This document shows, piece after piece, positions 1-64,000 of a DNA stretch of 64,000 bases. This DNA comes from Candidatus Doudnabacteria bacterium. Its GTDB lineage: Bacteria > Patescibacteriota > Doudnabacteria > UBA920 > O2-02-FULL-48-8. The stretch covers positions 447,698 to 511,697 of the forward strand of contig JBBCGO010000001.1 of NCBI GenBank assembly GCA_037200925.1. Direction: 5' to 3'. A program made the translations under genes and the position numbers. How positions within the stretch are numbered: the first letter of the stretch is position 1; each line of letters begins with the position of its first letter. The notes beneath the pieces are model-generated. The model was not told the DNA's origin and did no database searches. It saw only the letters and a list, made by a program, of their open reading frames with translations.

Positions 1-1118
1 ATAAAATCCAAGACCTGCTTATCAATCACGTCCGCTTTCACAATCGGTTGTTTGCAACTCTTATTCTCTTTCCTAAATTTACAACCATAGGCCAAATACT
101 CGCCGTTCTTCCACTTGTAATATTGGGCATACATCTTTGGCAGCATTCTGGCGTTAGGGTCATTCTCCTTGCCCTTAAGCTCTTTATAGCTGTAGTAGCA
201 ATATACCAACCCTTGCAGTAAATAAAATCTATGTTGAGCAACTGGCCGCCCAAAAGTATTCCTGCGGCCAGCTATGGCATCCTGCACCTTATCAAACAAC
301 TTTTGCGAAATTATAGCTGGGTGAATACCTTTTATCGTCGGGTAATTTTTCTTCCGAGAAAATACCATACCAAGGTAAACTTTATTGCTTAGGATGTCTT
401 TAATAGTGCTATAAGTATAGGGTCGGCCAGATTTAGTCCGTGCCTTTGCTTTATTCATTTCAACGGCTACATCCGCATACGAATACCGGCCGGTCGCATA
501 TAATAAATATATTTTCTTTACGTTCTTTGCTCCGAGAGGATCAATCCGCCATTCTGGATCATAAATCGGCCGTCCTTTTTCTTTATCAAAGCCGATTTTC
601 TTTTTCGTGTATCCCGCTGGCGGATTGCCAGTCTGTTTGCCTTGTGTGCGTTTCTCCATCAAAGAGTTCCTGACCCAAAAGCTGATCTGTCTTGAAGTGT
701 GCTCATCAAATAATTCGTTAATCCCCTCGTTTAGAAAAGAACTCGGATCATTCCAGTCATTACCAAAGTTCTGGGTTACTGATGTTACATCAATACCCAG
801 TTTCTTCCTAAGCAATTCTTTGTAATGCCTGGCTTCTTTGACATTGCGAGCAAACCGAGAGGTGTGATAAACCAAGATGACTTCAAACTTGTGTAGCATC
901 GCATCCGTAATCATCCTTTGGAAATCGTCTCGCTTCAAAGCATCCGTGCCTGACACCAAATCCTTATACCACTCCACGATTTGAATGTTGTGTTCACTGG
1001 CGAACTTCTCAATTGATCGCCTTTGGTTATCAGGCGAAAAACCCTTATCCTGCTCCTCAGTACTTTCGCGGATATAAGCAATGCCTGTTTTCAGTTTTAG
1101 AGAGGGTTTTTTAATCAT
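1..1118 (-). CDS. Large serine recombinase. The N-terminus is complete (ATG at 1118-1116); the C-terminus runs off the window start.
   Basis: Manual minus-strand translation from 1118 gives MIKKPSLKLKNGIAYIRESTEEQDKGFSPDNQRRSIEKFASEHNIQ..., i.e. the resolvase catalytic motif (IAYIRxSTEEQ with the Ser nucleophile). A downstream region is recombinase/zinc-ribbon-like (YLLQGLVYC...C). The ORF track lists no stop-bounded ORF for this frame, consistent with the ORF running off the edge. Confidence 0.8.
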   Translation of the reverse strand, partial: MIKKPSLKLKTGIAYIRESTEEQDKGFSPDNQRRSIEKFASEHNIQIVEWYKDLVSGTDALKRDDFQRMITDAMLHKFEVILVYHTSRFARNVKEARHYKELLRKKLGIDVTSVTQNFGNDWNDPSSFLNEGINELFDEHTSRQISFWVRNSLMEKRTQGKQTGNPPAGYTKKKIGFDKEKGRPIYDPEWRIDPLGAKNVKKIYLLYATGRYSYADVAVEMNKAKARTKSGRPYTYSTIKDILSNKVYLGMVFSRKKNYPTIKGIHPAIISQKLFDKVQDAIAGRRNTFGRPVAQHRFYLLQGLVYCYYSYKELKGKENDPNARMLPKMYAQYYKWKNGEYLAYGCKFRKENKSCKQPIVKADVIDKQVLDF

Positions 1119-1129
1119 AACTAATTAAC

Positions 1130-2182
1130 TTACAGTTTTCTGTATCGGGTAGCACTACCCATACCCAACCGTTCTATTTTCTTAAATTTCAATAACTTGT
1201 CCAATACTTGATTAACTGTCGGCCGAGCGACTTTAGCTTTTTTGCTAATCTCTTGGGGAGTGGCCTCGTCTACAGTTTGCAGATACTTCCAGACCAATAT
1301 CTGCTTGGGTGAGAGTAGTTTCTCTATGTCTTCTTTATTGAGCAAGCCAATGGCTATTTTTGACTGCTTAAGCAGTATGTCAAAGAAGAACTCCAACCAC
1401 GGGGTTATATCTTCTCTCTTGCTCTTAGCTGTCTGTTGGCTCTTTCTTAAGGCAATATAGTATTCTGATTTATTATCCTCGATCAATTTTTCGTGGGAGA
1501 CATAAGGCATATAGACAAACCCTTCTTTCAAAAGAAGTAAATTTGTAAGGACACGGGAAAGACGGCCGTTGCCATCTTGGAACGGATGAATGTTCAGAAA
1601 TTCTACAAGGAAGTTGCCGATCACAAGTAGCGGATTATATTTCTTAATTTTGAGCTGGGTTTCTGTCCAATCTACTAATTCTTGCATTTCTTTCGGTGTT
1701 AAGTATGCGGGAGTGGGATTAAATAAAGTTGCAACGAAATTACCTTGAGCATCCGTCATATCAACTCTATTCTCGCCTTTTTTATAATCGCCCTTATGAC
1801 CCTGATCTTTTTCGACATACTTAAGCAGCTCGTTATGCAAATGCTTAATTGAGCTTTCGGACAATTTTATTGTCTGCCAAGCATCAAAAACATTATTTAG
1901 CAGATCAAAGTATCCCTGCACTTCTTGTTTATCTCTCGACGCAAACTTCTTCATTCCCAAACCACGAATGAATTTCTCGACATCTTCATCAGTTAGTTTA
2001 GAGCCCTCAATACGGGTCGAGGCTCCTGTGGAGGTGATTAAAACCCATTTCTTAAGCCTGCCTAACAACTGTGGGCTCAATTGTGCCCCTGATGTCCAGC
2101 GACCCTTAAGATCGTCAATTTGGGCGATTTTAGCCCAAATAGCATCCGGTATGTTACTAAGGCGTTTATCGAAGTTTTTCAT
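1130..2182 (-). CDS. Fic/Doc family protein with a C-terminal winged-helix-like region
   Basis: Canonical Fic motif HPFQDGNGRLSR (HxFx[DE]GNGRxxR) in the 350-aa ORF. Confidence 0.85.
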   Translation of the reverse strand: MKNFDKRLSNIPDAIWAKIAQIDDLKGRWTSGAQLSPQLLGRLKKWVLITSTGASTRIEGSKLTDEDVEKFIRGLGMKKFASRDKQEVQGYFDLLNNVFDAWQTIKLSESSIKHLHNELLKYVEKDQGHKGDYKKGENRVDMTDAQGNFVATLFNPTPAYLTPKEMQELVDWTETQLKIKKYNPLLVIGNFLVEFLNIHPFQDGNGRLSRVLTNLLLLKEGFVYMPYVSHEKLIEDNKSEYYIALRKSQQTAKSKREDITPWLEFFFDILLKQSKIAIGLLNKEDIEKLLSPKQILVWKYLQTVDEATPQEISKKAKVARPTVNQVLDKLLKFKKIERLGMGSATRYRKL

Positions 2183-2414
2183 AGTTATTTAGCTAATATA
2201 ATGATATATATAAGATTATATACGATATATAAAATAAAGTCAAATTGTACTCCCGCTTGTAATGCTTGAGGAGTTCATCATTTTCGATTGTTAGATTTAT
2301 CATAATTTCAATTTTATTAATAGCTTGAATTTGAATTCTAAATAAAAACAGCCTTTCGGCCGCCATTTATTGCGAATCACGAAATTAAATATGTAATTCT
2401 AGCCTTTTCAGCAT

Positions 2415-3371
2415 TTAAGATAATTCGAACAATTGATTCGCTATCCCAAGTAGCTCGTCTTTCTTGGCTACATTATCAAACCATTTTTTAGGAATTCCGC
2501 CAATTCCGTAATATGCTCCGGCAAGTTGTCCGTATATTGCTCCCGTGGTATCAGCGTCATCCCCAAGATTGATTGCCTTGAGTACTCCGTCTTCAAAGAA
2601 TTCCGAGTTATAAAACGCCCACAAAGCCGCTTCCATAGATTTAACTACAAATCCACTCCCTTCTATAAAAGGCGGATCATGATGTTTGAAAGAACCACGG
2701 GCAATATTTTCTATTTCTGATGTGAGTTGATTATTTTTCCAGAAATCTGGAATCGGAGAATATAAATCAGACAATAATTCTTCTTTCGAAACCCCATTTA
2801 ATGCCCCGATAATAAGTCCGGTGTAATATTTGCAAGCATCAGAACATAACTGAGAGCCATGGGTAATTTTTGAGCTTAATCCAGCATTTTTTACTGCTTG
2901 CTCTGGATTACTTCTAAAATACAAAGGTATTGGAGCAAGTCGCATAAGACTTCCATTTCCGTCAGAATTTCGAGAAGAAATCGCCACATACGGATCGTCT
3001 CCATTTCGGTATGTCAGGAGCGCTCTAAGTATTGTTTGGCCGACACCAATAGCCTTTCCTGAGCTTGAACAGTATCCTGTTTCAAGCCATTTTTTATATT
3101 TTTCAATTTGATCAACAGGATCAAAAGATTTTTTCTCGATTAAACTGTTTGCAAGACATAATGCCATAGCAGTATCGTCAGACCAATGACCAGCGGGTAA
3201 ATCAAACCAATCAGAATCTCTAAAATCAGTTATAGGTTCAAATTCGCCAACTGCTTTAAATTCTGCGGGAACTCCGAGGGCATCGCCAATTGCTAAACCA
3301 AACAAGGAGCCATGATATTTTTCCAATAGCTCCTTTCGCACAAGAATTTTTTGTTTTGATTCGATTTCCAT
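2415..3371 (-). CDS. ADP-ribosylglycohydrolase family protein (DraG/ARH-like)
   Basis: Motifs GDALG, HWSDDT, GNGSLMR and DDADTTGAIYGQLAGAYYG are typical of the ADP-ribosylglycohydrolase fold. Confidence 0.85.
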   Translation of the reverse strand: MEIESKQKILVRKELLEKYHGSLFGLAIGDALGVPAEFKAVGEFEPITDFRDSDWFDLPAGHWSDDTAMALCLANSLIEKKSFDPVDQIEKYKKWLETGYCSSSGKAIGVGQTILRALLTYRNGDDPYVAISSRNSDGNGSLMRLAPIPLYFRSNPEQAVKNAGLSSKITHGSQLCSDACKYYTGLIIGALNGVSKEELLSDLYSPIPDFWKNNQLTSEIENIARGSFKHHDPPFIEGSGFVVKSMEAALWAFYNSEFFEDGVLKAINLGDDADTTGAIYGQLAGAYYGIGGIPKKWFDNVAKKDELLGIANQLFELS

Positions 3372-3372
3372 A

Positions 3373-4961
3373 TTATTTTAATTTAGAAAAAAACTTCCAA
3401 ATCGCAAACATACCATAAGTGTCTAGTTTACAATATTCCAACATCTGACTTTCCTTTTCTTTCGCCATCTCCCCAACTAATTCACCTTTAGTTATTTGTC
3501 GATAAGCCTCGATAGCATCGGTACCATTTTGTACACCAAGTGTTTCATAGGATAAATCTGAAGCCCCTGTTAGTTTGGCGACTATTGGCAAGACTTTTTT
3601 AATTGAGGCTCTGCCTTCAAATCCTGGATGTACGTAATGTTGATCCTCAACTATATCCATCAAATCGTATGTTCTTTCAACTACCTTAAGAAAAAAATCT
3701 TTATATTCTGGTAAAAAAATTGCAAGTTCGCGATTTCGTGTATTTTCGAATTTTTTAGACCACGAAATAACCGTTCCCTTATTACCGATATGTTCTCGTA
3801 AATTCTTCGCGATACGCTCAGAGGGCTCTCCATCTAAGATTAGACATTCGAAATGAGTAGGCTCTGAATTCTCGTCATTTAGAACATGTAACGAATATTG
3901 AAAAACAATTTGTTGGTAGGGACGATATCCGCTATACGGAGGGATGGCAGTTGGATATGTTTCATAGTCGAGAAAATAAAGAGGAAATACAAGCGAATCG
4001 AGTTCGGTCTTGATCGACTTAATATCAATCAATGGTTCTTGAGATTTATGAACCATGATTTGATTTAGTTTTCTTGGTTTACTAGGTTTTTCATTTTTTT
4101 TTGATTCTTTGGGCTTTAATCTATCGTCTATTGGCACATTGCCAATTTCCAGTATACCCTCATTAAGTAACTCCTCTAGATATCTCTTACTATTTCCAAT
4201 TCTATTTAAATCATGAACGCTGTATCTAGGTACGCTCGGGTTGATATAAGAAAACGCTGTGCAATGAGCACTGCGACCCCTATAGTAACAAGGGCATGGA
4301 ACCGAAGGCATTTTTTTACTTAATAAATAGTTTTGGGCCTGCTCCATTTCTTCTACGGCAATTGGTTTCAAGCGTTCTATCGCCTCGGTCTTATCCTCGA
4401 TGATGAAAAGTTGACCTGGTGTGAAATCTAGCTCGCCTTTTCTAATGTATGCTCGATTGAGACGGACAAGATATTTTTTATCCAATGGTACTCCACATGC
4501 TTCAAGAACATTCGCCTGGAAAGCAAGGTCATATTCGTATTGAAGTTCTCTTTTTTATTAACTCTCTTAGGTTTTCCCTCGTCTTCTTCATCATCCTCTT
4601 CGGTTGATGACATTTTTATTTCATATATTTCGTATTTCTGAATTGAATCGTTCCATTTCAGGACGTCGGCAGCAGCAACGTATCTATCAGTCGCAAAAAC
4701 AGCCTGATAAATTACAGGTGTTCGCTCCGTAATAAGTTTTTGAGTCAATTCTTGAGCACCTTCGCTCCGCCTCTCAACGAGATAACCCCCAGGAAACATT
4801 CCCCGTGCTAATTCTTCTACCTCATTGCCCATCACAGCTAACGATTTCTCGAAATCCGATACTTCAAACTTTGCATACTCTTTAGACTCATGTCTTTTTA
4901 CCCAAACGTTGTTTGGACACTCTCGGTAGAGAATAAAATCAGTTTTTGTAAGGAGTGCCAT
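3373..4961 (-). pseudogene. DUF2779/Cas4-like PD-(D/E)xK nuclease-like gene, split into two overlapping ORFs (4428..4961 and 3373..4485) by a +/-1 frameshift in an A6 run near 4549-4554
   Basis: The N-terminal ORF has a Cas4/RecB-like start (TDFILYRECPNNVW). The C-terminal ORF has FLDYETY (DUF2779-like). The frame upstream of the second ORF reads ...KRELQYEYDLAFQANVLEACGVPLDKKYLV, which is continuous with the first ORF after a 1-nt change in the aaaaaa tract. Confidence 0.55.
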
Positions 4962-4966
4962 AAATG

Positions 4967-7900
4967 TTAAGCGTTACGCGTGCCTTTGCAATAAGGAAAA
5001 CGAGAGCACCCATAAAACTTTCCTCTCCGGCTGTTTCTCAAGACCATACGTGAATTACAGCGAGGACATAACGAATCAGTTAGGACAGGCGCTGGTCTAG
5101 GTATGGATGTTGTTGTCAGGCGTGTACTGAGGTTTTTGCACGCATTGCAAAATCTCCCATAGCCAGTAATCAAATCAGCATCTTTGAAATCAATTAATGG
5201 CTTTACTTCTTTGCATCTTGGGCATTCCCTAATATCACCATTTTGGAGTCCTTCTATAGTGCCTTGTATATTTGCAAGAAGTGAGTTGGCATTCTCTGGA
5301 TTTTTAAGTAATCGCGCAATTCTATCATCAAGGCTCGCAATCGGGTTTTTCCCACTGTTGAACTTATTGATTCTTAAAAATTTATAGCCATAACTTTCTA
5401 ATACTTTCTGGCGGTATACGTCATCATTGGAGTAGTAGTGCTCATAGTTGAATTCGTTGACTTCATCTGCATCTTTGAAGTGTTCTAAGAAACCATCGTA
5501 CTCAATGATGATTTTGTGTTCCTTGTGTCGCTCATCGGTATAGATAAGATGAAAATCAACCTCGTATGCTGGATGAGTGTAGGTGGGGTCTAGTTGTTTT
5601 AGATATTTTCCTATTTCAAACTGTGGCATAAATTCAATTGAATCTTTGTGCTGTTTCCAAAATTTCGTTTGATAAAACCAATTTAGCACTTCTGGCTCTT
5701 TTTTAGAGTTTGGATCTGTCTCGGAAACGCCGTGCTCTTTTCGCGCTTCGTCCAACATATATTTATAGTGTCTTAACGCTTCTCCAGCAGAGCCGGTGAA
5801 GTCCTCCAGGGGCTTGCTCAATACGAAATGGACGCACTCTTTGGCACGACTAAAGCCCACATTCAAACGCTGCGCTTTTAGTTGCCCGTCCTCTTCAACA
5901 TCTACCTTGCTTAAATCCTTAATGAATACGCCCCAGAGCTTATCGCTGTGTGGAGAGGCTACCATTGAGTAGTAGATGATGTCGCGTTCTTCTCCCTGGC
6001 AGGTGTCGAACGTCATTATCTTGAGTTTCAGCTTGTCCTGGAAATAATCCCACTCTGGCATTTTGCCAATCATTTCTACCAGGAGCTTCTGCTGATTTGT
6101 GTGTGGTGTGATAATACCCACGCTCACGACTTTATCTTCATCCTTTAACCGTTTAAGTTCAGAGATGATAAACTCAACTTCTTTAACATTAGTGTTAGGA
6201 TAGCGTTCATCTGCTGTCGTGGTCTCAACATACGAAAATTTTATTACTTCGTCTATGGATTTCCCGCGAATCTTCATCACTTGCAAACTTTCCTGATAGA
6301 AATACTTGTTTGAATAGGAAATGATTTCTTTATAACCTCTAAAGTGTTTCAGCAATTGGATATTGTAGTTGCTGACGAACTCAAAGAACTCAAGAATAGA
6401 AGTCTTGATGTTGAATTTTTTGAGTCTTTCCAATTTTATTGGATCGGTGGAGACGTTAGCTCTAAAATTAGCATTCAATCCGTTCAGGTACTCACGGTTA
6501 GTATCTCCGCGCGCTTGTGCCGCTTTGATGTTACTAAATTGTTTTTTGTCTCCTAGAATCAGCACTTTCTTTGCCCGCAAGAGGGCAGGAAATGCTTGGG
6601 CAATGCTTACCTGTGAGGCTTCATCAATCACCACTAAATCAAATAATCCTGGCTCTAGTGGTATATACTCAGCGTAGTCCCTAATGCCTGCCAATATGCA
6701 CGGAAAAGCCTCTTTGAGCTTCTTAAACTCATCTCTCGGGAATTTCTGTTTATTCTTTATGATATTCTTTAATGTTTGGGCATCGTTGCGATTGTTTTCA
6801 CAAAAATCAATTAGCTGTCCATCGAGAAGGTATGTTACTTGAGTAGTAACCAAATCTTCAATTTGCCTCATACGAGCGGCGTAGTTCAACTCGAGAATGT
6901 TGGAAAAATCTTTGCTCACTTTTTGCTTTAGGTTCAAGTATCTAATCTGTTTATCAAATTCTAGTTCATCACCGTCCGTAATCGCGTTGCTTATCACTGT
7001 GGCGAACTGTTCGGTATTGATACCAATCTTTTTTGCTGTCTTCGGATATTTCTCAACAATCTCTTTGAGATACCCTACCTTCTCACTCAGAGCGACGATT
7101 TCTTGAACGCCCAGTATAATCGCCTCATCAGTAAGGAGCTTGTGAGCCATCGCGATGAAATCGTAGTCACCTACATTTTTTCCATTTATTTCGTCACCAA
7201 GTTTTTGAGCATAACTAAAAATCTCTTGTATGTCTTTAAGTTCCTGGAGTTGTTCGTGGGGATTGGAGATCATGCTGTGAATAAAGGTTTGCTTGAAACT
7301 AATATCCAATTCTTCTGCTCGTTTTTTACTAAACAGATATCCGACTGCCCAAAGTTTCAGCTTTGAATACTGCTCGATGAAATATTGGAGTTTCTCTAAA
7401 TCTTTTGAGTCAAACTGTGAGAACTTACTGATAGCGTCAATTTTATTATAAAATGTCGCCTTTACTTTCTGTATACTTTCAAGGGCCAGCATTAATAAAC
7501 GCAAGAAATTTTCGGAGTCATCTAGTGTTCGTATACTTTTAGGGGTTACCTCAAGAAGCTCAAAAAACTTCTGCGTGACATTAGAAGTGAAAACGTTTTT
7601 AATTTGCTGCAGTGAGCTTCGTAACTCTCCAAGTTCGATGGCCACTTCGTCTTGTGGAGCCAACTCTTCAAAATCGAAAAATAAAACTTTTTCACTAAAA
7701 TAAAGTTCCAAATCAAAAAATTCTTGGATTTCTTTGATGTTTATATTCTCATAAGCAACCATCTCCGCTTCCAAGTCTTCTTTTAGAGAATTTCCAGATT
7801 TGATAATGGTTTCTTCTATATTCTCATAGTCATTTTTTACTGCGCGATGATAAGTTTTTATTCTATCGATGGCACTTTGAGCGAGAATTGAATTATAAGT

Positions 7901-9526
7901 ATTGCCGGTTTTTCCAAGTCTTAAAATTGGGTTCTGAAAGTTTTCATCATTGCGAACCTTATTCATCGTCTGGGTAATTTTGTCTTCGACGACGTCCAGC
8001 GCTTCCTTTTTATCGGAAAGAACCAATACCGATTGGTTTTTCAAAATTGCATCGAAAATAATAGCGGTAATGGTATGACTTTTTCCCGTTCCTGGCGGCC
8101 CCGAAACTACTAAATAGTTGCAGCCTTCTTTATTAATTGCAGATAGGATTTGCCGCTGCTCGCTATTGAGTGGTATTGGACTTGGGTAGACAAGCTTATC
8201 TGCTGTTTCTGTACCGTCCCATTCACCCTCAACTTCCGGATTGAAAGGCTGAGGATTATTTCTAATAAAGTCGTCTATCAGTTTATTAAAAATTTCTGCA
8301 AGATTGCCACCTTCTAGGCTTAACATCTGGAGGATTTCTTCGTAGTCATTAACCAACGCTTCGTCCGACTTATCAAATAAACAGATGTAACTGCTGTTAG
8401 AAATACGCACAGACGCGCCACGGGCGATTGTAGATTCACCGCTTGAAAATTCCGACGTACCTTCAAGTCCAAAAAAATGAGACATTTCATTTAGAACATC
8501 GTTGATGATTTGAGGGAAATCATCTTTGTGTTGAGACAAATAGATAATGCGATCTGAAATAGTCTGTAAGCTGCCCGTGGTCCCTTTTTGGGTATTGTGC
8601 TCTTGAACTACGAACTCAAGAGCCTTTTTATTAATATATACCTGTGAATCGAAGTCGATACTTAAGGTGTCTCCTTCTCGTTTAGTTGAAAAAGGGATAT
8701 AGAAAATCGGGTACTTACTGTTATTGAAAGAAATATCTCCAAAGTAAAGATAAAATTCTTGCTTATCCAAAATGCTTTTGTTACGCTCCATCTCGAAAAG
8801 TTCCAAAAACAAATCAGCAACTTGGAGATTCTCAAAAAAGGAAGTGAGGTTGCCTTTTACGTCTTGTGGAATGAATACTGATTTGAGTTCTTTTGTGAGA
8901 TTAACCTTCTCTTGAGCAATAATAAGATTCAATACTTCTGAAATTTTGTTCTCCAACAACCGAAGTATGACTGCGGTCAACTCTTCTTCAATAAGATAAA
9001 TATTGTCTTCGTCGCCTAGGTTAAGATTTTGCAAGGGCTTCTCAACGCTTTCAACAAAAGGGTGCACCAGTGCACTACGAATAATCTTTGAGGCTTCTTC
9101 AAGAGAGTTAGTAAGAGCAACGTCGTACTCTTTTGCATATAAAGTGCCCGCCTTCTCTATTTCATCAGCGACTTTTTCAGTAATGCCAGCGATTTCTGTA
9201 TTACTGATTTTACCTATTTGGAGCTTGATTAAATCAAGTAAATTTTTAGGAAGGTTTGTTTTATAAACCCCCTTCTCAATTTTATTCAGAATGTCTTCAT
9301 CAAAACTTTTGCTAATAAGTTTTGATGTTAGCTTGCTGAAAGAAGGGTACTTTTGAAGATTCAAACCAATTAGTAAATTGTCATTGTTCCGAAACTCGAT
9401 AGCCCGACGAGGGAGCTTATGTTTATGGAAATCCGTCTCCAAGAAATCCATAAAATACTTAGCAACCTCTTTGATAAATAAGAGGCCATTTTGTTCGACT
9501 TTTTGAATTAATGTTGCTGGTTTCAT
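4967..9526 (-). CDS. Giant multidomain protein (1519 aa): N-terminal region of unknown function, SF1 (Upf1/DNA2-like) helicase core, DUF559/Vsr-like endonuclease domain, and two C-terminal topoisomerase-type C4 zinc ribbons
   Basis: Walker A VVSGPPGTGKSHT. Motif II VVIDEASQV. Motif VI-like VGFSRAKE. Vsr/DUF559-like IIIEYDGFLEH. CPRC...C..C twice, the second being CPRCNSRMVLRNSRRGKFYGCSRFPYC (zf-C4_Topoisom-like). Confidence 0.85.
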   Translation of the reverse strand: MKPATLIQKVEQNGLLFIKEVAKYFMDFLETDFHKHKLPRRAIEFRNNDNLLIGLNLQKYPSFSKLTSKLISKSFDEDILNKIEKGVYKTNLPKNLLDLIKLQIGKISNTEIAGITEKVADEIEKAGTLYAKEYDVALTNSLEEASKIIRSALVHPFVESVEKPLQNLNLGDEDNIYLIEEELTAVILRLLENKISEVLNLIIAQEKVNLTKELKSVFIPQDVKGNLTSFFENLQVADLFLELFEMERNKSILDKQEFYLYFGDISFNNSKYPIFYIPFSTKREGDTLSIDFDSQVYINKKALEFVVQEHNTQKGTTGSLQTISDRIIYLSQHKDDFPQIINDVLNEMSHFFGLEGTSEFSSGESTIARGASVRISNSSYICLFDKSDEALVNDYEEILQMLSLEGGNLAEIFNKLIDDFIRNNPQPFNPEVEGEWDGTETADKLVYPSPIPLNSEQRQILSAINKEGCNYLVVSGPPGTGKSHTITAIIFDAILKNQSVLVLSDKKEALDVVEDKITQTMNKVRNDENFQNPILRLGKTGNTYNSILAQSAIDRIKTYHRAVKNDYENIEETIIKSGNSLKEDLEAEMVAYENINIKEIQEFFDLELYFSEKVLFFDFEELAPQDEVAIELGELRSSLQQIKNVFTSNVTQKFFELLEVTPKSIRTLDDSENFLRLLMLALESIQKVKATFYNKIDAISKFSQFDSKDLEKLQYFIEQYSKLKLWAVGYLFSKKRAEELDISFKQTFIHSMISNPHEQLQELKDIQEIFSYAQKLGDEINGKNVGDYDFIAMAHKLLTDEAIILGVQEIVALSEKVGYLKEIVEKYPKTAKKIGINTEQFATVISNAITDGDELEFDKQIRYLNLKQKVSKDFSNILELNYAARMRQIEDLVTTQVTYLLDGQLIDFCENNRNDAQTLKNIIKNKQKFPRDEFKKLKEAFPCILAGIRDYAEYIPLEPGLFDLVVIDEASQVSIAQAFPALLRAKKVLILGDKKQFSNIKAAQARGDTNREYLNGLNANFRANVSTDPIKLERLKKFNIKTSILEFFEFVSNYNIQLLKHFRGYKEIISYSNKYFYQESLQVMKIRGKSIDEVIKFSYVETTTADERYPNTNVKEVEFIISELKRLKDEDKVVSVGIITPHTNQQKLLVEMIGKMPEWDYFQDKLKLKIMTFDTCQGEERDIIYYSMVASPHSDKLWGVFIKDLSKVDVEEDGQLKAQRLNVGFSRAKECVHFVLSKPLEDFTGSAGEALRHYKYMLDEARKEHGVSETDPNSKKEPEVLNWFYQTKFWKQHKDSIEFMPQFEIGKYLKQLDPTYTHPAYEVDFHLIYTDERHKEHKIIIEYDGFLEHFKDADEVNEFNYEHYYSNDDVYRQKVLESYGYKFLRINKFNSGKNPIASLDDRIARLLKNPENANSLLANIQGTIEGLQNGDIRECPRCKEVKPLIDFKDADLITGYGRFCNACKNLSTRLTTTSIPRPAPVLTDSLCPRCNSRMVLRNSRRGKFYGCSRFPYCKGTRNA

Positions 9527-9536
9527 TTTATTGGGA

Positions 9537-9716
9537 TTACTTGTTGCGAAGATTAGAGTTTCTTTTTAGGAACTCCTCAATCTCTATTTTATTAATACGC
9601 CAGTGCCCGACTTTCGTTGCCTCAAGCTTCTTACTCTGGATATAGCGAAAAACGGTCTTATAGCTAAGGCCCAGTTTCTTTGCCGTTTGTTCTATTGTTA
9701 GATAGTCTTTTGTCAT
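9537..9716 (-). CDS. Excisionase-type HTH DNA-binding protein (HTH_17 family), 59 aa, not in the ORF track because it is under 60 aa
   Basis: Manual translation gives MTKDYLTIEQTAKKLGLSYKTVFRYIQSKKLEATKVGHWRINKIEIEEFLKRNSNLRNK, matching the excisionase/MerR-like HTH_17 pattern (...KVGRxWRI...). The stop lies 10 nt upstream of the helicase start. Confidence 0.6.
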   Translation of the reverse strand: MTKDYLTIEQTAKKLGLSYKTVFRYIQSKKLEATKVGHWRINKIEIEEFLKRNSNLRNK

Positions 9717-9952
9717 AGTTAATTACTATACACCATCTGTCCAAAATTGTCAATAATTGTCCAATTTGTCCAGCAACCGGCCGTGATACTAATATTTGCT
9801 ATAAAAACCGTATTGAATTGAGACCGATATTTACTATGCCTTAGTGTCATTCCTGACAGCAGTATTTGCGTAATACTTAGGGCGGGTGGATTTGAGATGA
9901 ATTTATGATTTGGTTGCTTGTTACTGATAGAAGCGGATGATACTAATAATTG

Positions 9953-11098
9953 CTAAAATAAACTCTGTTGTTTCTGACTGGATTTTGGATTGATTCCAAA
10001 TTCTTGCAAGACAAAATTTAGGACTGCCCCGTCAGGAACATTCAGCTCTATCCCCCTAACCTCAATGTCCTTTATCTCTTTAAGGCGTCTGAAATAGGTG
10101 CTGCGAGAGCCAGTGGTTTGCTTAAGATGATTCTTTAGCCCTGCCCAACCTTCCAGCCTTAAAACTCCTACAGCTTGGTATAGCTGTGCCTTAAGTTTTC
10201 CGTCACTATAATTCTTTTCGATAAAATCCTTGACCTGTTGGTTAAGCTGCCTGTAATCATAATCCTTTGAAACAACCAAACCATTCAAGGGATGATTAAA
10301 TATCTGGTCAACTTCGTGCTTCAATAGATCATTGGCAATGTTATACTTGAAAACTTCTGCCAAGGTAAAATTCTTTTTTGACGGATAAAACTTAGATAGG
10401 AATTGTCTGACTGAAGTTACATTGTGCAGGGTCAATTCAAACCTAAGAATAGATTCCTTATTATCGGCCAGCTTTCTGTGAATTTCTTTTTCTTCTTTGG
10501 TAAAACCCTGATCCAGCAAACTCTGAATTTGGTCATAAACCACAAAATGCGACGACGTCCTATTGAAGTATTCAAGATGGGTTAACTGACCATTAGGATT
10601 AAATTTTGGTTCAAATGACGAACGAAATCGGTATTTAGAATGAGCTAAAATTGCCAAAGCTTCTTCGGTGGTGCCGAAGGCTTTCACGTTGAGGTTCTTA
10701 CAATAAGAGACCATCGTTACTACTCCGTCCCTAACACTATTTCGAGAAGCCGATACCTTGATTGAAGCTAAAAAACTTATGATTGAGTCAATCAGAACTT
10801 CAAGATCAGCTTCGGATATTTCATAATAATTCTGGCCGTATTTGAGTTTGGGCAAAGAAACCTCGAGGTATAAATAATTATTACCTCGATTAAAACTGCT
10901 TTGGTGTGTCCAGTATTTCATAATGTAAATGCCCTTGGCTTGCTGGGATTTACGAAATTGGTCGCTGGTATGAATTAACTTTTTAATTCTTTTCTTGCCG
11001 TTCTTATCGTTGTCAAAACTCCCCTTGGCATCCTGAAAATAAGGGTTGTTTTCAACCGAATGAAAATTTGAAATTCTGATTCTTACGCTATCAATCAT
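9953..11098 (-). CDS. Putative rolling-circle replication initiator (Rep_trans-like)
   Basis: HFVVYDQIQSLL...ILRFELTLHN resembles the Rep_trans core (catalytic YDK followed by RxExR). The N-terminus IDSVRIRISNF resembles IDxLRFTF. The call rests on these weak motifs plus context only. Confidence 0.45.
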   Translation of the reverse strand: MIDSVRIRISNFHSVENNPYFQDAKGSFDNDKNGKKRIKKLIHTSDQFRKSQQAKGIYIMKYWTHQSSFNRGNNYLYLEVSLPKLKYGQNYYEISEADLEVLIDSIISFLASIKVSASRNSVRDGVVTMVSYCKNLNVKAFGTTEEALAILAHSKYRFRSSFEPKFNPNGQLTHLEYFNRTSSHFVVYDQIQSLLDQGFTKEEKEIHRKLADNKESILRFELTLHNVTSVRQFLSKFYPSKKNFTLAEVFKYNIANDLLKHEVDQIFNHPLNGLVVSKDYDYRQLNQQVKDFIEKNYSDGKLKAQLYQAVGVLRLEGWAGLKNHLKQTTGSRSTYFRRLKEIKDIEVRGIELNVPDGAVLNFVLQEFGINPKSSQKQQSLF

Positions 11099-11121
11099 AG
11101 AGGGGGTTTTTTAAGAGATGG

Positions 11122-11304
11122 TTAAGTCGCCACCCTGGTCTTAGGAGAACCCCCTCTAAGAGTTGAACCTACAGCCAAGGTAGCAGCTTTACTATCCCTG
11201 TTCTTAATAACTTGTTTTTGCCAGTAATTAAAGAAGTATCTGGCTAAGGCGTCAGACACAGCTTCTTTGTTTTCTTTGGTTAGTTTTGTTCTATGATTTG
11301 TCAT
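11122..11304 (-). CDS. Hypothetical small protein
   Basis: 60-aa ORF, no recognisable motif. Confidence 0.3.
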   Translation of the reverse strand: MTNHRTKLTKENKEAVSDALARYFFNYWQKQVIKNRDSKAATLAVGSTLRGGSPKTRVAT

Positions 11305-11409
11305 TTTTTTGAAACAAAAACAGCCCCATCAGGGCTGTTCTCGTAAGAACAGATTCTAATGGGGCTTCGTAAAGCCTAAGCCACAAAGTCTCGTAAGGCC
11401 TTATGACAC

Positions 11410-12207
11410 TTATTTGTCGGGGATAATTTTCAAATCCTTTGGGATTTGGAGGGTCTCGCTACACTTGCTACATTTATGCGTTCCTCTCATAAAGTGAGAC
11501 ATATCTTCAATTTTGAAGATCAGGTTGCCGCATTTGCTACAAACACAATTCGCACTCTTAATTCTTGGTGAAATTATACCTTCTTTGATGTAGTTGTCAA
11601 CTTGTTTCTTAAATCTTTCCTCAACTTTAAGGGATATATCGTCGGCCAAATTATCAAATCTCTCTTTTAAAGCCATCACGGCCGACCTGACTTCAAATGC
11701 AGGCGATGGAGATGGGCTTGGTGAGTAAGATGGCGATGGTGAAAACGAAGGAGATAAACTGATCTGTTCGACGGTAAGACCAAAATCATATTTTTTATTC
11801 AGAGAAACAACACTACTAATAACTCGGTCACTGGCTTCGGTCAATCTTATTGTAGGTTCAGTTAAGGTGGCAAAATTAGTGGTCAACTGTTGTATTGATG
11901 ATACAACCTTTCCAGCCTGAATAAATACGGGAGAATGAGCTAAATCAGTCAACACTTTTGCGGAATTATTTAGGTCAATCAACATTCCATTATTAACTGT
12001 CATAACCGTGCCTAAATTTGCAAGATTCTGGGTTGCCAAGACTAGGCTAGGAGAATGGATCGTTTCTGCTAATGCCCTTGCCGACCTGGTTATATCAGTA
12101 ACAATTGCATCGTTGATCGAAGTTCCAATAATAGCAGAGACTGGTGCTGGTTTTTTCAAATCAACTTCGTCTTTTTTCTTGTTTTGAGGGGGTTTAGTGT
12201 CGGACAT
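11410..12207 (-). CDS. Hypothetical protein with an SP-repeat linker and a C-terminal Cys4 zinc ribbon
   Basis: SPSFSPSPSYSPSPSPSP repeat. CSKCGN...HKCSKCSETL at the C-terminus. A hairpin plus T-run terminator at 11305-11345 read on the minus strand. Confidence 0.5.
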   Translation of the reverse strand: MSDTKPPQNKKKDEVDLKKPAPVSAIIGTSINDAIVTDITRSARALAETIHSPSLVLATQNLANLGTVMTVNNGMLIDLNNSAKVLTDLAHSPVFIQAGKVVSSIQQLTTNFATLTEPTIRLTEASDRVISSVVSLNKKYDFGLTVEQISLSPSFSPSPSYSPSPSPSPAFEVRSAVMALKERFDNLADDISLKVEERFKKQVDNYIKEGIISPRIKSANCVCSKCGNLIFKIEDMSHFMRGTHKCSKCSETLQIPKDLKIIPDK

Positions 12208-12366
12208 TACTTAGAGGGGTTTATATGCATCAATATATTAACAAAAAACAGGCTTGCCGCCTATTTCAAATTTTGGAATCGCATAGTAAAGGATGTTAGA
12301 ACTCAAATATATACTACACAGAGTGCTTAAAACTACCCTAGAATATTTTAGGAGTTATAATTATTT

Positions 12367-12654
12367 TCAGTCCTCTAACCATTTATTTTTTTGAATGATC
12401 CCAATAAAATATGCGGTTGCGTGTGTTGCAAGTGTAAGTCCAGTCTTACTTAACCCGTCCCAATCGCCGATAGAAATAAAGTGATAAGCCATTATTATAG
12501 CCCAAAGCAATACTATCGCTGGTAAGACATAAATAACACAAATCAAAACATTATTTACTGCGTTTAATGCAGTTTGTTTCCGTCTATGACTTTGTGAAGC
12601 ATCATCAGCTTCCAAATCAGCCTCTGTTGCAACATTTTTGCCTTTCCTTTTCAT
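12367..12654 (-). CDS. Small membrane protein
   Basis: Two hydrophobic helices. Stop/start abuts the ImmA gene. Confidence 0.45.
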   Translation of the reverse strand: MKRKGKNVATEADLEADDASQSHRRKQTALNAVNNVLICVIYVLPAIVLLWAIIMAYHFISIGDWDGLSKTGLTLATHATAYFIGIIQKNKWLED

Positions 12655-12655
12655 A

Positions 12656-13168
12656 TTAGACTATGGTTTGCCCTAGTAAGAATCTTGCTCTCAATGTTGC
12701 CGCAGATTCTGAAACCTTAAATTGCTCTGCAACTTCCGGCAAACTAATAGCATTTTTCCAAACCCTTAAAAATAAGTCTTTAGGCATCAGTAAATCAGCC
12801 GCCATATTATTGGCTTCAATTTCGATCTTTTTTTCAGCGTCTGTTAACTCTCTGCCCTCTTCGCTATTAAGTGCCTTAACAGGTTGTTTAATATTATCAA
12901 TATGTTCATTATTTGTATCAAAAAGATGTTTATGTTGAATGAAATGAGCTATTTCGTGAGCAATTGTAAAACGCTTCCTTGTTAACGGGTGAGAAGTGTT
13001 AATGTAAATAACAAAGTTGTCGCCCTCTTTGCTCAAAGAACCAGCATAATTATCATCTAATTCGCTGGTTTCTACTACATATAGACCTAATTCTTTTGCC
13101 AAATCAACAATAGGCACAGGATTTTGCTGAGCATATTTTGCTAAGATTTGTTCGGTTTTTTGATCCAT
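12656..13168 (-). CDS. ImmA/IrrE family metallopeptidase (DUF955)
   Basis: HEIAHF (HExxH) at the expected position. Family typical of prophage/ICE regulation modules. Confidence 0.8.
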   Translation of the reverse strand: MDQKTEQILAKYAQQNPVPIVDLAKELGLYVVETSELDDNYAGSLSKEGDNFVIYINTSHPLTRKRFTIAHEIAHFIQHKHLFDTNNEHIDNIKQPVKALNSEEGRELTDAEKKIEIEANNMAADLLMPKDLFLRVWKNAISLPEVAEQFKVSESAATLRARFLLGQTIV

Positions 13169-13297
13169 ACTTTTTAGAAAATAATGCCTAATTCTATACT
13201 ACCACACCCTCTGGGTAAAGTCATTGGATAAAATGAGCCTTGCATTCTTCAATTGAAAACCTAAATTACCCAGCTTTAATTTATAGAAAATAAATTT

Positions 13298-13372
13298 TGG
13301 GGTGCCAGACGAGAATCGAACTCGCGTGACCGCTGCCACAGAGCGGCGTTCTACCATTGAACTACTGGCACC
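13298..13372 (-). tRNA. tRNA-His (anticodon GTG) with encoded G-1 and CCA
   Basis: Hand-folded cloverleaf: 8-bp acceptor including G-1:C73. Anticodon stem CCGCU/AGCGG with loop CUGUGGC. T-loop TTCGATT. 3' CCA encoded. Confidence 0.85.
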
Positions 13373-13450
13373 ATAACAATTTAATTACACTACTTGCTAC
13401 ACATCATAATGGCCACATCCTAACAGTTTAATTTGCTTCCACATTGGAAA

Positions 13451-13525
13451 GTCAGCGGCCGAGCGGAATCGGACCCACGTGACAGCTGCCACAGAGCTGC
13501 GTTCTACCATTGAACTACGGGCACC
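13451..13525 (-). pseudogene. Degenerate tRNA-His(GTG)-like copy. The 5' ~47 nt are near-identical to the intact tRNA-His. The 3' half is divergent with a poor T-arm and acceptor and no CCA.
   Basis: Alignment with 13298..13372: 3 substitutions in the 5' 47 nt versus about 9 in the 3' 25 nt. The T-stem pairs only 3/5. Confidence 0.5.
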
Positions 13526-13588
13526 TCGTCTCAGTTTGTAGACACTTCGCGATTTTGCTTCGCAAAATACGCTACGGTCTACACGCTG
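13526..13588 (-). promoter_or_regulatory. Conserved structured tRNA 5'-leader element, copy A (tRNA orientation is the minus strand)
   Basis: About 85-90% identical to copies at 19008..19081 and 38495..38567. Contains a TTTTGC-GAA-GCAAAA hairpin and an outer GYAGAC/GUCURC stem with compensatory changes. Confidence 0.6.
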
Positions 13589-13651
13589 CTCCTCTCAAAA
13601 AATTTGTTCTCGGCCTTCGGCCTGCGACTCAAATTTTTTGTGGTTTAAAAG

Positions 13652-13963
13652 CTACTTACTTGCGACCATGACCGCGAACACGACCACTGTCAGTGCAAAC
13701 ATCCAACCCACAGTATACCCAAAAAACTTCAGCGCTTCTTTTTTCTGTCCATCAAAATACATCAGCACCGGCCGGCCCAATACTAACGCGCTGGTGATCG
13801 CGGCGGATAGCACAAACAACATCAGGACTAAGATAGGAGTAAACGCAGTATCTTTCTGTCCGAACCAAACAGACCCATGGTTCATGATAGATGCGACGAG
13901 AGTGACATACAGCAGCACCAAAACCGCATGACCCAAACTGTGAGCAACTGGATTGTCTTTCAT
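13652..13963 (-). CDS. Small membrane protein (hypothetical)
   Basis: 103-aa ORF with three hydrophobic segments. Preferred over the antisense ORF 13638..13931, which has an implausible composition. Confidence 0.45.
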   Translation of the reverse strand: MKDNPVAHSLGHAVLVLLYVTLVASIMNHGSVWFGQKDTAFTPILVLMLFVLSAAITSALVLGRPVLMYFDGQKKEALKFFGYTVGWMFALTVVVFAVMVASK

Positions 13964-13977
13964 ATTTTATCCTTTCT

Positions 13978-14052
13978 TGGTGCCCCTGGCTGGAATCGAA
14001 CCAACATCAAGGCCTTAGAAGAGCCTTGCTTTATCCATTAAGCTACAGGGGC
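13978..14052 (-). tRNA. tRNA-Arg (anticodon TCT)
   Basis: Hand-folded: acceptor GCCCCUG/CAGGGGC. Anticodon stem AGGCU/GGCCU with loop CUUCUAA. T-loop TTCGATT. CCA encoded. Confidence 0.8.
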
Positions 14053-14277
14053 GCAATTTTAACAAAAAATCCCCACACAGATTGGAGATTCAGCATAAAC
14101 ATACCTGCTGTGTCAGGTAGGTTTGGATCGATTTTTTAAAGCCTCTTAATTATACTCCTGTTCAGCCTAAATGTCAAAAAATGTTAATTTTTGCTTAGGT
14201 TTCTGTTATAATAATATCAACAATTTTGGGCGGCTATCCTCAATAGAAACCCAAAAAAACAACTAAAAAGAGGGCTT

Positions 14278-15099
14278 ATGCTAAAGGCATTTTGGCTTTT
14301 CTCGCTCATCCCTACTTTCCTGTTGGTGTCAGCCACGACAGTCTACCTCCACCGGGCTTCTACCCACGTTTCAGTAAAGTTCATCTCCGGCGTCAGATGG
14401 TGCTGGAAATTCATTATCTGGTTCACGGGCGGTCCGGACGAGGCTCAGTGGGTTGCAGTTCATCGCTACCATCACGTCTACAGCGACAAACCAGGTGATC
14501 CGCACAGTCCGCACATAGATGGTTTCCCACAGATCCAAATGGGAAACGTAATCTTCTACGTGCGATGGATCAGAAATCATTCCGAGCTGGTCGAGCGGTA
14601 CTCGCGCGATGTGAGAAAGAGATACGGCTGGTGGGACCGCCATGTGTTCTGCCATCCCCGCTACGGCATCCTTGCCGGGACCGCGACCCTTTGCATGATG
14701 ATCGGTTTGTACTTTCACTCAGTTCGGATCGGATTGTACGGCGGCGTGATCGCCGCGTTCATGCATTTTCTGCAGTACGTTTTCCTGCTCACACCGTCCA
14801 TCAACGGCTTATGCCACTGGCCGCACAAATGGCTCGGCGGCTACCAGCACAGATTTCTGAAAGAGAACCAATGGATAGCCGTTGACCACGCGCTGCTTAC
14901 ATTCAACAATTGGGTCGTCGCGATGCTGACCGGCGGTGAAGGCTTCCACTACAACCACCACTGGGAACGCATGTCCGCGCGGTTCTCGAAGAATTGGATA
15001 GAACTGCCCGCAGACTGGGGCTACTGGCTCTGGATCTGGCCCATGGAAAAACTGGGCCTGGCTTACGACGTGAAAGTCGCAAAATGGACCTACATATAA
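14278..15099 (+). CDS. Membrane fatty acid desaturase
   Basis: Three histidine boxes: HRASTH, HRYHH, HYNHH. Multiple TM segments. Visibly GC-richer than the island to the left. Confidence 0.85.
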   Translation: MLKAFWLFSLIPTFLLVSATTVYLHRASTHVSVKFISGVRWCWKFIIWFTGGPDEAQWVAVHRYHHVYSDKPGDPHSPHIDGFPQIQMGNVIFYVRWIRNHSELVERYSRDVRKRYGWWDRHVFCHPRYGILAGTATLCMMIGLYFHSVRIGLYGGVIAAFMHFLQYVFLLTPSINGLCHWPHKWLGGYQHRFLKENQWIAVDHALLTFNNWVVAMLTGGEGFHYNHHWERMSARFSKNWIELPADWGYWLWIWPMEKLGLAYDVKVAKWTYI

Positions 15100-15198
15100 C
15101 CGCTTAACCTTTCGGGGTTAGGCGGCTTTTTTTGTCTGTTAATAAATGAAACAATTTACGCGATCAAACGTATAAATTATAGAAAGGAGAACAAATAT

Positions 15199-15357
15199 AT
15201 GGCATGGTATGGAGATTCAAAAGGGCACGCCGATGCTGGCAAAAAAGGGGGCAAGGCCCAGGGTAAACGCAACAATCCGGGAAATTTCGCTAATGATCGG
15301 GAAAAAGCCAAACGCGCAGGCCGCAAGGGCGGCTCAGCCTCAGGCGGCGCGGACTAA
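15199..15357 (+). CDS. KGG-repeat stress-induced protein (52 aa)
   Basis: Manual ORF: MAWYGDSKGHADAGKKGGKAQGKRNNPGNFANDREKAKRAGRKGGSASGGAD with KGG repeats. RBS aaaggaga about 8 nt upstream. Confidence 0.6.
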   Translation: MAWYGDSKGHADAGKKGGKAQGKRNNPGNFANDREKAKRAGRKGGSASGGAD

Positions 15358-15362
15358 ATTGG

Positions 15363-16415
15363 TCAGCCGGTAGCGGAAACCAGGAACAGATCAATATCAA
15401 GTTTGGTATTGGAATCCGAGCTTTTTATCCTATGGTCTATCAGAAGCAGCTGCTGGAGCAGCTGCTTTAATTTTGCAACTGAAATATTTTTGAGGTTTTT
15501 CGCAGTAATAAACACGCGCCCCGGGCTCCAGCCTAGTTTTTCCGCGATCTGCTCGTTGGTATGTCCGGCCGACTGCAAAAGGCTTGTGACCAAAAGGCTT
15601 CTTAACTGTTCGGAAAGCAAACCTATCACTTTTATAAAAGTGGTTTTTTCCTCGGTTGTGGCTCCTGCGATAAAATTCTCCAGAGCTTGGAAAGCGCCTT
15701 TTTGATTTTTGACGATCATCTCATCCGTCAAAGCAAAAACCGAATCCGGGATCTTGGGCTTTACCAGCGAATTAACGTCCTGCGGCTCGATGCGGGTGGT
15801 GTTGCTGGAAAGTTTCAATAATTCGGAATAAACTTGCCAGAGGTCAAAAGCTTCTTTGCGTTCTATAACCTTGCCCCCGGCTTTTTTTTCTTCGTACAGG
15901 TCCCGGCCCAAAAATTGGGCCAGGCGGTTTACTGCCCCGTCAGAGATCTCTGAGCCCAAAGTTTTGGCCATGGCTTTGATCCATTGGTCCAGAACCGGGC
16001 CATGCGGCAGGTTGAACTCCGTCACATTAATGCCTGATGCCAGGAATTTTTTGGTGAATCCCAGGCGGCGGTCAATTTTCAAGGTTTGCCAGAAAACCAA
16101 AAAATTATCAGCAGGCACGTTTTGGATGAATTGCAAAAGAAATTCGGCTAAAACGGCCTGATCCGCTTTTTTCGGCAGACTATCGCGGATGATGATCAGT
16201 TTCTTGCTTGAAAAAAGTGACGGCTCCAGCAAATGCTGCAGATTTTTGATGAGCTCGGTTTCGGACAGATTCTCGCCGTCAAACAGGCTGATGGAAGAAG
16301 CGGAATATTTTTTGGCGAACTCGGCTTTCCATCGGTCAAGTTTACGGCGCAGCGAAAAATCGTCCTCGCCGTAAAAAAGAAAAATGTTAGAAGAGGGAGA
16401 GGTTTTTTCCGTCAT
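15363..16415 (-). CDS. holA: DNA polymerase III subunit delta
   Basis: N-terminus IFLFYGEDDF and overall HolA-like length and pattern. Confidence 0.75.
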   Translation of the reverse strand: MTEKTSPSSNIFLFYGEDDFSLRRKLDRWKAEFAKKYSASSISLFDGENLSETELIKNLQHLLEPSLFSSKKLIIIRDSLPKKADQAVLAEFLLQFIQNVPADNFLVFWQTLKIDRRLGFTKKFLASGINVTEFNLPHGPVLDQWIKAMAKTLGSEISDGAVNRLAQFLGRDLYEEKKAGGKVIERKEAFDLWQVYSELLKLSSNTTRIEPQDVNSLVKPKIPDSVFALTDEMIVKNQKGAFQALENFIAGATTEEKTTFIKVIGLLSEQLRSLLVTSLLQSAGHTNEQIAEKLGWSPGRVFITAKNLKNISVAKLKQLLQQLLLIDHRIKSSDSNTKLDIDLFLVSATG

Positions 16416-16623
16416 GCTTTTTTGTCAATTTCTGATTGATGATCTTATTTATGTCCGACTGTCTGATCTTCCACTGTGAGCCGATCTTGAATGCCGGCAG
16501 CTTGCCGGATTTGCACCAGCGCCAGATGGTCTGGTTGGACACGCCGAAAAATTTGGATAACTGCTCGACGTTCATTATCTTATCGTCTTTGCCATTCATA
16601 TGCCTCAAGCTTATCATTCCCAA
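16387..16623 (-). CDS. HTH_17 (excisionase/MerR-like) DNA-binding protein. The true start is probably internal (MNGKDD or MNVEQL).
   Basis: NVEQLSKFFGVSNQTIWRWCKSGKLPAFKIGSQWKIRQSDINKI matches the HTH_17 pattern. Confidence 0.6.
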   Translation of the reverse strand: MGMISLRHMNGKDDKIMNVEQLSKFFGVSNQTIWRWCKSGKLPAFKIGSQWKIRQSDINKIINQKLTKKHDGKNLSLF

Positions 16624-16626
16624 ACG

Positions 16627-16655
16627 TTGATTTCAAGGCTCAAAAATGCTATATT
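16627..16655 (+). promoter_or_regulatory. Sigma70-like promoter for tRNA-Arg(TCG)
   Basis: TTGATT, 17-nt spacer, TATATT, about 21 nt upstream of the tRNA 5' end. Confidence 0.55.
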
Positions 16656-16676
16656 TTGGAAGCTATTCAGCAAAAC

Positions 16677-16751
16677 GCGTCCGTGGTGAAACGGATATCA
16701 CAACGGTCTTCGGAACCGTTATTGGGGGTTCGATTCCCTCCGGACGCACCA
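16677..16751 (+). tRNA. tRNA-Arg (anticodon TCG)
   Basis: Acceptor GCGTCCG/CGGACGC. D-stem GTGA/TCAC. Anticodon stem ACGGT/ACCGT with loop CTTCGGA. T-loop TTCGATT. CCA encoded. Confidence 0.9.
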
Positions 16752-16758
16752 AAATATT

Positions 16759-18165
16759 ATGAGAACAATTTTTGAACGAGAAATAATTCCTGTGCCTGAG
16801 TTTGATGAAAGCAGGATTTCGCCTGATAATCTCATTGAAAAAAAGAAAAGCCTTTTTGAAAAAGTCCGCCAAGGTGTATATAAGCGCTTGAATGCGATGG
16901 CCCTGGCGGGTTTTTTGACTGTAAGCCTTTCTTCGGAAAGCTACGCAGATCAGGTAAAATTTGCAAAGCCGGAAAATGCTCCTGCTCATTTTGTCATCGA
17001 AAAAGAGGTAGACGCGGATAAACTGGAGAATTTCAAGAATAAAGTAAAAGCGGAAGAGCCGGAGTTTGCACAATGGACCGAGGACTATGCCTCTTCAGTA
17101 AAAAAAGGAATGGATGAGATGTCCGCCCAGATAGATAATTTTAGCCCGGACAAAGACCGGAAGGAAGAAAAGGAATTTGAAGTTGAAAGCAGTGACAAAA
17201 AAATTTACGGCTTGAATCCAAAATATCTGGTAAAACGAAACCATAAGGTATTGGAAGAGCTCAGAACGAATAAGGATTTCCGCAAGGCCCAGCAGATGCT
17301 GAAAGACAACCTCGAGAACATTCTTTGGAGATTTATTCAGATGGATGATTCTGCGGCCGTCAGAAATACTATGCGCGAAAAAGTAGAAAAGCCAAATATA
17401 GATTTTAAATATCACCAGGGCTTTGAACTCGACCGCAGTCTCGCGGTTACCACCGTACACCCCCAACAAGATGGCGAAAAACTGCAGTCGAATCTTAAAT
17501 TTTCCCCGACAAGTTTTGTTGATGTAAACGGCAAGATCGACATAAATCTTTTTGTAAACACATTTGTCCATGAACTCTACCACGGCATGCATCCGGGAAG
17601 CCAAAAACAAGAACCCGGACTGATGACCGGCTTCCAGCTAAATATGATCGAAGGGATCGCGCAAAACGTCACCTTTGAGGTCATGCAGTCTATCGCCAGG
17701 AACAACGATATCAAAAGCTTAAGACCTGAAGTTGGCATGAACGGGTACGATGAGCTGGTGGTATTGGCTTCCATTACAGATGCGGTCATTCGGCCTTCCA
17801 AAAATCCGGACCTCCTGGCCCAGTGGAACGCCGGCATAATAAGCGAACAAAAATTTTTATCTGCTTTTAAAAAAATTCTCCCGGATATTGGCATTGATCC
17901 GGGCCTGGCCGACGACCTGGCAGAACTAAGTTCCAATCAACGGGATCCTGAAGTTTATTCTCCGGTGACCAAAGCATATGAAAGCATGCTGGCTCGGCTC
18001 AAAATAAGCGGCTATGAACTGTCTCCCAAGTTCGTCGAAGGTATACTCAAAAACGGAAGAAAAACCGATAGCACACAAGACCAGAACGTGGCAATAAACC
18101 TAAAACTGAGCAAATTAAATGAGAAGGTTTCCAGGCGAATGGAAAATATAAAAAACAAAGAATGA
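16759..18165 (+). CDS. Hypothetical secreted protein with an HExxH motif (possible metallopeptidase-like). The start is probably internal, at the signal-peptide-like MALAGFLTVSL.
   Basis: HELYHGMH motif. No confident family assignment. Confidence 0.5.
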   Translation: MRTIFEREIIPVPEFDESRISPDNLIEKKKSLFEKVRQGVYKRLNAMALAGFLTVSLSSESYADQVKFAKPENAPAHFVIEKEVDADKLENFKNKVKAEEPEFAQWTEDYASSVKKGMDEMSAQIDNFSPDKDRKEEKEFEVESSDKKIYGLNPKYLVKRNHKVLEELRTNKDFRKAQQMLKDNLENILWRFIQMDDSAAVRNTMREKVEKPNIDFKYHQGFELDRSLAVTTVHPQQDGEKLQSNLKFSPTSFVDVNGKIDINLFVNTFVHELYHGMHPGSQKQEPGLMTGFQLNMIEGIAQNVTFEVMQSIARNNDIKSLRPEVGMNGYDELVVLASITDAVIRPSKNPDLLAQWNAGIISEQKFLSAFKKILPDIGIDPGLADDLAELSSNQRDPEVYSPVTKAYESMLARLKISGYELSPKFVEGILKNGRKTDSTQDQNVAINLKLSKLNEKVSRRMENIKNKE

Positions 18166-18452
18166 AAGTGTTTCAGCGCAGAAAAGAAAATTTTGTCTGT
18201 GGGTATTGCGGCTACAAAATCACGGGAACAGGCTATACCAATCACTGCCCGAAATGCCTGTTCAGCAAGCACGTGGATATCAATCCCGGGGACCGGGCAG
18301 AGATCTGCCAAGGATTGATGGAACCGATCGGAATCGGGCAAGAACATAACGAATTTACAATTTTGCATAAATGCATTAAATGCGGAGCAATTCGAAAAAA
18401 CAAGACTGTCAAAGAAGACGATTTTGATTTAATAGTAAAACTGACTCAGTAG
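18162..18452 (+). CDS. RNHCP domain protein (zinc ribbon)
   Basis: CGYCGY...YTNHCPKC...CIKCG. Confidence 0.7.
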   Translation: MKVFQRRKENFVCGYCGYKITGTGYTNHCPKCLFSKHVDINPGDRAEICQGLMEPIGIGQEHNEFTILHKCIKCGAIRKNKTVKEDDFDLIVKLTQ

Positions 18453-18482
18453 CCCTAACAGGCTCTGTTTTTTTAATCTTTT

Positions 18483-18773
18483 TTGGCATATAATTTACAT
18501 AACAACAGCATTACGCAAGGAGGATGCATGACGGCTGAGCAAGCGCGGAGCTTGAAGCCTCATTCGATTATTTGGGTCGATGGCTACGGTACCAAAATCG
18601 TCCGCCGGTTCCCCGGCCGAGAGCGCGCAGAAGTCGTTGCAATCGACGACGAAGGGATCAACGTGAGGTTTATCGATCTTGATGCGGCTCCGCAGCTCAA
18701 TGTTCCTTTTGAGATGGCTCATAATGAACCCTCGCCGCATACCGCGCATGTCCACCTGGAGATCACGCCGTGA
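18483..18773 (+). CDS. Hypothetical protein (GC-rich). The start is probably at MTAEQ.
   Basis: ORF only. Confidence 0.35.
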   Translation: MAYNLHNNSITQGGCMTAEQARSLKPHSIIWVDGYGTKIVRRFPGRERAEVVAIDDEGINVRFIDLDAAPQLNVPFEMAHNEPSPHTAHVHLEITP

Positions 18774-19007
18774 ACAAGCCGAATGAGTCGAACCGGATCC
18801 AGCGGATACTGGAACTGAGCCGCATTAACACGCGGCCAACACCGAAACCAGCACCCAAACGCACCCCATCTTCTTCGCCGCCAAAGTGACTGGGGTCTTT
18901 TTTTACTCTTGAAAAAACCTCTTAATAAATGTAAACTGAATAAGCTTTAGGCATTAAAGCCCAACAAAAATTAAGTGCGGAGACCGTAGGTCGGGCACGA
19001 ATTTTTG

Positions 19008-19081
19008 TTGAGAGGAGCAGCATGCAGACCGTAGCACTTTTTGCGAAGCAAAAATGCGAAGTGTCTGCCAGTCTGCGACGA
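19008..19081 (+). promoter_or_regulatory. Conserved structured tRNA 5'-leader element, copy B
   Basis: ttgagaggagcagcatgcagaccgtagcactttttgcgaagcaaaaatgcgaagtgtctgc followed by ...ctgcgacga, directly abutting tRNA-Lys. Confidence 0.6.
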
Positions 19082-19157
19082 GGAGTGGTAGCTCAACTGG
19101 TAGAGCAGTTGCCTCTTAAGCAATTGGTTCTGGGTTCGAGTCCCAGCCACTCCACCA
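19082..19157 (+). tRNA. tRNA-Lys (anticodon CTT)
   Basis: Acceptor GGAGTGG/CCACTCC. Anticodon stem GTTGC/GCAAT with loop CTCTTAA. T-arm CTGGG-TTCGAGT-CCCAG. CCA encoded. Confidence 0.9.
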
Positions 19158-19160
19158 CAA

Positions 19161-19197
19161 AAAATCTCATTCATTTTGAATGAGATTTTTTGTTATC
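19161..19197 (+). terminator. Rho-independent terminator after tRNA-Lys
   Basis: 13-bp perfect stem aaaatctcattca/tgaatgagatttt with a 3-nt loop, followed by a T-run. Confidence 0.7.
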
Positions 19198-19218
19198 AAA
19201 ACATAATCAATAGAAATC

Positions 19219-19590
19219 TTATTGCCGAAAACGATAGTATAGCCAAGCTATGACCGCGATCAAACCCAATGTTCCCACGATCAGCAATATCCAATACAGC
19301 AGAACCGGTTCAGTGGATGGGGCAACCAAGTTCACTGCCGGCACGCCGACCGGAACCGGTTGAACCTCGGGCGTGGGGCTTGGTGATGGCGCCGATATTT
19401 GCTTTTGGTCAAGCGCCTGGGTTTGATTGTAAGTGCTGTCAGGGCTATTAACACTCTGGCTGTAGTTTGGCGCTGTGTTTTGCGGGATAGGCTGCAAAGG
19501 CGTGCCTATCGGGACCATGCGGGCGGCAATTGATGGCCTGGCGAAAAACAAAACTGCCAGCAAGATTGAAAAAAATATTTTTTGCTTCAT
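19219..19590 (-). CDS. Secreted Pro-rich protein with a signal peptide and a C-terminal TM anchor
   Basis: N-terminal signal-like KIFFSILLAVLFFA...A. C-terminal LLYWILLIVGTLGLIAVIAWLYY. Confidence 0.45.
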   Translation of the reverse strand: MKQKIFFSILLAVLFFARPSIAARMVPIGTPLQPIPQNTAPNYSQSVNSPDSTYNQTQALDQKQISAPSPSPTPEVQPVPVGVPAVNLVAPSTEPVLLYWILLIVGTLGLIAVIAWLYYRFRQ

Positions 19591-19593
19591 AAA

Positions 19594-20982
19594 TTAATCG
19601 GAGTCCCAGCTTATTTGCTGATAGCCGTTCACGGATAAAGGAAAACTCGGCGGCGGACCGTAGAGAAGATTGGAATCATATACTGTGTTGGTCGTCAAGT
19701 ATCCGGAGAGCAGACCTCCGGCCCCGTTGACCCAGCTCCAGGTCCAGGTGCCGTAGCTTGAGATAGATCCGTAGATCGTGATGGAATTCTTCATATCGCC
19801 CGCAAAATAATACCGCTGCGTGCTGCCGTTTTGCGCGATCATGGCCGCATCAACCTCAAGGTTCGTGGGGGCAAAAAAAGTCACCAGCACATCCTGCTGT
19901 GCGATCAGTCCCAATTCCGAACTGCCGTCTTTCGCGCTGTAAACAAGATTATTCGGGATGAGGATGCTGGGTGCGGTTGGCGCATTATAGGGCAAGCTCG
20001 CTGCTGCCACCATGGCGCGTCCCGCCACAGTCCCCTCAACCCAGGTCCTGTCCTCTACATATATAAGGCCGTTTGTCGGGATCGCCTGAGTGAATTGCAG
20101 GGTCCGGGCATTGTAATCAAGGTCCTCATTGTGCGCAGCGTTATTGACATCATACCCTGTTGCATGAGCTCTCAGGGAAGTTACCTTATAAACGCTTACC
20201 GTGCCAGTGGCATTGAACACAAGCGAGTAGCCCTGAGCGTTTGAAGGCGGCAGATAAATTCCGCCGGCTTGCGCGCCGCTTTTGATGGTCGCCAGATCAG
20301 AGGTAATGGTGGAAAAATCCACGCTCGGCAGAGGGAACTGAAAAAAATTCTTCGTAGCCACAGCAGCTGCTCCCCAAACTCCATTTTCGATTGCAGGACA
20401 AGGAGGAGAACCGGACCAGGCTTGGCAGGTATAGGTCTGCTTGGCGGAAGTGATCGGGGCATTGCCAATCCCGTCAAACCTTATTCCGCCGTTACTGTGC
20501 AGCGCGCCTGATACGCTCTCGGTGGGGCCTATCCAAACGTCGGAATTGGTCAAAAAAGCATATTTGGCCAAAGATGGTATGCCGTACTTCGTGGTAACCG
20601 TACGTTTAACAGAAGGATTTGTCAAAGTGTAAGCTGTGGATTGGATCGTAACTATGGTGGACCCTGCCGGAGGCGGCGTTATGGTCAGGCTGTATCTGCC
20701 GATGACCTGGTTGGTGTCCTTATCCAGATAATCGTGGACATACGGGCCGGGAGAATTAGTGCCGTCTTTGTAATCAACCGGAAAATGAACCAAATGCCAC
20801 TGGTAATAATTGTTCCCCGCCTCCGCGATCTGGAATGCCTGCTCGCGGTTGACCGTCGAACGTATGGCTTTCAGCTCATAAACCGAATAGCTTATCACTG
20901 AAACCATGAGTGTTGAAAAAATGAAAATGATCACGAGCTCGTAAATGATCACAACGCCGGATTGATTCGTCTTTTTGTTCAT
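19594..20982 (-). CDS. PilX-like type IV pilus minor pilin/assembly protein
   Basis: N-terminal TM followed by REQAFQIAEAG (PilX_N-like). Confidence 0.6.
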   Translation of the reverse strand: MNKKTNQSGVVIIYELVIIFIFSTLMVSVISYSVYELKAIRSTVNREQAFQIAEAGNNYYQWHLVHFPVDYKDGTNSPGPYVHDYLDKDTNQVIGRYSLTITPPPAGSTIVTIQSTAYTLTNPSVKRTVTTKYGIPSLAKYAFLTNSDVWIGPTESVSGALHSNGGIRFDGIGNAPITSAKQTYTCQAWSGSPPCPAIENGVWGAAAVATKNFFQFPLPSVDFSTITSDLATIKSGAQAGGIYLPPSNAQGYSLVFNATGTVSVYKVTSLRAHATGYDVNNAAHNEDLDYNARTLQFTQAIPTNGLIYVEDRTWVEGTVAGRAMVAAASLPYNAPTAPSILIPNNLVYSAKDGSSELGLIAQQDVLVTFFAPTNLEVDAAMIAQNGSTQRYYFAGDMKNSITIYGSISSYGTWTWSWVNGAGGLLSGYLTTNTVYDSNLLYGPPPSFPLSVNGYQQISWDSD

Positions 20983-21652
20983 CAGCTTCCTAAATTAGTT
21001 TTAAGATTGCGGATCGCCCCGCTGGCCGTTTCGGTATAGGTTCCGCTGGATCCTACCCCGGCCTTTTTAAATATGGTCAAATTGATCTTGACCAGTTTGA
21101 CGGCTGTGACATTCAGCGGCTGGACCAAAGGATTTTCAACCACTCCGGAATATGTGCCGTCATAATAATAGAAAATCGGATTTGCGCCGTTAGCCACATC
21201 TTTCTGTACCAAATTCACAGTTTCACCGCCAAGATTATAGAGCAAAGGATTTCCGGTAGGCTTGGTGACTCCTTTATACAAAGCACCGGCTTGGAGGAAA
21301 TACCGGATCCGGTTGACGCTGCCTGCCGCATTTGGAGGAAATACCGGATCCGGTTGACGCTGCCTGCCGCATTGGTATAAAAGATCAGCTGTTGAGCTGT
21401 CGCTGATTCCAGCGCGTATCCTCCGGTGTCTGAAGTTGTGGCATCGCGCAATTCCTGGATCAGCGTAAAAGCTACGCGGCGGGCGCTGTCATTATTGGCA
21501 AGCAAACTTCCTTGCAGCGAGCTGTTCACAAGCACAGAGGAAACCAAGGCTACTATCCCGTAAGCGATGATGGAAAAAATTGCAACGGAAATCATCACTT
21601 CTATCAGCGTGAATCCCTTTTCTTGTTCTCTGTTGGATGTTATCTGTTTCAT
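20982..21652 (-). pseudogene. Type IV minor pilin gene (prepilin N-terminus KGFTLIEVMISVAIF), split into ORFs 21215..21652 and 20982..21281 by a 41-bp tandem duplication
   Basis: Deleting one 41-nt unit puts the two ORFs into the same frame (21652-41=21611, same residue mod 3 as 21281). Confidence 0.6.
21291..21372. repeat. Perfect 41-bp tandem direct duplication (2 copies: 21291-21331 and 21332-21372)
   Basis: ttggaggaaataccggatccggttgacgctgcctgccgcat appears twice, head to tail. Confidence 0.95.
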
Positions 21653-21654
21653 GC

Positions 21655-24084
21655 TTACGGGCTCATCAATACCTGGATCGACTGATTACCAGAAATATTA
21701 AGACTGTTCACCGAGAATGGCTGATAACCTGGTAGTGTCACGTCCAAACTATAATTATTGTCAGCGGTTAACCCGCCAAAGCTTGTTTGTCCGGGGGTTG
21801 CGCAGCCGGAAACATAATTGATCGCAACACTTGTCAAAACCGGAGTTTGCAGGCTATCAGTCGTGGCCAGAAATGCTTTATACCGGATATAGCGGTCGTT
21901 ATTGTGAATGCTTGCAATGTTGGTTCCTGAAACGGTGTAGTAAGTTCCTGCCGTGCCGTCAGGCCCCATAAAATTCCAAGTGGCGTTATCGGAATTACTG
22001 GCGATCTGGAACTTGAGGCTGGTTGCCGGGTTTTGGGAAGTCGGGTTCCAGGTCAGAGTGGTAAAATTTGAAGCGCCGCCGGTATCGAACGTGGAAGAAA
22101 CCACTTGCCCGGAAGCTACATAATTCCCTGAAATATTTTTCAATCTGATCCCGGTCGGCAGAGAGCTGTTGTCAATATTTCCGTCATCGGCAAAGTAGCG
22201 GGTCGCAGCCGCAAAATCAGTCTGCCCCGGTCCGCCCGTCCAGTCGCTTTGCACCCAAACGCTGCCGCCCGTGGTCCCGTTAAAATCCTGAGGAGTCGCG
22301 CCGCCTCTGTGCAAATGCACACCCGCCCCTGCAAGCGCATTGCCCGTGCCTGAATCCTTTACGATCACCAAAAGGCTGTTCGCAGTCTGAGTTCCCAGGA
22401 TCATGGTGAACGTCTGGTTGGCTGCCGGCAGCACGCTGATCTGCTGGATGGGCGAAGTGCCGACTACCATCAGATTCTGGCCGGTAAGCAGGGTCGGGGT
22501 GTAGTTGTCCCATTCCAAATTATTCAGAGCGATCAATCCTGCCGAAGAAGTCAGGTTATTGTTGTATTTCAGAACATTCGGGGTAAGGCCGATCAATTTT
22601 GCCCCTGTCAGGTTTACTCCGACATTGCTTAGCGCGCTGCAGGTGGAAGGACCGCTGGCACCGAGGGTAATGGTATCGGTGTCCAATGTCACAGCGCCGT
22701 TGCGTGCGAGCATCCGGCCGCTAACATTGACGCCGGTCGTAACTGTAATGGATGTTAAGGCCAGGACATTTCCTGCGAAGTTGGAAAAAGTTCCAAACGT
22801 TGCTGAACTGCCGACCTGCCAGAAAACATTGCAAGCCTGAGCGCCGTTTATGAGACTGACGCTGCTCGCCCCTGCCGTGATAAGGGTTGATGCAGCTTTG
22901 AAAATAAACACCGCATTCGGATCGCCTTGGGCATTAAGCGTCAGAGTTCCGGTGATCCCAAAAGTTCCGGAAGCGGAATCATATACCCCTGCTGTCTCTG
23001 TAGTTCCGCCAAGTTCTGTGGGAATTGTAGAAGTAGTAGATTGTCCTGCAGCATTATTATAGGCTGCGACGAGGTCTGTTTTCGCTTGAGCAGCCGTTGA
23101 ATCAGCCACATGCTGTGCCCCATTGACCGTGCCGGGGGGAAAGCCGGTAACTGAAGTGCCGGGACTTAAGCCCAGATCCCCGTTGATGCCGCTGGAACCG
23201 GTATTGGTTATGGTCGAGCCGGCCAAAACCGCAAAACTGCCGGCAGTTCCCAGATTTACTTGCGCAGCGCCGCAGGTGGAACCGGTGGCGCCGAGGGTCT
23301 TGATGGTAAGTTTGCTGAACAGATCAATAGAAAAACTGACTAACGTCACCTGGCTGTTGACTATAGTCGGGTCAGGTTTGGTCGGGTTGGGATTCGCTAC
23401 CGTTATCGGGTAAGTCTGGTCGGTAGAGTATCCTGCTTTCGTTACTACAATATGATAGATGTTCACTCCGGGGGGCAAGCCAACTTCCACCCAGTTGCCG
23501 GATGAATCAGTAGTGCGGTCGAGGATTATTGTTCCGGCAATGTTCTGGATATGGACGGATGCTCCGGCAATTGGTTGTCCTGTTGCGTCAAAAGCTTTGA
23601 TCCAAAGCGCGCCGGCATTGACAGTGCCTTCGAGACCAAAAGGGGTGATGTTGCTTGAAAAAGATCTGACCACACCGGTAGTCATATTTTGTATGTTCAG
23701 CTTCACCTGTTTATAATCATCCGGAGCGGCATCAGTGCCCAAAAGAACCGTGCCATCTGCCGGATCATCCACAAAAGTCACTTCATAATAGACCTGATAA
23801 TTAATACCTTCGATGACGATTGTCGCGGGCGTTACGTCATCGGGCAAAACACCAATCGGATTGCCGTGCGCTGTTCCGACCTGGCTATAAGCCAGGTTTC
23901 TGACCACTTCCAGATAATTGGTTGCAAGGCTCGCTATCGTAGTTTGTTCCCGGGAGGCCCGAACGCTCCTTGTCATAACCGAAACAAGACCGATCACTCC
24001 GACCAGCAGAACCGCAAATATGGCTATCGCCACCACCATCTCAATTATCGTAAATCCGTAGCTATTTTTTTTAAATTTAAGCAT
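21655..24084 (-). CDS. Large type IV pilin-like protein (809 aa) with an ice-binding-like DUF3494 domain
   Basis: Prepilin N-terminus YGFTIIEMVVAIAIF. Central SFAVLAGSTITNTGSSGINGDLGLSPGTSVTGFPPGTVNGAQHVADSTAAQAKTDLVAAYNNAAG matches the DUF3494 signature. Confidence 0.75.
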   Translation of the reverse strand: MLKFKKNSYGFTIIEMVVAIAIFAVLLVGVIGLVSVMTRSVRASREQTTIASLATNYLEVVRNLAYSQVGTAHGNPIGVLPDDVTPATIVIEGINYQVYYEVTFVDDPADGTVLLGTDAAPDDYKQVKLNIQNMTTGVVRSFSSNITPFGLEGTVNAGALWIKAFDATGQPIAGASVHIQNIAGTIILDRTTDSSGNWVEVGLPPGVNIYHIVVTKAGYSTDQTYPITVANPNPTKPDPTIVNSQVTLVSFSIDLFSKLTIKTLGATGSTCGAAQVNLGTAGSFAVLAGSTITNTGSSGINGDLGLSPGTSVTGFPPGTVNGAQHVADSTAAQAKTDLVAAYNNAAGQSTTSTIPTELGGTTETAGVYDSASGTFGITGTLTLNAQGDPNAVFIFKAASTLITAGASSVSLINGAQACNVFWQVGSSATFGTFSNFAGNVLALTSITVTTGVNVSGRMLARNGAVTLDTDTITLGASGPSTCSALSNVGVNLTGAKLIGLTPNVLKYNNNLTSSAGLIALNNLEWDNYTPTLLTGQNLMVVGTSPIQQISVLPAANQTFTMILGTQTANSLLVIVKDSGTGNALAGAGVHLHRGGATPQDFNGTTGGSVWVQSDWTGGPGQTDFAAATRYFADDGNIDNSSLPTGIRLKNISGNYVASGQVVSSTFDTGGASNFTTLTWNPTSQNPATSLKFQIASNSDNATWNFMGPDGTAGTYYTVSGTNIASIHNNDRYIRYKAFLATTDSLQTPVLTSVAINYVSGCATPGQTSFGGLTADNNYSLDVTLPGYQPFSVNSLNISGNQSIQVLMSP

Positions 24085-24089
24085 TATGT

Positions 24090-24434
24090 TTAAGGCGAAT
24101 ATTTGAAGGGGTCGGGGTTGGTCAGCGTCAGGCCTGCGGGCTGGAAGCTGTCCAATGCATCAAGGAACTTGGAGACGTCGCTTAGTGAAGTGCGGTTGAT
24201 TCTGACAATGCTGTTATTTTCCGAGACCTGCGGCTGAGGCGATAATTTGGTGTACAGCAAAAAGTAAGCCAGGTAGGCCTCGATCAGGATCACCACGACC
24301 AGGATCAGGGTGGTAACCATGCGGATGCTGATTTTTTTGGGTAAAGCAAGTTTCATATCAGGGCTTGGGTCTCTGTACAAAAAATACGGCATTAATAGCG
24401 CCTGTAAGATCCCCCGAGTGGACGACCTCTCCAC
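24090..24434 (-). CDS. Small membrane protein in the pilus operon. Probable start at MKLALPKK, near 24357.
   Basis: TM segment TTLILVVVILIEAYLAYFLLY. Overlaps the upstream pilO-like ORF. Confidence 0.4.
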   Translation of the reverse strand: MERSSTRGILQALLMPYFLYRDPSPDMKLALPKKISIRMVTTLILVVVILIEAYLAYFLLYTKLSPQPQVSENNSIVRINRTSLSDVSKFLDALDSFQPAGLTLTNPDPFKYSP

Positions 24435-24969
24435 TGCCTGCGGTAGCGGTATCAGAGGTAGCGGCGCTGACGGTAAGTTTGCTGACCTCGGAAAAATTCG
24501 GCAGGTGCTCTATATATTGAAGGAAAGTGACCAGAGAGGTGAATGTGGATGAAATACTGACCGTGTAAGGGATCTCTTCTATGTCCGGGTTCCCCGTTAT
24601 GATCTGCTTGGCCGTGGTATCCAAGGTCTGGTCCGTCGAATTCAGGGGTTCCTGGATCGTCATCCCTTCCTCGGTATTGGATGCCAGCGCCGCGGCCTCG
24701 ACCTCCTGTATCGCCGTCTGCAGATTGTCGCGCGGCAAAATGCTGTTTTGGATCTTGTCGGTATTGGAAACCGCGCTCAGATCCGATTGGGAATTCTTAT
24801 AGGCTATGATCTGGTCCGAAAGATTATTCAGCTGCGTCTGTTTTGCTATGCCGGCATTATACAGATCGCCGACCTGATTCAAATTCGGGCGGATGAGAAA
24901 AGCAAAGATAATGACGCTGACAATAAAGCCGCCGACTGAAATTAAAATCAATTTGGTGAAAATTCTCAT
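24358..24969 (-). CDS. pilO: PilO-like pilus assembly protein
   Basis: N-terminal TM plus coiled-coil architecture. Position between pilN and the pilins. Confidence 0.55.
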   Translation of the reverse strand: MRIFTKLILISVGGFIVSVIIFAFLIRPNLNQVGDLYNAGIAKQTQLNNLSDQIIAYKNSQSDLSAVSNTDKIQNSILPRDNLQTAIQEVEAAALASNTEEGMTIQEPLNSTDQTLDTTAKQIITGNPDIEEIPYTVSISSTFTSLVTFLQYIEHLPNFSEVSKLTVSAATSDTATAGSGEVVHSGDLTGAINAVFFVQRPKP

Positions 24970-25523
24970 GGGCTGTTGATCTTGTCGTTGTTTACAAAAA
25001 AAGTAAAAGTAAAATTGGCGGTTGTGGCCCGCTCAAGGTTTGAAAGCGGAAAATTTATGCCGTGAAAAAAACCTGATTTTATTATGCTGGTCCAAAGCGC
25101 AATCACATCTTCGCGCGTTTTGGCTTGGCCCGCGATATCAACCCTCCCCGTTTCCCGGTCAAGGATTATCTGGTTCAGCTGAACAGTCGTGGGAGTCAGG
25201 TTCGCCAGAGCGATCAGGGCGTTTGACCAGTAGTAATGATGGGATTTAAGATTATTGATCTCTTTGACGCTGTTGTTCAAAGCCAAAACCTTGTCCTGCA
25301 GGCCCTTATAGTCAGCGGAATTAAGAATAGCCATGTTTTGAGCGATCTGATCGTCCGTCTGAGAATTGCTTCTCATAAGATAGATCCTGGTTCCCACCGC
25401 CAGCCCCAAAAAAACCAGCAGGCTTAGCGTAAGCCATGTCCAAAACATGAACAGCCTGCCGAACAGGAACTCAAATGTGACTTCTTTTTGCGCGTCTTGG
25501 GGCAGGAGGTTGATTATTTTCAT
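24966..25523 (-). CDS. pilN: PilN fimbrial assembly protein
   Basis: N-terminal INLLP motif plus TM. Confidence 0.7.
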   Translation of the reverse strand: MKIINLLPQDAQKEVTFEFLFGRLFMFWTWLTLSLLVFLGLAVGTRIYLMRSNSQTDDQIAQNMAILNSADYKGLQDKVLALNNSVKEINNLKSHHYYWSNALIALANLTPTTVQLNQIILDRETGRVDIAGQAKTREDVIALWTSIIKSGFFHGINFPLSNLERATTANFTFTFFVNNDKINSP

Positions 25524-26608
25524 ATGCTGTATTCGTTAAAGTTGACTCCGCGCAAAGCCAGGCCGATGACCGTGGTGTAGCCTAAGGCGGAAAGCCGGTC
25601 AAGCGGTACTGGGATCTTCGGGTCAACTGCAACATTCGCCCACGGATCGGCCAGAATGACTTTGGCCGCAGAGCGGACCGACCCGAGGTTCAGCCGGTCG
25701 GAAATATATTCGGCAATTCCGGTCAATTTAGCCGAGCCTCCGCAGAGCAGGATCGTATCAATGCTTTTGTGGGTTGTTTCGTGTTCTTCAAAGAACCTGA
25801 TGACATTTTTTATCTCATCCACGAGGTTGTCCAGGATCGGCAGGATCGCTTTGCGCACTTCCAGCCCTTTGTCGCCGGTCAAACCCAGCTCCTGTTTCAT
25901 TTTTTCGGCTTGCGGCGCCGTGACTCCGAGATTTCTGGAAATGCTTTCCGTAAACGCGTTGCCGGCGATCGGAATGCTGGAAGTGTACTGGATGATCCCG
26001 TTGTCCACGATGATAAAACTGGTCAGCTTGGTTGCCGGGTCCACGATCAAAACGCTTTTGGTCGCAAGGTCTCGGCTGATCAGAGCTCTGGCCGTCGCCT
26101 GCGACTCCAGCTCCATGGCCACCGGCACGAGTTTGGCTTTTCTAAGCGAAGAAACAAGCGCGTCTATATAATCTTTGGGAGTGGCGTGCGCCAAAACCTC
26201 AAGTTTGTCTCCCCCATCCTTGATGATCTGCCAGTCAAGGTAAACCTGGTCCACAGGCACCGGAATATCCTGTTCAAGTTCGAACGGGAGCGCGGTCCCG
26301 ATCTCGCTTTCCGCCATTTTGGGAATTGTCAGGGTGCGCACAAATGATTTGGCTTCCGGAACGGAACAGACCACGAACTTGGTGTCTATCTTGCGCGCCG
26401 CCGCAATCGCGCGGAGGATATTGTCCGCCAGCCGGTCTTCGCTGATGATCATGTGATTATTGACCACCTGTTCGGACAGCGGGGAATCGGTAAAAGGTAT
26501 TGACGCCAAACGGCCGTGCGCATAGACCAGCTGCATGACTTTGATGGAAGAATCGGAAATATCCAGGCCGAATGCTTTGATTTTTTTACTGCTCAAAAAT
26601 GAGAACAT
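25520..26608 (-). CDS. pilM: PilM actin-like pilus assembly protein
   Basis: Actin/FtsA-like fold motifs. Operon position. Confidence 0.8.
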   Translation of the reverse strand: MFSFLSSKKIKAFGLDISDSSIKVMQLVYAHGRLASIPFTDSPLSEQVVNNHMIISEDRLADNILRAIAAARKIDTKFVVCSVPEAKSFVRTLTIPKMAESEIGTALPFELEQDIPVPVDQVYLDWQIIKDGGDKLEVLAHATPKDYIDALVSSLRKAKLVPVAMELESQATARALISRDLATKSVLIVDPATKLTSFIIVDNGIIQYTSSIPIAGNAFTESISRNLGVTAPQAEKMKQELGLTGDKGLEVRKAILPILDNLVDEIKNVIRFFEEHETTHKSIDTILLCGGSAKLTGIAEYISDRLNLGSVRSAAKVILADPWANVAVDPKIPVPLDRLSALGYTTVIGLALRGVNFNEYSI

Positions 26609-26656
26609 TTTATTTCAGGATCAAACGATGACTTGTAGAAATTATAGCACTTAATA

Positions 26657-27868
26657 TTAACTTATGCTTGAACTAATATTGTAGATCGGCATGATCAAAG
26701 CCACGGCCAAAAATCCGACCGCTACCCCCATGACCATCATGATCAGCGGCTCCAGAATTGACGACAGGTTTTTCATGGTCTGGTCCACTTCCTGCTCGTA
26801 AAAATTCGCCACTTCCTCAAGCACCACGTCCGTGGTGCCCGATTCCTCCCCGACTTCCATCATCTGGATCACCAGGTTGGAAAATAATTTCGGCTCTTTT
26901 TTGAATGCCGTTGTCAAAGGAGAGCCGATCTTCACTTTTGACGCCGCATCAAGAATGGTCCGTTGGTAATAAATATTGCCGACGACGTTCGAAGAAACTT
27001 CCAGCGCCTCGACGATGGTCATGCCGCTTTTGATCAGCGATGCGAACACGCGGACAAACCTCGCCAGATTGATCTTGATCACAATGCCGGAAATCACCGG
27101 GGTATAAAGCACTAATTTGTGAAGAACTTTTTTGCCGCCCATGGTCGAGCGCCAGTAAAAAAACCCGGCCACGGCCAGAACGGTGCCCAATAAAATAAAT
27201 ATGCCGTAGTGGGCAAAAACATCGACGAGCCCGATGACGATCCTCGTCGGGAGCGGCAATACGACGTTCAGGTCCGTAAATGTCGAGGTCAGTTTCGGCA
27301 GGACAAAGGTCAGCATCAGATAGCCGACAATGGCCAAAGCGATCAGGACCATGATCGGATAGGTCAGGGCTCCCCGGGCTTTGGAAACCAGGTCATAATC
27401 CCTCTGCATCTGCTCGGCCAGATATGTCAGATTTTGTTCGAGGTTGCCCGACATTTCCCCGGCCCGCACCATGCTCACGAAAATTCCGGAAAATACATTG
27501 GGGTATTTCGCCATGGCATCGGCCAGTGAAGTGCCGCTCTCAACCTGCGCAGCAACCTCGTTCACGATCTTGGCAAACCTCGGATTGGGCGTCTGTGCGG
27601 CCAGGACCTTCAGCGACCTGGTGGCCGGAAGACCCGCCTTGATCATGACCCCGAGATTTTTGATGAACGTGATGCGGTCAATGAGTTTGATGGGGCGGAA
27701 GATCTGGAACAAATGGCCGATATCAAAAGCCTGGTGAACCGCCTTGATCGATGTCGGCAGCAGGCCCTGGGCGCGCAAAGCGTCAACCACAGCCCGTTCG
27801 TTCATGGCCTGCATTATGTCTTTTTGGATGACGCCCGCTTTATTCCGGGCGGTGTATTGGAAATCCAT
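26657..27868 (-). CDS. pilC: Type IV pilus platform protein PilC (GspF family)
   Basis: Two GspF repeats. Three TM segments. Confidence 0.85.
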   Translation of the reverse strand: MDFQYTARNKAGVIQKDIMQAMNERAVVDALRAQGLLPTSIKAVHQAFDIGHLFQIFRPIKLIDRITFIKNLGVMIKAGLPATRSLKVLAAQTPNPRFAKIVNEVAAQVESGTSLADAMAKYPNVFSGIFVSMVRAGEMSGNLEQNLTYLAEQMQRDYDLVSKARGALTYPIMVLIALAIVGYLMLTFVLPKLTSTFTDLNVVLPLPTRIVIGLVDVFAHYGIFILLGTVLAVAGFFYWRSTMGGKKVLHKLVLYTPVISGIVIKINLARFVRVFASLIKSGMTIVEALEVSSNVVGNIYYQRTILDAASKVKIGSPLTTAFKKEPKLFSNLVIQMMEVGEESGTTDVVLEEVANFYEQEVDQTMKNLSSILEPLIMMVMGVAVGFLAVALIMPIYNISSSIS

Positions 27869-27875
27869 ATCAGGA

Positions 27876-27909
27876 AATTTCTAAATTACTAAAATTCCAA
27901 GTTCTAAAT
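27876..27909 (-). promoter_or_regulatory. Conserved 34-nt element, 7 nt upstream of the pilC ATG
   Basis: aatttctaaattactaaaattccaagttctaaat (plus-strand reading). About 30/34 identical to 29732..29764 upstream of pilB. Confidence 0.5.
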
Positions 27910-27973
27910 TTTTGTTGATTAGGCATTAGTAATTTTTTAGAAATTATAATTTCAGAACTTCAGTCATTTTTTT

Positions 27974-29722
27974 TTACTCCCTGCTCACTCTCACTATCTC
28001 CTCTATCGTCGTCTTGCCTTGCAGGCATTTGATGAATCCGTCCTGCCACATCAGGATCATCCCTTCCTCCACGGCCTTTGCCTCCAGCTGGCTGGTCGGC
28101 GAGCGCTTCATGATCAGGTCCTGGACCATAGTGGAGATCTCCATCACTTCATAGATGCCCTTGCGGCCGCGGTAACCCGAATGCCCGCACTTATCGCATC
28201 CTTTTCCGTGAAAAAAAGTCAGTTCCATCAGGCCGGTTATTTTCTCGTCAATGAATTTCTCGCGCTTGAGGATGGCCAGCAGGGCCGGGACGTCATAATC
28301 TTTTTTCAGAGTTTCTTCAAGCTCCGCGTCAATTTTGATCTCTTCCTTGCAGTCGGGGCAGATCTGGCGGGTCAGGCGCTGGCCGACCACGACGTTGACC
28401 GTGGACGCGATCAGGTACGGCTCCACGCCGATATCCAAAAGCCTCGGCAAAGCTCCTGCCGCATTGTTCGTGTGCAGGGTGGATAGCACGATGTGCCCGG
28501 TCAATGCCGCGTGCACGGATTCCTCGGCGGTCTCAGCATCTCTGATTTCCCCGATCATGATGATGTTCGGGTCCTGCCGTAAGAGCGCCCGCAAACCCAT
28601 GGCAAAGGTCAGGCCGATCTTGGGACTGACCTGCGTCTGGTTGATGCCTTCTATGCGGTACTCTATCGGGTCCTCGATGGTGGCAATGTTCACACTCTTA
28701 GTATTCAGAAGCGACAGGATAGAATACAAGGTCGTGGATTTTCCGCTGCCCGTGGGCCCGGTGACCAGCAGAGCGCCATGCGGCTTCTTCACGTTCCTCA
28801 TAATGACCTCGTAATTGCGCGCGATAAATCCGAGTTCCTCCAATGTCATGGCTTTCGTGGACTCGTCGAGCAAGCGCATCACGACCTTCTCGCCGTCAAA
28901 CACGGGGATGGTGGATACGCGCAAAGAGATATTGTAATTCTCCTTCGCAACCTTGAACCGGCCGTCCTGCGGCAAACGGTGCTCGTCTATCTTGAGGTTG
29001 GCAATGACCTTGATGCGGGCGATCAGCGCCGGCTGGATGATCTTCGGCAAGGTCATGACATCATGCAGCACGCCGTCAATCCGATACCTGACCATGACCT
29101 CTTTTTCCTGCGGCTCTATATGAATGTCCGATGCTTTTTCAAATATCGCGTATTCCAGCAGAGTATCCACCACGCGGACCACGGGAATTTCCTCCGCCAT
29201 TTCTTTGAGCTTTTCCGTGACATTCTCCGTGCCGGCCGCGCCTTCTTTTTCCTGCTTGGTGATGATCTTGGCAAACTCCGCCTCAAGACTCGTGTGGTAC
29301 TGCTTCAGCCCGTAGTCCAAAGACGCTTTGCTGATGAGAAAAGGCACGATCTGCAGGTCGGTCGTCTTTTTTATGGAATCCCGGGTCTCCAGATCATCCG
29401 GGTCCGTCATGCCCACGTTCAGCTTGCCTTTCTCGCTGCCGAAAGCGATAACCTTATGCCTGCGAGCTATCGGCTCCGGCACCAAAAGCAGAACTTCTTT
29501 GGGTATCTGGCCCATGTCCGTCAGGTTCTTGTATTCCACATCGAAAAATCCGGCGATGATCATGGCCAGTTTTTCTTCGTCAATGATCTTTTTCTCAACC
29601 AGAAGGTCGTTCAGCTCGCGCCTGCCTGCCACAGCTTCTTTTTCTAAAGTTGTAAAAGCCTCAGCAGTGGTGAGTTTTTGGGCCACCAGGCTCCGCTTCA
29701 ATTGTTCTGTGTCAAAAGCCAT
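27974..29722 (-). CDS. pilB: Type IV pilus assembly ATPase PilB (GspE family)
   Basis: Walker A GPTGSGKSTT. MIGEIRD. C-terminal tetracysteine. Confidence 0.9.
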   Translation of the reverse strand: MAFDTEQLKRSLVAQKLTTAEAFTTLEKEAVAGRRELNDLLVEKKIIDEEKLAMIIAGFFDVEYKNLTDMGQIPKEVLLLVPEPIARRHKVIAFGSEKGKLNVGMTDPDDLETRDSIKKTTDLQIVPFLISKASLDYGLKQYHTSLEAEFAKIITKQEKEGAAGTENVTEKLKEMAEEIPVVRVVDTLLEYAIFEKASDIHIEPQEKEVMVRYRIDGVLHDVMTLPKIIQPALIARIKVIANLKIDEHRLPQDGRFKVAKENYNISLRVSTIPVFDGEKVVMRLLDESTKAMTLEELGFIARNYEVIMRNVKKPHGALLVTGPTGSGKSTTLYSILSLLNTKSVNIATIEDPIEYRIEGINQTQVSPKIGLTFAMGLRALLRQDPNIIMIGEIRDAETAEESVHAALTGHIVLSTLHTNNAAGALPRLLDIGVEPYLIASTVNVVVGQRLTRQICPDCKEEIKIDAELEETLKKDYDVPALLAILKREKFIDEKITGLMELTFFHGKGCDKCGHSGYRGRKGIYEVMEISTMVQDLIMKRSPTSQLEAKAVEEGMILMWQDGFIKCLQGKTTIEEIVRVSRE

Positions 29723-29731
29723 AAGATAAAA

Positions 29732-29764
29732 AATTCTAAATTACTAAAGTCCTAAGTTCTAAAT
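29732..29764 (-). promoter_or_regulatory. Conserved 34-nt element, 9 nt upstream of the pilB ATG
   Basis: aattctaaattactaaagtcctaagttctaaat. See 27876..27909. Confidence 0.5.
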
Positions 29765-29807
29765 AATCTCGCAACCCTGAACTTGGTATCGAAACCCTGA
29801 ACTTGTT

Positions 29808-30110
29808 TCAGGGTCTCTTAATAAAATCGTCATATACATCTTTCCATTCCGGATTATCTTTTTCTATAAGATTTATCTTCCATTGCCGATGCCAATTTTT
29901 GATCTGCCGCTCTCTTTCAAAGGCCTGTTCGATTGTCTCACATGGTTCATAGTAGACCAGTTTGTCAAGATTATATTTTTTCGTGAATCCCTCCACTAGT
30001 TTTTCTTTATGCTGCCAAATTCTTTCCAATCCTATGCCGGTGGCTCCTGTATAAAGAACTGTATTCATCTTGTTGGTTAATATATAAACTCCCGGTTCTT
30101 TTTCTTGCAT
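29808..30110 (-). CDS. GIY-YIG nuclease family protein (YhbQ/UPF0213-like)
   Basis: VYILTN...LYTGATG...R...H; about 100 aa. Confidence 0.8.
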   Translation of the reverse strand: MQEKEPGVYILTNKMNTVLYTGATGIGLERIWQHKEKLVEGFTKKYNLDKLVYYEPCETIEQAFERERQIKNWHRQWKINLIEKDNPEWKDVYDDFIKRP

Positions 30111-30330
30111 GTATCCAAAGATGCTGAAACGAGTTCAGCATTGCGGTATGGGTAATTTCCTATTTGAACCTTGAACCTTGAAGTTTATTTCTGTTGGACT
30201 TTGGACATTGGTCATTTGGTTTTCTTTTAGCCCCTTTTATTGGTATTTTTTATTTCTAAAACTAAAAAATGTGCCATCATTATAGCACATTCAGTCAAAA
30301 AATCAAAAAAATAATTAACCTCTTTAGTAA

Positions 30331-30390
30331 CTCCCCCTTCCTCCGCCCTCTTAACTAGAAGAGGGCGGGGCAGGGTGAGGGGAGTTAAAA
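30331..30390. repeat. Solo nested-palindrome element of the DUF559-flanking repeat family
   Basis: taactcccc...ccgccctctt-aactag-aagagggcgg...gggtgaggggagtta. Confidence 0.6.
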
Positions 30391-30419
30391 TTAAGCGGCG
30401 GAGGAGTTACGGGATACGG

Positions 30420-32003
30420 CTACTGCGCTATTCCGCCGTCATCATAGGAAGCAAGATCAGAACTGCTCAACCGAATTATCTTATTCAGCGACAGCTTCAT
30501 GTTCCGGAATACCGCCATAGACGGTATTCCGAGTTTGGCATCACCCGAAACTATATAAATAGTGGACCCGCTGTCGCGGATGAGAGTGTTGTCAGGATAA
30601 CCCATGGCCCGTCCCAGGTTATCAGCAGTCATCACATCAGAACCGATGATCTGAACGTCGGAAAATTTCAGCCCGCGCGACAGGAACACTGATCCTGAGG
30701 TGAACGGCCGGAATTTTCCGTCGGATGCCATGAACACGGTTTTGATATCATCAGCTTTGACCAACATACCGTCAGCAGATGTTATCGCGCCCAAAACCTG
30801 GCCTGGGGCTGGAACTATGACAGGAGTCGCAGCCGAAGCTGGAGATGGAGTCGAAGCTGCCACGGGAGGCAAAATACCGTTCCCGCTGCCGCCCCCTCCT
30901 CCTCCGCCACCGCCGCCGCCGGAAATAATATTTGCGGCAAAGCTTGCGGCGATCGTGTGATCTAACTTAACGCTACTGAATGTGTAGCTTGCGACTGCGC
31001 CGACAGAAACGCCGTCAGCCAGAACATCGGCCACATGAAAACCGGAACTGGGACTGATAGTGAAAGTTTGATCCATGCTATCATTGACCGAGACCGGACC
31101 GACAGGAGAAATAGAGCCATTCGTGTCAGCTGCAGCTGTGATAGTATGCGCTAATTGCGAAGAAGAAAGAGTGAGATTATCGAACAGGAAACCTTTGCCC
31201 AGATCTGCCGCAGTTGCAGCGCCGCTTTCGCGGAATTCAACTGTCTTGATGATGCGCGGAGTGGGTTCAGTCGCAGATTCGCTGTCAAACACATAATAAT
31301 TCTCCCAGCTGGTGCCTGTGTGGACAAGTGCTCCGTCAATATATACTTTCACAATATCATTGGACGGGCCGTCCAGCATATCCATCGTAAGTTTTATCGT
31401 ATGCGGCGACGTCCTTGTCAGGTCCGTTGCAATTTGAGTCTCCACAAAATTAGCCGGGTTTGTAGCGCCCTGCACATCGTCAAAGAAAACATTGATGCCA
31501 GCTGTGCCGTCTTCAAACCGCAGATAGCTCATGCGCGAGCCGTCCCCGCGGTCAGGCGATAATGAAACATGCAAACCGGGCTGCATAGCAGCTTGCGTTG
31601 AAGCCATATCAAACTGCATTTCAAAATGATTTTGTTTGGTTCCCACAGGAAATGCTCCGTTAGTAGAAGCAGTCTCCCCTACAGAGTCAGCCAAAGGCTT
31701 GGCAAATGTCTGGTCGCCGAATCCGCCTGAGGTCACAGCGTCCGAGATGCGGAAGGTTTGAGTGCCGAAAGATGCATAGCCGTACGTGTTCGCAACCACT
31801 GACTGATCATATGCTCCGATAGCTTTCCAGCCGTCCTGTGCGTTGATGGTTCCGGGTGCATAAGTTTCAAAATTAATGGCATTGCTGTCTGCATGCGATC
31901 TGTTCGCCGCAAAAAAACCGCCTAGGACCAATGCGGCGATGCTGAAGACGCTGATGCTAATTCTCAAAGACCGGGTTTGGGTTGTCATTTTGTTTGCTTT
32001 CAA
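30420..32003 (-). CDS. Secreted protein with a signal peptide, a poly-Gly linker and a C-terminal domain of unknown function
   Basis: Signal-like N-terminus. GGGGGGGGGGGSG run. Confidence 0.55.
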   Translation of the reverse strand: MKANKMTTQTRSLRISISVFSIAALVLGGFFAANRSHADSNAINFETYAPGTINAQDGWKAIGAYDQSVVANTYGYASFGTQTFRISDAVTSGGFGDQTFAKPLADSVGETASTNGAFPVGTKQNHFEMQFDMASTQAAMQPGLHVSLSPDRGDGSRMSYLRFEDGTAGINVFFDDVQGATNPANFVETQIATDLTRTSPHTIKLTMDMLDGPSNDIVKVYIDGALVHTGTSWENYYVFDSESATEPTPRIIKTVEFRESGAATAADLGKGFLFDNLTLSSSQLAHTITAAADTNGSISPVGPVSVNDSMDQTFTISPSSGFHVADVLADGVSVGAVASYTFSSVKLDHTIAASFAANIISGGGGGGGGGGGSGNGILPPVAASTPSPASAATPVIVPAPGQVLGAITSADGMLVKADDIKTVFMASDGKFRPFTSGSVFLSRGLKFSDVQIIGSDVMTADNLGRAMGYPDNTLIRDSGSTIYIVSGDAKLGIPSMAVFRNMKLSLNKIIRLSSSDLASYDDGGIAQ

Positions 32004-32178
32004 TTACGTTTTTTCTACCTCTTTATCGTATGCGTTGCGCAAACAATATGATACGAACGGATCGAACATAAAACCGCCGACTTCCGGCGGTATTTATGGA
32101 TAGTATGGCTTTCCCTACTTCGGGCGGATGTCTTCCCTTCTCCCTCTGGGAGAAGGTGGCCGAAGGCCGGATGAGGGA

Positions 32179-32526
32179 TTATGTCTTAAGCATATCCAAA
32201 ATCCTCTCTGCGACTCCTTCAAGATTATTGTTTATTTCGTTGTTCCAGATCCGTAACACCTTGTAACCAAGTTTATTGAGGTACTTACCTCTTTCAATAT
32301 CTTTGTTAGCATTCTCAGGTTGATTGTGTTGCCCTCCGTCTATTTCTATGACCAGTTTATATTTATAGCAGCAAAAATCAGCAATGTATTTGCCGATCAC
32401 GAATTGCCGGCGGAATTTATAATCATAAAATCTTCGGCTGCGAAGCAAATACCAAAGTTGATTCTCTTCCGGAGTTGAAGTTTTTCTCAGCTTCCTCGCC
32501 AGTTTTGTAATATTTTCTTCTTGCAT
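32179..32526 (-). CDS. DUF559 (Vsr-like) endonuclease domain protein. The ATG at 32526 is preferred over the upstream GTG.
   Basis: IEIDGGQH and the overall DUF559 pattern. Flanked by inverted repeats. Confidence 0.8.
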   Translation of the reverse strand: MQEENITKLARKLRKTSTPEENQLWYLLRSRRFYDYKFRRQFVIGKYIADFCCYKYKLVIEIDGGQHNQPENANKDIERGKYLNKLGYKVLRIWNNEINNNLEGVAERILDMLKT

Positions 32527-32758
32527 CAAACCCCTCACCCGCCCCTTCGGGGCACCCTCTCCCGTTGGGAGAGGGTAAATTAGATTTAATTAATTATATC
32601 AAACGAAAACATTTTTGCTCATGAGCAGAGTCATGAGCAAATAAAAACCCGCCTCTGGATTGAGGCGGGTTTTTGCTCGATTCACCCTCCCACCAAAATT
32701 TGGTGGGAGGGTTTATAGTTTCGAGAAACTAACTGCTTATCTCTTAACTAACTATGGG

Positions 32759-35700
32759 TTAGTTGTGCAATGACCAAGTCTGAGTTGGGTAATTGAAGAG
32801 GTAAGTGTGATTTGGACCCACGCCGCCAGTAAACGCTGTTGGGTTGCTGCCCGCGGTATCAAACCACGAGAAGTTGTCTGCAACGGTAAGCGTGGTCGTG
32901 ATGCTGGAAGTTCCAGCTGCGCCCAAGGTACCGGTTGTAGTTCCGAACAACGTGAAGGTTGTCGCGGAGGTAACCTGGTAGTTAGCCGGGAAGACGCAGG
33001 TATCTACTGCAGGAGCAGTACCAACAACGGTACAAGTAACGCCTGCAATGGTAGTGCTGCCAAGAGCAAGTCTTGTAGATGTGGTAGTAGCTGCAGGGGC
33101 CACGATAGTGCCCGAAGGAGATATCGAGAACTCGAGCTTGCCGACTGCAATAGGACCTTTGGCGTTCGGTGTGATGGTCACATCAAAGAGATGGTTTTCA
33201 CCAACCAACAATCCGGCATTGCTCGTGGTTGTCACGGAAAGGATCGGAACTGAGCCAACCATGTTCATGGTATTGGCTGCAAGCGGGGTCAACCCTCTGG
33301 TGAGAGTGCTGCCGCCTGAGGTGAACCTCACATAGCTCAACAGCAGTGTTGAGAGTGAGCCGGAAGCAACACCATTCGTGCCAACCGATGCATAGGTCGG
33401 CAGGGCGTTCACAAAGATACCGCCGCCGCCGTTTGGAACAGCAATGGACAAACCGGTCAGATAAGCTGTGCCGGCAATCGTTGCAGCTTCTGTTCCGGTA
33501 TGAGTTCCGGCAGGAAGAGTGCGCAACACGCTGGCGTGAGTGGCATCAATCACAGAAAGTACTGTGAAGTCTTCCGGAGCAACTGAGGCAACCGTAATCA
33601 CAGAACCAACGCCCAAGTTCGCGGTTGAACCGAGAACTAATGCGTTAGTAATATTGCTTACTACTTCGCCCGTAAGATGCGCAATAGCAACTGTGCCATT
33701 GAATCCGCGGACAACAGTAAGAACAGCACCAGCTACGTTTGTAACCAGCATTTGTTCAGCGGCACCACCAGCTGTAGTAACAGTGATGTTTGCGCCAGAA
33801 ACAATACCGGCGCCTGAAGTCACGGTTACAGTGGTCGTTACGCCATCAATACCGCCATTAAGCGTGGTATTGGCTGGGTTTGCAGCAACAGCTGTGGTCA
33901 GCGTTGTAGCAGCCGGAGTTGAGACAACTGCGGAAGAACCGCCAACTTTGACTGAAGCTACGGTGTTAGGAACAGCTCCTTTGACCGCGAATTTCAGTTC
34001 GGAAAGATTGGCTGCGCCGCCGGTTGAAACGAAGTTGAAGGAATTAGTGCTACCGTCAACAGAACCGCCGGAGGCAGCAATGTATTGCTGAGGTGTTGAG
34101 CCGGAGGAGGTGAAGGTCGGTGTGCCCAAAGCACCTGAAGTCAGAGTGATAAGCTGGCCAACTGTGGCTGCAGCCGGGGTCAAACTGACATTGGAGCTTG
34201 CGCCCAGAGCAGTCGGCAACAAGGTGGCCCTGAATTGAGAGCCGGTGCTGTCAGTGCTGGTGTCGGCAAGAATGCCAATGGTGGTTGAACCGCCCGGAGG
34301 CAGAGTGAAGTTAACCGAGAAGTTGTTGGCAGCTGTCGGGTTGATAGGTGTAGAACCTGAGCCCGAAGTTTCCGTAGTTCTCAAGTTAGAGAAGTTGGTC
34401 AGAGCAGGGAAAACACCTGATGACGCAGTGTTCGTCAGCACAGTAGTACCGTCAGCTCGGGTCAAACCAACTGAGAGGTTGGTGACGCGGACTCCTTCTG
34501 AGGAGCTGTTGTTCTGCATCGTGAACTCAGCAATCTTCACACCAGAGGTGTTCGGATTGGCGTTCTGGTCTGCATAAGAGCTCTTGGATACTGAGAGAGT
34601 GCCGGTCTGAATGGTCAAACCGGAAGTGGTCAGGGTGCTGGCTGGCAGGACATTGGTCGTGTTCAGCGAGCTTAGGCCCTGGGCTGAGGAAGAACCGAAC
34701 AAGATAGCGGATGTAACAGTGCCTGCAGTGTAATTGGCAAAGGCATTGTTCTGCATGTCTGCGCGGATTTCCAACCAGCTGTCAGTGCCGGCAGGAGCGA
34801 TCATGGAAGAACCAAGAGTGTAGGACAGGGTACCTGAACACCAGTTTTGGCTGGAACCGACCTGGCCAAGAGTGGTCAAGCTGGAACCAAAGTACAAAGC
34901 TACGTTGTTCAAGCCATTGGCAGTGTTGCCAGGACAGCCGCCAGCCTGAGCCGGTATTGTACCGCTCAAGCCTGGTTGGATCACCAAAGTCATAACTTTG
35001 ATGTCTTCACCATAAGCATGCAGTCTGAACCGGCCGATGACCGCATTGGTCGCTCCGCCGGTGACATTGGTCAAGGACTGGAAAGTAGGATCGATAACAG
35101 CGCTCAATGTGCCCTGGCTGATCAAAACGCTGGCTGCCGTCAGAGGCGAGAAAGCAGCGTTATTGACAGTTGGGGAAACGTTCACATTCAACTGGGAATC
35201 GGTAACCGTGAAGTCTGCTGAGTTCTGCAAAGCGAACTGAACCGTGCGGTTCGAGCCTTTTTGCACATCAGCGCGGACTTCAAGCGTGGTAGTGCCGGGT
35301 TGGCAGAAGAGGTGGCGCGGCATTGAGGTCAAAGAACACAAAACCGTTGACCACAGCAACAGGACTGCCTATCGGTGCGCCATTAACGTACAACTGGATA
35401 TTGGATAGCGCATCAAAAGGAGCGGAACCAATAAGCTGAAGCTGTAAGCTCTTGAAGTACACGGAATGGGTATTGACCTGGACCGGGATCTGCCAGAACG
35501 AGTAACCGGTTGAACCGGCATTTACGGTCGGGGTGCCTGTCGGGGTCAGAGAAGCGCTGGTGAAGTTAACGCCAGCCAAGAGACCGGTACCTGAGGCAAT
35601 GGTGAACAGGTTGCCCTGGACATTGGCATTGGTCATAACTGAATCGCCACTAAGCATAAACCCAACCAGGGTCATGCCAGAGTCTGGCCTGCAGTTGCAG

Positions 35701-36692
35701 TGGAGGCAATATCAGCCTTGACCGCAAGCGTCTGCGGGCCGCTGATGGCGAGGTTCAGGTTATTGAATGTAACTAAGCCATTGGTGTTAATGGAAGCGGC
35801 ATCAGTGATGCGCTGGGTGCCGCGATACAGGTAAACATTGTTTACAGCTGTATTGGTGGACACGCCCGGTGCGCTGCAGAGTGATCTGCGAAACTGTGCC
35901 GGTGCCATTGAACAAGGGGTGCAGCAAGTCGGCGCTGGCCTGGCCTGCGACGATACTGCCGGCAGCCGGGTTGTCAGAAGCGAGGCTTACTGAAACCGAA
36001 CCTGACGGTGGAGGAGGAGGATTGAAGCCTCCGCATCCGGAGAGCAGGACTACGACACCGGTTTGAGGCAAAGCCAAGTCAGCCGCGTTGGCTGCTACGA
36101 CTTTGGCCAGTGTCATGCCGTGGGATGCGAACACATCCATTGACGGGTAACCCATGCGGCCGGTGGATGACATAAGCCAAACAGTTCCATTGCTGAGAAC
36201 TGTGACGCCGGCTGGATGAGCGGAAACTGTGTCGTTCATGTTTGCGCCTGTTGGCAGGTCAGCAAAGGTGTTGAACGGAGCAGATTGGACGTTGGAGAAG
36301 CTGTAGCCGCCGCCGCTGAAAACAGCGCCGGAAGTAAAGCCTCTTTTTTGTCCGCTTGTAACGAGATAAACGAGTGGGTCGCCTGGGCCTTTAACTAAAG
36401 TGCCATCGGCGTAGACCATAATAGGACCTACTGGCAAAGCTAGATCTTCCGCACTTGCCTGGCTAAGCTGACCAAAATTGTAGCCATAGGATTGGAAGAC
36501 TTCAGCTGACGGGAATCCGCGTCGTGTGCCGCCGGTAATGAACCAGGCGGTGCCATTTGAGATCACTATACAGCCATCTGTATGAACCGCTGCGGAAGCG
36601 ATAAGAGGAGCAGAAAGCATGGCGCTCCACAGTAAAGTGGAAACGGTCAGGCCGACTGCAACAGCTTTCCGAGCGTTTGAAGATAATTGCAT
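32759..36692 (-). pseudogene. Large repetitive secreted surface protein (~1300 aa), fragmented into four ORFs (35802..36692, 35672..35908, 35280..35675, 32759..35359) by three frameshifts
   Basis: The N-terminal ORF has a signal peptide and three ~55-aa repeats (G.RRGFPS.EVF.SYGY). The fragments continue the same Thr/Ser-rich repeat character. The overlaps are 107, 4 and 80 nt. Confidence 0.5.
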
Positions 36693-37550
36693 TGTATTCT
36701 CCTGTTTATAGGTAAGCTTTCGGGATCAGGATTAATTATTCATATGAGACAATCAATCCCTAACCTATAAAACGAACCTGTAAACATGTTTTGATTAATT
36801 TTTTATCCCGATATACGGGAATATTTTGTCCCGATATACGGGAACATGGAACTAAACGCCTGTCCGTCTAACGGGACATTTAAAGAAAACAAAGACCGAC
36901 CATCCAGCACCAGTTTTCGGTTATAATTACTTGGTTTAGACTGCTTCGCTTCGCTCGCAGATTCGAATTTGCGAGGAAGCCGCAAGGCTGACGAAGCAAT
37001 CTATAATTATGTTAATTATTTAAGCCAAAAACTGGGGCTGGAACAGTGCCTTATTTAGGCAATTTTAATTCCATTTGTTAAGACGCACGTTTGCATAGTC
37101 AGTTACAGATAAAGTGTTGATAACACCATATTGCAAATGACTTTGCAAACATCGATGAATTTCGCTGGGGTTAGCCAATATTCGCAAAATAAAACAACCG
37201 CGATCTATTGAACCGTGGCAGTTATAATGCTTATTATTCGGCTGACTTGTAAGAGATTTTCATCGAGTACAAGCATTATGGATTAAAAAAACATTTTTGT
37301 CAAGCAAAAATAATGCTAACTTATCGCATCTGCAAGCAACCGTAGGTTGCGCGGCAGTCTAAATCAATTGTCATTCCGGACCCGATCCGGAATCCAGAAA
37401 TAAAGCTTTATGCTGGATCCTGAAACAAGTTCAGGATGACATATTCGGGATGACATAAAATTGATTGCTTTGTCGTGGACAATTGGCTGACTTCTCGCAA
37501 ATTCAAACGTTTTCTGTTAAAATTGCATTTGAACTAAGCGGGATTTTTTT

Positions 37551-37624
37551 GCGGGTGTTGTATAACGGTATTACCTCAGATTTCCAATCTGATGACAGGG
37601 GTTCGACTCCCCTCACCCGCTCCA
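37551..37624 (+). tRNA. tRNA-Gly (anticodon TCC)
   Basis: Acceptor GCGGGTG/CACCCGC. Anticodon stem TCAGA/TCTGA with loop TTTCCAA. T-arm AGGGG-TTCGACT-CCCCT. CCA encoded. Confidence 0.9.
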
Positions 37625-37837
37625 AGGAATGGTTCGTCAGGTCATTCGACCTGACGCCCGGTCGGATGACCGGGCGATTCCCGCATCCCGCTCCAAAATA
37701 AGGGAATTTTAATTTATCCCCAACCAACCTGATAGGTGTTGATAGTTCTAAACTTATTATCCACAATTTTTCAAAACAATCTAAATCGTCCCACTTTCTG
37801 CTCGTACGAGCAAAAATCGGTATCGAATTACTGGCAT

Positions 37838-38326
37838 TTAAAATTGTTCGATCTTGCCGGCAACAATTGAAATGTTAGAATCTATTTTTAATTCTTCGGC
37901 AAATTCCTTAAGTTCATCGAAAATCTGAAAAGGACTGATAAAAACGCTTTTTTGGATCTGGGTGTAGCCGTGCCTGATAAGATAACGCCGGAAGTTATCC
38001 CTGGCCCTATGCTTTTCCTCGGGAATATCAAACATGATGATCGTAGACTGCCCATCTGTTCTGTTCATTTTTACTAGCGGCTTTTGACGCAATTTTTTCG
38101 CTTTGTCGGTCAGGATATATGCAGAGCCGTCGTGTTTTCGCACCTTTGTAACCAAGCCGTTCTTTTCAAATCTTTCAAGTCTCCGGTAATAGGTCGTTCT
38201 GGGAATTCGGTGAATTTTTAATTTCCCATAAGGCGTAAAAACGATATCCTCTATTAAGAGGCCCAAGTCCTCTGCCATGGCAAACATTTCTACTGCAATT
38301 TCATAGGCAAGCTCTTTATTGTTCAT
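37838..38326 (-). CDS. PaaX-like regulator: N-terminal winged HTH plus a C-terminal Cas2-like-fold domain
   Basis: C-terminal TIIMFDIPEEKHRARDNFRRYLIRHGYTQIQKSVFISPF resembles the Cas2/PaaX_C fold pattern. Confidence 0.5.
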   Translation of the reverse strand: MNNKELAYEIAVEMFAMAEDLGLLIEDIVFTPYGKLKIHRIPRTTYYRRLERFEKNGLVTKVRKHDGSAYILTDKAKKLRQKPLVKMNRTDGQSTIIMFDIPEEKHRARDNFRRYLIRHGYTQIQKSVFISPFQIFDELKEFAEELKIDSNISIVAGKIEQF

Positions 38327-38420
38327 GAACCTATCGTACCACTTTCTGCTCGGTCGAGCAAAAAATGGTACTCGAGATATCTAAAATATATCTAAATATG
38401 TGTTATAGATTTATTCTTCC

Positions 38421-38494
38421 TGGTCGGGGTGCTGGGAATTGAACCCAGTCTACCTGCTCCCAAAGCAGGCGTACTACCGGTATACGACACCCCG
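38421..38494 (-). tRNA. tRNA-Pro (anticodon TGG)
   Basis: Acceptor CGGGGTG/CACCCCG. Anticodon stem CCTGC/GCAGG with loop TTTGGGA. T-arm CTGGG-TTCAATT-CCCAG. CCA encoded. Confidence 0.85.
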
Positions 38495-38567
38495 TCGTCT
38501 CAGCCGGCAGACGCTTCGCGATTTTGCTTTGCAAAATGCGCTACGGTCTGCATGCTGCTCCTCTCAA
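38495..38567 (-). promoter_or_regulatory. Conserved structured tRNA 5'-leader element, copy C
   Basis: The minus-strand reading ttgagaggagcagcatgcagaccgtagcgcattttgcaaagcaaaatcgcgaagcgtctgccggctgagacga abuts the tRNA-Pro 5' end. Confidence 0.6.
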
Positions 38568-38708
38568 TTTCAAATGCCATAAACTACCCTTGTCAGCATT
38601 TGAAATTGTAAAAAAACAACTTAACTGCTCTATTATACAAAAATTCGGTTGTAATTAAAACCCCCGAATCCGCCAGACGGCGAACGGGGGTTTTTGCATA
38701 TAATAATT

Positions 38709-38999
38709 TTAACTCGGCATGGAAGTCCGGACGGCTTCTTTCAGATTTTTGCCGGCGCGGAACTTCGGGACCCTGGTGGCCGCGATCTGGATCTTCTGCT
38801 CCGGGTGCTGCGGATTCACGCCCATGCGGGCCGAGCGGCTGGAAACCATGAAAGCGCCGAAGCCCGAAATATTAACTTCCTGCCCGTTCTTCAGAGCATC
38901 GGTTATGACTTCCACGAATCCATGCAGGATCTTTTCCGCTTCGCTTTTGCCCACAGCCAGTTTGGCCGCCAAAGTATCTATCAATTCTTGTTTGTTCAT
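38709..38999 (-). CDS. hup: HU/IHF family DNA-binding protein
   Basis: MNKQELIDTLA...GFGAF...R.ARMGVNP....I.I.A...P.F.AGK matches the HU signature. Confidence 0.9.
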   Translation of the reverse strand: MNKQELIDTLAAKLAVGKSEAEKILHGFVEVITDALKNGQEVNISGFGAFMVSSRSARMGVNPQHPEQKIQIAATRVPKFRAGKNLKEAVRTSMPS

Positions 39000-41266
39000 A
39001 AACTTTTATTCCGCAGCATTAACTTGACTAGAATATAGCAGAAAGCCAAATTTAAGGCAAAACTGCCGGCCAAAAACCACAACCACTGCCTGCTTGTATT
39101 TACAGGCGTTGGATAGGATAAAACAGGCCCAGCGGCAACTGCGGCAATTTCGTTCGAGCCGCTGACTATGCCGGTGGAATCTGCTTGTGACTGCGAATCA
39201 ACACTTGCGACTGCAAGCCGATCTTGGCGGATCGGTTCGGAGATCGTTGAAGACGTATTAACTTTCTTAACCGGAACAGCGGCTGCAGCCAAAGCTATTT
39301 GATTGGCGGCTCCAGGGGTCAATTTGACGCTCCAGGCGTAAGTGCCGTCCGCAGTTAAATTGTAAGATTGCTCGGGAGGCGCATCCTCGTATTCCACTGC
39401 CGCCACCGAAACTTGCTTGGGATCTGTCAGGCTGACTGTTTCCTTGCCGGTATTGTTGAGCGAAATATTGCTTTCAGATTTAGGGATGACCAAATAGCCG
39501 CTTGCGGGAATTGTAACTGACAACTTATAACTTGTAGCACTGTCAGCTATCTTAAATCCTGTCAGATCCACATCTTCCGCACCCGGGTTAAATAATTCTA
39601 TGAATTCCTCCTGCTGGCTCTTTCTTAATGGTTCAGGAAAAAGTTCGTTAATGAGAATTGAGATCTGCTGCGGTTCTGGTACCGATTCGGACCGGATATT
39701 CGCGGCATTGGGCGTTGGGTCGCCCCAAACCCATTTGCCGTTCACAAAAGCGCAGCTTAGATCTTCTGCGGCATTTTCATACGCCACCGAATCGATCAAA
39801 ACATTATTTTCATTGAACAGACGTACCGTATCGGAAGTGTTATTCAGGCTGAACTTGCCTGCCGGAATGACCAGCACGGCAAAGCCTCCGGGAGAAACTA
39901 TCGGGCTTTGGATCTTGTAGCTTGATGAACCAATATCACTGCCGACCAACCCGTCATCCAGAGTCCAATTATGCAAATATACCGGCTCAGTTCCATTATT
40001 TGTAACCTCCACCCACTCCGCACCGGAATCAGGACCTGCAGGGTTGGGAAAAATTTCATTGATCTTTATCAAAGTTTGCGCAGCCGCAGTAATTCCGGTC
40101 TCGGAACTTTCTATGAATTGATTGGGCTCGCCTTTGGTCGGGAATTGTGTCCAGGCATAGATCCCGTCCGTTTTCAGAGCATAGGCAATGTCAATTTTCG
40201 CACTGTCATTGTAACTGACCTGCTTGAATAAAGTTTTACTCGGCCAAAATATTCTTAAATTATCACCTCCGGTATTATCCAGCACAAAAGCCGAGTCTGG
40301 CAGATCGATGGCCAAATAACTCTTGGCCAAAACGGAAACTCCGGCAGGAATAGTATAGGCGGAAGAGCCGATAGAGCCGTCGGCCGATTCATCATCAATG
40401 ATCCAGCCGCCCAGATCCACATCAGCGGGCGAGTTATTGTAAAGTTCCACCCACTCCGCTCCCGCATCAGGACCGTCCGGATTCGGCAGGAATTCTGAGA
40501 TCAAAATATCGGATGAATAAACCGGCATTGCCTGACCTCCGCCGCCTGACTGCTGCTGATCATCAGCCGGCGGGCTGGGCGGTGGTGGCGGTGGCGGAGG
40601 TTCAGCAGGAGGCGGTTCCGCGGGTGGCGGCTCGGCAGGCGGGGGCTCTACGGTAATTGCCGGCACAGCCGGGCTTTGTGAATTCCTCGGATGAGCGGTG
40701 GCTTGCAGAAAAAAATCAGCGGCATTGTTATTGGTATCAGCGCCATTGCCAAGGTCAGCTCCCGGCATTCGTTCCAGACTCTGATTCGCCGCAGGATTGG
40801 AAGCGAACGCCGATGCTTCCACAAATGCATTTGCCGCCAATCCCCATGCAACGCTATCAATGATGGTGCCCGTATCCTCTGCGCCACTGCGTAGCGCCAC
40901 GCCATTGTCATCCGCAATACTGCCCGTGGTCGCAACATCAGGCGTTGCCGCGATATCCGTAAAAGAAGAATTGGCCCACAAATAAAATCCATGCGGATGC
41001 ACGATCGTAGAGTCAGTCCAGGATTTCAGAGAGGTGTCAGTCGTGCCGGTCTTGGTTCTTTTTACCAGGCGCATGCCGGACAGGTCAATATCGGCTGATG
41101 TGGGATTATATATTTCCACAAAATCATTAGTGGTTTTCCCGGGCCCGCCGGTTGTCTGCACCTGGCTGATGACCAGGTGGTCCGCATCAGCAAGCGCCAG
41201 CAATGGAAAAAATAAAATACAAACGGGAGCAATCATGAAAAAAATATATCGAATTCGCTTTATCAT
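38996..41266 (-). CDS. Secreted lamin-tail-domain (LTD) protein with four LTD repeats, Pro-rich linkers and a C-terminal TM anchor
   Basis: Recurrent I[SN]E[FIL][LF]PNP...GAEWVE[LV][YT]N motifs. (EPPPA)n repeats. C-terminal hydrophobic helix. Confidence 0.8.
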   Translation of the reverse strand: MIKRIRYIFFMIAPVCILFFPLLALADADHLVISQVQTTGGPGKTTNDFVEIYNPTSADIDLSGMRLVKRTKTGTTDTSLKSWTDSTIVHPHGFYLWANSSFTDIAATPDVATTGSIADDNGVALRSGAEDTGTIIDSVAWGLAANAFVEASAFASNPAANQSLERMPGADLGNGADTNNNAADFFLQATAHPRNSQSPAVPAITVEPPPAEPPPAEPPPAEPPPPPPPPSPPADDQQQSGGGGQAMPVYSSDILISEFLPNPDGPDAGAEWVELYNNSPADVDLGGWIIDDESADGSIGSSAYTIPAGVSVLAKSYLAIDLPDSAFVLDNTGGDNLRIFWPSKTLFKQVSYNDSAKIDIAYALKTDGIYAWTQFPTKGEPNQFIESSETGITAAAQTLIKINEIFPNPAGPDSGAEWVEVTNNGTEPVYLHNWTLDDGLVGSDIGSSSYKIQSPIVSPGGFAVLVIPAGKFSLNNTSDTVRLFNENNVLIDSVAYENAAEDLSCAFVNGKWVWGDPTPNAANIRSESVPEPQQISILINELFPEPLRKSQQEEFIELFNPGAEDVDLTGFKIADSATSYKLSVTIPASGYLVIPKSESNISLNNTGKETVSLTDPKQVSVAAVEYEDAPPEQSYNLTADGTYAWSVKLTPGAANQIALAAAAVPVKKVNTSSTISEPIRQDRLAVASVDSQSQADSTGIVSGSNEIAAVAAGPVLSYPTPVNTSRQWLWFLAGSFALNLAFCYILVKLMLRNKSL

Positions 41267-41465
41267 AAAATTATTGTAGTCAGCCGATTTATCGGCTATT
41301 AATTAATTATAAAAATGCTATAAACAATTCGCGAGTCCCAAAACCGCATCTGCGAGCGACCGCAATTCCTAAGCCTAGTTTAGGCGGTTGCGTGGCAGTC
41401 TAATCTAAGGATTAGATTGCTTCGTCGCTGCGCTCCTTGCAAATGCGTCATATTCACGTGGAATT

Positions 41466-41762
41466 CTAATCCAAGTCTTCATAAAGATCTTTCCAGTCTT
41501 TGTTAAGACTTTCTATTAATTTTACTTTGTCATTTCGAGACCCTGCTTTGATTTGTTTTTCTCGATTAAGTGCTGACTCTAAATCACTATAAACTTCATA
41601 ATAAATTAATTTGTTGATATTATATCGCTTTGTAAAACCTTCGACCAGTTTTTGTTTATGCTCCCATATCCGTTCTTTCAAACTCTTACCGGTAGAACCG
41701 GTATATAAAACAGTATTTGTATAATTTGTCATTATGTAAACAAACGATAACTTGTCTTGCAT
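41466..41762 (-). CDS. GIY-YIG nuclease family protein (YhbQ-like)
   Basis: VYIMTN...LYTGSTG...R...H. Confidence 0.8.
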   Translation of the reverse strand: MQDKLSFVYIMTNYTNTVLYTGSTGKSLKERIWEHKQKLVEGFTKRYNINKLIYYEVYSDLESALNREKQIKAGSRNDKVKLIESLNKDWKDLYEDLD

Positions 41763-41873
41763 AGATTAGATTGCTTCGGAGCAATGCTCCTCGCAAATTC
41801 ACCTAAATAATTCTGACAGGGATAAGATTTTTCGAACATAAAAGCGCCTTATGCTTTAGGCGCTTCTTTTTCT

Positions 41874-42335
41874 TTATCTTCTTTTGTTTCTTTCTCCCGG
41901 GCTTCCCCTGCCAGCTTCTCTTCTTCCGGCAGCTGCTTGTAGAGGGTTCCCATCACTCCGTTGATGAACTTGCCGCTGCTCTCCCCCCCCGAAAGCCTTG
42001 CCCAGCTCCACCGCCTCATTGATCACCACTTTCGGCGGCACCTCTTTGCTGAACATCAGCTCGTAGATCCCCAGTCTCAGGATGTTCCGGTCAATGACCG
42101 TGATCTGCTCCAGCGGCCACTCCGGGGCCGTTTTGACGATTATCTTGTCAATGTCCTCCAAGTGCTTTTCCACTCCGTTTATCAGCTCAAAAATAAAAGC
42201 GGGATCATCGAGCCCGGGCGCAAACTGTTTGACGTTGAATTCCGTGATCGCCAAAAGCGGCCTTACGCGCTCGTTGAAGTCCCACTCATATAAAGATTGC
42301 ATTGCCACCGTGCGGGATAAATGCCTGTTGGCCAT
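41874..42335 (-). CDS. nusB: Transcription antitermination factor NusB. The 3' end is probably frameshifted at a C8/G8 homopolymer (41983-41990).
   Basis: RHLSRTVAMQSLYEWDF. The alternative frame after the G-run gives the canonical NusB tail GGESSGKFINGVMGTLYKQL. Confidence 0.8.
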   Translation of the reverse strand: MANRHLSRTVAMQSLYEWDFNERVRPLLAITEFNVKQFAPGLDDPAFIFELINGVEKHLEDIDKIIVKTAPEWPLEQITVIDRNILRLGIYELMFSKEVPPKVVINEAVELGKAFGGGEQRQVHQRSDGNPLQAAAGRREAGRGSPGERNKRR

Positions 42336-42336
42336 A

Positions 42337-42531
42337 CTACTTCTTTGCTTTCTTGACTTTGACCTTGATCACTTGGCGGCCTTTGTAGTAACCGCAGTTC
42401 TTGCAAACTTCATGGGGCAAAGTTGGAAAATTGCAATTCTTGCAAACCGACAATGCGGATGCTTTCAGATGATCGTGCGAGCGTCTCTGATTCCGGCCCG
42501 ACCGGGTTTTATGCTTCTTTGGAACTGCCAT
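42337..42531 (-). CDS. rpmF: 50S ribosomal protein L32
   Basis: MAVPKKHKTRSGRNQRRSH plus C..C....C..C. Confidence 0.85.
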   Translation of the reverse strand: MAVPKKHKTRSGRNQRRSHDHLKASALSVCKNCNFPTLPHEVCKNCGYYKGRQVIKVKVKKAKK

Positions 42532-42596
42532 ATTTTTTCGTTGAATTATTTAAAATTACTATAGATGTATAACATAAAAGACCATTAGGGTCAAAT

Positions 42597-42630
42597 AAAA
42601 CCCCACACCAAAAATTTTGGTGTGGGGTTA
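42597..42630. terminator. Strong palindromic hairpin (terminator-like, functional on either strand)
   Basis: aaccccacaccaaaaattttggtgtggggtt followed by A/T runs. Confidence 0.5.
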
Positions 42631-43291
42631 AAAAAATTCTCAAATATCTGTCGGTGAACAGGAGTTTCTGACATTTTGTAAACAAAATTTCAGAATTCAC
42701 CGACAGATAACTGAGAACTTTGGGAAACGGGCGGGGAATGACAGTCGATGTTGACTGACTTACTCATTCCCCTTCTTGCGCGTAACTTTTGGCTTAACCC
42801 ACCAATCCAGCACAAGGCTGGCTATCAAAGCGGGGATGCCGAAGGCCAAAATAACATTGGCTAACTCCTTCATATTGGTGCCTCCAAGTAGTTTTTGAAG
42901 CGGGGCTGGGATCCCGCTTCTTTTGGTGTTTGCAACTACTTCTGATCCTCCGGTAAAAAATCTTCAAACCAGAGATAGATGCGGTCGAGCCAAATGGTCA
43001 TTCGGCGGTAGATGCGCGAAGACGTGAATCTGGGCAGACGAACGACGACGATTGTGATCATGCTCCACTCCGTCAGAAACTAAGTTTCCGGGTTTCCGAA
43101 CGCCGAGTGTACGAGCGCCGCCGGTTCGGGAGTATTCTAACCCTTTTCTCTCTTGCGTTCAAGCAGGAGGAACAGGGTAAAATTACTTTCCGATCCTCTG
43201 GATCCAAATTGATTTGGGTCCAGGGGAAGGGAGCAGGCTGGAAAACGGGTTCAAGCCTGCTGTCTTGGGGTTTGTTTTGGCGGGTTGCATG

Positions 43292-43495
43292 TCACATCTC
43301 CAGCTGGTCGAGCCAGTCCTGAAGGTTCCGCTCAGCCCGCGCCTTTATCTGGCATAGCCGGCATTCCGCGATGTGGTCAAACATGAGACGCTTGACCTCG
43401 CCAAATGCCGAGCGGACGGGCTTGCCGGTCCTTACTGATTCGACATAGTCGGTCACCTCGTCGTCCGTCATGCACCGCTCGCCATGGTATTCCAT
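43292..43495 (-). CDS. Hypothetical small protein
   Basis: ORF only. GC-rich. Confidence 0.35.
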   Translation of the reverse strand: MEYHGERCMTDDEVTDYVESVRTGKPVRSAFGEVKRLMFDHIAECRLCQIKARAERNLQDWLDQLEM

Positions 43496-43506
43496 CTCTC
43501 ACCTCA

Positions 43507-43683
43507 AGGTCTGCTCAGGCAGACATTGGCCAACTGCACGGGAAGTTTGTTGCATAATTCTTCCTTGTGCGCGGCCAGATACCCCAGGCCGACGGCGGCG
43601 ATACCTACGGCAATAAAAATGATCATGATGACCAGTAATTGCCTATCGGTGAGAGGCTTCGGGTCTTCTTCATCATTCGTCAT
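43507..43683 (-). CDS. Hypothetical small membrane protein (58 aa, manual)
   Basis: MTNDEEDPKPLTDRQLLVIMIIFIAVGIAAVGLGYLAAHKEELCNKLPVQLANVCLSRP. Confidence 0.3.
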
Positions 43684-43686
43684 GAT

Positions 43687-43971
43687 TCACCTCTTCACGG
43701 GTTGCGAATCGAGCTCGTTTTGAACCTTGCGGCGGCGGATATTGCAACCGGCGCACGGTTTCGCCCTGTCATCCCCATTCAAGTGCACTAATATCCGGGC
43801 GTTGTCTTGCATCGAGAAACCAGTAGCGTCGTCGAAGGTCCTCACACCACAAAATACCTCAATCTCCGCCAATGTGAGACACTTGCCGCCATAGACCATC
43901 TTCATAAATCCTCCTAAAACTTTCCGTTTTTTCCGTACAACTCCTCTGGATCCAAATCGCTTTGGGTCCAA
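43687..43971 (-). CDS. Hypothetical protein (probable start at MKMVYGG)
   Basis: ORF only. Confidence 0.35.
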   Translation of the reverse strand: MDPKRFGSRGVVRKKRKVLGGFMKMVYGGKCLTLAEIEVFCGVRTFDDATGFSMQDNARILVHLNGDDRAKPCAGCNIRRRKVQNELDSQPVKR

Positions 43972-44059
43972 GGGAATGGGGATGTCTTTCTTGGGAAGAC
44001 ATCCGGTTAAAATTCATGGCTCAAGACCATGCGCAAGCGCTATGCCTGCGGTTTCCTCC

Positions 44060-44428
44060 TTAATCCTTGTTGGCCACTCGAGTCCAATTGTTCGAGCCGC
44101 AGTTTGTGCAGGTCAGCCAGCCCTTTTTCCAAATGAAAGGTTTTTTGGACTTACATTTGGGGTTGAAGCACTTCCGCAAATCTTCGGAAAGGGGCTCCAG
44201 GGATTTGATCTCCAATGCGCGAATGAGCTGAGGCTCTGAGACTACCTCATGCGCTTCGTCAGAGGAAAAAAAGACGTAATATAGCTCTATCCCCGCGAAG
44301 GAAGTAATCGCCTTGTTCGCCCGGGCCATTACAATAACATCGCCTGCTTCCTCGGTGCCATCGAGCAAGACACAATTGTATTGTGCCTGCTCGTCCCATT
44401 TAATTTCCACATGTGCCTCACGCGCCAT
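44060..44428 (-). CDS. Hypothetical protein with a C-terminal Cys cluster (zinc ribbon-like)
   Basis: CFNPKCKSKK...CTNCGSNNW. Confidence 0.4.
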   Translation of the reverse strand: MAREAHVEIKWDEQAQYNCVLLDGTEEAGDVIVMARANKAITSFAGIELYYVFFSSDEAHEVVSEPQLIRALEIKSLEPLSEDLRKCFNPKCKSKKPFIWKKGWLTCTNCGSNNWTRVANKD

Positions 44429-44465
44429 ATGCGCTAACTGAGCTGTTTACAAAAAATTGCTGACC

Positions 44466-44666
44466 TTAGAATTTGATTTTCGCCAGGATAATGCCCCACA
44501 ACATGAGGATCAAAGCTAAGATCATCATGATACCGAGCATCTCCGGGTAAAGCGGCAAGCCCGTGATCATCAGGAACAATCCGCCTGCACTCTTGTAGAA
44601 CACGAGCATCAACACGACGTAGACAGGCAATGTGACAAGAACGTAGCCGATCGTTTTACGAACCAT
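44466..44666 (-). CDS. Small membrane protein
   Basis: Two TM helices. Confidence 0.4.
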   Translation of the reverse strand: MVRKTIGYVLVTLPVYVVLMLVFYKSAGGLFLMITGLPLYPEMLGIMMILALILMLWGIILAKIKF

Positions 44667-45535
44667 GTGGACCCTCGTGCTTGGGAAACTCTTTTGCGGG
44701 AGCTTGATTGCTTGCCCACAACTCTGAATGCTTAGTGAACTTTACGGGGCAAATAGATATCCGTGTTACAACTTTTAAGTATTCAGAATAGTGGGAGCAA
44801 TTCCTTTGTTTTCACAATTGAATGTACTTAACTGTTATAGGTTCGAGACTGATATTCAGTGATTCTCTCTTAACTTTAGTTAACTACACTCGCATTCTAG
44901 AAACAAATTTATTCAATTTTTTCTTTCGTTTTGTTCTTACATTAAGAAACAGGATTCCGATCCTCTGAACTCCATTCTCCGCGAAATTAATGGCGGATGA
45001 AGTACAAGGGAAGAGAGAACTGTTGGCGGGCAGTTCTTTTGGTGCTCTATTGAGCAACCTAATGTTTATTAATCCGGCCGCCAAGCCGTTTTTTTTTGTG
45101 AACTCCTTTTATTGTTGCGGGCTGCGGATGAGCATCGCGATGGCACAAATGGCCAAGGCCAGCACGATTCCGGTGAGCGCTATGACGTGCGTGCCGTTCT
45201 GTTCCAAGAACAGCCATTGAAACATTCTATCGTTCATTCTGTACTTCTTTCTTGCTGTGACAAGGGACCCATATTACCTTACAAAGATAATGATCACTAC
45301 GTCTGCAAACAATACGATGGCAAATATCACCATGGCACAATTGAGCGAAAGGTTGACGTACCCATCAATTTTAGTCCGATTCAGCTTCATGTCACCTTCT
45401 TGACTTAAACTAGGAAAGAACTCGGGAATTATTTCCCTTCCAAAATCTTCTAGCTTTAGAAAACTTAGGAAGAGGCGAGACGGTTATTGACTGTCTCGCA
45501 AACTTCGCACACACGAACTTCCTCCTGTAAATTAT

Positions 45536-46078
45536 CTATCCGCGCATCGCATGAGTCGACCAGTACTCGATTGCTATTGCGAATTGCTCGGCGGTATACC
45601 AGTCAGAATATGTCCCACCGGGTAGGCCCAGCATGTCGCGAGCCATGGCCACCGGATGCATGGGTACCCGTTCTTCGGCTGGACATGCGTCGAATGAAAT
45701 GATCTCCCACTCGTGATCGCCGACGGGCCCGTGATCTTTATCTAGAGAATCGCGGTGACGGATAACGATATCCACCACACCCTTAGCCGGCATCTTCACG
45801 CCGCCGAGTGCGGTAACTACGAGAAGTTTACTCTCACCATCTCGGCGCGCTTCGAAAGTTGCCTTTAAAGGCGTTTCGTCCGTTACTTCGACGACACTTG
45901 TGAAAAACCCTTTTGACGAAACCGGGACATCCTTCTCTCCTTCGCGATACCCGTTAGAAGCGGATTTGAAGCGTTCTTCGACCATAGCGATGAGAGTCTC
46001 CCAACCGCCTTCAAAATGCGAGAACCGCGATTCCGGAGTCTGTCTTTTCACGAATTCTCCGATGCCGATCAATTTCAT
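45536..46078 (-). CDS. Hypothetical protein
   Basis: 180-aa ORF flanked by 60-nt direct repeats. Confidence 0.4.
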   Translation of the reverse strand: MKLIGIGEFVKRQTPESRFSHFEGGWETLIAMVEERFKSASNGYREGEKDVPVSSKGFFTSVVEVTDETPLKATFEARRDGESKLLVVTALGGVKMPAKGVVDIVIRHRDSLDKDHGPVGDHEWEIISFDACPAEERVPMHPVAMARDMLGLPGGTYSDWYTAEQFAIAIEYWSTHAMRG

Positions 46079-46233
46079 ATCACCCTCACTATTTAGCTAG
46101 GAGCCAAAGAACTCGGGAATTATTTCCCTTCCAAAATCTTCTAGCTTTAGAAAACTTAGGAAGAGGCAGGCTTGAAAACGGGTTCAAGCCTGCTGTCTTT
46201 GTTTTGGCGGGATTCCCGATCGATGCACGGGAG

Positions 46234-46521
46234 CTAACGGTTTTGAGTCTGATCGAGAAAGAGATAGGTGCGAAAGTCATCCGACAAGCGCACGTATGGT
46301 GACAGCTTGCGCGCCAACTCTTCAACGTTATCGATTCGCGGCGGCGTGGCACCGATCCAGAAGATCGTGCCGTCCTTCTCTTCGCCGTTCTCCTCGTAGA
46401 TGTCGATGCGCTCGCCGTCTTCATCGATCATGTAGATCTGGCCGAAATACGACTGCAGCGGCGGATCCCATCCGACCAGCGCCTCGGTCTTGCTGTCTAT
46501 CTTCAAGATATACTGGGACAT
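46234..46521 (-). CDS. Hypothetical acidic protein
   Basis: ORF only. Confidence 0.35.
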   Translation of the reverse strand: MSQYILKIDSKTEALVGWDPPLQSYFGQIYMIDEDGERIDIYEENGEEKDGTIFWIGATPPRIDNVEELARKLSPYVRLSDDFRTYLFLDQTQNR

Positions 46522-46982
46522 TCTAACTCCTCCTATTTACCGCAGATTGACTTCATCGCGGCGTAGACCGATTGCTCCTGCTTCGTATCGAGCGAACGAA
46601 GCGGAAGCAACGTCGGCTTCTGGCGGTAGAACTTCACCGCCTGACAGATCACAAGCCACCCGAGAGCGAAGACGATAAATGCTGTCATGCTGACCTCTTT
46701 TTGAATTGAGTATTTTGTTTCGGCGATACTGGGTGCTATCAGGCAAGTAACGGGCTAAAGTTTATTTGACCCCCTTAAACCTGATAACAGCCCAACATTC
46801 GCGGAAACAAATGAGAAAATTACTAATTTCTAATATCTAATTTTTAATGTTCTCTTCTTTGAATCCAAATTGTTTTTAGATTCAAGGGAGAGAGAACTGT
46901 TGGCGCAGTTCGTTGTGGTTGCTACTGATGAGCAACCGGTGTGTAGAACTTGCGGCCGCCAAGCCGTTTGTGACTTCCTCCG

Positions 46983-47429
46983 TTAACCTCGAGTAGCTTG
47001 TCTCTGTCGCTGCATATACCGCTCTTTTCGGTACCGCCGACTTGTCCAAGCAAGCTGAAATTCAACTCGGTTGCTCACTCGAACGACATGGTATACGGCT
47101 TTGAGTTCCAATGCATCATCCTTTCGTCTCAATGCGTGGTTCTCAAAAACCCCGAACTCTTGGTGACCGTTAACCGCGGCCCAGAGGCAGTGTGACGTCT
47201 CGGCTGTCGTGTACGTAAATCCATCATGGTGTTCCGCGAGATACTCGCCGAATGCTTCGGTGGTTTTGAACACGACGCGATCCTTAATGATCTTAACGTC
47301 ATCGCCGTGGATTTCCCGAACGGCCTTGATCTGGCCGAGCGACATCTTCTGACGAGAAACCCAATAAATCTTCTCCATCTGAACCTCCCCACCTTTTAGG
47401 TGAGAGAAACGAACTGTCATTACTTCCAC
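46983..47429 (-). CDS. Hypothetical protein (probable start at MEKIYWV)
   Basis: ORF only. Confidence 0.35.
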   Translation of the reverse strand: MEVMTVRFSHLKGGEVQMEKIYWVSRQKMSLGQIKAVREIHGDDVKIIKDRVVFKTTEAFGEYLAEHHDGFTYTTAETSHCLWAAVNGHQEFGVFENHALRRKDDALELKAVYHVVRVSNRVEFQLAWTSRRYRKERYMQRQRQATRG

Positions 47430-47740
47430 GATTCTGGGTGCTTAAGCATGATTGCTTGAGGACAAATGTTGATTTTTCCTGCTAAATCAAGATAAGCCCC
47501 CAGAATGGTGGAAACAAAAAATGGTCCCGCAGGACCATTAAATTGCTCATACTTACTCGGTCCTGAACGAATAAGTACTATTATTCATATTGGTAAGGTA
47601 ATAGTCAATTGTACACTTAAATGCCGGTTTTGTCAAGCCTTATACCCAGCTTTATGTCAATAAAGGCTAATATTAGCCAAAAAAGAAATTATTAAAGGCT
47701 TAGATTGGCCAAAAAGGTTATGCTGGTATGGTTTGATTAT

Positions 47741-47835
47741 AATAATCGAGGATCGAATTTGCGAGGAGCGTTAGCGACGAAGCAATCTAATCATTGGAAT
47801 AGATTGCCGCGTCGGCCTACGGCCTCCTCGCAAAT
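47741..47835. repeat. About 95-nt nested palindromic element downstream of groEL, member of the gattagattgcttcg/cctcgcaaat repeat family
   Basis: Outer IR cgaatttgcgaggagcg/cgctcctcgcaaat-like. Inner IR gcgacgaagcaatcta/tagattgccgcgtcg. Confidence 0.6.
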
Positions 47836-47894
47836 ACGAAAAAGACTAGGCCTAAACCTAATCTTTTCTATTTTCTACTTACTATTTTCTTCTC

Positions 47895-49830
<1,936 letters not shown>

Positions 49831-49963
49831 ATATTTCCTTTCTTGAATAAAAAATGCCCCGAGGCATTTTTTATTTTTTTCGCTGGTTTATTATATAACT
49901 TTACGGCAAGCTTTGCAAGAGCCTAAAAATTCAATTACAATATGCTTACTAAGGGGGGCTAGC

Positions 49964-50188
49964 ATGGAAAAAATCTTTTTCGGATGGACCCATCGGAACA
50001 GTACCGGCAAAACCATCTGCTTCACAATAATGCTTGACGAGGCCGATATAACACGCGTCGCCGAAATGGTTGCGCAAAAACCAGAAAGCGGCTTCGTCAA
50101 TCTCCGTGCACAAATCCAGATCGAACCGGTCGAGAAACAAACTGGTAAAAATGCTGAGATGGACGAGATGTTGGTAGGCGGATCTTAG
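49964..50188 (+). CDS. Hypothetical protein (start at MEKIFFGW)
   Basis: RBS aagggggg about 8 nt upstream of the ATG at 49964. Confidence 0.4.
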   Translation: MEKIFFGWTHRNSTGKTICFTIMLDEADITRVAEMVAQKPESGFVNLRAQIQIEPVEKQTGKNAEMDEMLVGGS

Positions 50189-51141
50189 GTTCGCCTTTTT
50201 TTTATCTTTTCCAGTTCTTCAATGTATCTGTAAGCGATCTCTGCGCGCACGTCATAGCCGTGGAGTTTCAGCATGTCGGCATTGGCCACAGTGGTGGAAG
50301 CTGCAACCCTGTTCTCGGGAAGTCGGAAAGTATGGCTGATATGGATGCGGGCCAGGAGCGGTTCAATCAAAGCTGCGGGGATCGAGAGCAAAAATTCCAA
50401 AATAAACCTAATGACCTTGATTGCGGTATGCGGTTCTTTAATCGTATTCAGCCGCAAAGCCGGCTCGAAATTCGGAAAATAAGTTTTGATCCAGGAATTT
50501 TCTTTCATAAAATATTCATATTCCGTTTGGTTCAGGATCGGCCGCATACTAGCCAGCCAAAAAACCAAATAAGGATCTTCCGGTTTGATCAGCAGCGGTT
50601 GCAAATTTTGACGGTTTTGAGAAACGAAAAAACCGAAGCAGAACCGGTCTTTGATCCGCTGCCGGGTTTTGTACACACCGAGCAGGCGGAATAGAACGAT
50701 GATCACGGAACGGACAAAATACAGCCGGTTGGGTCTGCTGACCACAAAAAAATCAATATCAGAATCACTGTCAGCCGTGCCTAAGGCCAAACTGTTGATC
50801 ACCGAGATCTGGCGGACAAACGGCAAAACAGCCAGCCAATGAAAGTATTTGTCGATCTTCCGCCATTTTTTGGTTAATTCCAGCTGATTGGCGTTGTGTC
50901 GGCCCAGATCCCATTTTTTCAGCGCGAACAAATTGCCTTCCTGGATGATCTGATCGTTAGCTGCCAAAAATGAAAGCATTTTATCAACGTCTCTTTGGGT
51001 CGATCTTACTCCCAGAAGTAATTCATAAACCCTCTTCCCGGAAAGCGGCAGATTATACAAACTGAAAAATGCCAGAGTTGAAATTACGGCTTCGGCTAAG
51101 TTTTGTTTTTCTTTTGTCTCAACTGCTAAATCCTGCGGCAT
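50185..51141 (-). CDS. Nucleotidyltransferase-domain protein (probable start at MPQDLAV; the track ORF extends to 51282)
   Basis: GTADSDSDIDFFVV matches the Pol-beta-type NTase G[ST]...D.D motif. Confidence 0.5.
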   Translation of the reverse strand: MPQDLAVETKEKQNLAEAVISTLAFFSLYNLPLSGKRVYELLLGVRSTQRDVDKMLSFLAANDQIIQEGNLFALKKWDLGRHNANQLELTKKWRKIDKYFHWLAVLPFVRQISVINSLALGTADSDSDIDFFVVSRPNRLYFVRSVIIVLFRLLGVYKTRQRIKDRFCFGFFVSQNRQNLQPLLIKPEDPYLVFWLASMRPILNQTEYEYFMKENSWIKTYFPNFEPALRLNTIKEPHTAIKVIRFILEFLLSIPAALIEPLLARIHISHTFRLPENRVAASTTVANADMLKLHGYDVRAEIAYRYIEELEKIKKRRT

Positions 51142-51466
51142 CGATCTCCTTCCACTCGTCGTTATAATCGTCCCATTTGTACGCTTTGATCTTGTGTGAA
51201 AATTCAGTTTCTGAAAAAGTGTATTCAGTTCGAGCCGACTTTCCCTGCTGGTGCGAATAAATTTCCCGCTTAGATAAAACAACCGGCTTGGATTCCCGGG
51301 TTAATTTAACTTTGCCCATGGGCGTAGGAAAAATTAAAACTTCGATTTTTCCCTGCTTCACCGGGCCGTCTGCTGAATCCATGGTCAAATCCTCAAAGTG
51401 CTCGTCTTCCACTTTGAATTTACGGTGCAATTCTTCTTTCAGCGCTTCCCATTTTTCGTCCTGCAT
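51119..51466 (-). CDS. Hypothetical protein
   Basis: 115-aa ORF, charged. Confidence 0.4.
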   Translation of the reverse strand: MQDEKWEALKEELHRKFKVEDEHFEDLTMDSADGPVKQGKIEVLIFPTPMGKVKLTRESKPVVLSKREIYSHQQGKSARTEYTFSETEFSHKIKAYKWDDYNDEWKEIDAAGFSS

Positions 51467-51470
51467 GGTA

Positions 51471-51866
51471 TTATTTCCTCTTTTCTTCTCCCCTTGCGGG
51501 AGAAGATGCCCGGAGGGCAGATGAGGGGTGAATAAGATTCAAAAGAATCTTTTCAAGGACTTTTTTAGGATTCCGGTCTAAATCGCTATTCCAAAATCTA
51601 AGCATTTTAAATCCTTGCTTTCTCAAATATGTTTCTCTTTCTCTATCCATAATTATATTAACAGATTTATTATGCGGACTGCCATCTAATTCAATAATTA
51701 AGCGTTTTCGGAAACAACAAAAATCGGCAATATAGTTGTCAATTCTAACCTGCCTGCGGAATTTAAATCCAAATAGTCTTCGATCTTGTAGCCAAAACCA
51801 GAGTTTTTTCTCTTGAGTGGTTTGTCTCTTTCTTAAATTCCTGGCTATATTTACACGCTCTTTCAT
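51471..51866 (-). CDS. DUF559 (Vsr-like) endonuclease domain protein. The C-terminal tail reads through the flanking repeat.
   Basis: IIELDGSPH. Paralog of 32179..32526. Flanked by inverted repeats. Confidence 0.8.
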   Translation of the reverse strand: MKERVNIARNLRKRQTTQEKKLWFWLQDRRLFGFKFRRQVRIDNYIADFCCFRKRLIIELDGSPHNKSVNIIMDRERETYLRKQGFKMLRFWNSDLDRNPKKVLEKILLNLIHPSSALRASSPARGEEKRK

Positions 51867-51931
51867 TCACCCTCACCTGTCGCGTTCCGCGACATCCTCT
51901 CCCGTCAAGGGAGAGGAAAAATTGAAATTGC

Positions 51932-52849
51932 TCACTTCTGTTCTTTGGGACAATAACTTCCTGTCCGCCCGTTAAACTTTATGCTCTTTATAATACTACC
52001 ACAAACTTTGCATTTCTCGCCCGCCCGGCCGTAAACTTTGTGCAAAAGCCCGTAAGTTCCCCAGTCCCCGCTTGGCCTGACAAAATCCCCGACCGATGAG
52101 CCGTAATGATCCACCGCATCCTGCAAGATCTTTTTAATGCCTTTGAACAATAAGTGTTTTTCCGCATCTGACAGGCTTTTTACTCTTCTTGTCGGCCGGA
52201 CCTTGGCGTAATACAAGATCTCGTCAGAATAAATATTCCCGATGCCGGCAATGATGCCTGGGTCCATCAGCCAAGGTTTGACTAAAGCGTTGGATCTTTT
52301 CAGCAAAAGCTTTTCAAACTCTAGGTAAATGAATTTTTTATCCAGGGGTTCCGGCCCATATCCCAGCAATTCCGGAACCCGGGATAATTCTTTGTCCGTA
52401 ACCAGTTTCAGGTAGCCGAACTGGCGGGAATCATTGTAAAAAAGCCTGGAACCGTCAGTGAAATCAAAGATCACATGCGTGGATTTGGCGGGAAGGCGGA
52501 CCGGCGTGTAATTTTCAATGTTCAAAAGCTTAATTTGTCTGTCCTTATGTTTCTTGTCCAGAAAGATCAGCTGGCCGGTCATTTTTAGATGGACCAAGAT
52601 CGCGAACTTCCCGGCCAAGTCAATAATGATCATCTTTGCGCGCCTAGAAACATCAGTGATCTTTTGTCCTTTCAAAGTACGGGCGAATTCGGAGCTTACA
52701 TTTTCACCGGGTTTCCGTAAATTAGATAAAGTCTTAGGTCCCATGGCCACCATTTTCGGCAGCAGGACCCGGACCTCTTTGATCTTCTTATTTTTGAGTT
52801 TCGACCGCAATTCATTGACCACGGTCTCAACCTCTGGCAGTTCAGGCAT
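51932..52849 (-). CDS. mutM: Formamidopyrimidine-DNA glycosylase (Fpg/Nei family)
   Basis: MPELPEVETV. C-terminal zinc finger CKVCGSII....C. Confidence 0.85.
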   Translation of the reverse strand: MPELPEVETVVNELRSKLKNKKIKEVRVLLPKMVAMGPKTLSNLRKPGENVSSEFARTLKGQKITDVSRRAKMIIIDLAGKFAILVHLKMTGQLIFLDKKHKDRQIKLLNIENYTPVRLPAKSTHVIFDFTDGSRLFYNDSRQFGYLKLVTDKELSRVPELLGYGPEPLDKKFIYLEFEKLLLKRSNALVKPWLMDPGIIAGIGNIYSDEILYYAKVRPTRRVKSLSDAEKHLLFKGIKKILQDAVDHYGSSVGDFVRPSGDWGTYGLLHKVYGRAGEKCKVCGSIIKSIKFNGRTGSYCPKEQK

Positions 52850-52917
52850 TACTTTCTGTAAATTACTACTCAGACATTATAGCAAAATCTGCAAAAAGAA
52901 AAGCCCTTTGCTTCCGC

Positions 52918-53232
52918 TTAGGACTTGACCGATATCTTAAGCCGATTCCTGTCGTAAGTTATAGTGACGAATTTGTGGATCTCGCCGTTTTTTTCCAGCC
53001 AGAAAGATTTATGATACAGTTTCACGTTCAGCCCCTGCGCCTCGTAAAAATCGGAAATAGCCTTTCGCAGATCCTCGGCGTCAAACGGTTCGCGAACCGT
53101 AAACCCCATATCTTCATCATCTTCCCTAATGCGGGAAGAGTTCCGCGAGTCTCTGCAACCGTATTGATCCGGGATGAGTTTGTCCGGAAATTTCTGGAGC
53201 AAAAATCTGCAAAGAGTTTCGGGCTCGTTCAT
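52918..53232 (-). CDS. Hypothetical protein
   Basis: ORF only. Confidence 0.35.
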   Translation of the reverse strand: MNEPETLCRFLLQKFPDKLIPDQYGCRDSRNSSRIREDDEDMGFTVREPFDAEDLRKAISDFYEAQGLNVKLYHKSFWLEKNGEIHKFVTITYDRNRLKISVKS

Positions 53233-53421
53233 GCTTCCCCCTGTTTATAAAATATTATAACAAATTCGGCAAAAAGAAAACTGCCTATTGCTGGCAATAG
53301 GCAGAAAATTGGACGCCGGCGAACGGATCATTCTTGCAATCCTAGATTTTCAGCCGCTGCTGTCAATAAAAAACAGCCAATTCCGGCTGTTTTGTTTAGA
53401 GTCTGCAGATAGGAATGTATT

Positions 53422-54006
53422 TTATTCGTCCATCCGCTTATAGCTGCGGATCTTTTTCTTCATGTCCCAATGTTCAATTTCATGAGCCGCTTCTTCCGGG
53501 GTTTCAGAAGCGTGGATCAAATTATAGATCGCGCGCTTGTCTTTATTGGCGGAAGCGGCGGAATCAACTGAAAAATCCCCCCGGATCGTGCCCATTTCAG
53601 CCAGCGCCGGCTGGGTGTTGCCCGAAAGCTTTCTGACCATGTCCACGGCGTGAATGCCTTGCACCACAATTTTTACCACCGGGCCCGAGCTCATATAATC
53701 CACCAGCCAGCGGCGGACGTGCGGTCCGATCTCTTCCGCTTTGGCGGTGCCCATTTCTTCCATGGCGTCATAGCCGTATTTTTCGTAAGTGGTCAAAGTT
53801 TTGGTCCCAAGCCTGGTGATCCAAGCTTCATCTTTCGGATAGTGGCTGTCCATCTCTTCTTTCGTGGGCTGATGCATTTCCAAAGCCACGATCTTGAGAC
53901 CGACCTGCTCGATCCTGCGGATGATCTCGCCGGTCAAGCCGCGCCTGACGCCGTCAGGCTTGACCATGACAAATGTTATTTCTTCTTTCGGATGCGCCTT
54001 GGGCAT
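53422..54006 (-). CDS. ndk: Nucleoside diphosphate kinase (long form)
   Basis: TFVMVKPDGVRRGL.GEII.RIE..GLKIVA. Confidence 0.8.
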   Translation of the reverse strand: MPKAHPKEEITFVMVKPDGVRRGLTGEIIRRIEQVGLKIVALEMHQPTKEEMDSHYPKDEAWITRLGTKTLTTYEKYGYDAMEEMGTAKAEEIGPHVRRWLVDYMSSGPVVKIVVQGIHAVDMVRKLSGNTQPALAEMGTIRGDFSVDSAASANKDKRAIYNLIHASETPEEAAHEIEHWDMKKKIRSYKRMDE

Positions 54007-54111
54007 TTTACCCCCACACCAAATGCTTAGAAAACAAAATTGTTTCTAGCAAATTAATTTTTTCTGGTTTCAACATAATTCTATTTTATCCGCCACAATT
54101 GGTGTGGGGGT

Positions 54112-54807
54112 TTATTTAATCGTTATCTTATTAATTATAACCGGCGTATTGGGAAGAGACGGTTCGCCTTGCAGATTTGGCTGGACCGGCACTGCCGCGA
54201 TTTTGGTCACTACATCCATGCCGCTTGTGACATAGCCAAAAAATGTGTAGTTTCCGTCGAGGGACGCGTGAGTGTTTGGACTCTCGGTTGTCACTATAAA
54301 AAACTGACTGCCCGATGAAGGTCCTTTGGCTGCGGTTGATGCCATACCAATCGCGCCAATGTTCGCCTTCAGCCCGATCTCGGCAGGAACAGTATAACCG
54401 GGACCACCCGTGCCCCAGGTCGAGACATCACCTTTGATCGAATTCGGATCGCAACCTTGTATCACGAAGTCTTTCAGAATGCGGTGGAACTTCGTGTTGT
54501 TGCAGTAATTCTCATTGGCGAGTTTGATAAAATTCGCTACTGTCAGCGGCGCTGATTTTGCGTCCAGCGTCACTTGAAAACTTCCCATATTGGTATCGAT
54601 CGTTGCCACAGAACCGGCCGACGCCGCAGGGCTGGCCGGCGGAGTGGCTGCCGGGGAAGGAGTGGGAGGAGCCGGCGTGGGGTTTGGAGTGGTTTGAGCT
54701 TGATCGTTGGTGGGCGCCTGCGCTTTGTTCGTACGGAAATAAAAATATCCGCCTATCAAAATAATGACCACGACAATTGCGATTAAAACTTTACCTAAAG
54801 TATTCAT
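54112..54807 (-). CDS. Cyclophilin-type peptidyl-prolyl isomerase with an N-terminal TM and a Pro-rich linker
   Basis: FHRILKDFVIQG...QFFIVT. Confidence 0.8.
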   Translation of the reverse strand: MNTLGKVLIAIVVVIILIGGYFYFRTNKAQAPTNDQAQTTPNPTPAPPTPSPAATPPASPAASAGSVATIDTNMGSFQVTLDAKSAPLTVANFIKLANENYCNNTKFHRILKDFVIQGCDPNSIKGDVSTWGTGGPGYTVPAEIGLKANIGAIGMASTAAKGPSSGSQFFIVTTESPNTHASLDGNYTFFGYVTSGMDVVTKIAAVPVQPNLQGEPSLPNTPVIINKITIK

Positions 54808-56285
54808 ATTTTTAATAATTTAATTTCCTTAAGTTTAGCAATAAATCCGATTTTTGTAAACCCTCGGCCGAAGAACAAAGCGCAGATGATCGCGTAATAG
54901 ACGCACACAGCCCAAAAACTAATGTGCATTGAAACTGCGGCAAACGGCAATGACGCGAACAATCCGATGACCTTGATGATATAGGTCAAAAGCAAATACG
55001 TCACCCAGGCCAAAGGCAGAGCCAGCTTCAGCCAGATCAATCCTGCAAGGCCTGTCAAAAATCCGAACAGCATCGTGACCGGCACAATGGGCAACACCAA
55101 AATATTCGGCAAAAGCGCCACGAGCGACAATTGCCCGAAGTTGAACACCAAGATCGGCAGGGTAAAGATCTGCGCCGAGAGAGTGGCCAAAAAATATTGG
55201 CGCAGAACTTGCGGCAGCCATGAAAAGTGAGGCTCAAGCACGGGCGAAATATAAATAATCCCTAGAAGTGCGGCAAATGACAACTGGAATCCCACATCAA
55301 AAACCAGGATCTGCGGATTGATCGCAAGCATAACCACCGCGGTAAATGCCAGGGAGTTGGCAGCCACGCTCAAGCGACCAACGTTGAGGGCCAGCAGCAG
55401 CAAAATGCCCATGATCCCGGCTCTGATCGCGGAAGCCGAAGCGCCGGTCATCACGACAAATATGACAATTGCCAAAACCGAAAATAAAAAAGAAAATCTC
55501 CGGCGTACTCCCAGCCACTGCAGGATCCAGGTCATGGCAGCTGCAATAATCGTAATATTGAACCCGGAAATAGCCACAATATGCGAAGTGCCGGTGCGGT
55601 TGAACTGATCGGTCAGGGTTTGGGGGATCGTGCGTTTGGCGCCCAGAAGCAATCCTGCCAAAAATGAATTCTGCGGCTCCGGCAAAATATCGCTTAAACG
55701 GTCCGTAAATTTTTTCTTAAGGAGCAGAATCTCCCGCATGACAGGATTGCCGAAATTGCCCGCAGCCACGCTCAGTTTGGGCATGTAGGCGACGGCATCA
55801 ATGCCGAATCGTGATAAATAATTTTTATAGGAAAAATCCGGATATTCTTTCGGCTCGGAGATCTTGGTTTCAAAACTCAGCTTCTGGCCGTATTCATATT
55901 CAGGGAACCGGTTCACAGTCAGCAGTAATTTTGAATGAATAGATTTTTCATTCACTTTTAAATTTCCCAAAGTTAAATAAATTTTGTCAGACCTGATATC
56001 CGGCTCGCTTGAGATGATTCCGGTAACCTGCGCTTTTTGGCCATAAAATTGAGCAATATCGTTTTGGGCAAAATCCTGCTTGAACCTTAAACTGCCGAGG
56101 ATCATGACAAGTCCGGCCAAGCCGATAACTACGGCTAATTTATTATTCCAGCCGACTGTCGCGACAATTATAAAAACCATGGCCAGTATAGCCATGGTTT
56201 CGTAGTTGATGTAGCGCCCCAAAAATACTCCGAATATCAAGCCCAAGCAAAGGATCAAAAAAATTTTGGACTTATTGAGGGTCAT
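54804..56285 (-). CDS. comEC: ComEC/Rec2 family competence membrane protein
   Basis: GTSHIVAISGFNI hallmark. Polytopic membrane protein. Confidence 0.8.
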   Translation of the reverse strand: MTLNKSKIFLILCLGLIFGVFLGRYINYETMAILAMVFIIVATVGWNNKLAVVIGLAGLVMILGSLRFKQDFAQNDIAQFYGQKAQVTGIISSEPDIRSDKIYLTLGNLKVNEKSIHSKLLLTVNRFPEYEYGQKLSFETKISEPKEYPDFSYKNYLSRFGIDAVAYMPKLSVAAGNFGNPVMREILLLKKKFTDRLSDILPEPQNSFLAGLLLGAKRTIPQTLTDQFNRTGTSHIVAISGFNITIIAAAMTWILQWLGVRRRFSFLFSVLAIVIFVVMTGASASAIRAGIMGILLLLALNVGRLSVAANSLAFTAVVMLAINPQILVFDVGFQLSFAALLGIIYISPVLEPHFSWLPQVLRQYFLATLSAQIFTLPILVFNFGQLSLVALLPNILVLPIVPVTMLFGFLTGLAGLIWLKLALPLAWVTYLLLTYIIKVIGLFASLPFAAVSMHISFWAVCVYYAIICALFFGRGFTKIGFIAKLKEIKLLKI

Positions 56286-56301
56286 GCCAAAGGAGGAGAA
56301 G

Positions 56302-57537
56302 TTACCACAACATTGATTTCACTTCCGTGACCAGATCATCCAGGTCTACGGTCTTTTGTTCTTTTTCCCGCAAATTTTTAATATTCACTTTCCTCTTTTT
56401 AGCCTCATTCGCGCCGTAAATTACCGCCACCTGCATGTTTTTACTTTCCGCATATTTAAACTGTTTATCAAGTTTTGCGGTTTCAAAATAAAATTCCGTA
56501 TCAATGCCGGCATTGCGCAATGTGGTCGCAATTTTAAGATAATCGGGAATCAAATCCTTATCCATATTAAACACGATCACTTCCGCGGCAGTTTGAGGCG
56601 CGATCTTGCCTGAATCGGAAAGCGCAGCAAACAGCCGGTCCAAGCCGATCGAGCCGCCCACAGCGGGCATTTCCTTGCCGGAGATCTTGCCGATCAAATT
56701 ATCATATCGCCCGCCGCCGGCAATTGAGCCGAACTCCGGTTTGGCTTTCAGCACGAATTCAAAGATCATACCGGTGTAATAATCCAATCCCCGCGCCAAT
56801 GTCGGGTCAAACTGAAAATTGTCCATACCGAAACTGCCCAGCAAACTTTCAAACTCAGCAATGAATTTTTTGCCTTTTTTCTGCATTTCGGAGCGGTATT
56901 CGCTCAGTTTGAAATTAAATCCGGCCTGCTTGATCCGCTCAGCCACTGTTTTCTCTCCTAATTTATCGAGTTTGTCGATCAGGCGCAAAAAATTGGCAAT
57001 ATCGCTCGTGACAAATTTTCTTTCGCCCAAAACCTCGTCAATGATCTGCCGGTTGTTGTACTTGACCACGACCTCGCCGACTTCCAAAGATCTGAAAGCT
57101 TCGTTCAATGTCGCGATCACTTCCGCATCGGCGATCAGGGAATCTGAGCCCACAATATCCGCGTCGCACTGCATCAATTCCCGGAACCGGCCCTTCTGCG
57201 GTTTTTCCGCGCGCCAGACATTGGCGATCTGGTAACGCTTGAAGGGTTTCGGCAAATTCGAATTATTGGTCACCACGCGCACCAATGGCAGAGTCAGATC
57301 GTAGCGCAGGGCCACTTCACGTTCGCCCTGGTCCATGAAGCGATAGATCAATTTTTCGTCCTCGCCGATCTTGCCGGCCAAAAGTTCATATGGTTCCAGA
57401 GACGGCGTATCAATAGGAGCAAAGCCGAAGCGTTCGAAAACTTCGGAAATTTTTGCGATCATTTTCTTCCGCGCTATCTGCTCCTGAGGCAAGTAATCGC
57501 GAAAGCCTTTGAGGACTTGGGGGATATCTTTTGACAT
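56302..57537 (-). CDS. hisS: Histidyl-tRNA synthetase
   Basis: Class II motifs, including RYDLTLPL. Confidence 0.85.
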   Translation of the reverse strand: MSKDIPQVLKGFRDYLPQEQIARKKMIAKISEVFERFGFAPIDTPSLEPYELLAGKIGEDEKLIYRFMDQGEREVALRYDLTLPLVRVVTNNSNLPKPFKRYQIANVWRAEKPQKGRFRELMQCDADIVGSDSLIADAEVIATLNEAFRSLEVGEVVVKYNNRQIIDEVLGERKFVTSDIANFLRLIDKLDKLGEKTVAERIKQAGFNFKLSEYRSEMQKKGKKFIAEFESLLGSFGMDNFQFDPTLARGLDYYTGMIFEFVLKAKPEFGSIAGGGRYDNLIGKISGKEMPAVGGSIGLDRLFAALSDSGKIAPQTAAEVIVFNMDKDLIPDYLKIATTLRNAGIDTEFYFETAKLDKQFKYAESKNMQVAVIYGANEAKKRKVNIKNLREKEQKTVDLDDLVTEVKSMLW

Positions 57538-57684
57538 AAGCTAATTTTAACATAAAAATAAGCAAAAAAAAATCCTGTCCCAGTCTGCAACATATGTGCA
57601 TAACAAGGAACAGGAGCTAACCCTATCATGGCTGTAACCTAAGATAGGATTAAAAGTTTGGAATGGCGTTGGGTTGCGGCGGCG

Positions 57685-59406
57685 TTAACCCACCGACTCT
57701 TGTGGCGCTGGATGCTTACGGGAATTTTCCACGCTAAGCAGAGCCATGGCTTTTTCCGGACCCCAGAGCTGGGCGATCGATTTGAGGAAACGGATCATCC
57801 GCTTTTGCTGATCGTTGCTCACATCATCCTTGACCAGCTCGAGCTGCTGCGCGCCGATGCTGTGAAGCTGAAATCTCCGGCTGTATCCTTCGAGCCTCAC
57901 TTCGAAGAACGAATCGGCCCTCAGTTTGACGGAATTCTCCATGCAGAATCCGTAGATCCAGTCCTGATTGGCCTTCGAGACCAGTCCATTACTGATCAAG
58001 TTTCGGAACTGGAGTATGGATGTCCACTCCACGACTTCAGGCAAGTTGGGCTTGACCAAGTCGCTGAGCACTCCCGCTTCTCCGGCGGCGCTGATACAAA
58101 CCGGGTCGTCGGAGTTCATTCCTGAAATCCATCTCTGGAAGCTGATCGGACCGACGGTAACACGCACAGGTGTCGTTGGTTGCGGTGGAACCGCCCTAAG
58201 GTGAACGGGTTCTCGATGAAACTCTTCTTCTGACGGCGCCTCAATAGGCTTAACGGTGATTCCGACCCGAGTCTCTGTGGGCTCCTCTTCTTCGTCCTCG
58301 TATCCTTCGGTATACTCATCGGGCATGACCAGGGTTGGAGTCTTCCACAAGACTTCCTGAGGTTTGAACACTTGGCCATCCTTAGGGGCGGCACAGAACA
58401 TGCCGGCGATCTCGGCCGGCGGGTTTGTAAATTCCGTACCGGTAAAGATCGGTTTGTAGTCCAGCATGTTCTTTTCGCCGCGGGCGATCACCGCGATCTG
58501 CTTTCGAAAACCTTTCGTGGTATCCTGATTCATTGGTCCAAGGTTCGTGATGATCGCCCGACCAATGTGGCCCTCAAAATCATAGTACGGATTCTCGATC
58601 ACTTCTCGAGCTCCCTTAATGATCAGGCTCTCCCGATCAGGAGATTTTTCCATCTCGGGAGTCCAGATGGTGCGACCCACCTTGAAGTTGCCGCCGCCGC
58701 TCATGACGCGAAGCGTGTCCTTGCCGTCAGCTTCTCGGCCCTGGATGAAGGTGTAGAACATAGTAATCAGGCCCCTGACAGCGGCCCGATTCAGCTCTTT
58801 CCACGCCTTTTTTTTGGGCATCTTGAGTGCGTAGGCCGTGGCATTGTTGATCACGAGACAACGAACGTTCTTCTCTGCCAATCTCGTTAGGGTGTCGATC
58901 GCGAAATTGTACTGCTCTTTCGACACCTCTTCGATATCGGGAAAGACCACGATCGCGACGGTGAACATCTTGAGGCTAAGAGCCAAATCGCAACATGGTT
59001 CCAACCCGCCCGCCGCCGTGCCTTTGTTCAGCGAACCGGTGATCAACGCGGTGTCGTAGGGCCGCAGAATTGCCGAGACCTTGTCTTTCGCTTTCTCGAA
59101 AGCTTCCCGCCCGGCTTTCGGATCGTGTCCACTCCCCTCGCCATCGCCGATCACGAGTGAACGGCCTTCGGGTGCGAACGCAACCTCAGCCTTGAGCGTG
59201 TCAATGAAGAAGATGTCAAGAAACGACCTGACGAGTGTCGAGTACCAGATTTTGTCAGCAGGAAATTCCTTGCCTTCCGCTTTTTTCCTAGCTCGAATCA
59301 GATCTTCGACTCTCTCGGTCTCAGCAGCGTTGGCGGAGATTGTTTTCCCGAAATCCTTGCCAATACTTACCCCGCAACCTCCAAGGCTCAGCATCACTGG
59401 CTTCAC
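57685..59406 (-). CDS. Divergent FtsZ/tubulin-family GTPase with a degenerate signature motif and a ~250-aa C-terminal extension
   Basis: LSLGGCGVSIG (G-box). LVIGDGEGSGHDPKAGREAFE (T3-like). LITGSLNKGTAAGGLEPCCDLA in place of GGGTGTG. Confidence 0.65.
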   Translation of the reverse strand: MKPVMLSLGGCGVSIGKDFGKTISANAAETERVEDLIRARKKAEGKEFPADKIWYSTLVRSFLDIFFIDTLKAEVAFAPEGRSLVIGDGEGSGHDPKAGREAFEKAKDKVSAILRPYDTALITGSLNKGTAAGGLEPCCDLALSLKMFTVAIVVFPDIEEVSKEQYNFAIDTLTRLAEKNVRCLVINNATAYALKMPKKKAWKELNRAAVRGLITMFYTFIQGREADGKDTLRVMSGGGNFKVGRTIWTPEMEKSPDRESLIIKGAREVIENPYYDFEGHIGRAIITNLGPMNQDTTKGFRKQIAVIARGEKNMLDYKPIFTGTEFTNPPAEIAGMFCAAPKDGQVFKPQEVLWKTPTLVMPDEYTEGYEDEEEEPTETRVGITVKPIEAPSEEEFHREPVHLRAVPPQPTTPVRVTVGPISFQRWISGMNSDDPVCISAAGEAGVLSDLVKPNLPEVVEWTSILQFRNLISNGLVSKANQDWIYGFCMENSVKLRADSFFEVRLEGYSRRFQLHSIGAQQLELVKDDVSNDQQKRMIRFLKSIAQLWGPEKAMALLSVENSRKHPAPQESVG

Positions 59407-60662
59407 AGATCACCTCCGGCGTGCACAAAGGGCACACAAACACCCGGTTTATCGTCAACGAAAGGCTCCTTGAACGTAAACGGCTCATTAGGGAACGTTT
59501 CGTTGAATTTAGCTAAATCACAGTCAAGATCAACCTTGTGGTTGGTGAGATTCGGATAGTTGCCTTTCTGGGGCACGATCCGAATTACTCCCTTTCCGTT
59601 CCAAGGCAAGTATTCAGGCAAAATCTCAACCGAGTTGGCGTTTGCGTTCAGGTAGTGCTTAAAGAACATCTCGAACCTCGAGACAAATTCTTGTACGCGC
59701 CCCTTCAACTCCCGAAGCTCTTCCAGCCGTATATCTGCTAAGCCCGCTTGAAGCGCATTGTCTGCTCTTGCTTTCTTGATGTACAAGTGCCAGGCAATAC
59801 CCAGGACGATAACCCCGACTATTGCTGCTGCGGCTATTATGTAGATGAGTGCTGTTGGCGGAGAAGAATTCGATGATGATGAAGCCGCCTGATCTGCTGC
59901 GACTGCTGCTGGCTGATCTGCTGCGACTGCTGCTGGCTGATCTGCTGCGGCTGTGGCTGCTGATGGAGGTTTATCTGGAGGCTTATCTGCTGCTGACGCT
60001 GGTGTTACACGCGGAGCAGCGACTGCTGGTGGCGGAACCGGCACCTCCGCAGGTGCGGGTGCAGCAGGAGCCTTGGTCGGTTGCGGCGTTTCAACTTTCG
60101 CCACGACTGGCACCTGAACTGGAACCTGGGCAGAAACCGTAGAAGCAGCCAACATTCCCGGCAACGCGTAAACGTCGTCGGTCAAAGTCTTGGACAAGCG
60201 CGACGCGATGTCACGCTTGGACATCTTTGACGTGATGTTGCCGTTGAGCAAAGCCAACTTTTGCGCGCAGCGAAGATCCGAAGATCCTTTGCACACTTGC
60301 GCGAAAGTCTTGCCTGCGGAACCTTTTACCGGTTCCGTCTTTGCCAAGTCGGTCTTGATGCGCACTTCCCAACCGGGATATACCACACCAAGCTCTTCCT
60401 TCGGCCTAACCCTGCCCGTGTCCTTTCCGTTCACAATAATAGCAACAACAATTCCGTCTTTCAGGTAATTGTTGCTGCCGGTGAGCTTCAGCACGATCTT
60501 GCTGACATTCTCACCCTTTTTGATCACGTGCGTGACGTAATCAGCGGCCGAGCACAAGCTCGGGAACAACAGACAAACTACCGCGAAAAACAAACGAAAC
60601 TTAGTCACCATTCCAACATCCTCCGTAGATCTGAGAAGAACTGCGATTTTATAATATACCAA
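59403..60662 (-). CDS. LysM-domain membrane protein with an Ala/Pro-rich tandem repeat
   Basis: LysM-like DYVTHVIKKGENVSKIV...VYPGWEVRI. TM segment. 4-nt overlap with the upstream FtsZ-like gene. Confidence 0.6.
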   Translation of the reverse strand: MVYYKIAVLLRSTEDVGMVTKFRLFFAVVCLLFPSLCSAADYVTHVIKKGENVSKIVLKLTGSNNYLKDGIVVAIIVNGKDTGRVRPKEELGVVYPGWEVRIKTDLAKTEPVKGSAGKTFAQVCKGSSDLRCAQKLALLNGNITSKMSKRDIASRLSKTLTDDVYALPGMLAASTVSAQVPVQVPVVAKVETPQPTKAPAAPAPAEVPVPPPAVAAPRVTPASAADKPPDKPPSAATAAADQPAAVAADQPAAVAADQAASSSSNSSPPTALIYIIAAAAIVGVIVLGIAWHLYIKKARADNALQAGLADIRLEELRELKGRVQEFVSRFEMFFKHYLNANANSVEILPEYLPWNGKGVIRIVPQKGNYPNLTNHKVDLDCDLAKFNETFPNEPFTFKEPFVDDKPGVCVPFVHAGGDL

Positions 60663-60711
60663 TATTTGCTGACTAAGTCAATAGTAAAAACCGACCACTG
60701 CCCTGGCCGAG

Positions 60712-60933
60712 TTATAATTCGATTTCAATCAGTTTATGAGCGCTTTTATATCCTGAACGGATGCGGATTTTAGATGGCGAAGTATTAAAGTGATCAGCCA
60801 AAAGATCGATCACGGCATTATTGGCCTGGTTATCAGCGGGCGGAACCGTGACCCAAACTTTATATTCTTCCAAGCCTAATTGTTCGATCCGCTCGCTTGA
60901 GGCTCTCGTTTGTACTTTAACGCGAATGACCAT
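60712..60933 (-). CDS. DUF167 (YggU/UPF0235) protein (start at MVIRVKV)
   Basis: VKVQTRASSERIEQL...VWVTVPPADNQANNAVIDLLA....IRSG. Confidence 0.6.
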   Translation of the reverse strand: MVIRVKVQTRASSERIEQLGLEEYKVWVTVPPADNQANNAVIDLLADHFNTSPSKIRIRSGYKSAHKLIEIEL

Positions 60934-61397
60934 ATCAATTCGTATGCTCCGAATAATACTCCGACATAAAACAGATCTCCTAACAATGTATTTCCAAAAA
61001 ACGGAATGGCATTCGTATAAGATGCGATCTGTCCGGCCCAGGTATGCGGATACATTTTCGTGGAATAGAACAGCACGCAATTGGTGATCAGATAAAATAA
61101 TGTTGAACCCAGCAAAGATCCGCCGACTACAGTAAAAACATTTTTGTGGTTGCGAATATATAGGCCGATCAAACCAATGAGGAGGAAACTGCCGTAAATC
61201 ACCAGCCGCGACTGCAGAGAATCAAATCCGATAAAAATATCAGAAATAAACATAGCCGCCAGCGGCAGGAGCAAAGCGTATCTTTTTTTCAGATAAACCC
61301 CGCCGAACAAAGCAGTCGCGCCGATCGGCGCAAAGTTGGCAGGGTGAGGAATCACGCGCAACAGTGCGCCGAAAAAGATAAAGAAATATGGTAGCAT
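60876..61397 (-). CDS. Polytopic membrane protein (possibly an ECF-type substrate-binding component)
   Basis: Five predicted TM segments. Adjacent to a DUF4430 gene. Confidence 0.45.
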   Translation of the reverse strand: MLPYFFIFFGALLRVIPHPANFAPIGATALFGGVYLKKRYALLLPLAAMFISDIFIGFDSLQSRLVIYGSFLLIGLIGLYIRNHKNVFTVVGGSLLGSTLFYLITNCVLFYSTKMYPHTWAGQIASYTNAIPFFGNTLLGDLFYVGVLFGAYELIWSFALKYKREPQASGSNN

Positions 61398-61874
61398 TTA
61401 TTTTGTGGTATCTACGACCGCGTCAATTTCCCATTTAATATTATCTGTAGATTTTGTGATGTAAGCGGATGCTCCCAGTTGCGAAAAACTCCCGTTCACG
61501 TACATGGCCCAGAAATGCTGTGCATCCGGCGTGATCCCGTCAATGCCCGTCACCAGATCCCCAAACGAATAATGCTTGGCGTCCACTTTATGATCGGCTT
61601 CCAAAAGCTCTAAGGCATTTTTTCCGTCTTGTCCCTGATATTCAACAACGCTGCTGGGTACTTGAACTTGTTGTTGTGTTTGACCGCCGGCCGCAGGATT
61701 AACCGAAGCTTGGCCCGTGGATGGAATATTGAGATCCTGGTTGGTCAGAGCAACATTGGGGTTATTTGTGGTTGGGGCCAAAACCGGCTGTTGCTTAAAA
61801 GCATAAATAATACCGATGAAGGCAATAACTGTGACAATAACGAATATTTCAAGTTTTCTTCCCAGATTATTCAT
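61398..61874 (-). CDS. DUF4430-like secreted protein
   Basis: N-terminal TM. C-terminal FGDLVTGIDGI......FWAMYVNG...LGASAY pattern. Confidence 0.5.
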   Translation of the reverse strand: MNNLGRKLEIFVIVTVIAFIGIIYAFKQQPVLAPTTNNPNVALTNQDLNIPSTGQASVNPAAGGQTQQQVQVPSSVVEYQGQDGKNALELLEADHKVDAKHYSFGDLVTGIDGITPDAQHFWAMYVNGSFSQLGASAYITKSTDNIKWEIDAVVDTTK

Positions 61875-61971
61875 TGTATAGGATTAATTTTGCATAACAA
61901 TTTTAGCAGATGACGCTCATTTTTGTAAATCATATATAGATTGTCATTCCCGCGAAAGCGGGAATCCAGTT

Positions 61972-62259
61972 CTAAAGCAAATTTTGATACAAATCTTGCC
62001 ATTTAGGGTTAAACTTTTCAATCAGTTCTAATTTCCACTTTCGGTTCCATTTCTTCAGTTGTTTTTCTCTTTTGATTGCACTTTCAACATCAGGAGTTTC
62101 TTCATAATAAACTAAAGTATTCACATCGTATTTTTTTGTAAAGCCTTTTACGGATTTTTGTTTATGTTGATAAACTCGTTTAATCAAATCTCTCGTAATT
62201 CCAATGTACAGAGTTCCGTTTCGCTTACTGTCTAAAATATAAACAAAATATGATTTCAT
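61972..62259 (-). CDS. GIY-YIG nuclease family protein (YhbQ-like)
   Basis: YFVYILDSKRNGTLYIGITRDL..R..QH. Confidence 0.8.
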   Translation of the reverse strand: MKSYFVYILDSKRNGTLYIGITRDLIKRVYQHKQKSVKGFTKKYDVNTLVYYEETPDVESAIKREKQLKKWNRKWKLELIEKFNPKWQDLYQNLL

Positions 62260-62301
62260 AGTTCTGGATCCCCGATTAGGTCGGGGATGACAGCTTCGCT
62301 G

Positions 62302-62829
62302 TCAGTAGTCAATGCCCCGCAGTGCGAGGATGCCTTGATAATATGGATGCTTTATCATCTTCATCTCAGTCACCAGATCAGCCATATCGATCAATTTTTT
62401 GAACTGTTTATGCCCGGTCAGGCAGAGGTGAGTTTCTGCAGGTTTGGATCTGATGATCTTGGCAACATCATCAACTGTCAGAAGTTTGGATTCAATTGCT
62501 GAGATGGCCTCATCCAAGATCACCAAGTCATATTTTTTTGATTTGAGGGCTTTAATCGATTCTTTCATGGCGTCTTTGGCCGCTTTAATATGTTCCTGGA
62601 TGGGCTTGCGATCTCCCAGGATGCCGACAAAGCCCCGGCCCATCAATTTCACGTCCACATTCTTAAGCTTGCTCAGAACTTCGCGCTCGCCCGAAGGCCA
62701 GTCGCCTTTCACGAACTGCAAATACAAAACCTTAAAGCCGGTGCCGGCTGCTCGGACCGCAAGTCCGGCAGCAGCAGAAGTTTTTCCTTTGCCGTTGCCG
62801 ATATAAATTATTGTAAGGCCTTTGGTCAT
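62302..62829 (-). CDS. cobO: Cob(I)alamin adenosyltransferase (CobO/BtuR type)
   Basis: IYIGNGKGKTSAAAGLAVRAAGTGFKVLYLQFVKG. Confidence 0.85.
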   Translation of the reverse strand: MTKGLTIIYIGNGKGKTSAAAGLAVRAAGTGFKVLYLQFVKGDWPSGEREVLSKLKNVDVKLMGRGFVGILGDRKPIQEHIKAAKDAMKESIKALKSKKYDLVILDEAISAIESKLLTVDDVAKIIRSKPAETHLCLTGHKQFKKLIDMADLVTEMKMIKHPYYQGILALRGIDY

Positions 62830-62872
62830 TGTTTCAAAAGACGGCGGATGTCCGCCGCCTTTTTTATAATCT

Positions 62873-63094
62873 TTATTCTTGTACCTTAGGTTCGTTTGAA
62901 GCTTCCAGTTTCTCTTTCAGCTTCGCGATGCTTCTATCGAGCGCAGCTATGTCGGCAGGGCTCATCCCGGGCTCTGTCTTGGCTTTTTCAAGCCCTGCGA
63001 TCCTATGCGGAAGATTGTCCCCAAATCCATTTTTGGGAACACCCTCTTCTCTCTTATAGCCTCTGGGAGCTTGTTTATGATTGTGTGAGTCCAT
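62873..63094 (-). CDS. Hypothetical small protein
   Basis: ORF only. Confidence 0.3.
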   Translation of the reverse strand: MDSHNHKQAPRGYKREEGVPKNGFGDNLPHRIAGLEKAKTEPGMSPADIAALDRSIAKLKEKLEASNEPKVQE

Positions 63095-63097
63095 AAA

Positions 63098-64000
63098 TTA
63101 GCATTTGCTGAATCCGCACATTTCGCATTTGGAACATCCTTCAGCCAAAACCATCATGTTCCCGCATTCAGGACATGCCGGAGCCAAGCCGCTGTTCGCA
63201 ATTGAAGTTTTTTGCGTCACAAATGTGCTGCCAACCTCATGCACTTGGCGCGTCACAGCCTGGAACACAGGTTCCCGGTCAACTTTCGGGATCTCAAGTT
63301 GCTTAAAATCCAGCTGCAGTTCTTTTTGTCCGCGCTTCAGATGATTTTCCAAAACATTCGCGATCGCATCAGGCAAAGAAAGTATCCGTTCGCCGTTATG
63401 GAACATGGGATCAGGGCCGCGAATGCCTTTCAATTGTTCTACCACGTTTTGCAAACTGATGCCGGAACGCAGGGCCAAAGAGATCATGCGGCAGATGGCC
63501 TCGGTCTGGGCGCCGAAGAAGCCTCCGGCCTTGCCAAGCTGGGAAAAAACCTCGAAAGGTCCGTATTCGTCTTCATTGACCGTGACATACAAATTACCGT
63601 ACGCGGTCGGGACTTTGTAGGTCGACCCTTCCATGACATCCGGCCTTTTTCGCGGAGAAATATTTCCCATTTGTGGTGAAGTCGGCATTTGTGGATGAGG
63701 TTCAGTTGCTGGCATGGGAGCAGGCATAGGTTCCGGCATTGGCTGCGGCGCGGGAGCCGGTTCAGGCTCATTCTGCATTTTTATACGCAGGTCCTCTATA
63801 GCTTTTTCGTTTTGCTGCGCAACCACCTGATCGCTGGCGTCTTTGCCAAGCTTGGTATGGTCAGTGGCCAATATCTGCTCGTCGCGTGAGCCGTCGCGGT
63901 AGATCGTGCCGCCTTTGCAGCCAAGGTCATACATCAGTTCATAAAGTTTTTTCGTCTGCTCTATCGTATATTCTTCCGGCGCGTTCACGGTTTTGGAGAT
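63098..64000 (-). CDS. nrdJ: C-terminal part of an adenosylcobalamin-dependent (class II) ribonucleotide reductase. The ORF is open to the window end.
   Basis: DLGCKGGTIYRDGSRDEQIL. C-terminal zinc ribbon CPECGNMMVLAEGCSKCEMCGFSKC. Confidence 0.65.
   Translation of the reverse strand: MSKTVNAPEEYTIEQTKKLYELMYDLGCKGGTIYRDGSRDEQILATDHTKLGKDASDQVVAQQNEKAIEDLRIKMQNEPEPAPAPQPMPEPMPAPMPATEPHPQMPTSPQMGNISPRKRPDVMEGSTYKVPTAYGNLYVTVNEDEYGPFEVFSQLGKAGGFFGAQTEAICRMISLALRSGISLQNVVEQLKGIRGPDPMFHNGERILSLPDAIANVLENHLKRGQKELQLDFKQLEIPKVDREPVFQAVTRQVHEVGSTFVTQKTSIANSGLAPACPECGNMMVLAEGCSKCEMCGFSKC

What the first reader, a model, noticed from the sequence alone, without database searches (positions are those of the whole stretch)
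1..13525. AT-rich integrated mobile element next to a duplicated/chimeric tRNA-His
The first ~13.4 kb is visibly AT-rich (roughly 35-40% GC by eye) compared with the following 20 kb (roughly 50-55%). Its genes are almost all on one strand, and the content is what an integrative element would carry: a large serine recombinase at the far left (truncated by the window edge), an excisionase-type HTH, a Rep_trans-like initiator, an ImmA/IrrE protease, nucleases, and an intact tRNA-His (13298..13372) of its own. Immediately to the right is a second tRNA-His copy (13451..13525). This copy keeps the 5' half and carries the conserved native tRNA leader (13526..13588), but its 3' half is heavily diverged. 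The simplest reading is that the element integrated within the native tRNA-His gene and supplies a replacement tRNA-His. The other attachment site would lie beyond the window start.
Basis: partly seen in the sequence, partly recalled or inferred. Interest (0 to 1): 0.8.

Follow-up and report, generated by a model that had tools for sequence, protein, structure and literature searches.

The report
tRNA-His-splitting island carrying spare tRNA-His
A 13.9-kb mobile element has inserted into the only tRNA-His gene seen at this locus of a Candidatus Doudnabacteria genome, cutting off the gene's last 14 bases, and it carries its own complete tRNA-His as a substitute; it uses a serine recombinase, a type of enzyme rarely linked to tRNA targets.

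Summary
Window 1-13464 (38.6% GC against 48.5% for the rest) is most of a 13,928-bp integrative element. An identical public contig (L087: 0 mismatches over 13,617 nt) continues past the window start. It shows the recombinase (546 aa) ending about 465-480 nt beyond position 1, directly on the missing 3' end of the native tRNA-His. That end is CATCGGGCACCCCA, which pairs perfectly with copy B's 5' acceptor strand. Five related loci (four distinct) have tRNA-Arg, the 103-aa gene and one intact tRNA-His, with no element. One of them (L091) also shares the 15-nt flank found at the far junction. The crossover is the CC at tRNA positions 61-62 (window 13466..13465). Copy B is the native gene up to that CC, followed by the element's attP arm. 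That arm is an imperfect inverted repeat of the arm lying inside the recombinase's 3' coding end. Copy A is the element's own intact tRNA-His, and its site reads CT, not CC, so it should not be a substrate. The same layout recurs in L003, L007 and L023. Recombination activity, expression of A and the transfer route are not shown. I rate it a new variant of a known kind.

The parts
1..1118 (-). Large serine recombinase, N-terminal 372 of 546 aa. The rest of the gene, attR and the displaced native tRNA-His 3' end lie 0-480 nt beyond window position 1 (seen on L087 12500-14140).
   Evidence: Pfam Resolvase 1e-24, Recombinase 2.4e-18, Zn_ribbon_recom 9e-6. The full length and far junction come from L087, which matches the window with 0 mismatches over 13,617 nt.
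1130..2182 (-). Fic/DOC protein with a C-terminal winged HTH (cargo, SoFic-like)
   Evidence: Pfam Fic 9e-15. PADLOC SoFic 8.6e-42. 81% identical copies sit next to the recombinase in L002 and L005.
2415..3371 (-). ADP-ribosylglycohydrolase (cargo)
   Evidence: Pfam ADP_ribosyl_GH 1.8e-76.
3373..4961 (-). DUF2779 protein split into two overlapping ORFs (177 aa at 4428-4961 and 370 aa at 3373-4485). This is probably a frameshift.
   Evidence: Pfam DUF2779 1.8e-37. The same gene is called as one 529-aa product in GCA_015689235.1.
4967..9526 (-). 1519-aa SF1 helicase (AAA_11/AAA_12) with a C-terminal topoisomerase-type zinc ribbon; defence-like cargo
   Evidence: Pfam. PADLOC PDC-S37 1e-42, MkoC 1e-39, Hhe 4e-22. 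NCBIfam ProA and Hhe matches are far below their cut-offs.
9537..9716 (-). 59-aa HTH_17 protein, a candidate excisionase/recombination directionality factor or regulator
   Evidence: Pfam HTH_17 3e-14. PHROG excisionase families.
9953..11098 (-). 381-aa candidate rolling-circle replication initiator
   Evidence: It has no direct Pfam, NCBIfam or PDB match. Its homologues are 33-36% identical (E 1e-45 to 1e-51). Seven of the 10 aligned sequences match Phage_CRI (best 7e-10) and one matches Rep_trans.
11122..12654 (-). Three ORFs of unknown function (60 aa, 265 aa with a C-terminal zinc-ribbon-like CxxC pair, 95 aa membrane protein)
   Evidence: The 265- and 95-aa ORFs had no significant match in Pfam, PHROGs or PADLOC, and the 265-aa ORF also had none in NCBIfam. 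The 60-aa ORF was tested only against Pfam, with no match.
12656..13168 (-). ImmA/IrrE-type M78 metalloprotease
   Evidence: Pfam Peptidase_M78 5.6e-19. PADLOC CapP 1.4e-29.
13298..13372 (-). Element-borne complete tRNA-His(GTG), copy A: G-1, perfect acceptor stem, C73, encoded CCA, canonical T-loop UUCGAUU. Positions 61-62 are CU.
   Evidence: ARAGORN. Rfam tRNA 63.9 bits. The fold shows an 8-bp acceptor stem.
13373..13439 (-). AT-rich spacer between the attL arm and copy A. It contains a weak possible promoter (TTAAAC-17-TATGAT) read by eye.
   Evidence: Sequence. The consensus scan reported no promoter here.
13440..13464 (-). P' arm of attL (GCTCGGCCGCTGACTTTCCAATGTG), the element-derived sequence that replaces the tRNA's last 14 nt
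   Evidence: It is an imperfect inverted repeat of the P arm at the recombinase 3' end: 17/30 identical against 10.7 +/- 1.6 for shuffles. It is homologous to the recombinase 3' ends of L001, L002 and L005 in reverse complement.
13465..13466 (-). Crossover dinucleotide CC (tRNA positions 61-62)
   Evidence: attL matches the native gene up to C62 and attR matches it from C61 on.
13467..13525 (-). Native tRNA-His 5' part (G-1 to T-loop position 60), i.e. copy B without its foreign tail
   Evidence: It matches L091's intact tRNA-His except for one compensated pair (28:42). B as a whole scores 38.5 bits.
13526..13640 (-). ~115-nt repeat upstream of B. It is a host feature, not part of the element, and also occurs upstream of tRNA-Lys (18956-19081, + strand).
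   Evidence: 63 nt at 87%. The alignment averages 86% identity, with changes that preserve two hairpins. It is absent in relatives.

Best explanation
This is a 13,928-bp non-viral integrative element of a Candidatus Doudnabacteria genome. A large serine recombinase inserted it into the T-arm of the native tRNA-His gene.

Shown by sequence comparison:
- The crossover is the CC at tRNA positions 61-62.
- attP is a ~50-bp imperfect inverted repeat. Its left arm forms the last conserved codons of the recombinase ORF (..RKVVARA). Integration therefore swaps the last ~20 codons of the recombinase.
- Integration leaves attL, which is the native promoter side plus tRNA positions -1 to 62 plus the P' arm. 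This is copy B. It has no acceptor stem, a broken T-stem and U73 where C73 should be.
- attR is the recombinase 3' end plus native positions 61-76 (CCA encoded) and the native 3' flank. It lies 13.9 kb away, just outside the window.
- Because a serine-recombinase attP arm must mirror the other arm, it cannot also restore the tRNA's 3' end. Instead the element carries a whole tRNA-His gene (copy A), whose start lies 153 bp downstream of B's start.

Inferred:
- A supplies tRNA-His, either by read-through from the native promoter or from a weak promoter in the spacer.
- A has CU instead of CC at the crossover position and a different T-stem, so the element's own recombinase cannot recombine productively with it.
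- The HTH_17 protein is the likely directionality factor.
- The Phage_CRI-like protein probably replicates the excised circle.
- The remaining genes are cargo of the anti-phage defence type: a Mokosh/Hhe-like helicase, a SoFic-like Fic, ADP-ribosylglycohydrolase, a DUF2779 nuclease-like protein and a CapP-like protease.
For: - Composition step at the boundary.
- Recombinase domains.
- The far junction is on contig L087, which is identical to the window over 13,617 nt. The recombinase ORF ends on CC-CATCGGGCACCCCA-ACAAAGGACATTAGC, followed by host genes.
- B's 5' strand GTGCCCG pairs perfectly with CGGGCAC. The rejoined gene folds with an 8-bp acceptor stem and B does not.
- Five related loci (four distinct) have one intact tRNA-His in the same tRNA-Arg(TCT)/103-aa context. 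L091 has the same tRNA ends and the same 15-nt 3' flank. Its gene scores 61.3 bits, against 38.5 for B and 63.9 for A.
- The P and P' arms form an inverted repeat in four elements: 15-19 of 30 identical, against ~10.5 +/- 1.7 for shuffles.
- The same layout (damaged copy, intact copy, cargo, recombinase, displaced tRNA 3' end) occurs in L003, L007 and L023. Damaged copies score 37.8-45.5 bits (L023's scored below the 29-bit threshold) and intact copies 61-70 bits.
- At least 11 more relatives (>=50% identity) end their recombinase ORF on a tRNA-His-like 3' end (..CACC[C][C][A]; two further loci have ..CGCC).
- No phage structural genes were found.
- The Rep-like assignment is by transitive homology. 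The defence-like cargo is from PADLOC.
Against: - There is no direct evidence of excision, circular forms or recombinase activity. No empty-site variant was seen within the same species.
- DUF2779 is split in this copy, which hints at some decay.
- Expression of A is not shown, and no consensus promoter was found in the spacer.
- I could not scan the rest of the genome for another tRNA-His gene.
- In L003, L007 and L023 the spare tRNA keeps a perfect copy of the target site, including CC. In the excised circle this should invite self-recombination, so the self-immunity idea does not generalise.
- The three closest recombinase relatives (L001, L002, L005) sit in the opposite orientation relative to the tRNA, and their far ends are not on the contigs.
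- No transfer machinery was identified.
Confidence: 0.9

Rival explanations
1. A is the native tRNA-His and the island sits at its 3' end in the classical way. B would then be an old, decayed tandem duplicate or a relic of an earlier event.
For: The AT-rich DNA begins right after A, and A is the intact copy.
Against: - Relatives have a single tRNA-His directly after the 103-aa gene, and it is B-like, not A-like: acceptor GTGCCCG, T-arm GTGGG UCCGAUU.
- B's missing 3' end and its native flank lie at the far end of the element.
- The sequence after B's CC mirrors the recombinase-side arm, whereas the sequence after A does not.
Confidence: 0.02
2. The element is a prophage, for example a filamentous inovirus-like phage, rather than a non-viral island.
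For: It has a Phage_CRI/Rep_trans-like initiator, an ImmA protease, an excisionase-like HTH and small membrane proteins. Inoviruses have been reported in the Candidate Phyla Radiation (PMC6813254).
Against: - PHROGs and Pfam found no capsid, portal or tail gene, no credible terminase (one marginal large-terminase hit in the helicase's ATPase region, E 8e-4) and no Zot/pI morphogenesis ATPase.
- More than half of the element is defence-like cargo.
- The Rep gene is shared with only one of the 24 closest related loci (L001-L023, L083).
Confidence: 0.08
3. The element is a fixed fossil. It integrated as described but can no longer move, and the host now simply depends on copy A.
For: DUF2779 is split. 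All assemblies of this species that could be read carry the element. No transfer genes were found.
Against: - The recombinase ORF is full length with all three domains.
- Both att sites keep the CC core and the inverted-repeat arms.
- Relatives at 71-75% identity in the flanking protein lack the element.
- The GC content has not drifted toward that of the host.
Confidence: 0.25
4. B is still a working tRNA-His and A is merely extra cargo, as many mobile elements carry tRNAs.
For: B still passes the Rfam threshold (38.5 against 29 bits) and ARAGORN calls it.
Against: - Its predicted fold has no acceptor stem.
- The T-stem has two mismatches, and there is a C4xC69 mismatch.
- It has U73 instead of the C73 that pairs with G-1, which is the main bacterial HisRS identity element (established knowledge).
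- No CCA is encoded.
- Damaged copies in six loci score 35-46 bits, against 61-70 for intact ones.
Confidence: 0.04

Closest known systems
Large serine integrases of phages and islands (phiC31, Bxb1, A118/LI, TP901-1; CcrA/B of SCCmec)
   Same: It has the Resolvase, Recombinase and zinc-ribbon architecture. The best NCBIfam matches are CcrB, CcrA and XisF, all far below their cut-offs. The att sites are short, have inverted-repeat arms and share only a 2-bp identity. Orientation follows the central dinucleotide, which fits CC in this element and GG in L001, L002 and L005 (the principle is established knowledge for Bxb1).
   Different: The target is a tRNA gene. A 2020 survey stated that use of a t(m)RNA gene by a serine integrase had not been reported before, and it found only 14 of 297 candidates (PMC7192596). 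Here attP overlaps the 3' end of the integrase ORF.
tRNA-targeting genomic islands and prophages with tyrosine integrases (for example P4-like, L5, pSAM2; the Islander/TIGER catalogues)
   Same: It uses a conserved tRNA gene as the landing site, the integrase sits at the element edge, and the crossover is in the T-arm region.
   Different: Those elements carry the tRNA's 3' segment in attP and rebuild the gene at attL. This element does not rebuild it: B scores 38.5 bits with a broken acceptor stem. It brings a whole second gene instead.
Gene-replacement integrative elements (a tmRNA-encoding element inserted in a Rhodobacter tmRNA gene; hrpB islands), as described in PMC7192596
   Same: The target gene is disrupted and not restored, and an element-borne homologue replaces it.
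   Different: The precedent concerns tmRNA and a protein gene. I did not check which type of integrase the tmRNA element uses. Here the gene is a tRNA, a serine recombinase does the work, and the pattern recurs in a whole clade (window, L003, L007, L023).
Regulated-gene-integrity elements with serine recombinases (SPbeta in spsM, skin in sigK, A118 in comK)
   Same: A serine recombinase splits a host gene, and precise excision would rejoin it.
   Different: The split gene here is presumably essential and is permanently compensated, so nothing suggests a developmental switch.
SSV1-type archaeal elements whose attP lies inside the integrase gene (from my own knowledge)
   Same: Integration changes the integrase ORF because attP lies within it, and the target is a tRNA gene.
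   Different: SSV1 uses a tyrosine integrase and splits the gene into two inactive parts. Here only the ~20-codon non-conserved tail is exchanged.

Membership tests
Large serine recombinase (S-Int) | N-terminal resolvase catalytic domain containing the catalytic serine motif | tested here: met
   Pfam Resolvase 1e-24. The Y-I-R-E-S-T-E-E-Q motif is invariant in the four aligned proteins.
Large serine recombinase (S-Int) | C-terminal Recombinase domain plus a zinc ribbon | tested here: met
   Pfam Recombinase 2.4e-18 and Zn_ribbon_recom 9e-6. The full-length 546-aa protein is on L087.
Large serine recombinase (S-Int) | Short att sites with inverted-repeat half-sites and identity limited to a central dinucleotide | tested here: met
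   attL and attR overlap the native sequence only at C61C62. P against rc(P') is 17/30 identical, against 10.7 +/- 1.6 for shuffles, and three related elements give similar values.
Large serine recombinase (S-Int) | Catalyses attP x attB recombination, with a directionality factor needed for the reverse reaction | not testable with these tools
   This needs an in vitro or heterologous assay. An HTH_17 candidate factor is present.
Site-specific integrative genetic element (genomic island) | Foreign DNA bounded by attL and attR, with the uninterrupted site present in relatives | tested here: met
   Both junctions were defined. Empty sites are in L088-L092. The GC contrast is 38.6% against 48.5%.
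Gene-replacement integrative element | The target gene is disrupted and not restored at either junction | tested here: met
   B scores 38.5 bits against 61.3 for the intact relative, and has no acceptor stem. attR holds only 16 nt of the tRNA.
Gene-replacement integrative element | The element carries a functional homologue of the disrupted gene | tested here: inconclusive
   A looks intact: 63.9 bits, G-1:C73, CCA. Its expression and charging were not tested.
Prophage (tailed) | Capsid, portal, terminase or tail genes | tested here: not met
   PHROGs and Pfam found no structural or packaging families, apart from a marginal terminase-ATPase hit within the helicase (E 8e-4).
Inovirus-like prophage | pI/Zot morphogenesis ATPase plus a rolling-circle Rep | tested here: not met
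   A Rep-like protein is present, but no Zot/pI match was found in any ORF.
Integrative conjugative or mobilisable element | Relaxase and/or type IV secretion or coupling proteins | tested here: inconclusive
   Pfam and NCBIfam detected none. The Phage_CRI-like protein could in principle nick an origin for transfer, but this was not tested.

The most novel reading that the evidence does not exclude
A whole clade of large serine recombinases specialises in tRNA genes. In Patescibacteria the target is tRNA-His at C61C62. A distant clade from soil and peat metagenomes sits on tRNA-Asp.

In the tRNA-His branch the mirror-image constraint on a serine-recombinase attP prevents repair of the gene. 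Every element would therefore have to carry a spare tRNA-His placed next to attP, which makes the host depend on the element for an essential tRNA.

In this genome the spare also replaces a host tRNA that has an unusual C55 T-loop with one that has the canonical U55. Integration orientation would flip between close relatives simply by inverting the CC core.
Probability: 0.4. Interest if true: 0.7.

Novelty: new variant of a known kind. Interest (0 to 1): 0.6.

Why it matters
- It gives a clean, sequence-level case with both junctions, empty sites and a defined 2-bp crossover. It shows a serine integrase using a tRNA gene, which a 2020 survey called unreported and in need of proof (PMC7192596).
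- It shows a different answer to the problem of landing in an essential tRNA. The element replaces the gene rather than repairing it, probably because the two attP arms of a serine recombinase must mirror each other.
- It documents mobile, defence-gene-carrying islands in Candidate Phyla Radiation bacteria. Little is known about their mobile elements, and their small genomes are expected to carry single-copy tRNA genes.
- The recombinase and its compact att sites (a conserved tRNA-His T-arm) could serve as a genetic tool for these uncultivated lineages.

Tried and rejected
- I first looked up the Fic protein to extend the contig, but it is not on record. The 103-aa host protein and the helicase worked instead.
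- I considered that the T-loop UCCGAUU shared by the window, L001 and L005 came from the element, which would put the crossover further 5'. This was rejected when the empty-site genomes L091 and L089 showed the same T-loop in intact genes.
- I considered that B's tail is a relic of an inverted recombinase gene, because it resembles the reverse complement of the L001, L002 and L005 recombinase 3' ends. I prefer the inverted-repeat half-site reading. The similarity stops ~30-35 nt from the core in all four elements, and the true P arm is present at the other end.
- I considered a classical 16-nt direct-repeat att at A's 3' end in L003. This was rejected because the sequence after the intact copy does not mirror the P arm, whereas the sequence after the damaged copy does.
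- Direct Pfam, NCBIfam and PDB searches with the 381-aa protein found nothing. Only its homologues link it to Phage_CRI.
- A profile of that protein found a homologue in only one of the 24 closest related loci (L001-L023, L083), namely L007, so it is not a core gene.
- Rfam found no LOOT RNA or other known RNA in window 1-20000 apart from the tRNAs.
- Literature searches for serine recombinases with tRNA-His, the Candidate Phyla Radiation or tRNA targets found no description of this family.

Full report
**Observation.** The composition step is real. One-kb windows from 1 to 13000 have 36-42% GC, while most of the rest of the window has 44-55%. Overall, 1-13464 is 38.6% GC and 13465-64000 is 48.5%. 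ARAGORN finds two tRNA-His(GTG) genes on the minus strand: A at 13371..13298 and B at 13525..13453. A scores 63.9 bits against the Rfam tRNA model and B scores 38.5. The two share 60 nt at 90% identity and then diverge.

Read on the minus strand, the order is tRNA-Arg(TCT), a 103-aa membrane protein gene, a ~115-nt repeat, B, an 80-nt AT-rich spacer, A, and then twelve ORFs all in the same direction. Those ORFs are:
- an ImmA/M78 protease
- three ORFs of unknown function
- a 381-aa protein
- an HTH_17 protein
- a 1519-aa SF1 helicase with a topoisomerase-type zinc ribbon
- a split DUF2779 gene
- an ADP-ribosylglycohydrolase
- a Fic protein with a winged HTH
- a large serine recombinase that runs off the window

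**The missing end.** The host is a Candidatus Doudnabacteria MAG (GCA_037975565.1, a 964-kb contig). A second public contig, L087, matches the window from 13617 down to 1 without a single mismatch and continues for 5 kb. On it the recombinase is 546 aa long. Its ORF reads ..CACAGGAAAGTGGTGGCTAGAGC-CC-CATCGGGCACCCCA-ACAAAGGACATTAGC.. and is followed by a RibD_C gene and other host genes.

CCCAT is the partner of B's T-stem strand GTGGG. CGGGCAC is the perfect complement of B's acceptor strand GTGCCCG. Next come C73 and CCA. Joining B's first 61 bases to this tail gives a tRNA that folds with an 8-bp acceptor stem (G-1:C73 included). B itself forms no acceptor stem.

**Empty sites.** Homologues of the 103-aa protein at 71-75% identity were traced to their contigs. 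Five loci (four distinct) were recovered: L088, L089/L090, L091 and L092. All have tRNA-Arg(TCT), the 103-aa gene and one tRNA-His, and none has an element. L091's gene is GGTGCCCGTAGTTCAATGGTAGAACGCCGCTCTGTGGCAGCGGTCACGTGGGTCCGATTCCCATCGGGCACCCCA. It differs from the rejoined window gene only at the compensated pair 28:42. It is followed by ACAAAGGACATTAGC, the same flank that follows the displaced tail at the far junction. It scores 61.3 bits. This is the uninterrupted target. It also shows that the odd T-loop UCCGAUU (C at position 55) is native to these bacteria, since L089 has it too, and is not a sign of decay.

**Crossover and att sites.** attL (copy B) matches the native gene up to C62. 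attR matches it from C61 on. The exchange therefore took place at the CC of positions 61-62, which is window 13466..13465 on the minus strand, and the element is 13,928 bp long. The reconstructed attP is CGTCGCACACAGGAAAGTGGTGGCTAGAGC-CC-GCTCGGCCGCTGACTTTCCAATGTGGAAGC. Its two arms are imperfect inverted repeats, 17 of 30 identical against 10.7 +/- 1.6 for shuffles.

The left arm encodes the last conserved residues of the recombinase. The ~20-codon tail of the protein is therefore encoded by host DNA in the integrated state and would be encoded by the spacer in the circular state (read). Short sites, mirrored arms and a 2-bp overlap are what is expected of a large serine recombinase (established knowledge).

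**Why a spare tRNA.** Elements with tyrosine integrases rebuild a targeted tRNA because attP contains a copy of the gene's 3' segment. Here the arm that ends up behind the native 5' part must mirror the other arm, and it only loosely resembles a tRNA 3' end. As a result B has two T-stem mismatches, a C4xC69 mismatch, U73 and no CCA. The element instead carries a complete gene, A, whose start lies 153 bp downstream of B's start.

A is clearly of Doudnabacteria type. It is identical to L091's gene outside one compensated acceptor pair and the T-arm, where it has GCGAG UUCGAUU CUCGU. Its positions 61-62 are CU. For serine integrases, mismatched central dinucleotides block productive recombination (established knowledge for Bxb1 and phiC31). 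A should therefore not be attacked by the element's own enzyme. This last step is an inference.

**Relatives.** Scans with the recombinase found 3 close loci in genomes (plus one distant, 24%-identity match) and 80 loci in metagenomes.
- L003, L007 and L023 have the same layout. It runs tRNA-Arg (in L003 and L007), a damaged tRNA-His, 60-660 bp of spacer, an intact tRNA-His, 8-10 kb of AT-rich cargo, the recombinase, and then the displaced 3' end of the tRNA exactly at the ORF's end.
- Damaged copies score 35-46 bits and intact ones 61-70 bits.
- At least 11 further loci with >=50% identical recombinases end their ORF on a tRNA-His-like 3' end, and two more on a ..CGCC variant. In L010, L021 and L083 this end is followed by a tRNA-Arg.
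- Cargo differs between loci. Only Fic (81% in L002 and L005), ImmA and the 381-aa protein (L007) recur.

**Open points from the relatives.**
- In L003, L007 and L023 the spare tRNA is identical or nearly identical to the rejoined native gene and keeps CC. The excised circle would then carry attP and a perfect attB in direct orientation, and I cannot explain how self-deletion is avoided.
- In L001, L002 and L005, which are the closest relatives of the window's recombinase, the recombinase 3' end abuts the reverse complement of the tRNA's 5' part, and the core reads GG in the recombinase direction. This is what flipping the central dinucleotide of a near-palindromic attP would produce. However, those contigs end before the other junction.

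**What kind of element.** PHROGs and Pfam find no capsid, tail or Zot-type genes and no credible terminase. The 381-aa protein has no direct family match. Its homologues are 33-36% identical to it. Seven of the 10 aligned sequences match Phage_CRI and one matches Rep_trans, so a rolling-circle initiator is likely.

PADLOC links Fic to SoFic, the helicase to PDC-S37, Mokosh and Hhe proteins, and ImmA to CapP. NCBIfam matches to the anti-phage proteins ProA and Hhe are far below their cut-offs. I read the element as a small integrative island with defence-type cargo. I do not claim membership of any named defence system.

**Literature.** Mageeney et al. 2020 (PMC7192596) state that serine integrases had not been known to target tRNA genes. 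They found only 14 of 297 candidates and said these need experimental proof. The same paper cites a tmRNA-encoding element inserted in a tmRNA gene as a case of 'gene replacement'. Searches for this family in CPR bacteria returned nothing. The library is incomplete, so this is not proof that no description exists.

**Verdict.** It is a new variant of known kinds: a serine-integrase island, tRNA targeting and gene replacement. Confidence in the anatomy is high (0.9). Confidence in current mobility, in expression of A and in the self-immunity idea is moderate to low.

Noticed in passing
L023 6413-6543 (+), L001 4023-4140 (-), L007 6948-7062 (+), L003 7057-7178 (-): LOOT RNA (Rfam RF03000, function unknown) scores 67-84 bits inside four related tRNA-His-targeting elements. 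In L007 it lies just after the Rep-like gene. None was found in the window's element.
   Followed up: partly
L027-L077 (for example L027 11461-11534, minus strand): A distant clade of the same recombinase family (31-37% identity, from soil and peat metagenomes) has its ORF 3' end overlapping an antisense tRNA-Asp(GTC) in about 28 loci. The one copy scored (L027) is intact at 72 bits. tRNA targeting therefore seems family-wide, and here the tRNA appears to be preserved.
   Followed up: partly
L001 7400-7480, L002 3580-3660, L005 1975-2060: The three closest relatives of the window's recombinase sit in the opposite orientation. The recombinase ORF reads into the reverse complement of the tRNA-His 5' part, and the core reads GG. 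Their far ends and any spare tRNA are off the contigs.
   Followed up: partly
window 13526-13640 (-) and 18956-19081 (+): A ~115-nt repeat lies directly upstream of tRNA-His B and of tRNA-Lys. Base changes between the two copies preserve two hairpins (GTAGAC/GTCTAC against GCAGAC/GTCTGC, and GGCC/GGCC against GACC/GGTC). It is absent upstream of tRNA-His in relatives and has no Rfam match.
   Followed up: partly
window 13472 (position 55 of copy B); L091 6328-6401; L089 6323-6396: Native tRNA-His of these Doudnabacteria-type genomes has the T-loop UCCGAUU, with C at the nearly universal U55 position. The element's copy A has the canonical UUCGAUU.
   Followed up: partly
window 3373-4961 (-): The DUF2779 gene is split into overlapping 177-aa and 370-aa ORFs here. 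It is called as a single 529-aa product in GCA_015689235.1, so this is either a frameshift or a sequencing error.
   Followed up: no
window 9784-9807 and 9938-9961: Two 24-nt direct repeats (TGATACTAATATTTGCTATAAAAA, 88% identical) lie 154 nt apart in the intergenic region just downstream of the Rep-like gene. They may be origin or iteron sequences.
   Followed up: no
window 13217-13235 (+): The sequence AAAGTCATTGGATAAAATG resembles the recombinase-side att half-site motif (AAAGTnnTTGGTCAAG). It lies between the ImmA start and copy A and may be a chance match.
   Followed up: no
window 37001-38000, 41001-42000, 51001-52000: There are further local GC dips (0.40-0.41). The first lies next to tRNA-Gly (37551) and tRNA-Pro (38421). 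None was examined.
   Followed up: no
L003 9073-11175: In L003 the recombinase ORF reads ~500 nt past the junction into host DNA, antisense to a host gene (10687-11697). This shows how variable the host-encoded tail can be.
   Followed up: no

Follow-up and report, generated by a model that had tools for sequence, protein, structure and literature searches.

What do the genes at the start of this stretch of DNA have in common, and do they act as one system or as several? The window, by which we mean the whole 64,000-nucleotide stretch that was analyzed, belongs to a genome of Candidatus Doudnabacteria (CPR) and opens with a row of genes, all on the minus strand, in which a Fic protein, an ADP-ribosyl(arginine)hydrolase–family enzyme (ARH/ARG), a nuclease of the DUF2779 family, and a very large helicase lie close together. 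The original prediction took the row to be operon-like and saw in it a DarTG-like logic, with a Fic toxin, an ARH eraser or antitoxin, and two nucleases. In the direction of transcription, an HTH gene is followed after 10 nt by the helicase gene, after a further 5 nt by DUF2779, after 1 nt by ARH, and after 232 nt by Fic. These gap sizes had been given correctly, and the domain calls made at that time also hold (Fic, E = 9e-15; ADP_ribosyl_GH, PF03747, E = 1.8e-76; DUF2779, PF11074, E = 1.8e-37; helicase, AAA_11/AAA_12 plus Zn_ribbon_Top1). Fic is not the last gene of the row, however. The gene for a large serine recombinase, absent from the original prediction, begins at position 1118, 11 nt past the Fic stop, and extends beyond the end of the window.

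The row is predicted to comprise two transcription units. The first is opened by the HTH gene (9537..9716), which encodes a 59-aa protein of the excisionase/MerR type (TIGR01764, 2e-11; phrog_66; mad1-like), and a promoter-like site (TTGACA-17-TATAGT, 11/12; minus strand, 9725..9753) is located just upstream of it. A terminator-like hairpin with a T-run (minus strand, 2347..2364) lies about 50 nt past the ARH stop, and a second promoter-like site (TTGACT-17-TATAAT, 11/12; minus strand, 2215..2243) precedes the start of Fic by about 33 nt. Because this hairpin and this site both fall inside the 232-nt gap, Fic is probably transcribed separately. All of these signals are consensus matches, not proof, and the overall number of promoter-like sites shows no enrichment (16 versus 24.5 expected). 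The boundaries that we infer from them would place HTH, helicase, DUF2779, and ARH in one unit, with the 5-nt and 1-nt gaps suggesting translational coupling, and Fic and the recombinase in another. Operon-like linkage is predicted for the four closely spaced genes but not for Fic.

The helicase (4967..9526, minus strand; 1519 aa) is an SF1 enzyme of the Upf1/Dna2-like type with Top1-type zinc ribbons and is 100% identical to a Candidatus Doudnabacteria protein. Its N-terminal 450 aa gave no family match in domain searches. At the C terminus, a weak MTES_1575/DUF559 signal (MTES_1575, 9e-4) points to a probable Vsr/DUF559-like nuclease domain, for which the best fold matches are PD-(D/E)xK nucleases, none of them significant. 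Among PADLOC and NCBIfam models, the helicase matches PDC-S37 (1e-42), MkoC (1e-39, residues 272–1231), MkoA, Hhe (4e-22), and ProA (144 bits), and Fic matches the PADLOC SoFic model (8.6e-42), in agreement with the anti-phage affinities first proposed for these genes. Hhe, type II Mokosh (MkoC), NCBIfam ProA, and PADLOC PDC-S37 likewise have a very large single helicase of this kind (AAA_11/AAA_12) fused to a nuclease, and likewise occur on mobile islands, but the present helicase scores far under the curated cutoffs for ProA (144 versus 1500 bits) and Hhe (98.8 versus 2000 bits). Hhe combines DUF4011, an AAA_11/AAA_12 helicase, and a Vsr-like nuclease; the Hhe score here comes from the C-terminal region of the helicase only, with no match to DUF4011. 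The core aligns to positions 93–937 of the 1136 of the MkoC model, but the PLD-family nuclease that is fused to the helicase in MkoC is absent, and neither assignment was retained. The probable Vsr/DUF559-like nuclease, the zinc ribbons, and the matchless N terminus set the enzyme apart from this group, and its recurring DUF2779 partner is unlisted in PADLOC.

The DUF2779 gene (3373..4961, minus strand) is that partner, and it is broken in this genome. Members of the family combine a Cas4-like PD-(D/E)xK domain with a DEDD-type exonuclease domain, an interpretation that we take from PMC13621843. The family call made originally is right, but the gene is not one open reading frame here, a frameshift that had been overlooked. 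A 1-nt deletion splits it into two reading frames, 4428–4961 (177 aa) and 3373–4485 (370 aa). The break lies in an A6 run (minus strand, 4551..4556) and falls at residues 137/138, within the Cas4-like domain, and no intact reading frame contains both nuclease domains. An A7 run at this position restores a 529-aa protein, which is an exact match to the protein beside an identical helicase in assembly GCA_015689235.1.

The ARH gene (2415..3371, minus strand) is full length, covering positions 1–286 of the 287 of PF03747. It retains intact metal-site motifs (WSDDT and GDDADT), and D65, D66, T67, D272, D274, and T275 are invariant in 40 homologues. The best score against curated families is with Tri1 (235 bits); that with DraG is 147 bits, and both are under the equivalog cutoff (337 bits for DraG), and the structure matches include a Thermus protein (2cwc, 9e-60) and Tri1 (6dre, 4e-49). 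The enzyme, closer to Tri1 and Thermus 2cwc, is thus not the housekeeping DraG homolog that the original prediction had considered as its undoing. The Tri1 model is matched only from position 56 onward, which leaves uncovered an N-terminal part that we take to be the toxin-binding extension. Although Tre1-Tri1 and DraT-DraG have the ARH fold and metal-site motifs in common with this locus, family scans of the window (island proteins and other ORFs of at least 110 aa) revealed no genes for Tre1, DraT, or a T6SS and no nif genes. The ADP-ribosyltransferase (ART) partner whose absence had been remarked on was looked for as well and none was recognized, either among the island proteins (Pfam, NCBIfam, and PADLOC) or among 40 ORFs from 14–64 kb with lengths of 110 aa or more (Pfam), a negative result that is incomplete in that smaller ORFs lay outside the scan and several ORFs have no Pfam match at all.

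Judged by its motifs and model matches, the Fic protein (1130..2182, minus strand) is a class-II AMPylase of the SoFic type. Residues 52–339 align to positions 61–340 of the 361 of the PADLOC SoFic model, and PDB entry 8uqu is matched at 1.8e-31. With SoFic it shares the active-site motif HPFx(D/E)GNGRxxR (here HPFQDGNGRLSR), the N-terminal inhibitory motif (S/T)xxxE(G/N) (here STRIEG, both read from the translation), and a C-terminal domain, which in this protein is a winged HTH (TrmB/MarR-like tail). Orthology to Shewanella SoFic was rejected (NCBIfam equivalog score of 46.7 bits, with a cutoff of 550). The small AS1-like antitoxin gene (PMC12249575) is not found downstream of Fic, where the recombinase gene is present instead.

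That recombinase (2..1118, minus strand; N-terminal 372 aa in the window, 546 aa when complete, as in locus L084) is CcrB/XisF-like, with Resolvase, Recombinase, and Zn_ribbon_recom domains and a match to the phrog_95 integrase (7e-74). Positions 1–13.3 kb are probably the cargo of an integrative element. The GC content of this cargo is 0.38–0.40, compared with about 0.48 in the remainder of the window, and the low-GC block is bordered by two tRNA-His(GTG) genes (13298..13525, minus strand; 90% identity across 60 nt), the probable integration site of the element. Between these tRNA genes and the HTH gene lies the rest of the element (9953..13168, minus strand), which encodes proteins of 381, 60, and 265 aa without known family, a 95-aa membrane protein, and an ImmA/IrrE M78 peptidase in a region with a capP-like PADLOC match (1.4e-29). 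The low GC, the recombinase, the excisionase-type HTH, ImmA, and the duplicated tRNA-His bear out the idea of a mobile, foreign setting for these genes.

If the row were one system, its genes should keep company elsewhere, and the linkage of ARH, Fic, and helicase-nuclease proposed earlier is largely refuted by a co-occurrence search. Among 76 species-level helicase loci, none has an ARH gene nearby and only 3 have a nearby Fic gene, in other positions; the next gene after the helicase is DUF2779 in 4 of these loci, and in another 2 DUF2779 lies at most 600 nt away. An 83%-identical helicase was seen on 24 or more contigs whose flanks differ, and all eight of the places listed for it have the same order of recombinase, HTH, helicase, a 6-nt gap, and a 529-aa DUF2779 (78% identical), with no ARH and no Fic. 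Two other 83% relatives (L008 and L025) have a recombinase directly after the helicase. The downstream gene is otherwise variable (DUF2130, WYL, SMC_N, AbiEii, OLD, or a recombinase), and WYL is fused to or adjoins some homologues. Only the regulator, the helicase, and the DUF2779 nuclease travel together elsewhere, and helicase–DUF2779 is the only recurrent pair.

The surroundings of ARH are just as changeable. Relatives with 78–88% identity adjoin type III and DpnII restriction-modification (R-M) genes, KAP NTPase/Panacea, CBASS, another helicase-nuclease, and DUF7638/9. An 85% nucleotide identity to locus L171 ends at the limits of the ARH reading frame, and the adjacent helicase of L171 is only 70% identical at the protein level. 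Adjacency of helicase and ARH, rarer than that of helicase and DUF2779, is also seen in the P0001 arrangement (70%-identical helicase, 9-nt gap; five samples, one other lineage). In L088, a close ARH relative comes after a different SF1 helicase-nuclease (with an MTES_1575 nuclease), and in L007, DUF2779 is again near ARH. That helicase and ARH are adjacent twice independently, with L088 in addition, is above expectation for fully unrelated modules, and a functional link may exist. In the flanks fetched for about 11 close ARH contexts (up to 10 kb, although some of the contigs were only 2–3 kb long) and for 80 viral ARH loci, no Fic was detected.

We favor, with somewhat more confidence than doubt, a patchwork of independent defense modules carried by an integrative element, in which ARH erases ADP-ribosylation written by foreign enzymes. 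The large serine recombinase would move the element, and the cargo would be a small defense island of separable modules. The conserved core, HTH-helicase-DUF2779, would be the first of these, with the SF1 helicase and its probable Vsr-like nuclease translocating on foreign nucleic acid and the Cas4-like/DEDD double nuclease, broken in the present genome, helping to degrade it. ARH would be a second module, an accessory cassette at the 3′ end of the helicase operon. As it has no cognate transferase, it most likely strips ADP-ribose put on molecules of the host or the element by a phage or competitor ADP-ribosyltransferase. ARG/ARH-centered host systems without an ART, some with REase and helicase genes, have been predicted to counter viral ADP-ribosylation in this manner (PMC9503650). 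The third module would be the SoFic-type Fic AMPylase, co-transcribed with the recombinase from its own promoter and acting as an independent abortive-infection toxin, as described for SoFic (PMC12249575). What the sequences themselves establish is the order of the genes, their domains, the frameshift, and which linkages are conserved and which are not; the enzyme activities, the part played in defense, and the operon limits are inferred.

Could HTH, helicase, DUF2779, and ARH instead form a single multigene anti-phage system, a variant of the ARG-centric systems with Fic apart from it? ARH would then strip phage-installed ADP-ribose, possibly from the helicase-nuclease or its nucleic acid substrate, and the helicase and nucleases would be the effector arm. 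We regard this as unlikely. The tight gaps, with a single promoter and a single terminator predicted for the four genes, the five further samples with ARH directly after the 70%-identical helicase, and the arrangements in L088 and L007 all speak for it. ARG-centric systems (Iyer, Burroughs, Anantharaman, and Aravind, 2022; PMC9503650, section 3.8), which are themselves predictions, share with this locus an ARH without a coupled ART or sirtuin, an HTH regulator, and a variable conflict-type neighborhood, and they accrete REase-fold nucleases linked to helicases. Their regulators, however, are of the Nudix- or WYL-HTH type (∼42%), unlike the 59-aa excisionase-type HTH here, and they carry a rhodanese or other phosphatase (∼55%); both are absent from the island. 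DarHTG (Liu-DS3; NAR 2026, PMC13069673) likewise joins a helicase, which can be essential, to an ARH-fold hydrolase (DarG3) in one operon in an anti-phage context. It requires the DarT DNA ADP-ribosyltransferase toxin (DUF4433), none of which was found here, and its helicase is UvrD-like, whereas the present one is Upf1-like with a fused nuclease. The antitoxins of DarTG and DarHTG are macrodomain (DarG2), NADAR (DarG1), or ARH-fold (DarG3) proteins, and our ARH is comparable to DarG3 in fold. Against a single system also stand the lack of ARH across the 76 helicase loci and the eight listed places of the 83% relative, the lack of an adjacent helicase in most close ARH relatives, and the frameshift in the DUF2779 link.

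A further reading appears doubtful to us: HTH-helicase/nuclease-DUF2779 would be an undescribed anti-phage system that rides a serine recombinase into many insertion sites, and some lineages would have recruited ARH as a third component, an anti-anti-defense that erases ADP-ribose which phages have written onto the effector or its substrate. We give equally little credence to ARH as a counter-defense or self-protection gene of the element, functionally unrelated to its neighbors, in which case it would be an orphan antitoxin-like eraser that helps the element to gain a foothold in hosts with ADP-ribosylating defenses or toxins. Viruses commonly carry the family (320 IMG/VR loci), cultured jumbo phages carry copies that are 37–42% identical, and phages are known to carry orphan erasers against DarT (PMC11825919). 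The cassette-like behavior of the gene and a best family match to Tri1 that starts only at position 56 would also fit. Close relatives of ARH, however, sit among defense genes such as R-M, CBASS, and KAP NTPase and not among anti-defense genes, and ARH is co-oriented and apparently co-transcribed with a defense-type helicase.

The write-and-erase module of the original prediction is very improbable, and its specific pairing of Fic with ARH does not hold. Fic and ARH are on the same strand, 232 nt apart, and both families are known in conflict systems. Fic enzymes AMPylate, however, and the product is a phosphodiester that ARH chemistry does not reverse; ARH hydrolyzes the ribose C1″ glycosidic bond, and so the two chemistries are mismatched. 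Fic also has its own inhibitory motif, terminator-like and promoter-like signals separate it from ARH, it was not detected in the fetched flanks of the close and viral ARH contexts above, and the scans of the window recognized no ART. That ordinary housekeeping genes (a helicase and a nuclease for repair, with a DraG-like regulator) have come to lie together by chance is just as improbable, for although DUF2779 has been described as quasi-essential for a minimal Mycoplasma (PMC13621843) and DraG and other metabolic regulators belong to the ARH family, the low GC, the recombinase, the variable flanks, the patchy spread across phyla including archaea, and the sub-cutoff DraG score in a window with no DraT or nif genes seen all argue against it.

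Overall, this locus illustrates the accretion of defense cargo by serine-recombinase elements in tiny CPR genomes. The compact, highly mobile HTH–helicase/nuclease–DUF2779 cassette, which is spread over some archaea as well as CPR bacteria and many other phyla, is a candidate for an uncatalogued defense system and would give the uncharacterized DUF2779 double nuclease its first biological context. The writer-less ARH clade recurs in defense islands, sometimes within a helicase operon, and provides a concrete test case for the host-erasure prediction made in 2022.

On the minus strand, an excisionase-type HTH gene (9537–9716) is followed by a 1519-aa helicase with AAA_11/AAA_12 and Zn_ribbon_Top1 domains (4967–9526), a DUF2779 gene (4961 down to 3373; E 1.8e-37), an ADP_ribosyl_GH-family hydrolase gene, here ARH (2415–3371; E 1.8e-76, with the whole model covered), and a Fic gene (1130–2182; E 9e-15). 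The original prediction described this row correctly in its domain calls and in its gap sizes, which are exactly 10, 5, 1, and 232 nt. It missed that DUF2779 is not one open reading frame and that a large serine recombinase gene starts 11 nt past Fic and leaves the window (546 aa in L084, a Logan contig carrying the same element). The two best promoter-like sites, both 11/12 consensus matches, lie directly 5′ of the HTH gene (9753–9725) and of Fic (2243–2215), and a terminator-like hairpin, also a consensus match, lies 3′ of ARH (2364–2347). Promoter-like sites overall show no enrichment. Together, these sites and the hairpin suggest two transcription units, predicted as HTH-helicase-DUF2779-ARH and Fic-recombinase. 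A 57-aa ORF in the ARH–Fic gap (2193–2366) was rejected as a gene or AS1-like antitoxin because it matches no family and runs across the predicted terminator and promoter.

The row lies in the cargo of an integrative element, as indicated by a low-GC block lying next to host genes. GC content is 0.38–0.40 over positions 1–14,000 and about 0.48 in the remaining window, where type IV pilus genes, holA, GroEL, Fpg, HisRS, and an FtsZ-like protein are found. The block extends from the recombinase as far as an ImmA/IrrE peptidase; its edge is marked by two tRNA-His(GTG) genes (13298–13371 and 13453–13525) that are 82 nt apart and 90% identical over their first 60 nt, with divergent 3′ parts; one copy may have been carried or rebuilt by the element on integration. 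No att sites could be defined, and in L084 the element is not flanked by any convincing direct repeat. The window helicase is 100% identical to a protein of a Candidatus Doudnabacteria MAG on a 964-kb contig. Three further element genes (9953–11098, 381 aa; 11410–12207, 265 aa; 12367–12654, 95 aa) match no Pfam, NCBIfam, PHROGs, or PADLOC family. The 265-aa protein has an SPSP-rich linker and, at its C terminus, a CxxC...CxxC zinc ribbon; the gene for the 95-aa membrane protein overlaps the ImmA stop. The host part also encodes two surface proteins unusual for a CPR genome: one (809 aa; 21658–24084) is pseudopilin-like, carries an ice-binding-like domain, and is encoded inside the type IV pilus cluster, and the other (756 aa; 38999–41266) has four lamin-tail domains.

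DUF2779 proteins combine a Cas4-like domain with a DEDD-type exonuclease domain (PMC13621843). Here the gene is split (4428–4961 and 3373–4485) by a frameshift at an A6 run (4551–4556), with the break point inside the Cas4-like domain, and it is split likewise in the independent Logan assembly L084. Adding one A restores a 529-aa protein, an exact match of which is encoded in GCA_015689235.1, 5 nt past a 100%-identical helicase. A programmed frameshift was considered and rejected: relatives encode the peptide VNKKRELQYEYD without an A-run, using AAC AAG AAA/AAG AGA, and there is no conserved slippery run. With the A-run missing in relatives and an intact allele present elsewhere, sequence comparison indicates that the split is either a 1-nt deletion specific to this lineage or a read error, and that no programmed shift is involved.

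The helicase core is Upf1/Dna2-like SF1, and its best anti-phage models (PDC-S37, MkoC, MkoA, Hhe, and ProA) all score far below curated cut-offs. Three weak lines point to a nuclease domain: profile matches to MTES_1575 (E 9e-4) and, weakly, to DUF559 (0.075); a D...EYDG...H pattern invariant across 31 homologues; and a low-confidence C-terminal model (pLDDT 66) whose top fold matches are all PD-(D/E)xK nucleases, none significant. The host part of the window separately encodes two Vsr-like endonucleases of the DUF559/MTES_1575 type as stand-alone genes (32182–32538, 119 aa, 3.5e-40; 51474–51866, 131 aa, 3e-37), and theirs is the fold that is only weakly detectable in this C terminus. Four helicase homologues (P0149, P0150, P0157, and P0158) carry a WYL domain where the Top1 zinc ribbon would be, and a WYL protein lies 3′ of the helicase in 3/51 loci; this domain has been proposed as the ligand sensor of ARG-centric systems, ARG being another name for the ARH family.

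Whether HTH, helicase, DUF2779, and ARH form a single system can be weighed from their linkage elsewhere. Window proteins were searched against 76 species-level helicase loci, with flanks up to 10 kb, from CPR groups, Bacteroidota, Acidobacteriota, Actinomycetota, Proteobacteria, and Woesearchaeota. DUF2779 is directly downstream of the helicase in four of them (L010, L011, L047, and L067), within about 600 nt in two more, and 6 kb away in one. ARH is near the helicase in 0/76. The gene 3′ of the helicase is otherwise varied (DUF2130 four times, WYL, SMC_N, AbiEii, OLD, Panacea, or a recombinase), and about 20 of the 76 loci have a serine recombinase no more than 10 kb away. An HTH gene directly 5′ of the helicase is common without being universal. 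The excisionase type is not a universal partner: HTH_17 accounts for only 7 of 59 upstream ORFs, and XRE-type HTH for another 6. The clearest case of conserved order is P0128, a helicase 83% identical to that of the window and present on at least 24 contigs. All eight places shown have a divergent recombinase and an XRE HTH gene, then the helicase and, after a gap of 6 nt, a DUF2779 of 529 aa with 78% identity to the window protein; the flanks vary between places, and neither ARH nor Fic occurs in any of the eight. Two other helicase relatives at 83% identity (L008 and L025) have a recombinase directly after the helicase. In a viral scan the helicase was found at one locus and DUF2779 and Fic at none. 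The helicase and DUF2779 are thus a real recurrent pair. Among contigs with cassettes related to that of the window, a stretch of about 300 nt immediately 3′ of DUF2779 in one (L178:7268–7570) is the reverse complement, at 96% identity, of L182:1–293 in another, which holds the 3′ end of a serine recombinase gene and its flank. The match points to terminal inverted repeats, or to a cassette of about 8 kb that is invertible or occurs in several contexts; contigs carrying it are mostly 5–10 kb, as expected for a repeated mobile unit.

Helicase-ARH is a rare adjacency that arose at least twice. In the closest ARH relative (P0001, 88% identical), found in five samples, the gene lies 9 nt past a helicase of the same family as the window's and 70% identical to it, and the 85% nucleotide identity between the two loci starts and stops with the ARH ORF. 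Other relatives in the 78–88% identity set are found after type III R-M and before CBASS (L001); after type III R-M, DUF2779, and DUF7638/9 (L007); after DUF7638/9 and another SF1 helicase, of 1170 aa, with an MTES_1575 nuclease (L088); after DpnII R-M together with HNH and DUF4209 proteins (the latter listed as EMARD_N), with DUF7638/9 on the far side of ARH (L089); or among small genes without known function (L090, L176, and L177). At L004–L006:2960–4907, on another serine-recombinase element, an ARH 79–80% identical has a KAP NTPase gene on one side and a SocA/Panacea gene on the other; the SocA/Panacea antitoxin-domain gene is followed by an unassigned 172-aa ORF, and the two may be a toxin-antitoxin pair. 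ARH thus behaves as a movable cassette. The family has more than 7,000 matches at E<1e-20; a single-sequence metagenome scan with the ARH protein gave three loci. Copies 37–42% identical occur in cultured jumbo phages, and 80 viral ARH loci (31–50% identical) have no Fic, helicase, or DUF2779 nearby. A 488-aa protein (P0016), 70% identical to the window's ARH, has a macrodomain (PF01661) fused to it and so holds two different ADP-ribose erasers.

The alternative that ARH is a housekeeping DraG does not hold. Its closest structures are Thermus 2cwc (9e-60) and Tri1 6dre (4e-49), with DraG far behind (about 1e-28), and it scores below both the Tri1 and DraG equivalog cut-offs. The metal-site residues D65, D66, T67, D272, D274, and T275 are invariant in 40 homologues.

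A DarTG-like module, in which ADP-ribosylation is written and erased, would call for an ADP-ribosyltransferase. Pfam, NCBIfam, PADLOC, and PHROGs returned no such family for the island proteins, and Pfam returned none for 40 further window ORFs; the search outside the island covered ORFs of at least 110 aa, and the negative is incomplete because several island and window ORFs match no family. A DUF7638+DUF7639 protein of about 175 aa adjoins ARH in three close contexts (L007:9477–10001, L088:3545–4087, and L089:7493–8041), immediately before or after it. The family is small (199 matches), with invariant Cys, His, and Asp residues, and is absent from the window. It was rejected as the missing transferase since its AlphaFold model, although confident (pLDDT 91), resembles no fold in the PDB (best Foldseek E 0.93), and no PDB sequence matches it either. 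It may be a true partner of the window's ARH clade and a candidate ARG-associated protein of Iyer et al.

In Fic the HPFQDGNGRLSR motif is intact, the inhibitory motif STRIEG is present at the N-terminal side, and the tail is a winged HTH. Fic lies near the helicase in 3/76 loci, always upstream and only 24–28% identical, and has no linkage to helicase, DUF2779, or ARH; it is an unrelated neighbour. The product of Fic is an AMP phosphodiester, which ARH chemistry cannot reverse, so mechanism gives no support to a write-and-erase pair of Fic and ARH, and such a pair is not conserved either. Fic matches the PADLOC SoFic model (8.6e-42) but is not a SoFic orthologue (46.7 versus 550 bits). SoFic itself is an abortive-infection AMPylase (PMC12249575).

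Thus, the original prediction is confirmed in part as an observation and supported in part as an interpretation: the row is conflict-system cargo and its ARH is not DraG, but it is not one DarTG-like system. The best-supported reading would make the locus a patchwork of separable modules carried by a serine-recombinase element: a putative helicase-nuclease whose DUF2779 partner would be inactivated here; an ARH that, with no writer beside it, would remove ADP-ribose installed by an extrinsic enzyme; and a probable SoFic-type abortive-infection AMPylase. Iyer et al. predicted ARG-centric host systems without ART, sometimes accreting REases and helicases, and proposed them as a counter to viral ADP-ribosylation (PMC9503650). 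The window locus resembles these in having ARH without ART and helicase/nuclease neighbours, whereas their typical Nudix/WYL regulators and phosphatases are missing. DarHTG is a precedent for a helicase that works next to an ARH-fold hydrolase, but it requires DarT (PMC13069673); the window locus shares this neighbourhood but lacks DarT. The main lead is the HTH-helicase-DUF2779 cassette, with ARH placed twice independently at its 3′ end.

Follow-up and report, generated by a model that had tools for sequence, protein, structure and literature searches.

Predicted fusion of a Upf1-type helicase with a Vsr-like nuclease and a zinc ribbon on a mobile island of Candidatus Doudnabacteria: a candidate nucleic-acid defence effector

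The window analysed here, the whole 64,000 nt stretch from a Candidatus Doudnabacteria bacterium (GCA_037200925.1, JBBCGO010000001.1:447698-511697), contains a small integrated island of low GC content (38-40% versus about 48% across the remaining window). Coordinates are counted from the first letter of the window and all features given with coordinates are located on the minus strand. At one end of the island lies its integrase, a large serine recombinase whose first 372 aa were recognised by translation (1-1118) and which runs past the window start; another locus (L006) has the full 546-aa gene, which encodes Resolvase and Recombinase domains. A tRNA-His gene (13298-13371) lies at the opposite edge as judged from the GC profile. 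These features bear out the location on a mobile element suggested by a first-pass annotation of this DNA. The neighbouring genes are also as it had described them, with an HTH_17 gene upstream of a long helicase gene and genes for a DUF2779 nuclease (3373-4961), an ADP-ribosylglycohydrolase and a Fic protein downstream. The Fic gene (1130-2182; Pfam Fic) is on the same island and SoFic-like, matching the PADLOC SoFic model with E 8.6e-42 over profile positions 61-340 of 361. The HTH_17 gene (9537-9716, 59 aa, excisionase/MerR-like, Pfam E 3.2e-14) ends 10 nt before the helicase start and is the probable regulator in the same operon. Just upstream of it a sigma-70-like promoter, TTGACA-17 nt-TATAGT (9725-9753), is predicted from a consensus match only, with agreement at 11 of 12 positions. 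TGGACA repeats overlap this element.

The helicase-nuclease gene itself occupies positions 4967-9526, from an ATG to the stop codon included. The reading frame of 1519 aa proposed there is real, intact and complete, and its product matches an NCBI protein (P0001) of a Candidatus Doudnabacteria MAG with 100% identity. By sequence comparison, this protein joins a Upf1-type helicase, a Vsr-like nuclease and a zinc ribbon with predicted DNA-binding capacity, and this is also the architecture that had been claimed.

The helicase core comprises aa 451-1240 (5807-8176). Pfam AAA_11 and AAA_12 match with 65.9 and 66.4 bits, respectively, both above threshold, and the nearest solved sequences found by phmmer against the PDB are IGHMBP2, Upf1 and Sen1 (E 4e-7 at best). 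Therefore, the motor is Upf1-like SF1B, in line with the Upf1/DNA2-like SF1 core proposed earlier. Motif I (GPPGTGKSHT, aa 476-485, 8072-8101), motif II (DEASQ, aa 968-972, 6611-6625) and motif VI (VGFSRAKE, aa 1223-1230, 5837-5860) are intact and show no variation among 32 distant relatives; these and the nuclease motif IIIEYDGFLEH were all found where the first-pass annotation had placed them. Motors of the Upf1 type can work on either RNA or DNA, so both are possible substrates. The likeness to Upf1, IGHMBP2 and Sen1 is confined to the RecA-like core, and none of them has the nuclease, the DUF4011-like N-terminus or the insertion of about 330 aa that separates motifs Ia and II in the 1519-aa protein (aa 610-940, 6707-7699). 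This insertion is the least conserved part, with a column conservation of 0.43-0.57 compared to 0.8-0.9 in the rest of the protein.

Downstream of the motor follows a Vsr-like PD-(D/E)xK nuclease of the MTES_1575/DUF559 type (aa ~1270-1392, 5351-5719), with IIIEYDGFLEH at aa 1339-1349. The residues D1324, E1342, D1344 and R1385 are unchanged in all 32 distant relatives, whereas S1274 and E1277 do not vary within the close family and are nearly constant (at least 90%) among the distant relatives. The assignment to a Vsr/DUF559 nuclease stands through profile comparison and through relatives, but not through a direct Pfam match: DUF559 was not found by Pfam in the 1519-aa protein and MTES_1575 scored 15.9 bits, below its cut-off of 38.2. 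On the other hand, the domain aligns by hhalign to that of a bona fide MTES_1575 protein with E 7e-4, and MTES_1575 is matched in 15 of the 32 distant family members. The predicted structure of the domain is of medium confidence (pLDDT 67). Compared with the Vsr, DUF559, I-Bth0305I and RAP-domain members of the PD-(D/E)xK clan, the domain is here fused to a motor instead, and no sign of T:G mismatch specificity was found in it.

Two topoisomerase-type zinc ribbons had been proposed for the C-terminus. This is upheld for the last one (aa 1486-1518, 4973-5071), a C4 ribbon of the topoisomerase I type, which matches Pfam Zn_ribbon_Top1 (PF01396) with 44.1 bits (cut-off 32) and the zinc ribbons of E. 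coli Topo I with a profile E of 2.5e-5. The first ribbon (C1435/C1438/C1460/C1463, 5135-5224) is of the C4 type as well and none of its four cysteines varies within the close family, but it matches no Pfam family and has to be regarded as unclassified, not topoisomerase-type; a weak match relates it to an HNH-endonuclease PHROG (E 2.8e-4). In four relatives (P0029, P0030, P0037 and P0038) a WYL domain is found in place of the Topo-I ribbon. Single-stranded DNA is bound by Topo-I-type zinc ribbons, as in the C-terminal domains of E. coli Topo I, and also by WYL domains such as that of Thermotoga PIF1.

The N-terminal 450 aa (8177-9526) form a family-specific domain, in which a helical bundle (about aa 94-232) is followed by an alpha/beta module (about aa 235-400), with the invariant motifs MDFLETDFHK and LFDKSDEALVNDYEE. 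That this region is uncharacterised, as noted before, agrees with our result, as its structure was predicted confidently and a solved relative was not found. A DUF4011 domain, for which a check had been proposed, is not detected by Pfam at E<=0.1. When the N-terminal profile of the family was aligned to the DUF4011 profile by hhalign, weak matches with the conserved motifs in the same order were obtained (E 0.051 and 0.012). The domain may thus be, at best, a remote relative of DUF4011.

The suggested resemblance to Hhe holds for architecture and domain order, but does not extend to membership. Hhe is said to have been described by Gao et al. in 2020 as a single-gene anti-phage protein made of DUF4011, an SF1 helicase and a Vsr-like nuclease. 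As in Hhe, the Vsr-like nuclease is located C-terminal to the AAA_11/AAA_12 helicase. A bona fide DUF4011/MTES_1575 protein shows the same succession of a domain of about 400-450 aa at the N-terminus, the Walker A motif, a large insertion that likewise separates motifs Ia and II, then AAA_12, an MTES_1575-type nuclease and a C-terminal tail, and the nuclease of the Hhe/DUF4011-MTES_1575-DUF3320 helicases is homologous to the one described here by the hhalign match given above. The tblastn alignments of the 1519-aa protein to plasmid-borne DUF3320 proteins continue unbroken across the boundary between helicase and nuclease (aa 831-1403). The tail differs, being DUF3320 in the Hhe/DUF4011 group and a zinc ribbon or WYL domain in the family studied here, and the 1519-aa protein is some 300-400 aa shorter. 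The NCBIfam model for Hhe (NF042953) reaches 98.8 bits compared to a curated cut-off of 2000 and aligns to aa 937-1237 only, so that membership in Hhe was rejected; the PADLOC model (PDLC02194, E 3.8e-22) is likewise restricted to the helicase core (aa 941-1246).

The best-scoring defence models were the PADLOC candidate PDC-S37 (E 1.1e-42) and the NCBIfam "anti-phage protein ProA" (NF058533, E 3.6e-42). Both were rejected: PDC-S37 aligns over profile positions 928-1201 only (274 of 1550), corresponding to the second half of the helicase (aa ~940-1240), and ProA over 278 of 1903 positions (aa 937-1234 only), with 144 bits compared to a curated 1500. A literature search yielded no paper on PDC-S37 and none on ProA as an anti-phage DUF4011 helicase. 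The 1519-aa protein stays below every curated defence-family threshold, those of Hhe and ProA included. The PADLOC search that had been proposed did give matches, namely to PDC-S37, MkoA, Hhe and MkoC, but these are partial and, for the first three, confined to the helicase core. A different layout is represented by Nhi (nuclease-helicase immunity) of Staphylococcus, reportedly described by Bari et al. in 2022 as an anti-phage nuclease plus Upf1-like SF1 helicase. It shares the combination of both activities in a single protein; however, its nuclease differs in type and lies at the N-terminus, being neither C-terminal nor Vsr-like. The PADLOC Nhi model weakly matches 8 of the 32 family members and did not match the 1519-aa protein at E<=0.1.

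The match to MkoC (E 1.1e-39) covers one stretch from aa 272 to 1231, extending about 180 residues beyond the core on its N-terminal side; it takes in neither residues 1-271 nor the zinc ribbons. MkoC of Mokosh type II (Millman et al. 2022) is likewise one polypeptide in which a C-terminal nuclease comes after a Upf1-like COG1112 helicase, a layout validated by experiment in defence, for which both the ATPase and the nuclease site are required (bioRxiv 10.1101/2022.05.11.491447). Such a COG1112 helicase, in a single-gene system, is also present here, and the gene has no obligate neighbour. The nuclease of Mokosh belongs to the PLD family, which Pfam did not match in the 1519-aa protein, whose nuclease is Vsr-like PD-(D/E)xK instead.

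The family is large and well conserved and spreads horizontally. Over 118 homologues, each about 1520 aa long, match over the full length. Searching one genome each of 185,579 species located the family at 140 loci, in fewer than 0.1% of species, patchily distributed over more than 20 phyla including DPANN archaea and with 60-84% identity between phyla over the full length. Only 3 of 2.9 million viral contigs contain it, no full-length copy was found in deposited phages, and a single plasmid carries one. Synteny is not conserved and no fixed partner gene exists across the family loci, where contexts vary: the gene is often on small serine-recombinase islands, at other loci it is accompanied by tyrosine integrases or Prim-Pol elements, and some copies stand alone amid housekeeping genes without any recombinase. 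Defence-type neighbours include the SoFic-like Fic gene in the window and ThsB_TIR, GmrSD with an EcoRI methylase, and SIR2_2 elsewhere, although the nearest neighbours are mostly mobile-element or housekeeping genes. About 18 of 66 loci have a small HTH gene immediately upstream, which belongs to one of two unrelated types, HTH_17/MerR-like or XRE.

On balance, we favour the view that the family acts as a single-gene effector of nucleic-acid defence, with small serine-recombinase islands carrying it as cargo. The helicase-nuclease would most likely destroy invading nucleic acid, and its context suggests a defence or anti-plasmid activity. The C-terminal zinc ribbons might hold exposed single-stranded DNA of the invader, for instance during phage replication, when DNA enters by conjugation or transformation, or on a rolling-circle plasmid. 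The Upf1-like SF1B motor would translocate in 5'->3' direction and unwind at the expense of ATP, and the Vsr-like domain would cut the strand fed to it. The N-terminal domain may sense the target or keep the enzyme off until triggered, and the small upstream HTH protein could act as repressor of the operon. The architecture, the Mokosh precedent, the scattered distribution, the mobile context and the HTH and WYL regulators all point to defence, as do the defence-type neighbours and the rarity in viruses and plasmids. Against it count the failed curated thresholds, the partial PADLOC matches, the medium confidence of the nuclease model, the mostly mobile or housekeeping neighbours and, furthermore, the high identity across phyla, which over 1500 residues is unusual for an immune gene. 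On this view, the family would add to a kind of defence protein that is already known; the kind itself is not new.

The mobile context also allows for another explanation, in which the protein would work for the element's own life cycle and would not protect the host from phage. It could process the excised island so that this can replicate or transfer, or help it to compete with or exclude other elements. Of the 87 fetched loci, a few of which duplicate the same contig, 27 have a large serine recombinase at a distance of up to about 7 kb, and each of four further loci (L092-L095) has one within a few kb; in L001, L025, L033 and L044 it directly adjoins the helicase gene. The order of a ~380-aa unknown protein, HTH_17 and helicase recurs in the window, L001 and L025, and a homologue of the unknown protein is present just upstream, on the opposite strand, in L054 and L055. 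The upstream HTH protein resembles the PHROG "excisionase and transcriptional regulator" (E 3.6e-9), and Prim-Pol/AAA_25 and ParB-methylase genes are present at some loci. However, the helicases of the window and of L001 share 83% identity but the flanking element genes only 26% and 45%, which fits exchangeable cargo, not backbone. Moreover, the type of accompanying recombinase varies or it is missing altogether, the HTH protein is sometimes of the XRE type instead of excisionase-like, and to our knowledge neither a Vsr-like nuclease nor a Upf1-like motor belongs to the machinery of serine-recombinase elements. A role in the element's own life cycle therefore appears unlikely, though it deserves some weight.

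There is a small chance that an effector of the same kind is directed against RNA or RNA/DNA hybrids, such as phage transcripts or R-loops, as proposed for Mokosh, with the Vsr-like domain acting as an RNase as in RAP domains. The nearest solved motors are indeed RNA helicases, but the ssDNA binding of Topo-I-type ribbons and of the WYL domain replacing them argues for DNA, and so does the fact that the nuclease is closest in sequence to MTES_1575 and DUF559, which are DNA endonuclease families. Quite improbable, finally, is an enzyme of host DNA repair or replication restart, either a DNA2- or RecD-like helicase-nuclease or a motor coupled to Vsr-type mismatch nicking. SF1B helicases, PD-(D/E)xK nucleases and ssDNA-binding zinc ribbons are known from repair enzymes too, the sequence is highly conserved and some copies are found amid housekeeping genes. 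Yet the rare and patchy occurrence, the position of the window copy on a low-GC island with a recombinase and the dedicated HTH regulators in front of the gene do not fit a repair function. A housekeeping helicase as best match together with conserved synteny, named by the first-pass annotation as what would speak against its own interpretation, was looked for and neither was found: RecD was rejected, as its models scored 24.8 bits compared to a cut-off of 310 (TIGR01447) and 20 bits compared to 671 (PRK10875), and synteny is not conserved.

The reading as a defence effector can tentatively be taken further, to a self-sufficient and hitherto unrecognised immune effector that differs from both Hhe and Mokosh, with the N-terminal 450 aa, of unsolved fold, as the sensor. 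This effector would then be what small serine-recombinase islands chiefly carry as they move among the Candidate Phyla Radiation (Patescibacteria), DPANN archaea and many other phyla. If true, organisms with reduced genomes, such as Patescibacteria and DPANN archaea, would possess a portable nucleic-acid immunity.

The DUF2779 nuclease gene, located 6 nt downstream of the helicase, is broken by a frameshift in the window into reading frames of 177 aa and 370 aa. It is unbroken (527-529 aa) in L010 and GCA_015689235.1 and is found directly downstream of the helicase also in L010, L068 and L095. This gene is a facultative companion of the helicase.

The open reading frame at 4967-9526 on the minus strand has, according to ORF calling, 1519 codons and an ATG start. 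Its product is 100% identical to P0001, an NCBI entry from a Candidatus Doudnabacteria MAG, which is merely named 'AAA domain-containing protein'. All four motifs quoted in the first-pass annotation, GPPGTGKSHT (aa 476-485), DEASQ (aa 968-972), VGFSRAKE (aa 1223-1230) and IIIEYDGFLEH (aa 1339-1349), were found in this helicase-nuclease. Pfam places AAA_11 at aa 453-608 and in a second stretch, and AAA_12 at aa 1054-1235. The nearest solved proteins by sequence are IGHMBP2, Upf1 and Sen1, therefore the motor can be assigned to the Upf1-like SF1B helicases. Within the family, an insertion at aa 610-940 is the sole poorly conserved part of the protein. A housekeeping RecD or HelD identity was ruled out by the model scores and the absence of synteny. 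Overall, both the observation and the interpretation of the first-pass annotation held in part, the former being borne out and the latter supported for some of their elements.

One of these elements was a Vsr/DUF559 nuclease, which Pfam did not recover from the protein alone: there was no match to DUF559, and MTES_1575 reached 15.9 bits, below its cut-off of 38.2. When the C-terminal region was run as a profile against PDB sequences, the Topo I zinc ribbons alone were matched and the nuclease was missed, hence a fold search was required. The region aa 1245-1519, represented by an alignment of 23 sequences, was modelled with a mean pLDDT of 67 and values of 62-86 in the nuclease core. The fold search with the nuclease model returned the RAP domain of FASTKD4 (8.7), the homing endonuclease I-Bth0305I (8.1), the DUF559 protein NGO0050 (8.0, 26% identity) and Vsr (6.5). 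Furthermore, hhalign aligned the same 23 sequences with a bona fide MTES_1575 domain (121 bits in Pfam) of a Salinibacter plasmid protein at E 7e-4 and 28% identity, with the motifs SxxE, ExDG and R..vLe..GY.flR lining up. Among 32 distant relatives, each 32-57% identical to the helicase-nuclease, MTES_1575 was matched in 15 and DUF559 in two, and D1324, E1342, Y1343, D1344, R1385 and N1387 are unchanged in all 32. Because fold, profile alignment, relatives and invariant residues agree, the assignment as a Vsr-like PD-(D/E)xK nuclease stands, and judged from the sequence its active site appears intact.

The protein had also been credited with two zinc ribbons of the topoisomerase type, which is correct for the last one (aa 1486-1518). 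This is the one match of Zn_ribbon_Top1 in the protein, with 44.1 bits versus a cut-off of 32, and the C-terminal profile matches the ribbons of E. coli Topo I at E 2.5e-5. The first ribbon (C1435, C1438, C1460, C1463) belongs to no Pfam family and matches, weakly, nothing but an HNH-endonuclease PHROG; its four cysteines are unchanged across the close family. Zn_ribbon_Top1 is present in 16 of the 32 distant relatives and DUF5710 in one. The tail is thus modular at the level of predicted domains. In four close homologues of 66-75% identity (P0029, P0030, P0037 and P0038), a WYL domain stands instead of the terminal Topo-I-type ribbon and the first C4 ribbon is kept.

A search with the N-terminal 450 residues among 1.84 billion cluster representatives yielded 452 clusters. 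In the matched proteins that seem complete (1300-1700 aa) the domain stands N-terminally; it is therefore specific to the helicase-nuclease family. DUF4011 had no Pfam match in the protein, and an hhalign comparison of the region with a single DUF4011 sequence gave no usable signal (E 0.32). A DUF4011 profile was then made from 20 homologues and the Salinibacter protein itself; hhalign aligned it at E 0.051, and at E 0.012 when a query profile of 107 sequences was used. In both comparisons the blocks YPIFYIP/APLlLvPV, INKKA/N.aL and LFDKSDE..NDYE/FSF.Kf.My.DL were aligned in the same order. The Salinibacter DUF4011 protein has the domain order of the helicase-nuclease, including the large insertion between motifs Ia and II. 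This identical order and the ordered blocks make a remote relationship to DUF4011 plausible but do not establish it. The N-terminal domain has a confident structural model without a solved relative.

The scores of the protein were 98.8 bits for NCBIfam Hhe (cut-off 2000) and 144 bits for ProA (cut-off 1500), and 274 of the 1550 profile positions of PADLOC PDC-S37 could be aligned. MkoC of Mokosh aligns to aa 272-1231, whereas the PLD nuclease of Mokosh is absent here. The protein probably shares ancestry with the DUF4011/MTES_1575 helicases, yet forms a well-conserved family of its own. The literature search turned up neither a PDC-S37 paper nor relevant work on ProA, and no account of how Hhe or DUF4011 acts.

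More than 118 full-length homologues of about 1520 aa each, with 60-84% identity, were found. Some of them are annotated automatically by JGI as 'superfamily I helicase / very-short-patch-repair endonuclease / Zn-ribbon topoisomerase 1', thus the domain composition is already known to databases. A scan of one genome per species (185,579 species) gave 140 loci with a homologue. The best 80 of these include many Patescibacteria, also known as Candidate Phyla Radiation (CPR), in whose genomes the gene is common, as well as Ignavibacteria, Elusimicrobia, Nitrospirota, Acidobacteriota, Actinomycetota, Gamma- and Alphaproteobacteria, Rickettsiales, Planctomycetota, Chloroflexota, Bdellovibrionales and, among the archaea, Woesearchaeota. 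Three of 2.9 million viral contigs contain the gene; a full-length copy was found in no deposited phage and on one plasmid, from Priestia megaterium. These counts, together with the species scan, point to a rare and patchy gene which is transferred horizontally and has its main home in chromosomes or integrated elements. In one viral contig (L090) the large neighbours of the gene had no match among PDB sequences.

Comparison of 87 fetched loci, including a few that duplicate one contig, revealed no obligate partner gene. In 27 of the 87, and in four out of four further loci, a large serine recombinase is found no more than about 7 kb away. A small HTH gene, of either an HTH_17/MerR-like or an unrelated XRE type, ends a few nt before the helicase start in approximately 18 of 66 loci. 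DUF2779 or PDDEXK_1 nucleases and DUF2130 are recurrent but facultative neighbours, ThsB_TIR, SIR2_2, GmrSD, methylases and SoFic occasional ones, and some copies stand alone among housekeeping genes. In Patescibacteria, DUF2130 (zinc ribbon plus coiled coil) can lie close to the helicase gene, at less than about 110 nt in L028, L053, L073 and L081 and at about 1.8 kb in L093. Many copies, as in L092-L095 and L001, occupy islands of about 8-12 kb whose arrangement recurs. Bordered by housekeeping genes on both sides, such an island begins with a large serine recombinase in opposite orientation, continues with a handful of small unknown genes and the helicase-nuclease, and ends in one or two variable genes (PDDEXK_1, DUF2779, ThsB_TIR or DUF2130).

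We regard a single-gene defence effector, with all its activities predicted, as the somewhat favoured reading, and infer that the protein works like the Hhe, ProA, Mokosh and PDC-S37 systems. There is experimental precedent for such a layout, since Mokosh type II requires both its ATPase and its nuclease site (bioRxiv 10.1101/2022.05.11.491447). The Upf1-like 5'->3' motor would load onto exposed single-stranded nucleic acid, aided by the ssDNA-binding tail, and hand the strand to the Vsr-like nuclease; the N-terminal domain might act as sensor or gate and the small upstream HTH protein as repressor. That the protein instead serves the life cycle of the island carrying it is unlikely: between the window and L001 it is 83% identical, versus 26% and 45% for flanking element genes, which fits exchangeable cargo better than the element backbone. 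Slightly less likely still is the same effector acting on RNA, and a host DNA repair enzyme appears the most improbable of these alternatives. If the defence reading is true, the family would be a further branch of helicase-nuclease defence proteins, well conserved, self-contained and unusually mobile. Its recurrent cargo position on small serine-recombinase islands shows how genes of this kind travel among far-removed lineages. It is of modest practical use, as a further candidate for phage-defence screens and as a predicted compact motor-nuclease with an ssDNA-binding tail.

The island in the window has a GC content of 38-40% versus about 48% in its surroundings and extends from a large serine recombinase, which runs past the window start, to a tRNA-His. 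Its cargo comprises Fic, ADP-ribosylglycohydrolase, a frameshifted DUF2779, an M78 peptidase and several family-less genes, all described here on the minus strand. The SoFic-like Fic gene (PADLOC SoFic, E 8.6e-42), with a C-terminal winged helix, and the adjoining same-strand ADP-ribosylglycohydrolase gene together span 1130-3371. In L045 a Fic homologue is the gene directly upstream of the helicase-nuclease. Directly downstream of the helicase-nuclease, the DUF2779 gene (3373-4961) is broken close to a run of A at about position 4550, which leaves two ORFs of 177 and 370 aa that overlap. It is intact (529 aa) beside an identical helicase-nuclease in GCA_015689235.1 and in L010 (527 aa, 80% identical); either the split copy is a pseudogene or the assembly contains an error.

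Upstream of the HTH gene, a 236-nt region (9725-9958, minus strand) holds a sigma-70-like promoter, predicted from its match to 11 of 12 consensus positions (TTGACA and TATAGT, 17 nt apart) and overlapped by three or four TGGACA repeats at 9725-9775, and three copies of the 21-nt direct repeat TGATACTAATATTTGCTATAA (plus strand). These repeats are possible operators or iterons. The 381-aa protein encoded at 9953-11098 had no match in Pfam, PADLOC or PHROGs. Remote homologues (26% identity) take the same place and orientation in L001 and L025, upstream of HTH_17 and helicase, and in L054 and L055 they lie directly upstream of the helicase, encoded on the opposite strand; by homology and position it is a conserved element gene. 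A rolling-circle Rep identity, suggested by one motif, was dropped as the three databases did not support it. The 265-aa protein at 11410-12207 matched no family; it has a low-complexity tract of SPSPSYSPSPSPSP and, at its C-terminus, a CxxC...CxxC zinc ribbon. At the tRNA end, the M78/ImmA-like metallopeptidase gene (12656-13168; PADLOC CapP, E 1.4e-29) has no adjoining XRE-type partner. It is followed by a 95-aa ORF resembling a membrane protein.

The only structured RNAs detected in positions 1-16000 were tRNAs. Two tRNA-His(GTG) genes (13298-13371 and 13453-13525, minus strand), 81 nt apart, mark the island edge. Their aligned segments of about 90 nt have a mean column identity of 85%, matching closely over the 5' two-thirds and differing in the T-arm and the acceptor 3' side. 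The Rfam tRNA model scores the island-side copy at 63.9 bits and the other at 38.5 bits; the former may have arrived with the island. Outside the island, a 273-aa membrane protein (14278-15099, plus strand) had no Pfam match at E<=0.01; its histidine boxes HRYHH and HYNHH are reminiscent of fatty-acid desaturases.

What the first reader, a model, noticed from the sequence alone, without database searches (positions are those of the whole stretch)
13298..13525. Tandem tRNA-His pair in which the upstream copy is chimeric
Both have anticodon GTG and nearly identical 5' halves. The upstream copy (relative to transcription) has about 9 substitutions in its last 25 nt, a T-stem pairing 3/5 and no CCA, yet it is the copy preceded by the conserved leader. 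The intact copy is preceded by unrelated AT-rich sequence. This pattern fits a recombination junction inside the tRNA, i.e. an attachment site, rather than simple tandem duplication.
Basis: seen in the sequence. Interest (0 to 1): 0.55.

Follow-up and report, generated by a model that had tools for sequence, protein, structure and literature searches.

The report
Serine-integrase island splitting tRNA-His, carrying a spare
The odd upstream tRNA-His is the left junction of a 13.9-kb mobile island that a large serine integrase inserted into the host's tRNA-His gene, breaking it, while the intact downstream tRNA-His is a spare copy carried by the island.

Summary
Both tRNA-His genes exist. Copy A scores 38.5 Rfam bits and copy B 63.9.

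Three related Candidatus Doudnabacteria genomes each have one intact tRNA-His. Copy A matches it at 61/61 bases, from G-1 to C62, and then at only 6/14. The missing native 3' end (CCCATCGGGCACCCCA, 16/16) lies 13,928 bp downstream, 462 nt beyond the window start. It sits inside the last ~20 codons of a 546-aa large serine recombinase (LSR) gene.

The two junctions share only the dinucleotide CC (tRNA positions 61-62), which is the signature of serine-recombinase crossover. Between them lies a 38% GC island in a ~49% GC host. It carries defence-type cargo and, 92 nt inside attL, the intact tRNA-His B.

The LSR belongs to a family of at least 200 homologs; named members are Patescibacteria. In seven of the eight other loci examined its 3' end is fused to tRNA-His at the same position, in either orientation (core CC or GG). 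One scaffold shows attL, attP and attR together, with an element tRNA-His beside attP.

Inferred, not shown: A is dead, B replaces it, and the element is still active. This is a new variant of a known kind.

The parts
13453..13525 (-). tRNA-His copy A, which is attL: a chimera of host tRNA-His (G-1 to C62) and the P' arm of the element's attP
   Evidence: ARAGORN. Rfam 38.5 bits with non-canonical pairs in the T and acceptor stems. 61/61 then 6/14 identity to the native tRNA-His of L004. No cloverleaf fold.
13465..13525 (-). Host-derived part of A (B arm of attB plus the core)
   Evidence: 61/61 identical to the single tRNA-His of the Doudnabacteria relatives L004 and L005.
13465..13466 (-). 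Crossover dinucleotide CC (tRNA positions 61-62). It is the only sequence shared in register by attL and attR.
   Evidence: The partner copy is at L003 14774-14775, which is 462-463 nt before window position 1.
13373..13464 (-). P' arm of attP plus spacer. In the excised circle it would encode the last 23 codons of the recombinase, with a stop at 13397-13399.
   Evidence: Dyad partner of the P arm, 15/24 matches with GGAAAGT/ACTTTCC and GAGC/GCTC. Translation of the reconstructed attP form gives 549 aa. The equivalent P' was seen joined to the LSR 3' end in L011.
13298..13372 (-). tRNA-His copy B: an intact, element-borne tRNA-His with CCA. Its T-arm reads CT where attB has the CC core.
   Evidence: 63.9 bits. 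Cloverleaf fold, z = -2.6. Lies inside the attL-attR interval. Differs from the host gene at 9/75 positions, with compensatory changes at 6-67, 28-42 and in the T-stem. L011 has an element tRNA-His in the same place.
1..13464 (-). The part of the 13,928-bp integrative element that lies in the window; the element runs 463 nt past window position 1
   Evidence: GC about 38% against about 49% in the host. Bounded by attL and attR.
1..1118 (-). 5' 1,118 nt of the large serine recombinase gene (546 aa; the ORF leaves the window)
   Evidence: Full gene at L003 13194-14834. Pfam Resolvase 86.9, Recombinase 65.6 and Zn_ribbon_recom 26.1 bits, all above the curated cut-offs. R17 and S19 are invariant in a 30-member alignment.
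12656..13168 (-). Cargo: ImmA/IrrE (M78) metallopeptidase, CapP-like
   Evidence: Pfam PF06114. PADLOC capP 1.4e-29.
9537..9716 (-). 59-aa HTH_17 protein, excisionase-like; a candidate directionality factor or regulator
   Evidence: Pfam HTH_17 53.4 bits. phrog_66 'excisionase and transcriptional regulator' 3.6e-09. An HTH_17 gene also sits next to the LSR in L016 and L018.
4967..9526 (-). Cargo: 1519-aa SF1 helicase (AAA_11/AAA_12) with a topoisomerase-type zinc ribbon, Mokosh-like
1130..4311 (-). Cargo: DUF2779 protein, ADP-ribosylglycohydrolase and Fic (SoFic-like). The Fic-LSR gene pair is conserved in L011 and L012.
13526..13597 (-). Host-type conserved tRNA leader directly 5' of copy A
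   Evidence: The same ~72-nt leader precedes tRNA-Lys (19010-19081) and tRNA-Pro (38495-38566).
13652..14052 (-). Host flank: 103-aa membrane protein gene and tRNA-Arg(TCT), syntenic with relative L004

Best explanation
A 13,928-bp integrative element has inserted into the tRNA-His gene of a Candidatus Doudnabacteria genome. Its 546-aa large serine recombinase (LSR) recombined attP with an attB that is the T-arm of the tRNA. The crossover is at the dinucleotide C61-C62.

Serine recombinases need only a 2-bp match, so the element's P' arm does not rebuild the gene. Copy A is therefore attL: the host's 5' 61 bases followed by foreign sequence. The native 3' end was displaced to attR, 13.9 kb away.

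The element carries its own complete tRNA-His (copy B) 92 nt inside attL, downstream of the host's leader. B most likely supplies the cell's tRNA-His. B reads CT where attB has CC, so it should not itself be a target.

attP lies inside the 3' end of the LSR gene. The last ~20 codons are host-encoded when the element is integrated, and P'-encoded (23 codons) when it is excised.

Shown: the junctions, the 2-bp core, the reconstructed attB, the LSR domains, and the family-wide association with tRNA-His. Inferred: A is non-functional, B is the working replacement transcribed from the host promoter, and the element can still excise.
For: Relatives have one intact tRNA-His.

A is 61/61 identical to it and then 6/14. 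L003 14774-14789 is 16/16 identical to it from C61 to A76 and is preceded by unrelated sequence (13/59). The overlap is CC only. The reconstructed attB is 75/75 identical to the L004/L005 gene. The 16-mer occurs once in L003 with 0 mismatches.

The LSR has Resolvase, Recombinase and Zn-ribbon domains, all above the curated cut-offs.

No tyrosine integrase is among the element's called genes.

GC is 38% in the element against 49% in the host.

The att sites have dyad symmetry.

Family evidence: five LSR homologs examined (L011, L013, L014/L015, L016; 52-67% identity) show P-arm|CC|tRNA-His 3' end. Two more (L010, L012) show P-arm|GG| followed by the reverse complement of the tRNA-His 5' part.

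L011 shows attL, an attP-form junction and attR in one scaffold, with an element tRNA-His after attP.

Roughly 100 of the 120 best homologs end in Q-x-P-x-x-[T/A]-[P/L/H/Q]. That is the translation of N71-C72-C73-CCA of tRNA-His.

Rfam scores are A 38.5, B 63.9 and native 60.3-61 bits.
Against: No experiment or read-level data exist for this genome, so current activity is unproven.

Only two elements (the window and L011) could be seen at the attL side. The claim that the spare tRNA is a family trait therefore rests on n = 2.

The rest of the 964-kb genome could not be scanned for a further tRNA-His gene.

A still passes Rfam's tRNA threshold.

No sigma-70-like promoter was found for B in the spacer, so its expression is inferred.

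Flanks downstream of attR are not syntenic with L004.

One homolog (L018) has its LSR 3' end fused to a ChlI/ComM-like gene rather than to tRNA-His.
Confidence: 0.88

Rival explanations
1. Simple tandem duplication of tRNA-His, followed by mutational decay of the upstream copy.
For: Two full-length tRNA-His-like genes lie 81 nt apart with nearly identical 5' halves.
Against: A is 61/61 identical to the relatives' gene and then changes abruptly to 6/14. Decay would be scattered.

The exact missing 16 nt lie 13.9 kb away.

B differs from the native gene by compensatory pairs, so it is a diverged orthologue and not a recent copy.

Relatives have a single gene.
Confidence: 0.02
2. Classical tRNA-targeting island: a tyrosine integrase using a long identical core, with A as a degraded attL.
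For: tRNA genes are the textbook targets of tyrosine integrases (PMC4383910).
Against: No Phage_integrase-domain gene lies between attL and attR.

attL and attR share only 2 bp.

The only recombinase is an LSR, and its own 3' end forms the P arm in eight loci examined here.
Confidence: 0.02
3. Metagenome mis-assembly: the island and copy B were joined to the host contig through the shared tRNA-His sequence.
For: The source is a MAG. A Logan contig from another run (L002) ends 87 nt upstream of A. Several related contigs break inside their elements.
Against: A chimeric join through tRNA homology would not produce a precise P'|CC|B split, nor the complementary junction 13.9 kb away inside an ORF that stays open.

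The same architecture recurs in independent assemblies from ENA, JGI, NCBI and Logan.
Confidence: 0.03
4. Integration happened as described, but copy A is still a usable tRNA-His, so B is redundant cargo rather than a needed replacement.
For: A scores 38.5 bits, above Rfam's threshold of 29. P' matches 6/14 of the native 3' end. A CCA-adding enzyme could add the missing CCA (general knowledge).
Against: C73 is replaced by U. From established knowledge, G-1:C73 is the main bacterial HisRS identity element.

There are two T-stem mismatches and a C4xC69 mismatch.

A does not fold as a cloverleaf, z = +0.41.

The chimeric copies in L010 and L012 score equally low, 38.7 and 40.7 bits.

An element tRNA-His is kept in both elements whose attL side could be seen.
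Confidence: 0.08

Closest known systems
Phage and ICE large serine integrases (phiC31, Bxb1, TP901-1, A118, SPbeta SprA)
   Same: Resolvase, Recombinase and Zn-ribbon architecture. Short, imperfectly palindromic att sites. A 2-bp non-palindromic core that alone sets orientation: CC against GG subfamilies here, as in the rule of Ghosh et al. 2003, which is cited in PMC12884075. The target gene is disrupted without being rebuilt.
   Different: Only remote sequence similarity: the best PDB hits are catalytic domains at E about 5e-08. The target is a tRNA gene rather than a protein-coding gene. attP lies inside the integrase ORF. The element brings a replacement for the gene it breaks. No phage genes are present.
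Dehalococcoides ssrA-specific genomic islands (DsiB, a CcrB-like serine recombinase; PMC3146451)
   Same: A serine recombinase integrates a ~12-kb cargo island in the T-loop region of a single-copy tRNA-like gene. The islands are low-GC and mobilizable.
   Different: Those islands carry a 20-bp direct repeat that rebuilds the ssrA 3' end. They encode two recombinases (DsiA and DsiB) and carry no spare gene. Here there is a 2-bp overlap, no rebuilding, one LSR and a complete spare tRNA. Homology between the two recombinases was not tested.
Classical tRNA-targeting genomic islands and prophages (tyrosine integrases; Islander/TIGER; PMC4383910)
   Same: A tRNA gene is the target. A displaced tRNA 3' fragment marks the far end of the island. 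Gene function is preserved after insertion.
   Different: Those restore the gene through an identical tDNA fragment in attP, catalysed by a tyrosine integrase. Here function is preserved by a separate whole gene. PMC4383910 states that serine-family integrases were not known to target tRNA genes.
SSV1-type archaeal integrases, and integration-dependent immunity of mycobacteriophages (attP inside a gene; PMC8371274, PMC8092301)
   Same: attP lies within a coding sequence of the element, so integration changes the encoded protein.
   Different: SSV-type tyrosine integrase genes are split and inactivated. In mycobacteriophages it is the repressor whose C-terminal tag is removed. Here only the last ~20 codons of a serine recombinase are exchanged, and the ORF stays open in both states. 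Any regulatory role is untested.

Membership tests
Large serine recombinase (serine integrase) integration system | N-terminal resolvase catalytic domain with the catalytic serine | tested here: met
   PF00239 86.9 bits against a cut-off of 23.3. The motif YIRESTEEQ, with R17 and S19, is invariant across 30 homologs.
Large serine recombinase (serine integrase) integration system | C-terminal Recombinase domain and zinc-ribbon domain | tested here: met
   PF07508 65.6 bits and PF13408 26.1 bits, both above their cut-offs.
Large serine recombinase (serine integrase) integration system | Crossover at a 2-bp central dinucleotide, with no extended attP/attB identity | tested here: met
   attL and attR overlap the native gene by exactly CC. 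The same position is used in 7 other loci.
Large serine recombinase (serine integrase) integration system | Short att sites with imperfect dyad symmetry about the core | tested here: met
   attP 15/24 (GGAAAGT...GAGC CC GCTC...ACTTTCC) and attB 10/16 (CCGAT..ATCGG).
Large serine recombinase (serine integrase) integration system | Orientation set by the central dinucleotide | tested here: met
   Homologs with core CC on the LSR sense strand are co-oriented with the tRNA. Those with GG (L010, L012) are inverted. This is correlative, not experimental.
Large serine recombinase (serine integrase) integration system | Demonstrated recombination activity, and a cognate directionality factor | not testable with these tools
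   Only a candidate was found, the 59-aa HTH_17 excisionase-like protein. An attP-form junction in the L011 scaffold suggests excision in a related element.
Classical tyrosine-integrase tRNA island (Islander type) | Tyrosine integrase gene within the island | tested here: not met
   No Phage_integrase hit among the island genes.
Classical tyrosine-integrase tRNA island (Islander type) | The island's attP carries a tDNA fragment that regenerates the target gene | tested here: not met
   P' matches only 6/14 of the native 3' end. A scores 38.5 bits against 60.3 for the native gene and does not fold as a cloverleaf.
Classical tyrosine-integrase tRNA island (Islander type) | A displaced tDNA fragment marks the far end of the island | tested here: met
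   A 16/16 native 3' end at L003 14774-14789.
Tandem tRNA gene duplication | Both copies descend from the resident gene, and relatives may share the pair | tested here: not met
   Relatives carry one copy. B differs from the resident gene at 9/75 positions with compensatory changes.
Prophage | Virion structural and packaging genes | tested here: not met
   None were found by Pfam or PHROGs among the island genes that were scanned. The LSR family is absent from IMG/VR apart from one 28%-identity hit.

The most novel reading that the evidence does not exclude
The LSR family is a specialised tRNA-His 'hostage-taking' system found in many Patescibacteria. Each element destroys the host's (probably only) tRNA-His gene. 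It substitutes its own copy, whose T-arm core is altered so that the integrase cannot attack it.

Any imprecise loss of the island would then be lethal, and only LSR-mediated precise excision would restore the host gene. The exchange of the integrase's C-terminal ~20 residues on integration could additionally act as a built-in sensor of the integrated versus excised state that biases directionality.
Probability: 0.3. Interest if true: 0.8.

Novelty: new variant of a known kind. Interest (0 to 1): 0.62.

Why it matters
It documents a serine integrase that uses a tRNA gene as attB. An authoritative survey (PMC4383910) said this was not known for the serine family.

It also shows a different answer to the cost of tRNA insertion: bring a whole spare gene instead of rebuilding the 3' end.

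It defines attB, attP, attL and attR to the base for a large recombinase family of at least 200 homologs. The hosts are Patescibacteria (CPR), a group with almost no genetic tools. The elements carry defence systems and, in relatives, diversity-generating retroelements.

The natural CC/GG orientation flip is a field example of the central-dinucleotide rule.

There are practical consequences. The C-termini of these recombinases in protein databases are partly translated tRNA genes. The chimeric attL copies will also be miscounted as tRNA genes.

The design (an integrase, a conserved tRNA landing site and a rescue tRNA) could be copied for genome engineering.

Tried and rejected
Exact-sequence look-ups of my own ORF calls for Fic, ARH and the 177-aa protein found nothing. 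For the DUF2779 gene the cause was a different start codon: the called product worked and gave L003.

Downstream synteny with L004 was sought to prove a host flank, but it is not conserved.

The LSR protein, an LSR alignment, the exact B sequence and the predicted attP junction were each scanned against IMG/VR viral contigs. There was nothing closer than 28% identity. The element is therefore not a recognised virus, and no excised copy of this exact element was found.

The metagenome scan with the LSR returned only distant relatives, 22-29% identity.

P0066 was chosen as a possible attP-form (excised) copy because its tail lacks the tRNA motif. Instead its LSR end is fused to a ChlI/ComM-like gene.

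The attL sides of L013-L016 lie more than 10 kb from the LSR and could not be reached. L010 and L012 break inside the element.

Tandem duplication, a tyrosine-integrase island and a prophage were considered and rejected (see the rival explanations and membership tests).

Literature searches found no description of an LSR targeting tRNA-His, and none of these elements in CPR bacteria.

Full report
**1. The observation**

On the minus strand, ARAGORN calls two tRNA-His(GTG) genes: A at 13453-13525 and B at 13298-13371. Rfam's tRNA model scores A at 38.5 bits and B at 63.9; the gathering score is 29.

- B has an 8-bp acceptor helix including G-1:C73, a canonical TTCGATT T-loop and an encoded CCA.
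- A has two T-stem mismatches, a C4xC69 mismatch, T73 and no CCA.
- Folded alone, A does not form a cloverleaf (z = +0.41). B and the relatives' gene do (z = -2.6 and -2.1).
- A and B are 54/61 identical up to position 62.

A ~72-nt hairpin-forming sequence abuts tRNA-His A, tRNA-Lys and tRNA-Pro: 3 matches against 0 expected. It does not precede B.

**2. Surroundings**

GC is about 38% from window position 1 to about 13300, and about 49% beyond. The low-GC block lies downstream of B in the direction of transcription. In order, it encodes:

- an ImmA/M78 (CapP-like) peptidase;
- three ORFs of unknown function;
- an HTH_17 excisionase-like protein;
- a 1519-aa SF1 helicase (Mokosh-like);
- a DUF2779 protein;
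- an ADP-ribosylglycohydrolase;
- a Fic (SoFic-like) protein;
- an ORF that starts at window 1118 and runs off the window.

The window is 100% identical to NCBI GCA_037975565.1 contig JBBCBH010000057.1, a Candidatus Doudnabacteria MAG. Locus L003 extends past window position 1. It shows that the last ORF is a 546-aa large serine recombinase (LSR) with Resolvase, Recombinase and Zn-ribbon domains, all above Pfam's cut-offs. No tyrosine integrase and no phage structural genes were found in the island.

**3. Which 3' half is ancestral**

A scan of one genome per species with A's positions 8-53 found three Doudnabacteria MAGs (L004-L006). Each has a single intact tRNA-His scoring 60.3-61 bits. L004 also shares the upstream 103-aa gene and tRNA-Arg(TCT).

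- Against this native gene, A is 61/61 identical from G-1 to C62 and then 6/14.
- The 16 nt at L003 14774-14789 (CCCATCGGGCACCCCA) are 16/16 identical to the native C61-A76. They are preceded by unrelated sequence (13/59).
- The two junctions overlap the native gene by exactly two bases, C61-C62.
- Joining A's host part to the displaced end gives a sequence 75/75 identical to the L004/L005 gene.
- The 16-mer occurs once in L003 with no mismatch.

So A is attL. attR lies 13,928 bp downstream, 462 nt outside the window. B sits inside the element.

**4. Mechanism**

A 2-bp overlap with no extended identity is the hallmark of serine-recombinase crossover. Both sites have the expected imperfect dyad symmetry:

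- attB: CCGAT-T-CC-C-ATCGG
- reconstructed attP: GGAAAGT..GAGC-CC-GCTC..ACTTTCC (15/24)

attR lies inside the LSR ORF, so the last ~20 codons (..APSGTPTKDISKSGIGLSYS) are host DNA. Rejoining P to P' keeps the frame open for 23 codons (..RSAADFPMWKQIKLLGCGHYDV). The stop falls at window 13397-13399, 25 nt before B.

In the circular form the gene order would therefore be LSR, attP (within its 3' end), tRNA-His B, then cargo. After integration, B lies 92 nt behind the broken host gene and its leader. No separate sigma-70-like promoter was detected in the spacer, so co-transcription from the host promoter is inferred.

B reads C61-T62 where attB has CC, and it differs at three further positions in each half-site. 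From the known requirement for matching central dinucleotides, it should not be a substrate. This is inference.

**5. The family**

The LSR has at least 200 homologs at E <= 1e-20, and the 120 best listed are 35-68% identical to it. Those that carry a source name are Patescibacteria MAGs. I read the context of eight other loci.

- **Same orientation.** In L011, L013, L014/L015 and L016 the LSR 3' end reads ..(t)caagc|CC| followed by a tRNA-His 3' end.
- **Inverted orientation.** In L010 and L012 it reads ..caagc|GG| followed by the reverse complement of a tRNA-His 5' part. The resulting chimeric tRNAs score 38.7 and 40.7 bits. The element is inverted there, as the central-dinucleotide rule predicts.
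- **All three junctions in one scaffold.** Scaffold L011 contains attL, an attP-form junction and attR. The attP-form junction is 55 nt of LSR 3' end joined to the same P' as in attL. An intact element tRNA-His (60 bits) lies about 80 nt after P'. The 55-nt overlaps look like de Bruijn graph edges, which suggests that integrated and excised (or tandem) forms coexisted in that sample.
- **The exception.** In L018 the LSR end is fused to a ChlI/ComM-like gene.

At the protein level, roughly 100 of the 120 best homologs end in Q-x-P-x-x-[T/A]-[P/L/H/Q]. This is the in-frame translation of N71-C72-C73-CCA, and C73 is the tRNA-His discriminator base. Six to nine homologs end in antisense T-loop translations such as ESDP or DSNP.

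Cargo in related elements includes restriction-modification systems, Fic proteins and diversity-generating retroelements.

**6. Comparison with what is known**

The system works like the phiC31/Bxb1-type serine integrases and meets every sequence-testable membership criterion. Activity and a directionality factor could not be tested.

It differs in four ways:

- the target is a tRNA gene;
- the gene is not regenerated;
- the element carries a whole spare tRNA;
- attP is embedded in the integrase ORF.

The Islander paper states that serine-family integrases were not known to target tRNA genes (PMC4383910). The nearest precedent is the Dehalococcoides ssrA islands, where a CcrB-like serine recombinase inserts in the tmRNA T-loop. 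Those rebuild the gene with a 20-bp repeat (PMC3146451).

Having attP inside a gene recalls SSV-type integrases and the integration-dependent immunity of mycobacteriophages (PMC8371274, PMC8092301). No paper on an LSR targeting tRNA-His in CPR bacteria was found among the searchable papers.

**7. Verdict**

It is refined to a serine-integrase element that breaks tRNA-His and supplies a spare.

I rate it a new variant of a known kind, with moderately high interest.

The main open points are:

- whether A is truly dead and B essential;
- whether the spare tRNA is general in the family (n = 2 so far);
- whether the tail exchange has a regulatory role.

Noticed in passing
window 13526-13597 (-), 19010-19081 (+), 38495-38566 (-): A ~72-nt conserved leader (TTGAGAGGAGCAGCRTGYAGACCGTAGC...GCGAAGYGTCTRC...GAGACGA) directly abuts the 5' end of tRNA-His A, tRNA-Lys and tRNA-Pro. 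It forms a long hairpin with a compensatory T-A/C-G change between copies. It has no Rfam match and is absent upstream of tRNA-His in relative L004. It could be a promoter or processing leader, or a small repeat element.
   Followed up: partly
window 13472 (tRNA position 55 of copy A); L004 6363-6436, L005 1431-1504, L006 838-911, L010 7409-7479, L012 3350-3422: The native tRNA-His of these Doudnabacteria-type hosts has the T-loop TCCGATT. That puts C at position 55, where U (pseudouridine 55) is almost universal. The element-borne copy B, and the host and element tRNA-His in L011, have the canonical TTCGA.
   Followed up: no
L005 about 1270-1504 (-): Downstream of the intact tRNA-His there is a ~72-nt direct repeat (tRNA positions ~37-76 plus 33 nt of flank). 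It brackets a 49-nt GC-rich palindromic insert. The flanks of this tRNA also carry an inverted ~20-nt motif (TATAAAAATGAWATG.TTT). It looks like a scar of another insertion at the same gene.
   Followed up: no
window 21291-21372: A perfect 41-nt tandem duplication lies inside the 145-aa prepilin-like (N_methyl) gene at 21215-21652. Its length is not a multiple of three, so it could be a frameshifting variant, phase variation or an assembly artefact.
   Followed up: no
L010 1194-2591 and 4023-4140; L011 4991-6748; L018 2087-3499: Related LSR/tRNA-His elements carry diversity-generating retroelement genes (RVT_1 and bAvd). L010 also has a LOOT RNA (RF03000, 83 bits). At least some DGRs in these Patescibacteria-type contigs therefore ride on these integrative elements.
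   Followed up: no
L018 6770-6830: In this homolog the LSR 3' end is fused to the 3' end of a convergent ChlI/ComM-like gene, not to tRNA-His. The neighbouring host genes (dksA-like, signal peptidase II, ChlI) occur about 6 kb from the tRNA-His site in L010, in the opposite orientation. This suggests a secondary inversion or deletion at the att site.
   Followed up: partly
L003 14776-14834 and the C-termini of P0001-P0120: Gene callers annotate these recombinases with C-terminal tails that are translated host tRNA-His DNA, sense or antisense. The database proteins are therefore host-element chimeras, and their last ~20 residues differ with the host.
   Followed up: yes
L014 7960-9872: Directly upstream of the LSR in L014/L015 there is an intein-containing ORF (Intein_splicing, LAGLIDADG) and a separate 163-aa Recombinase-domain fragment. 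This may be a second, degraded or split recombinase.
   Followed up: no
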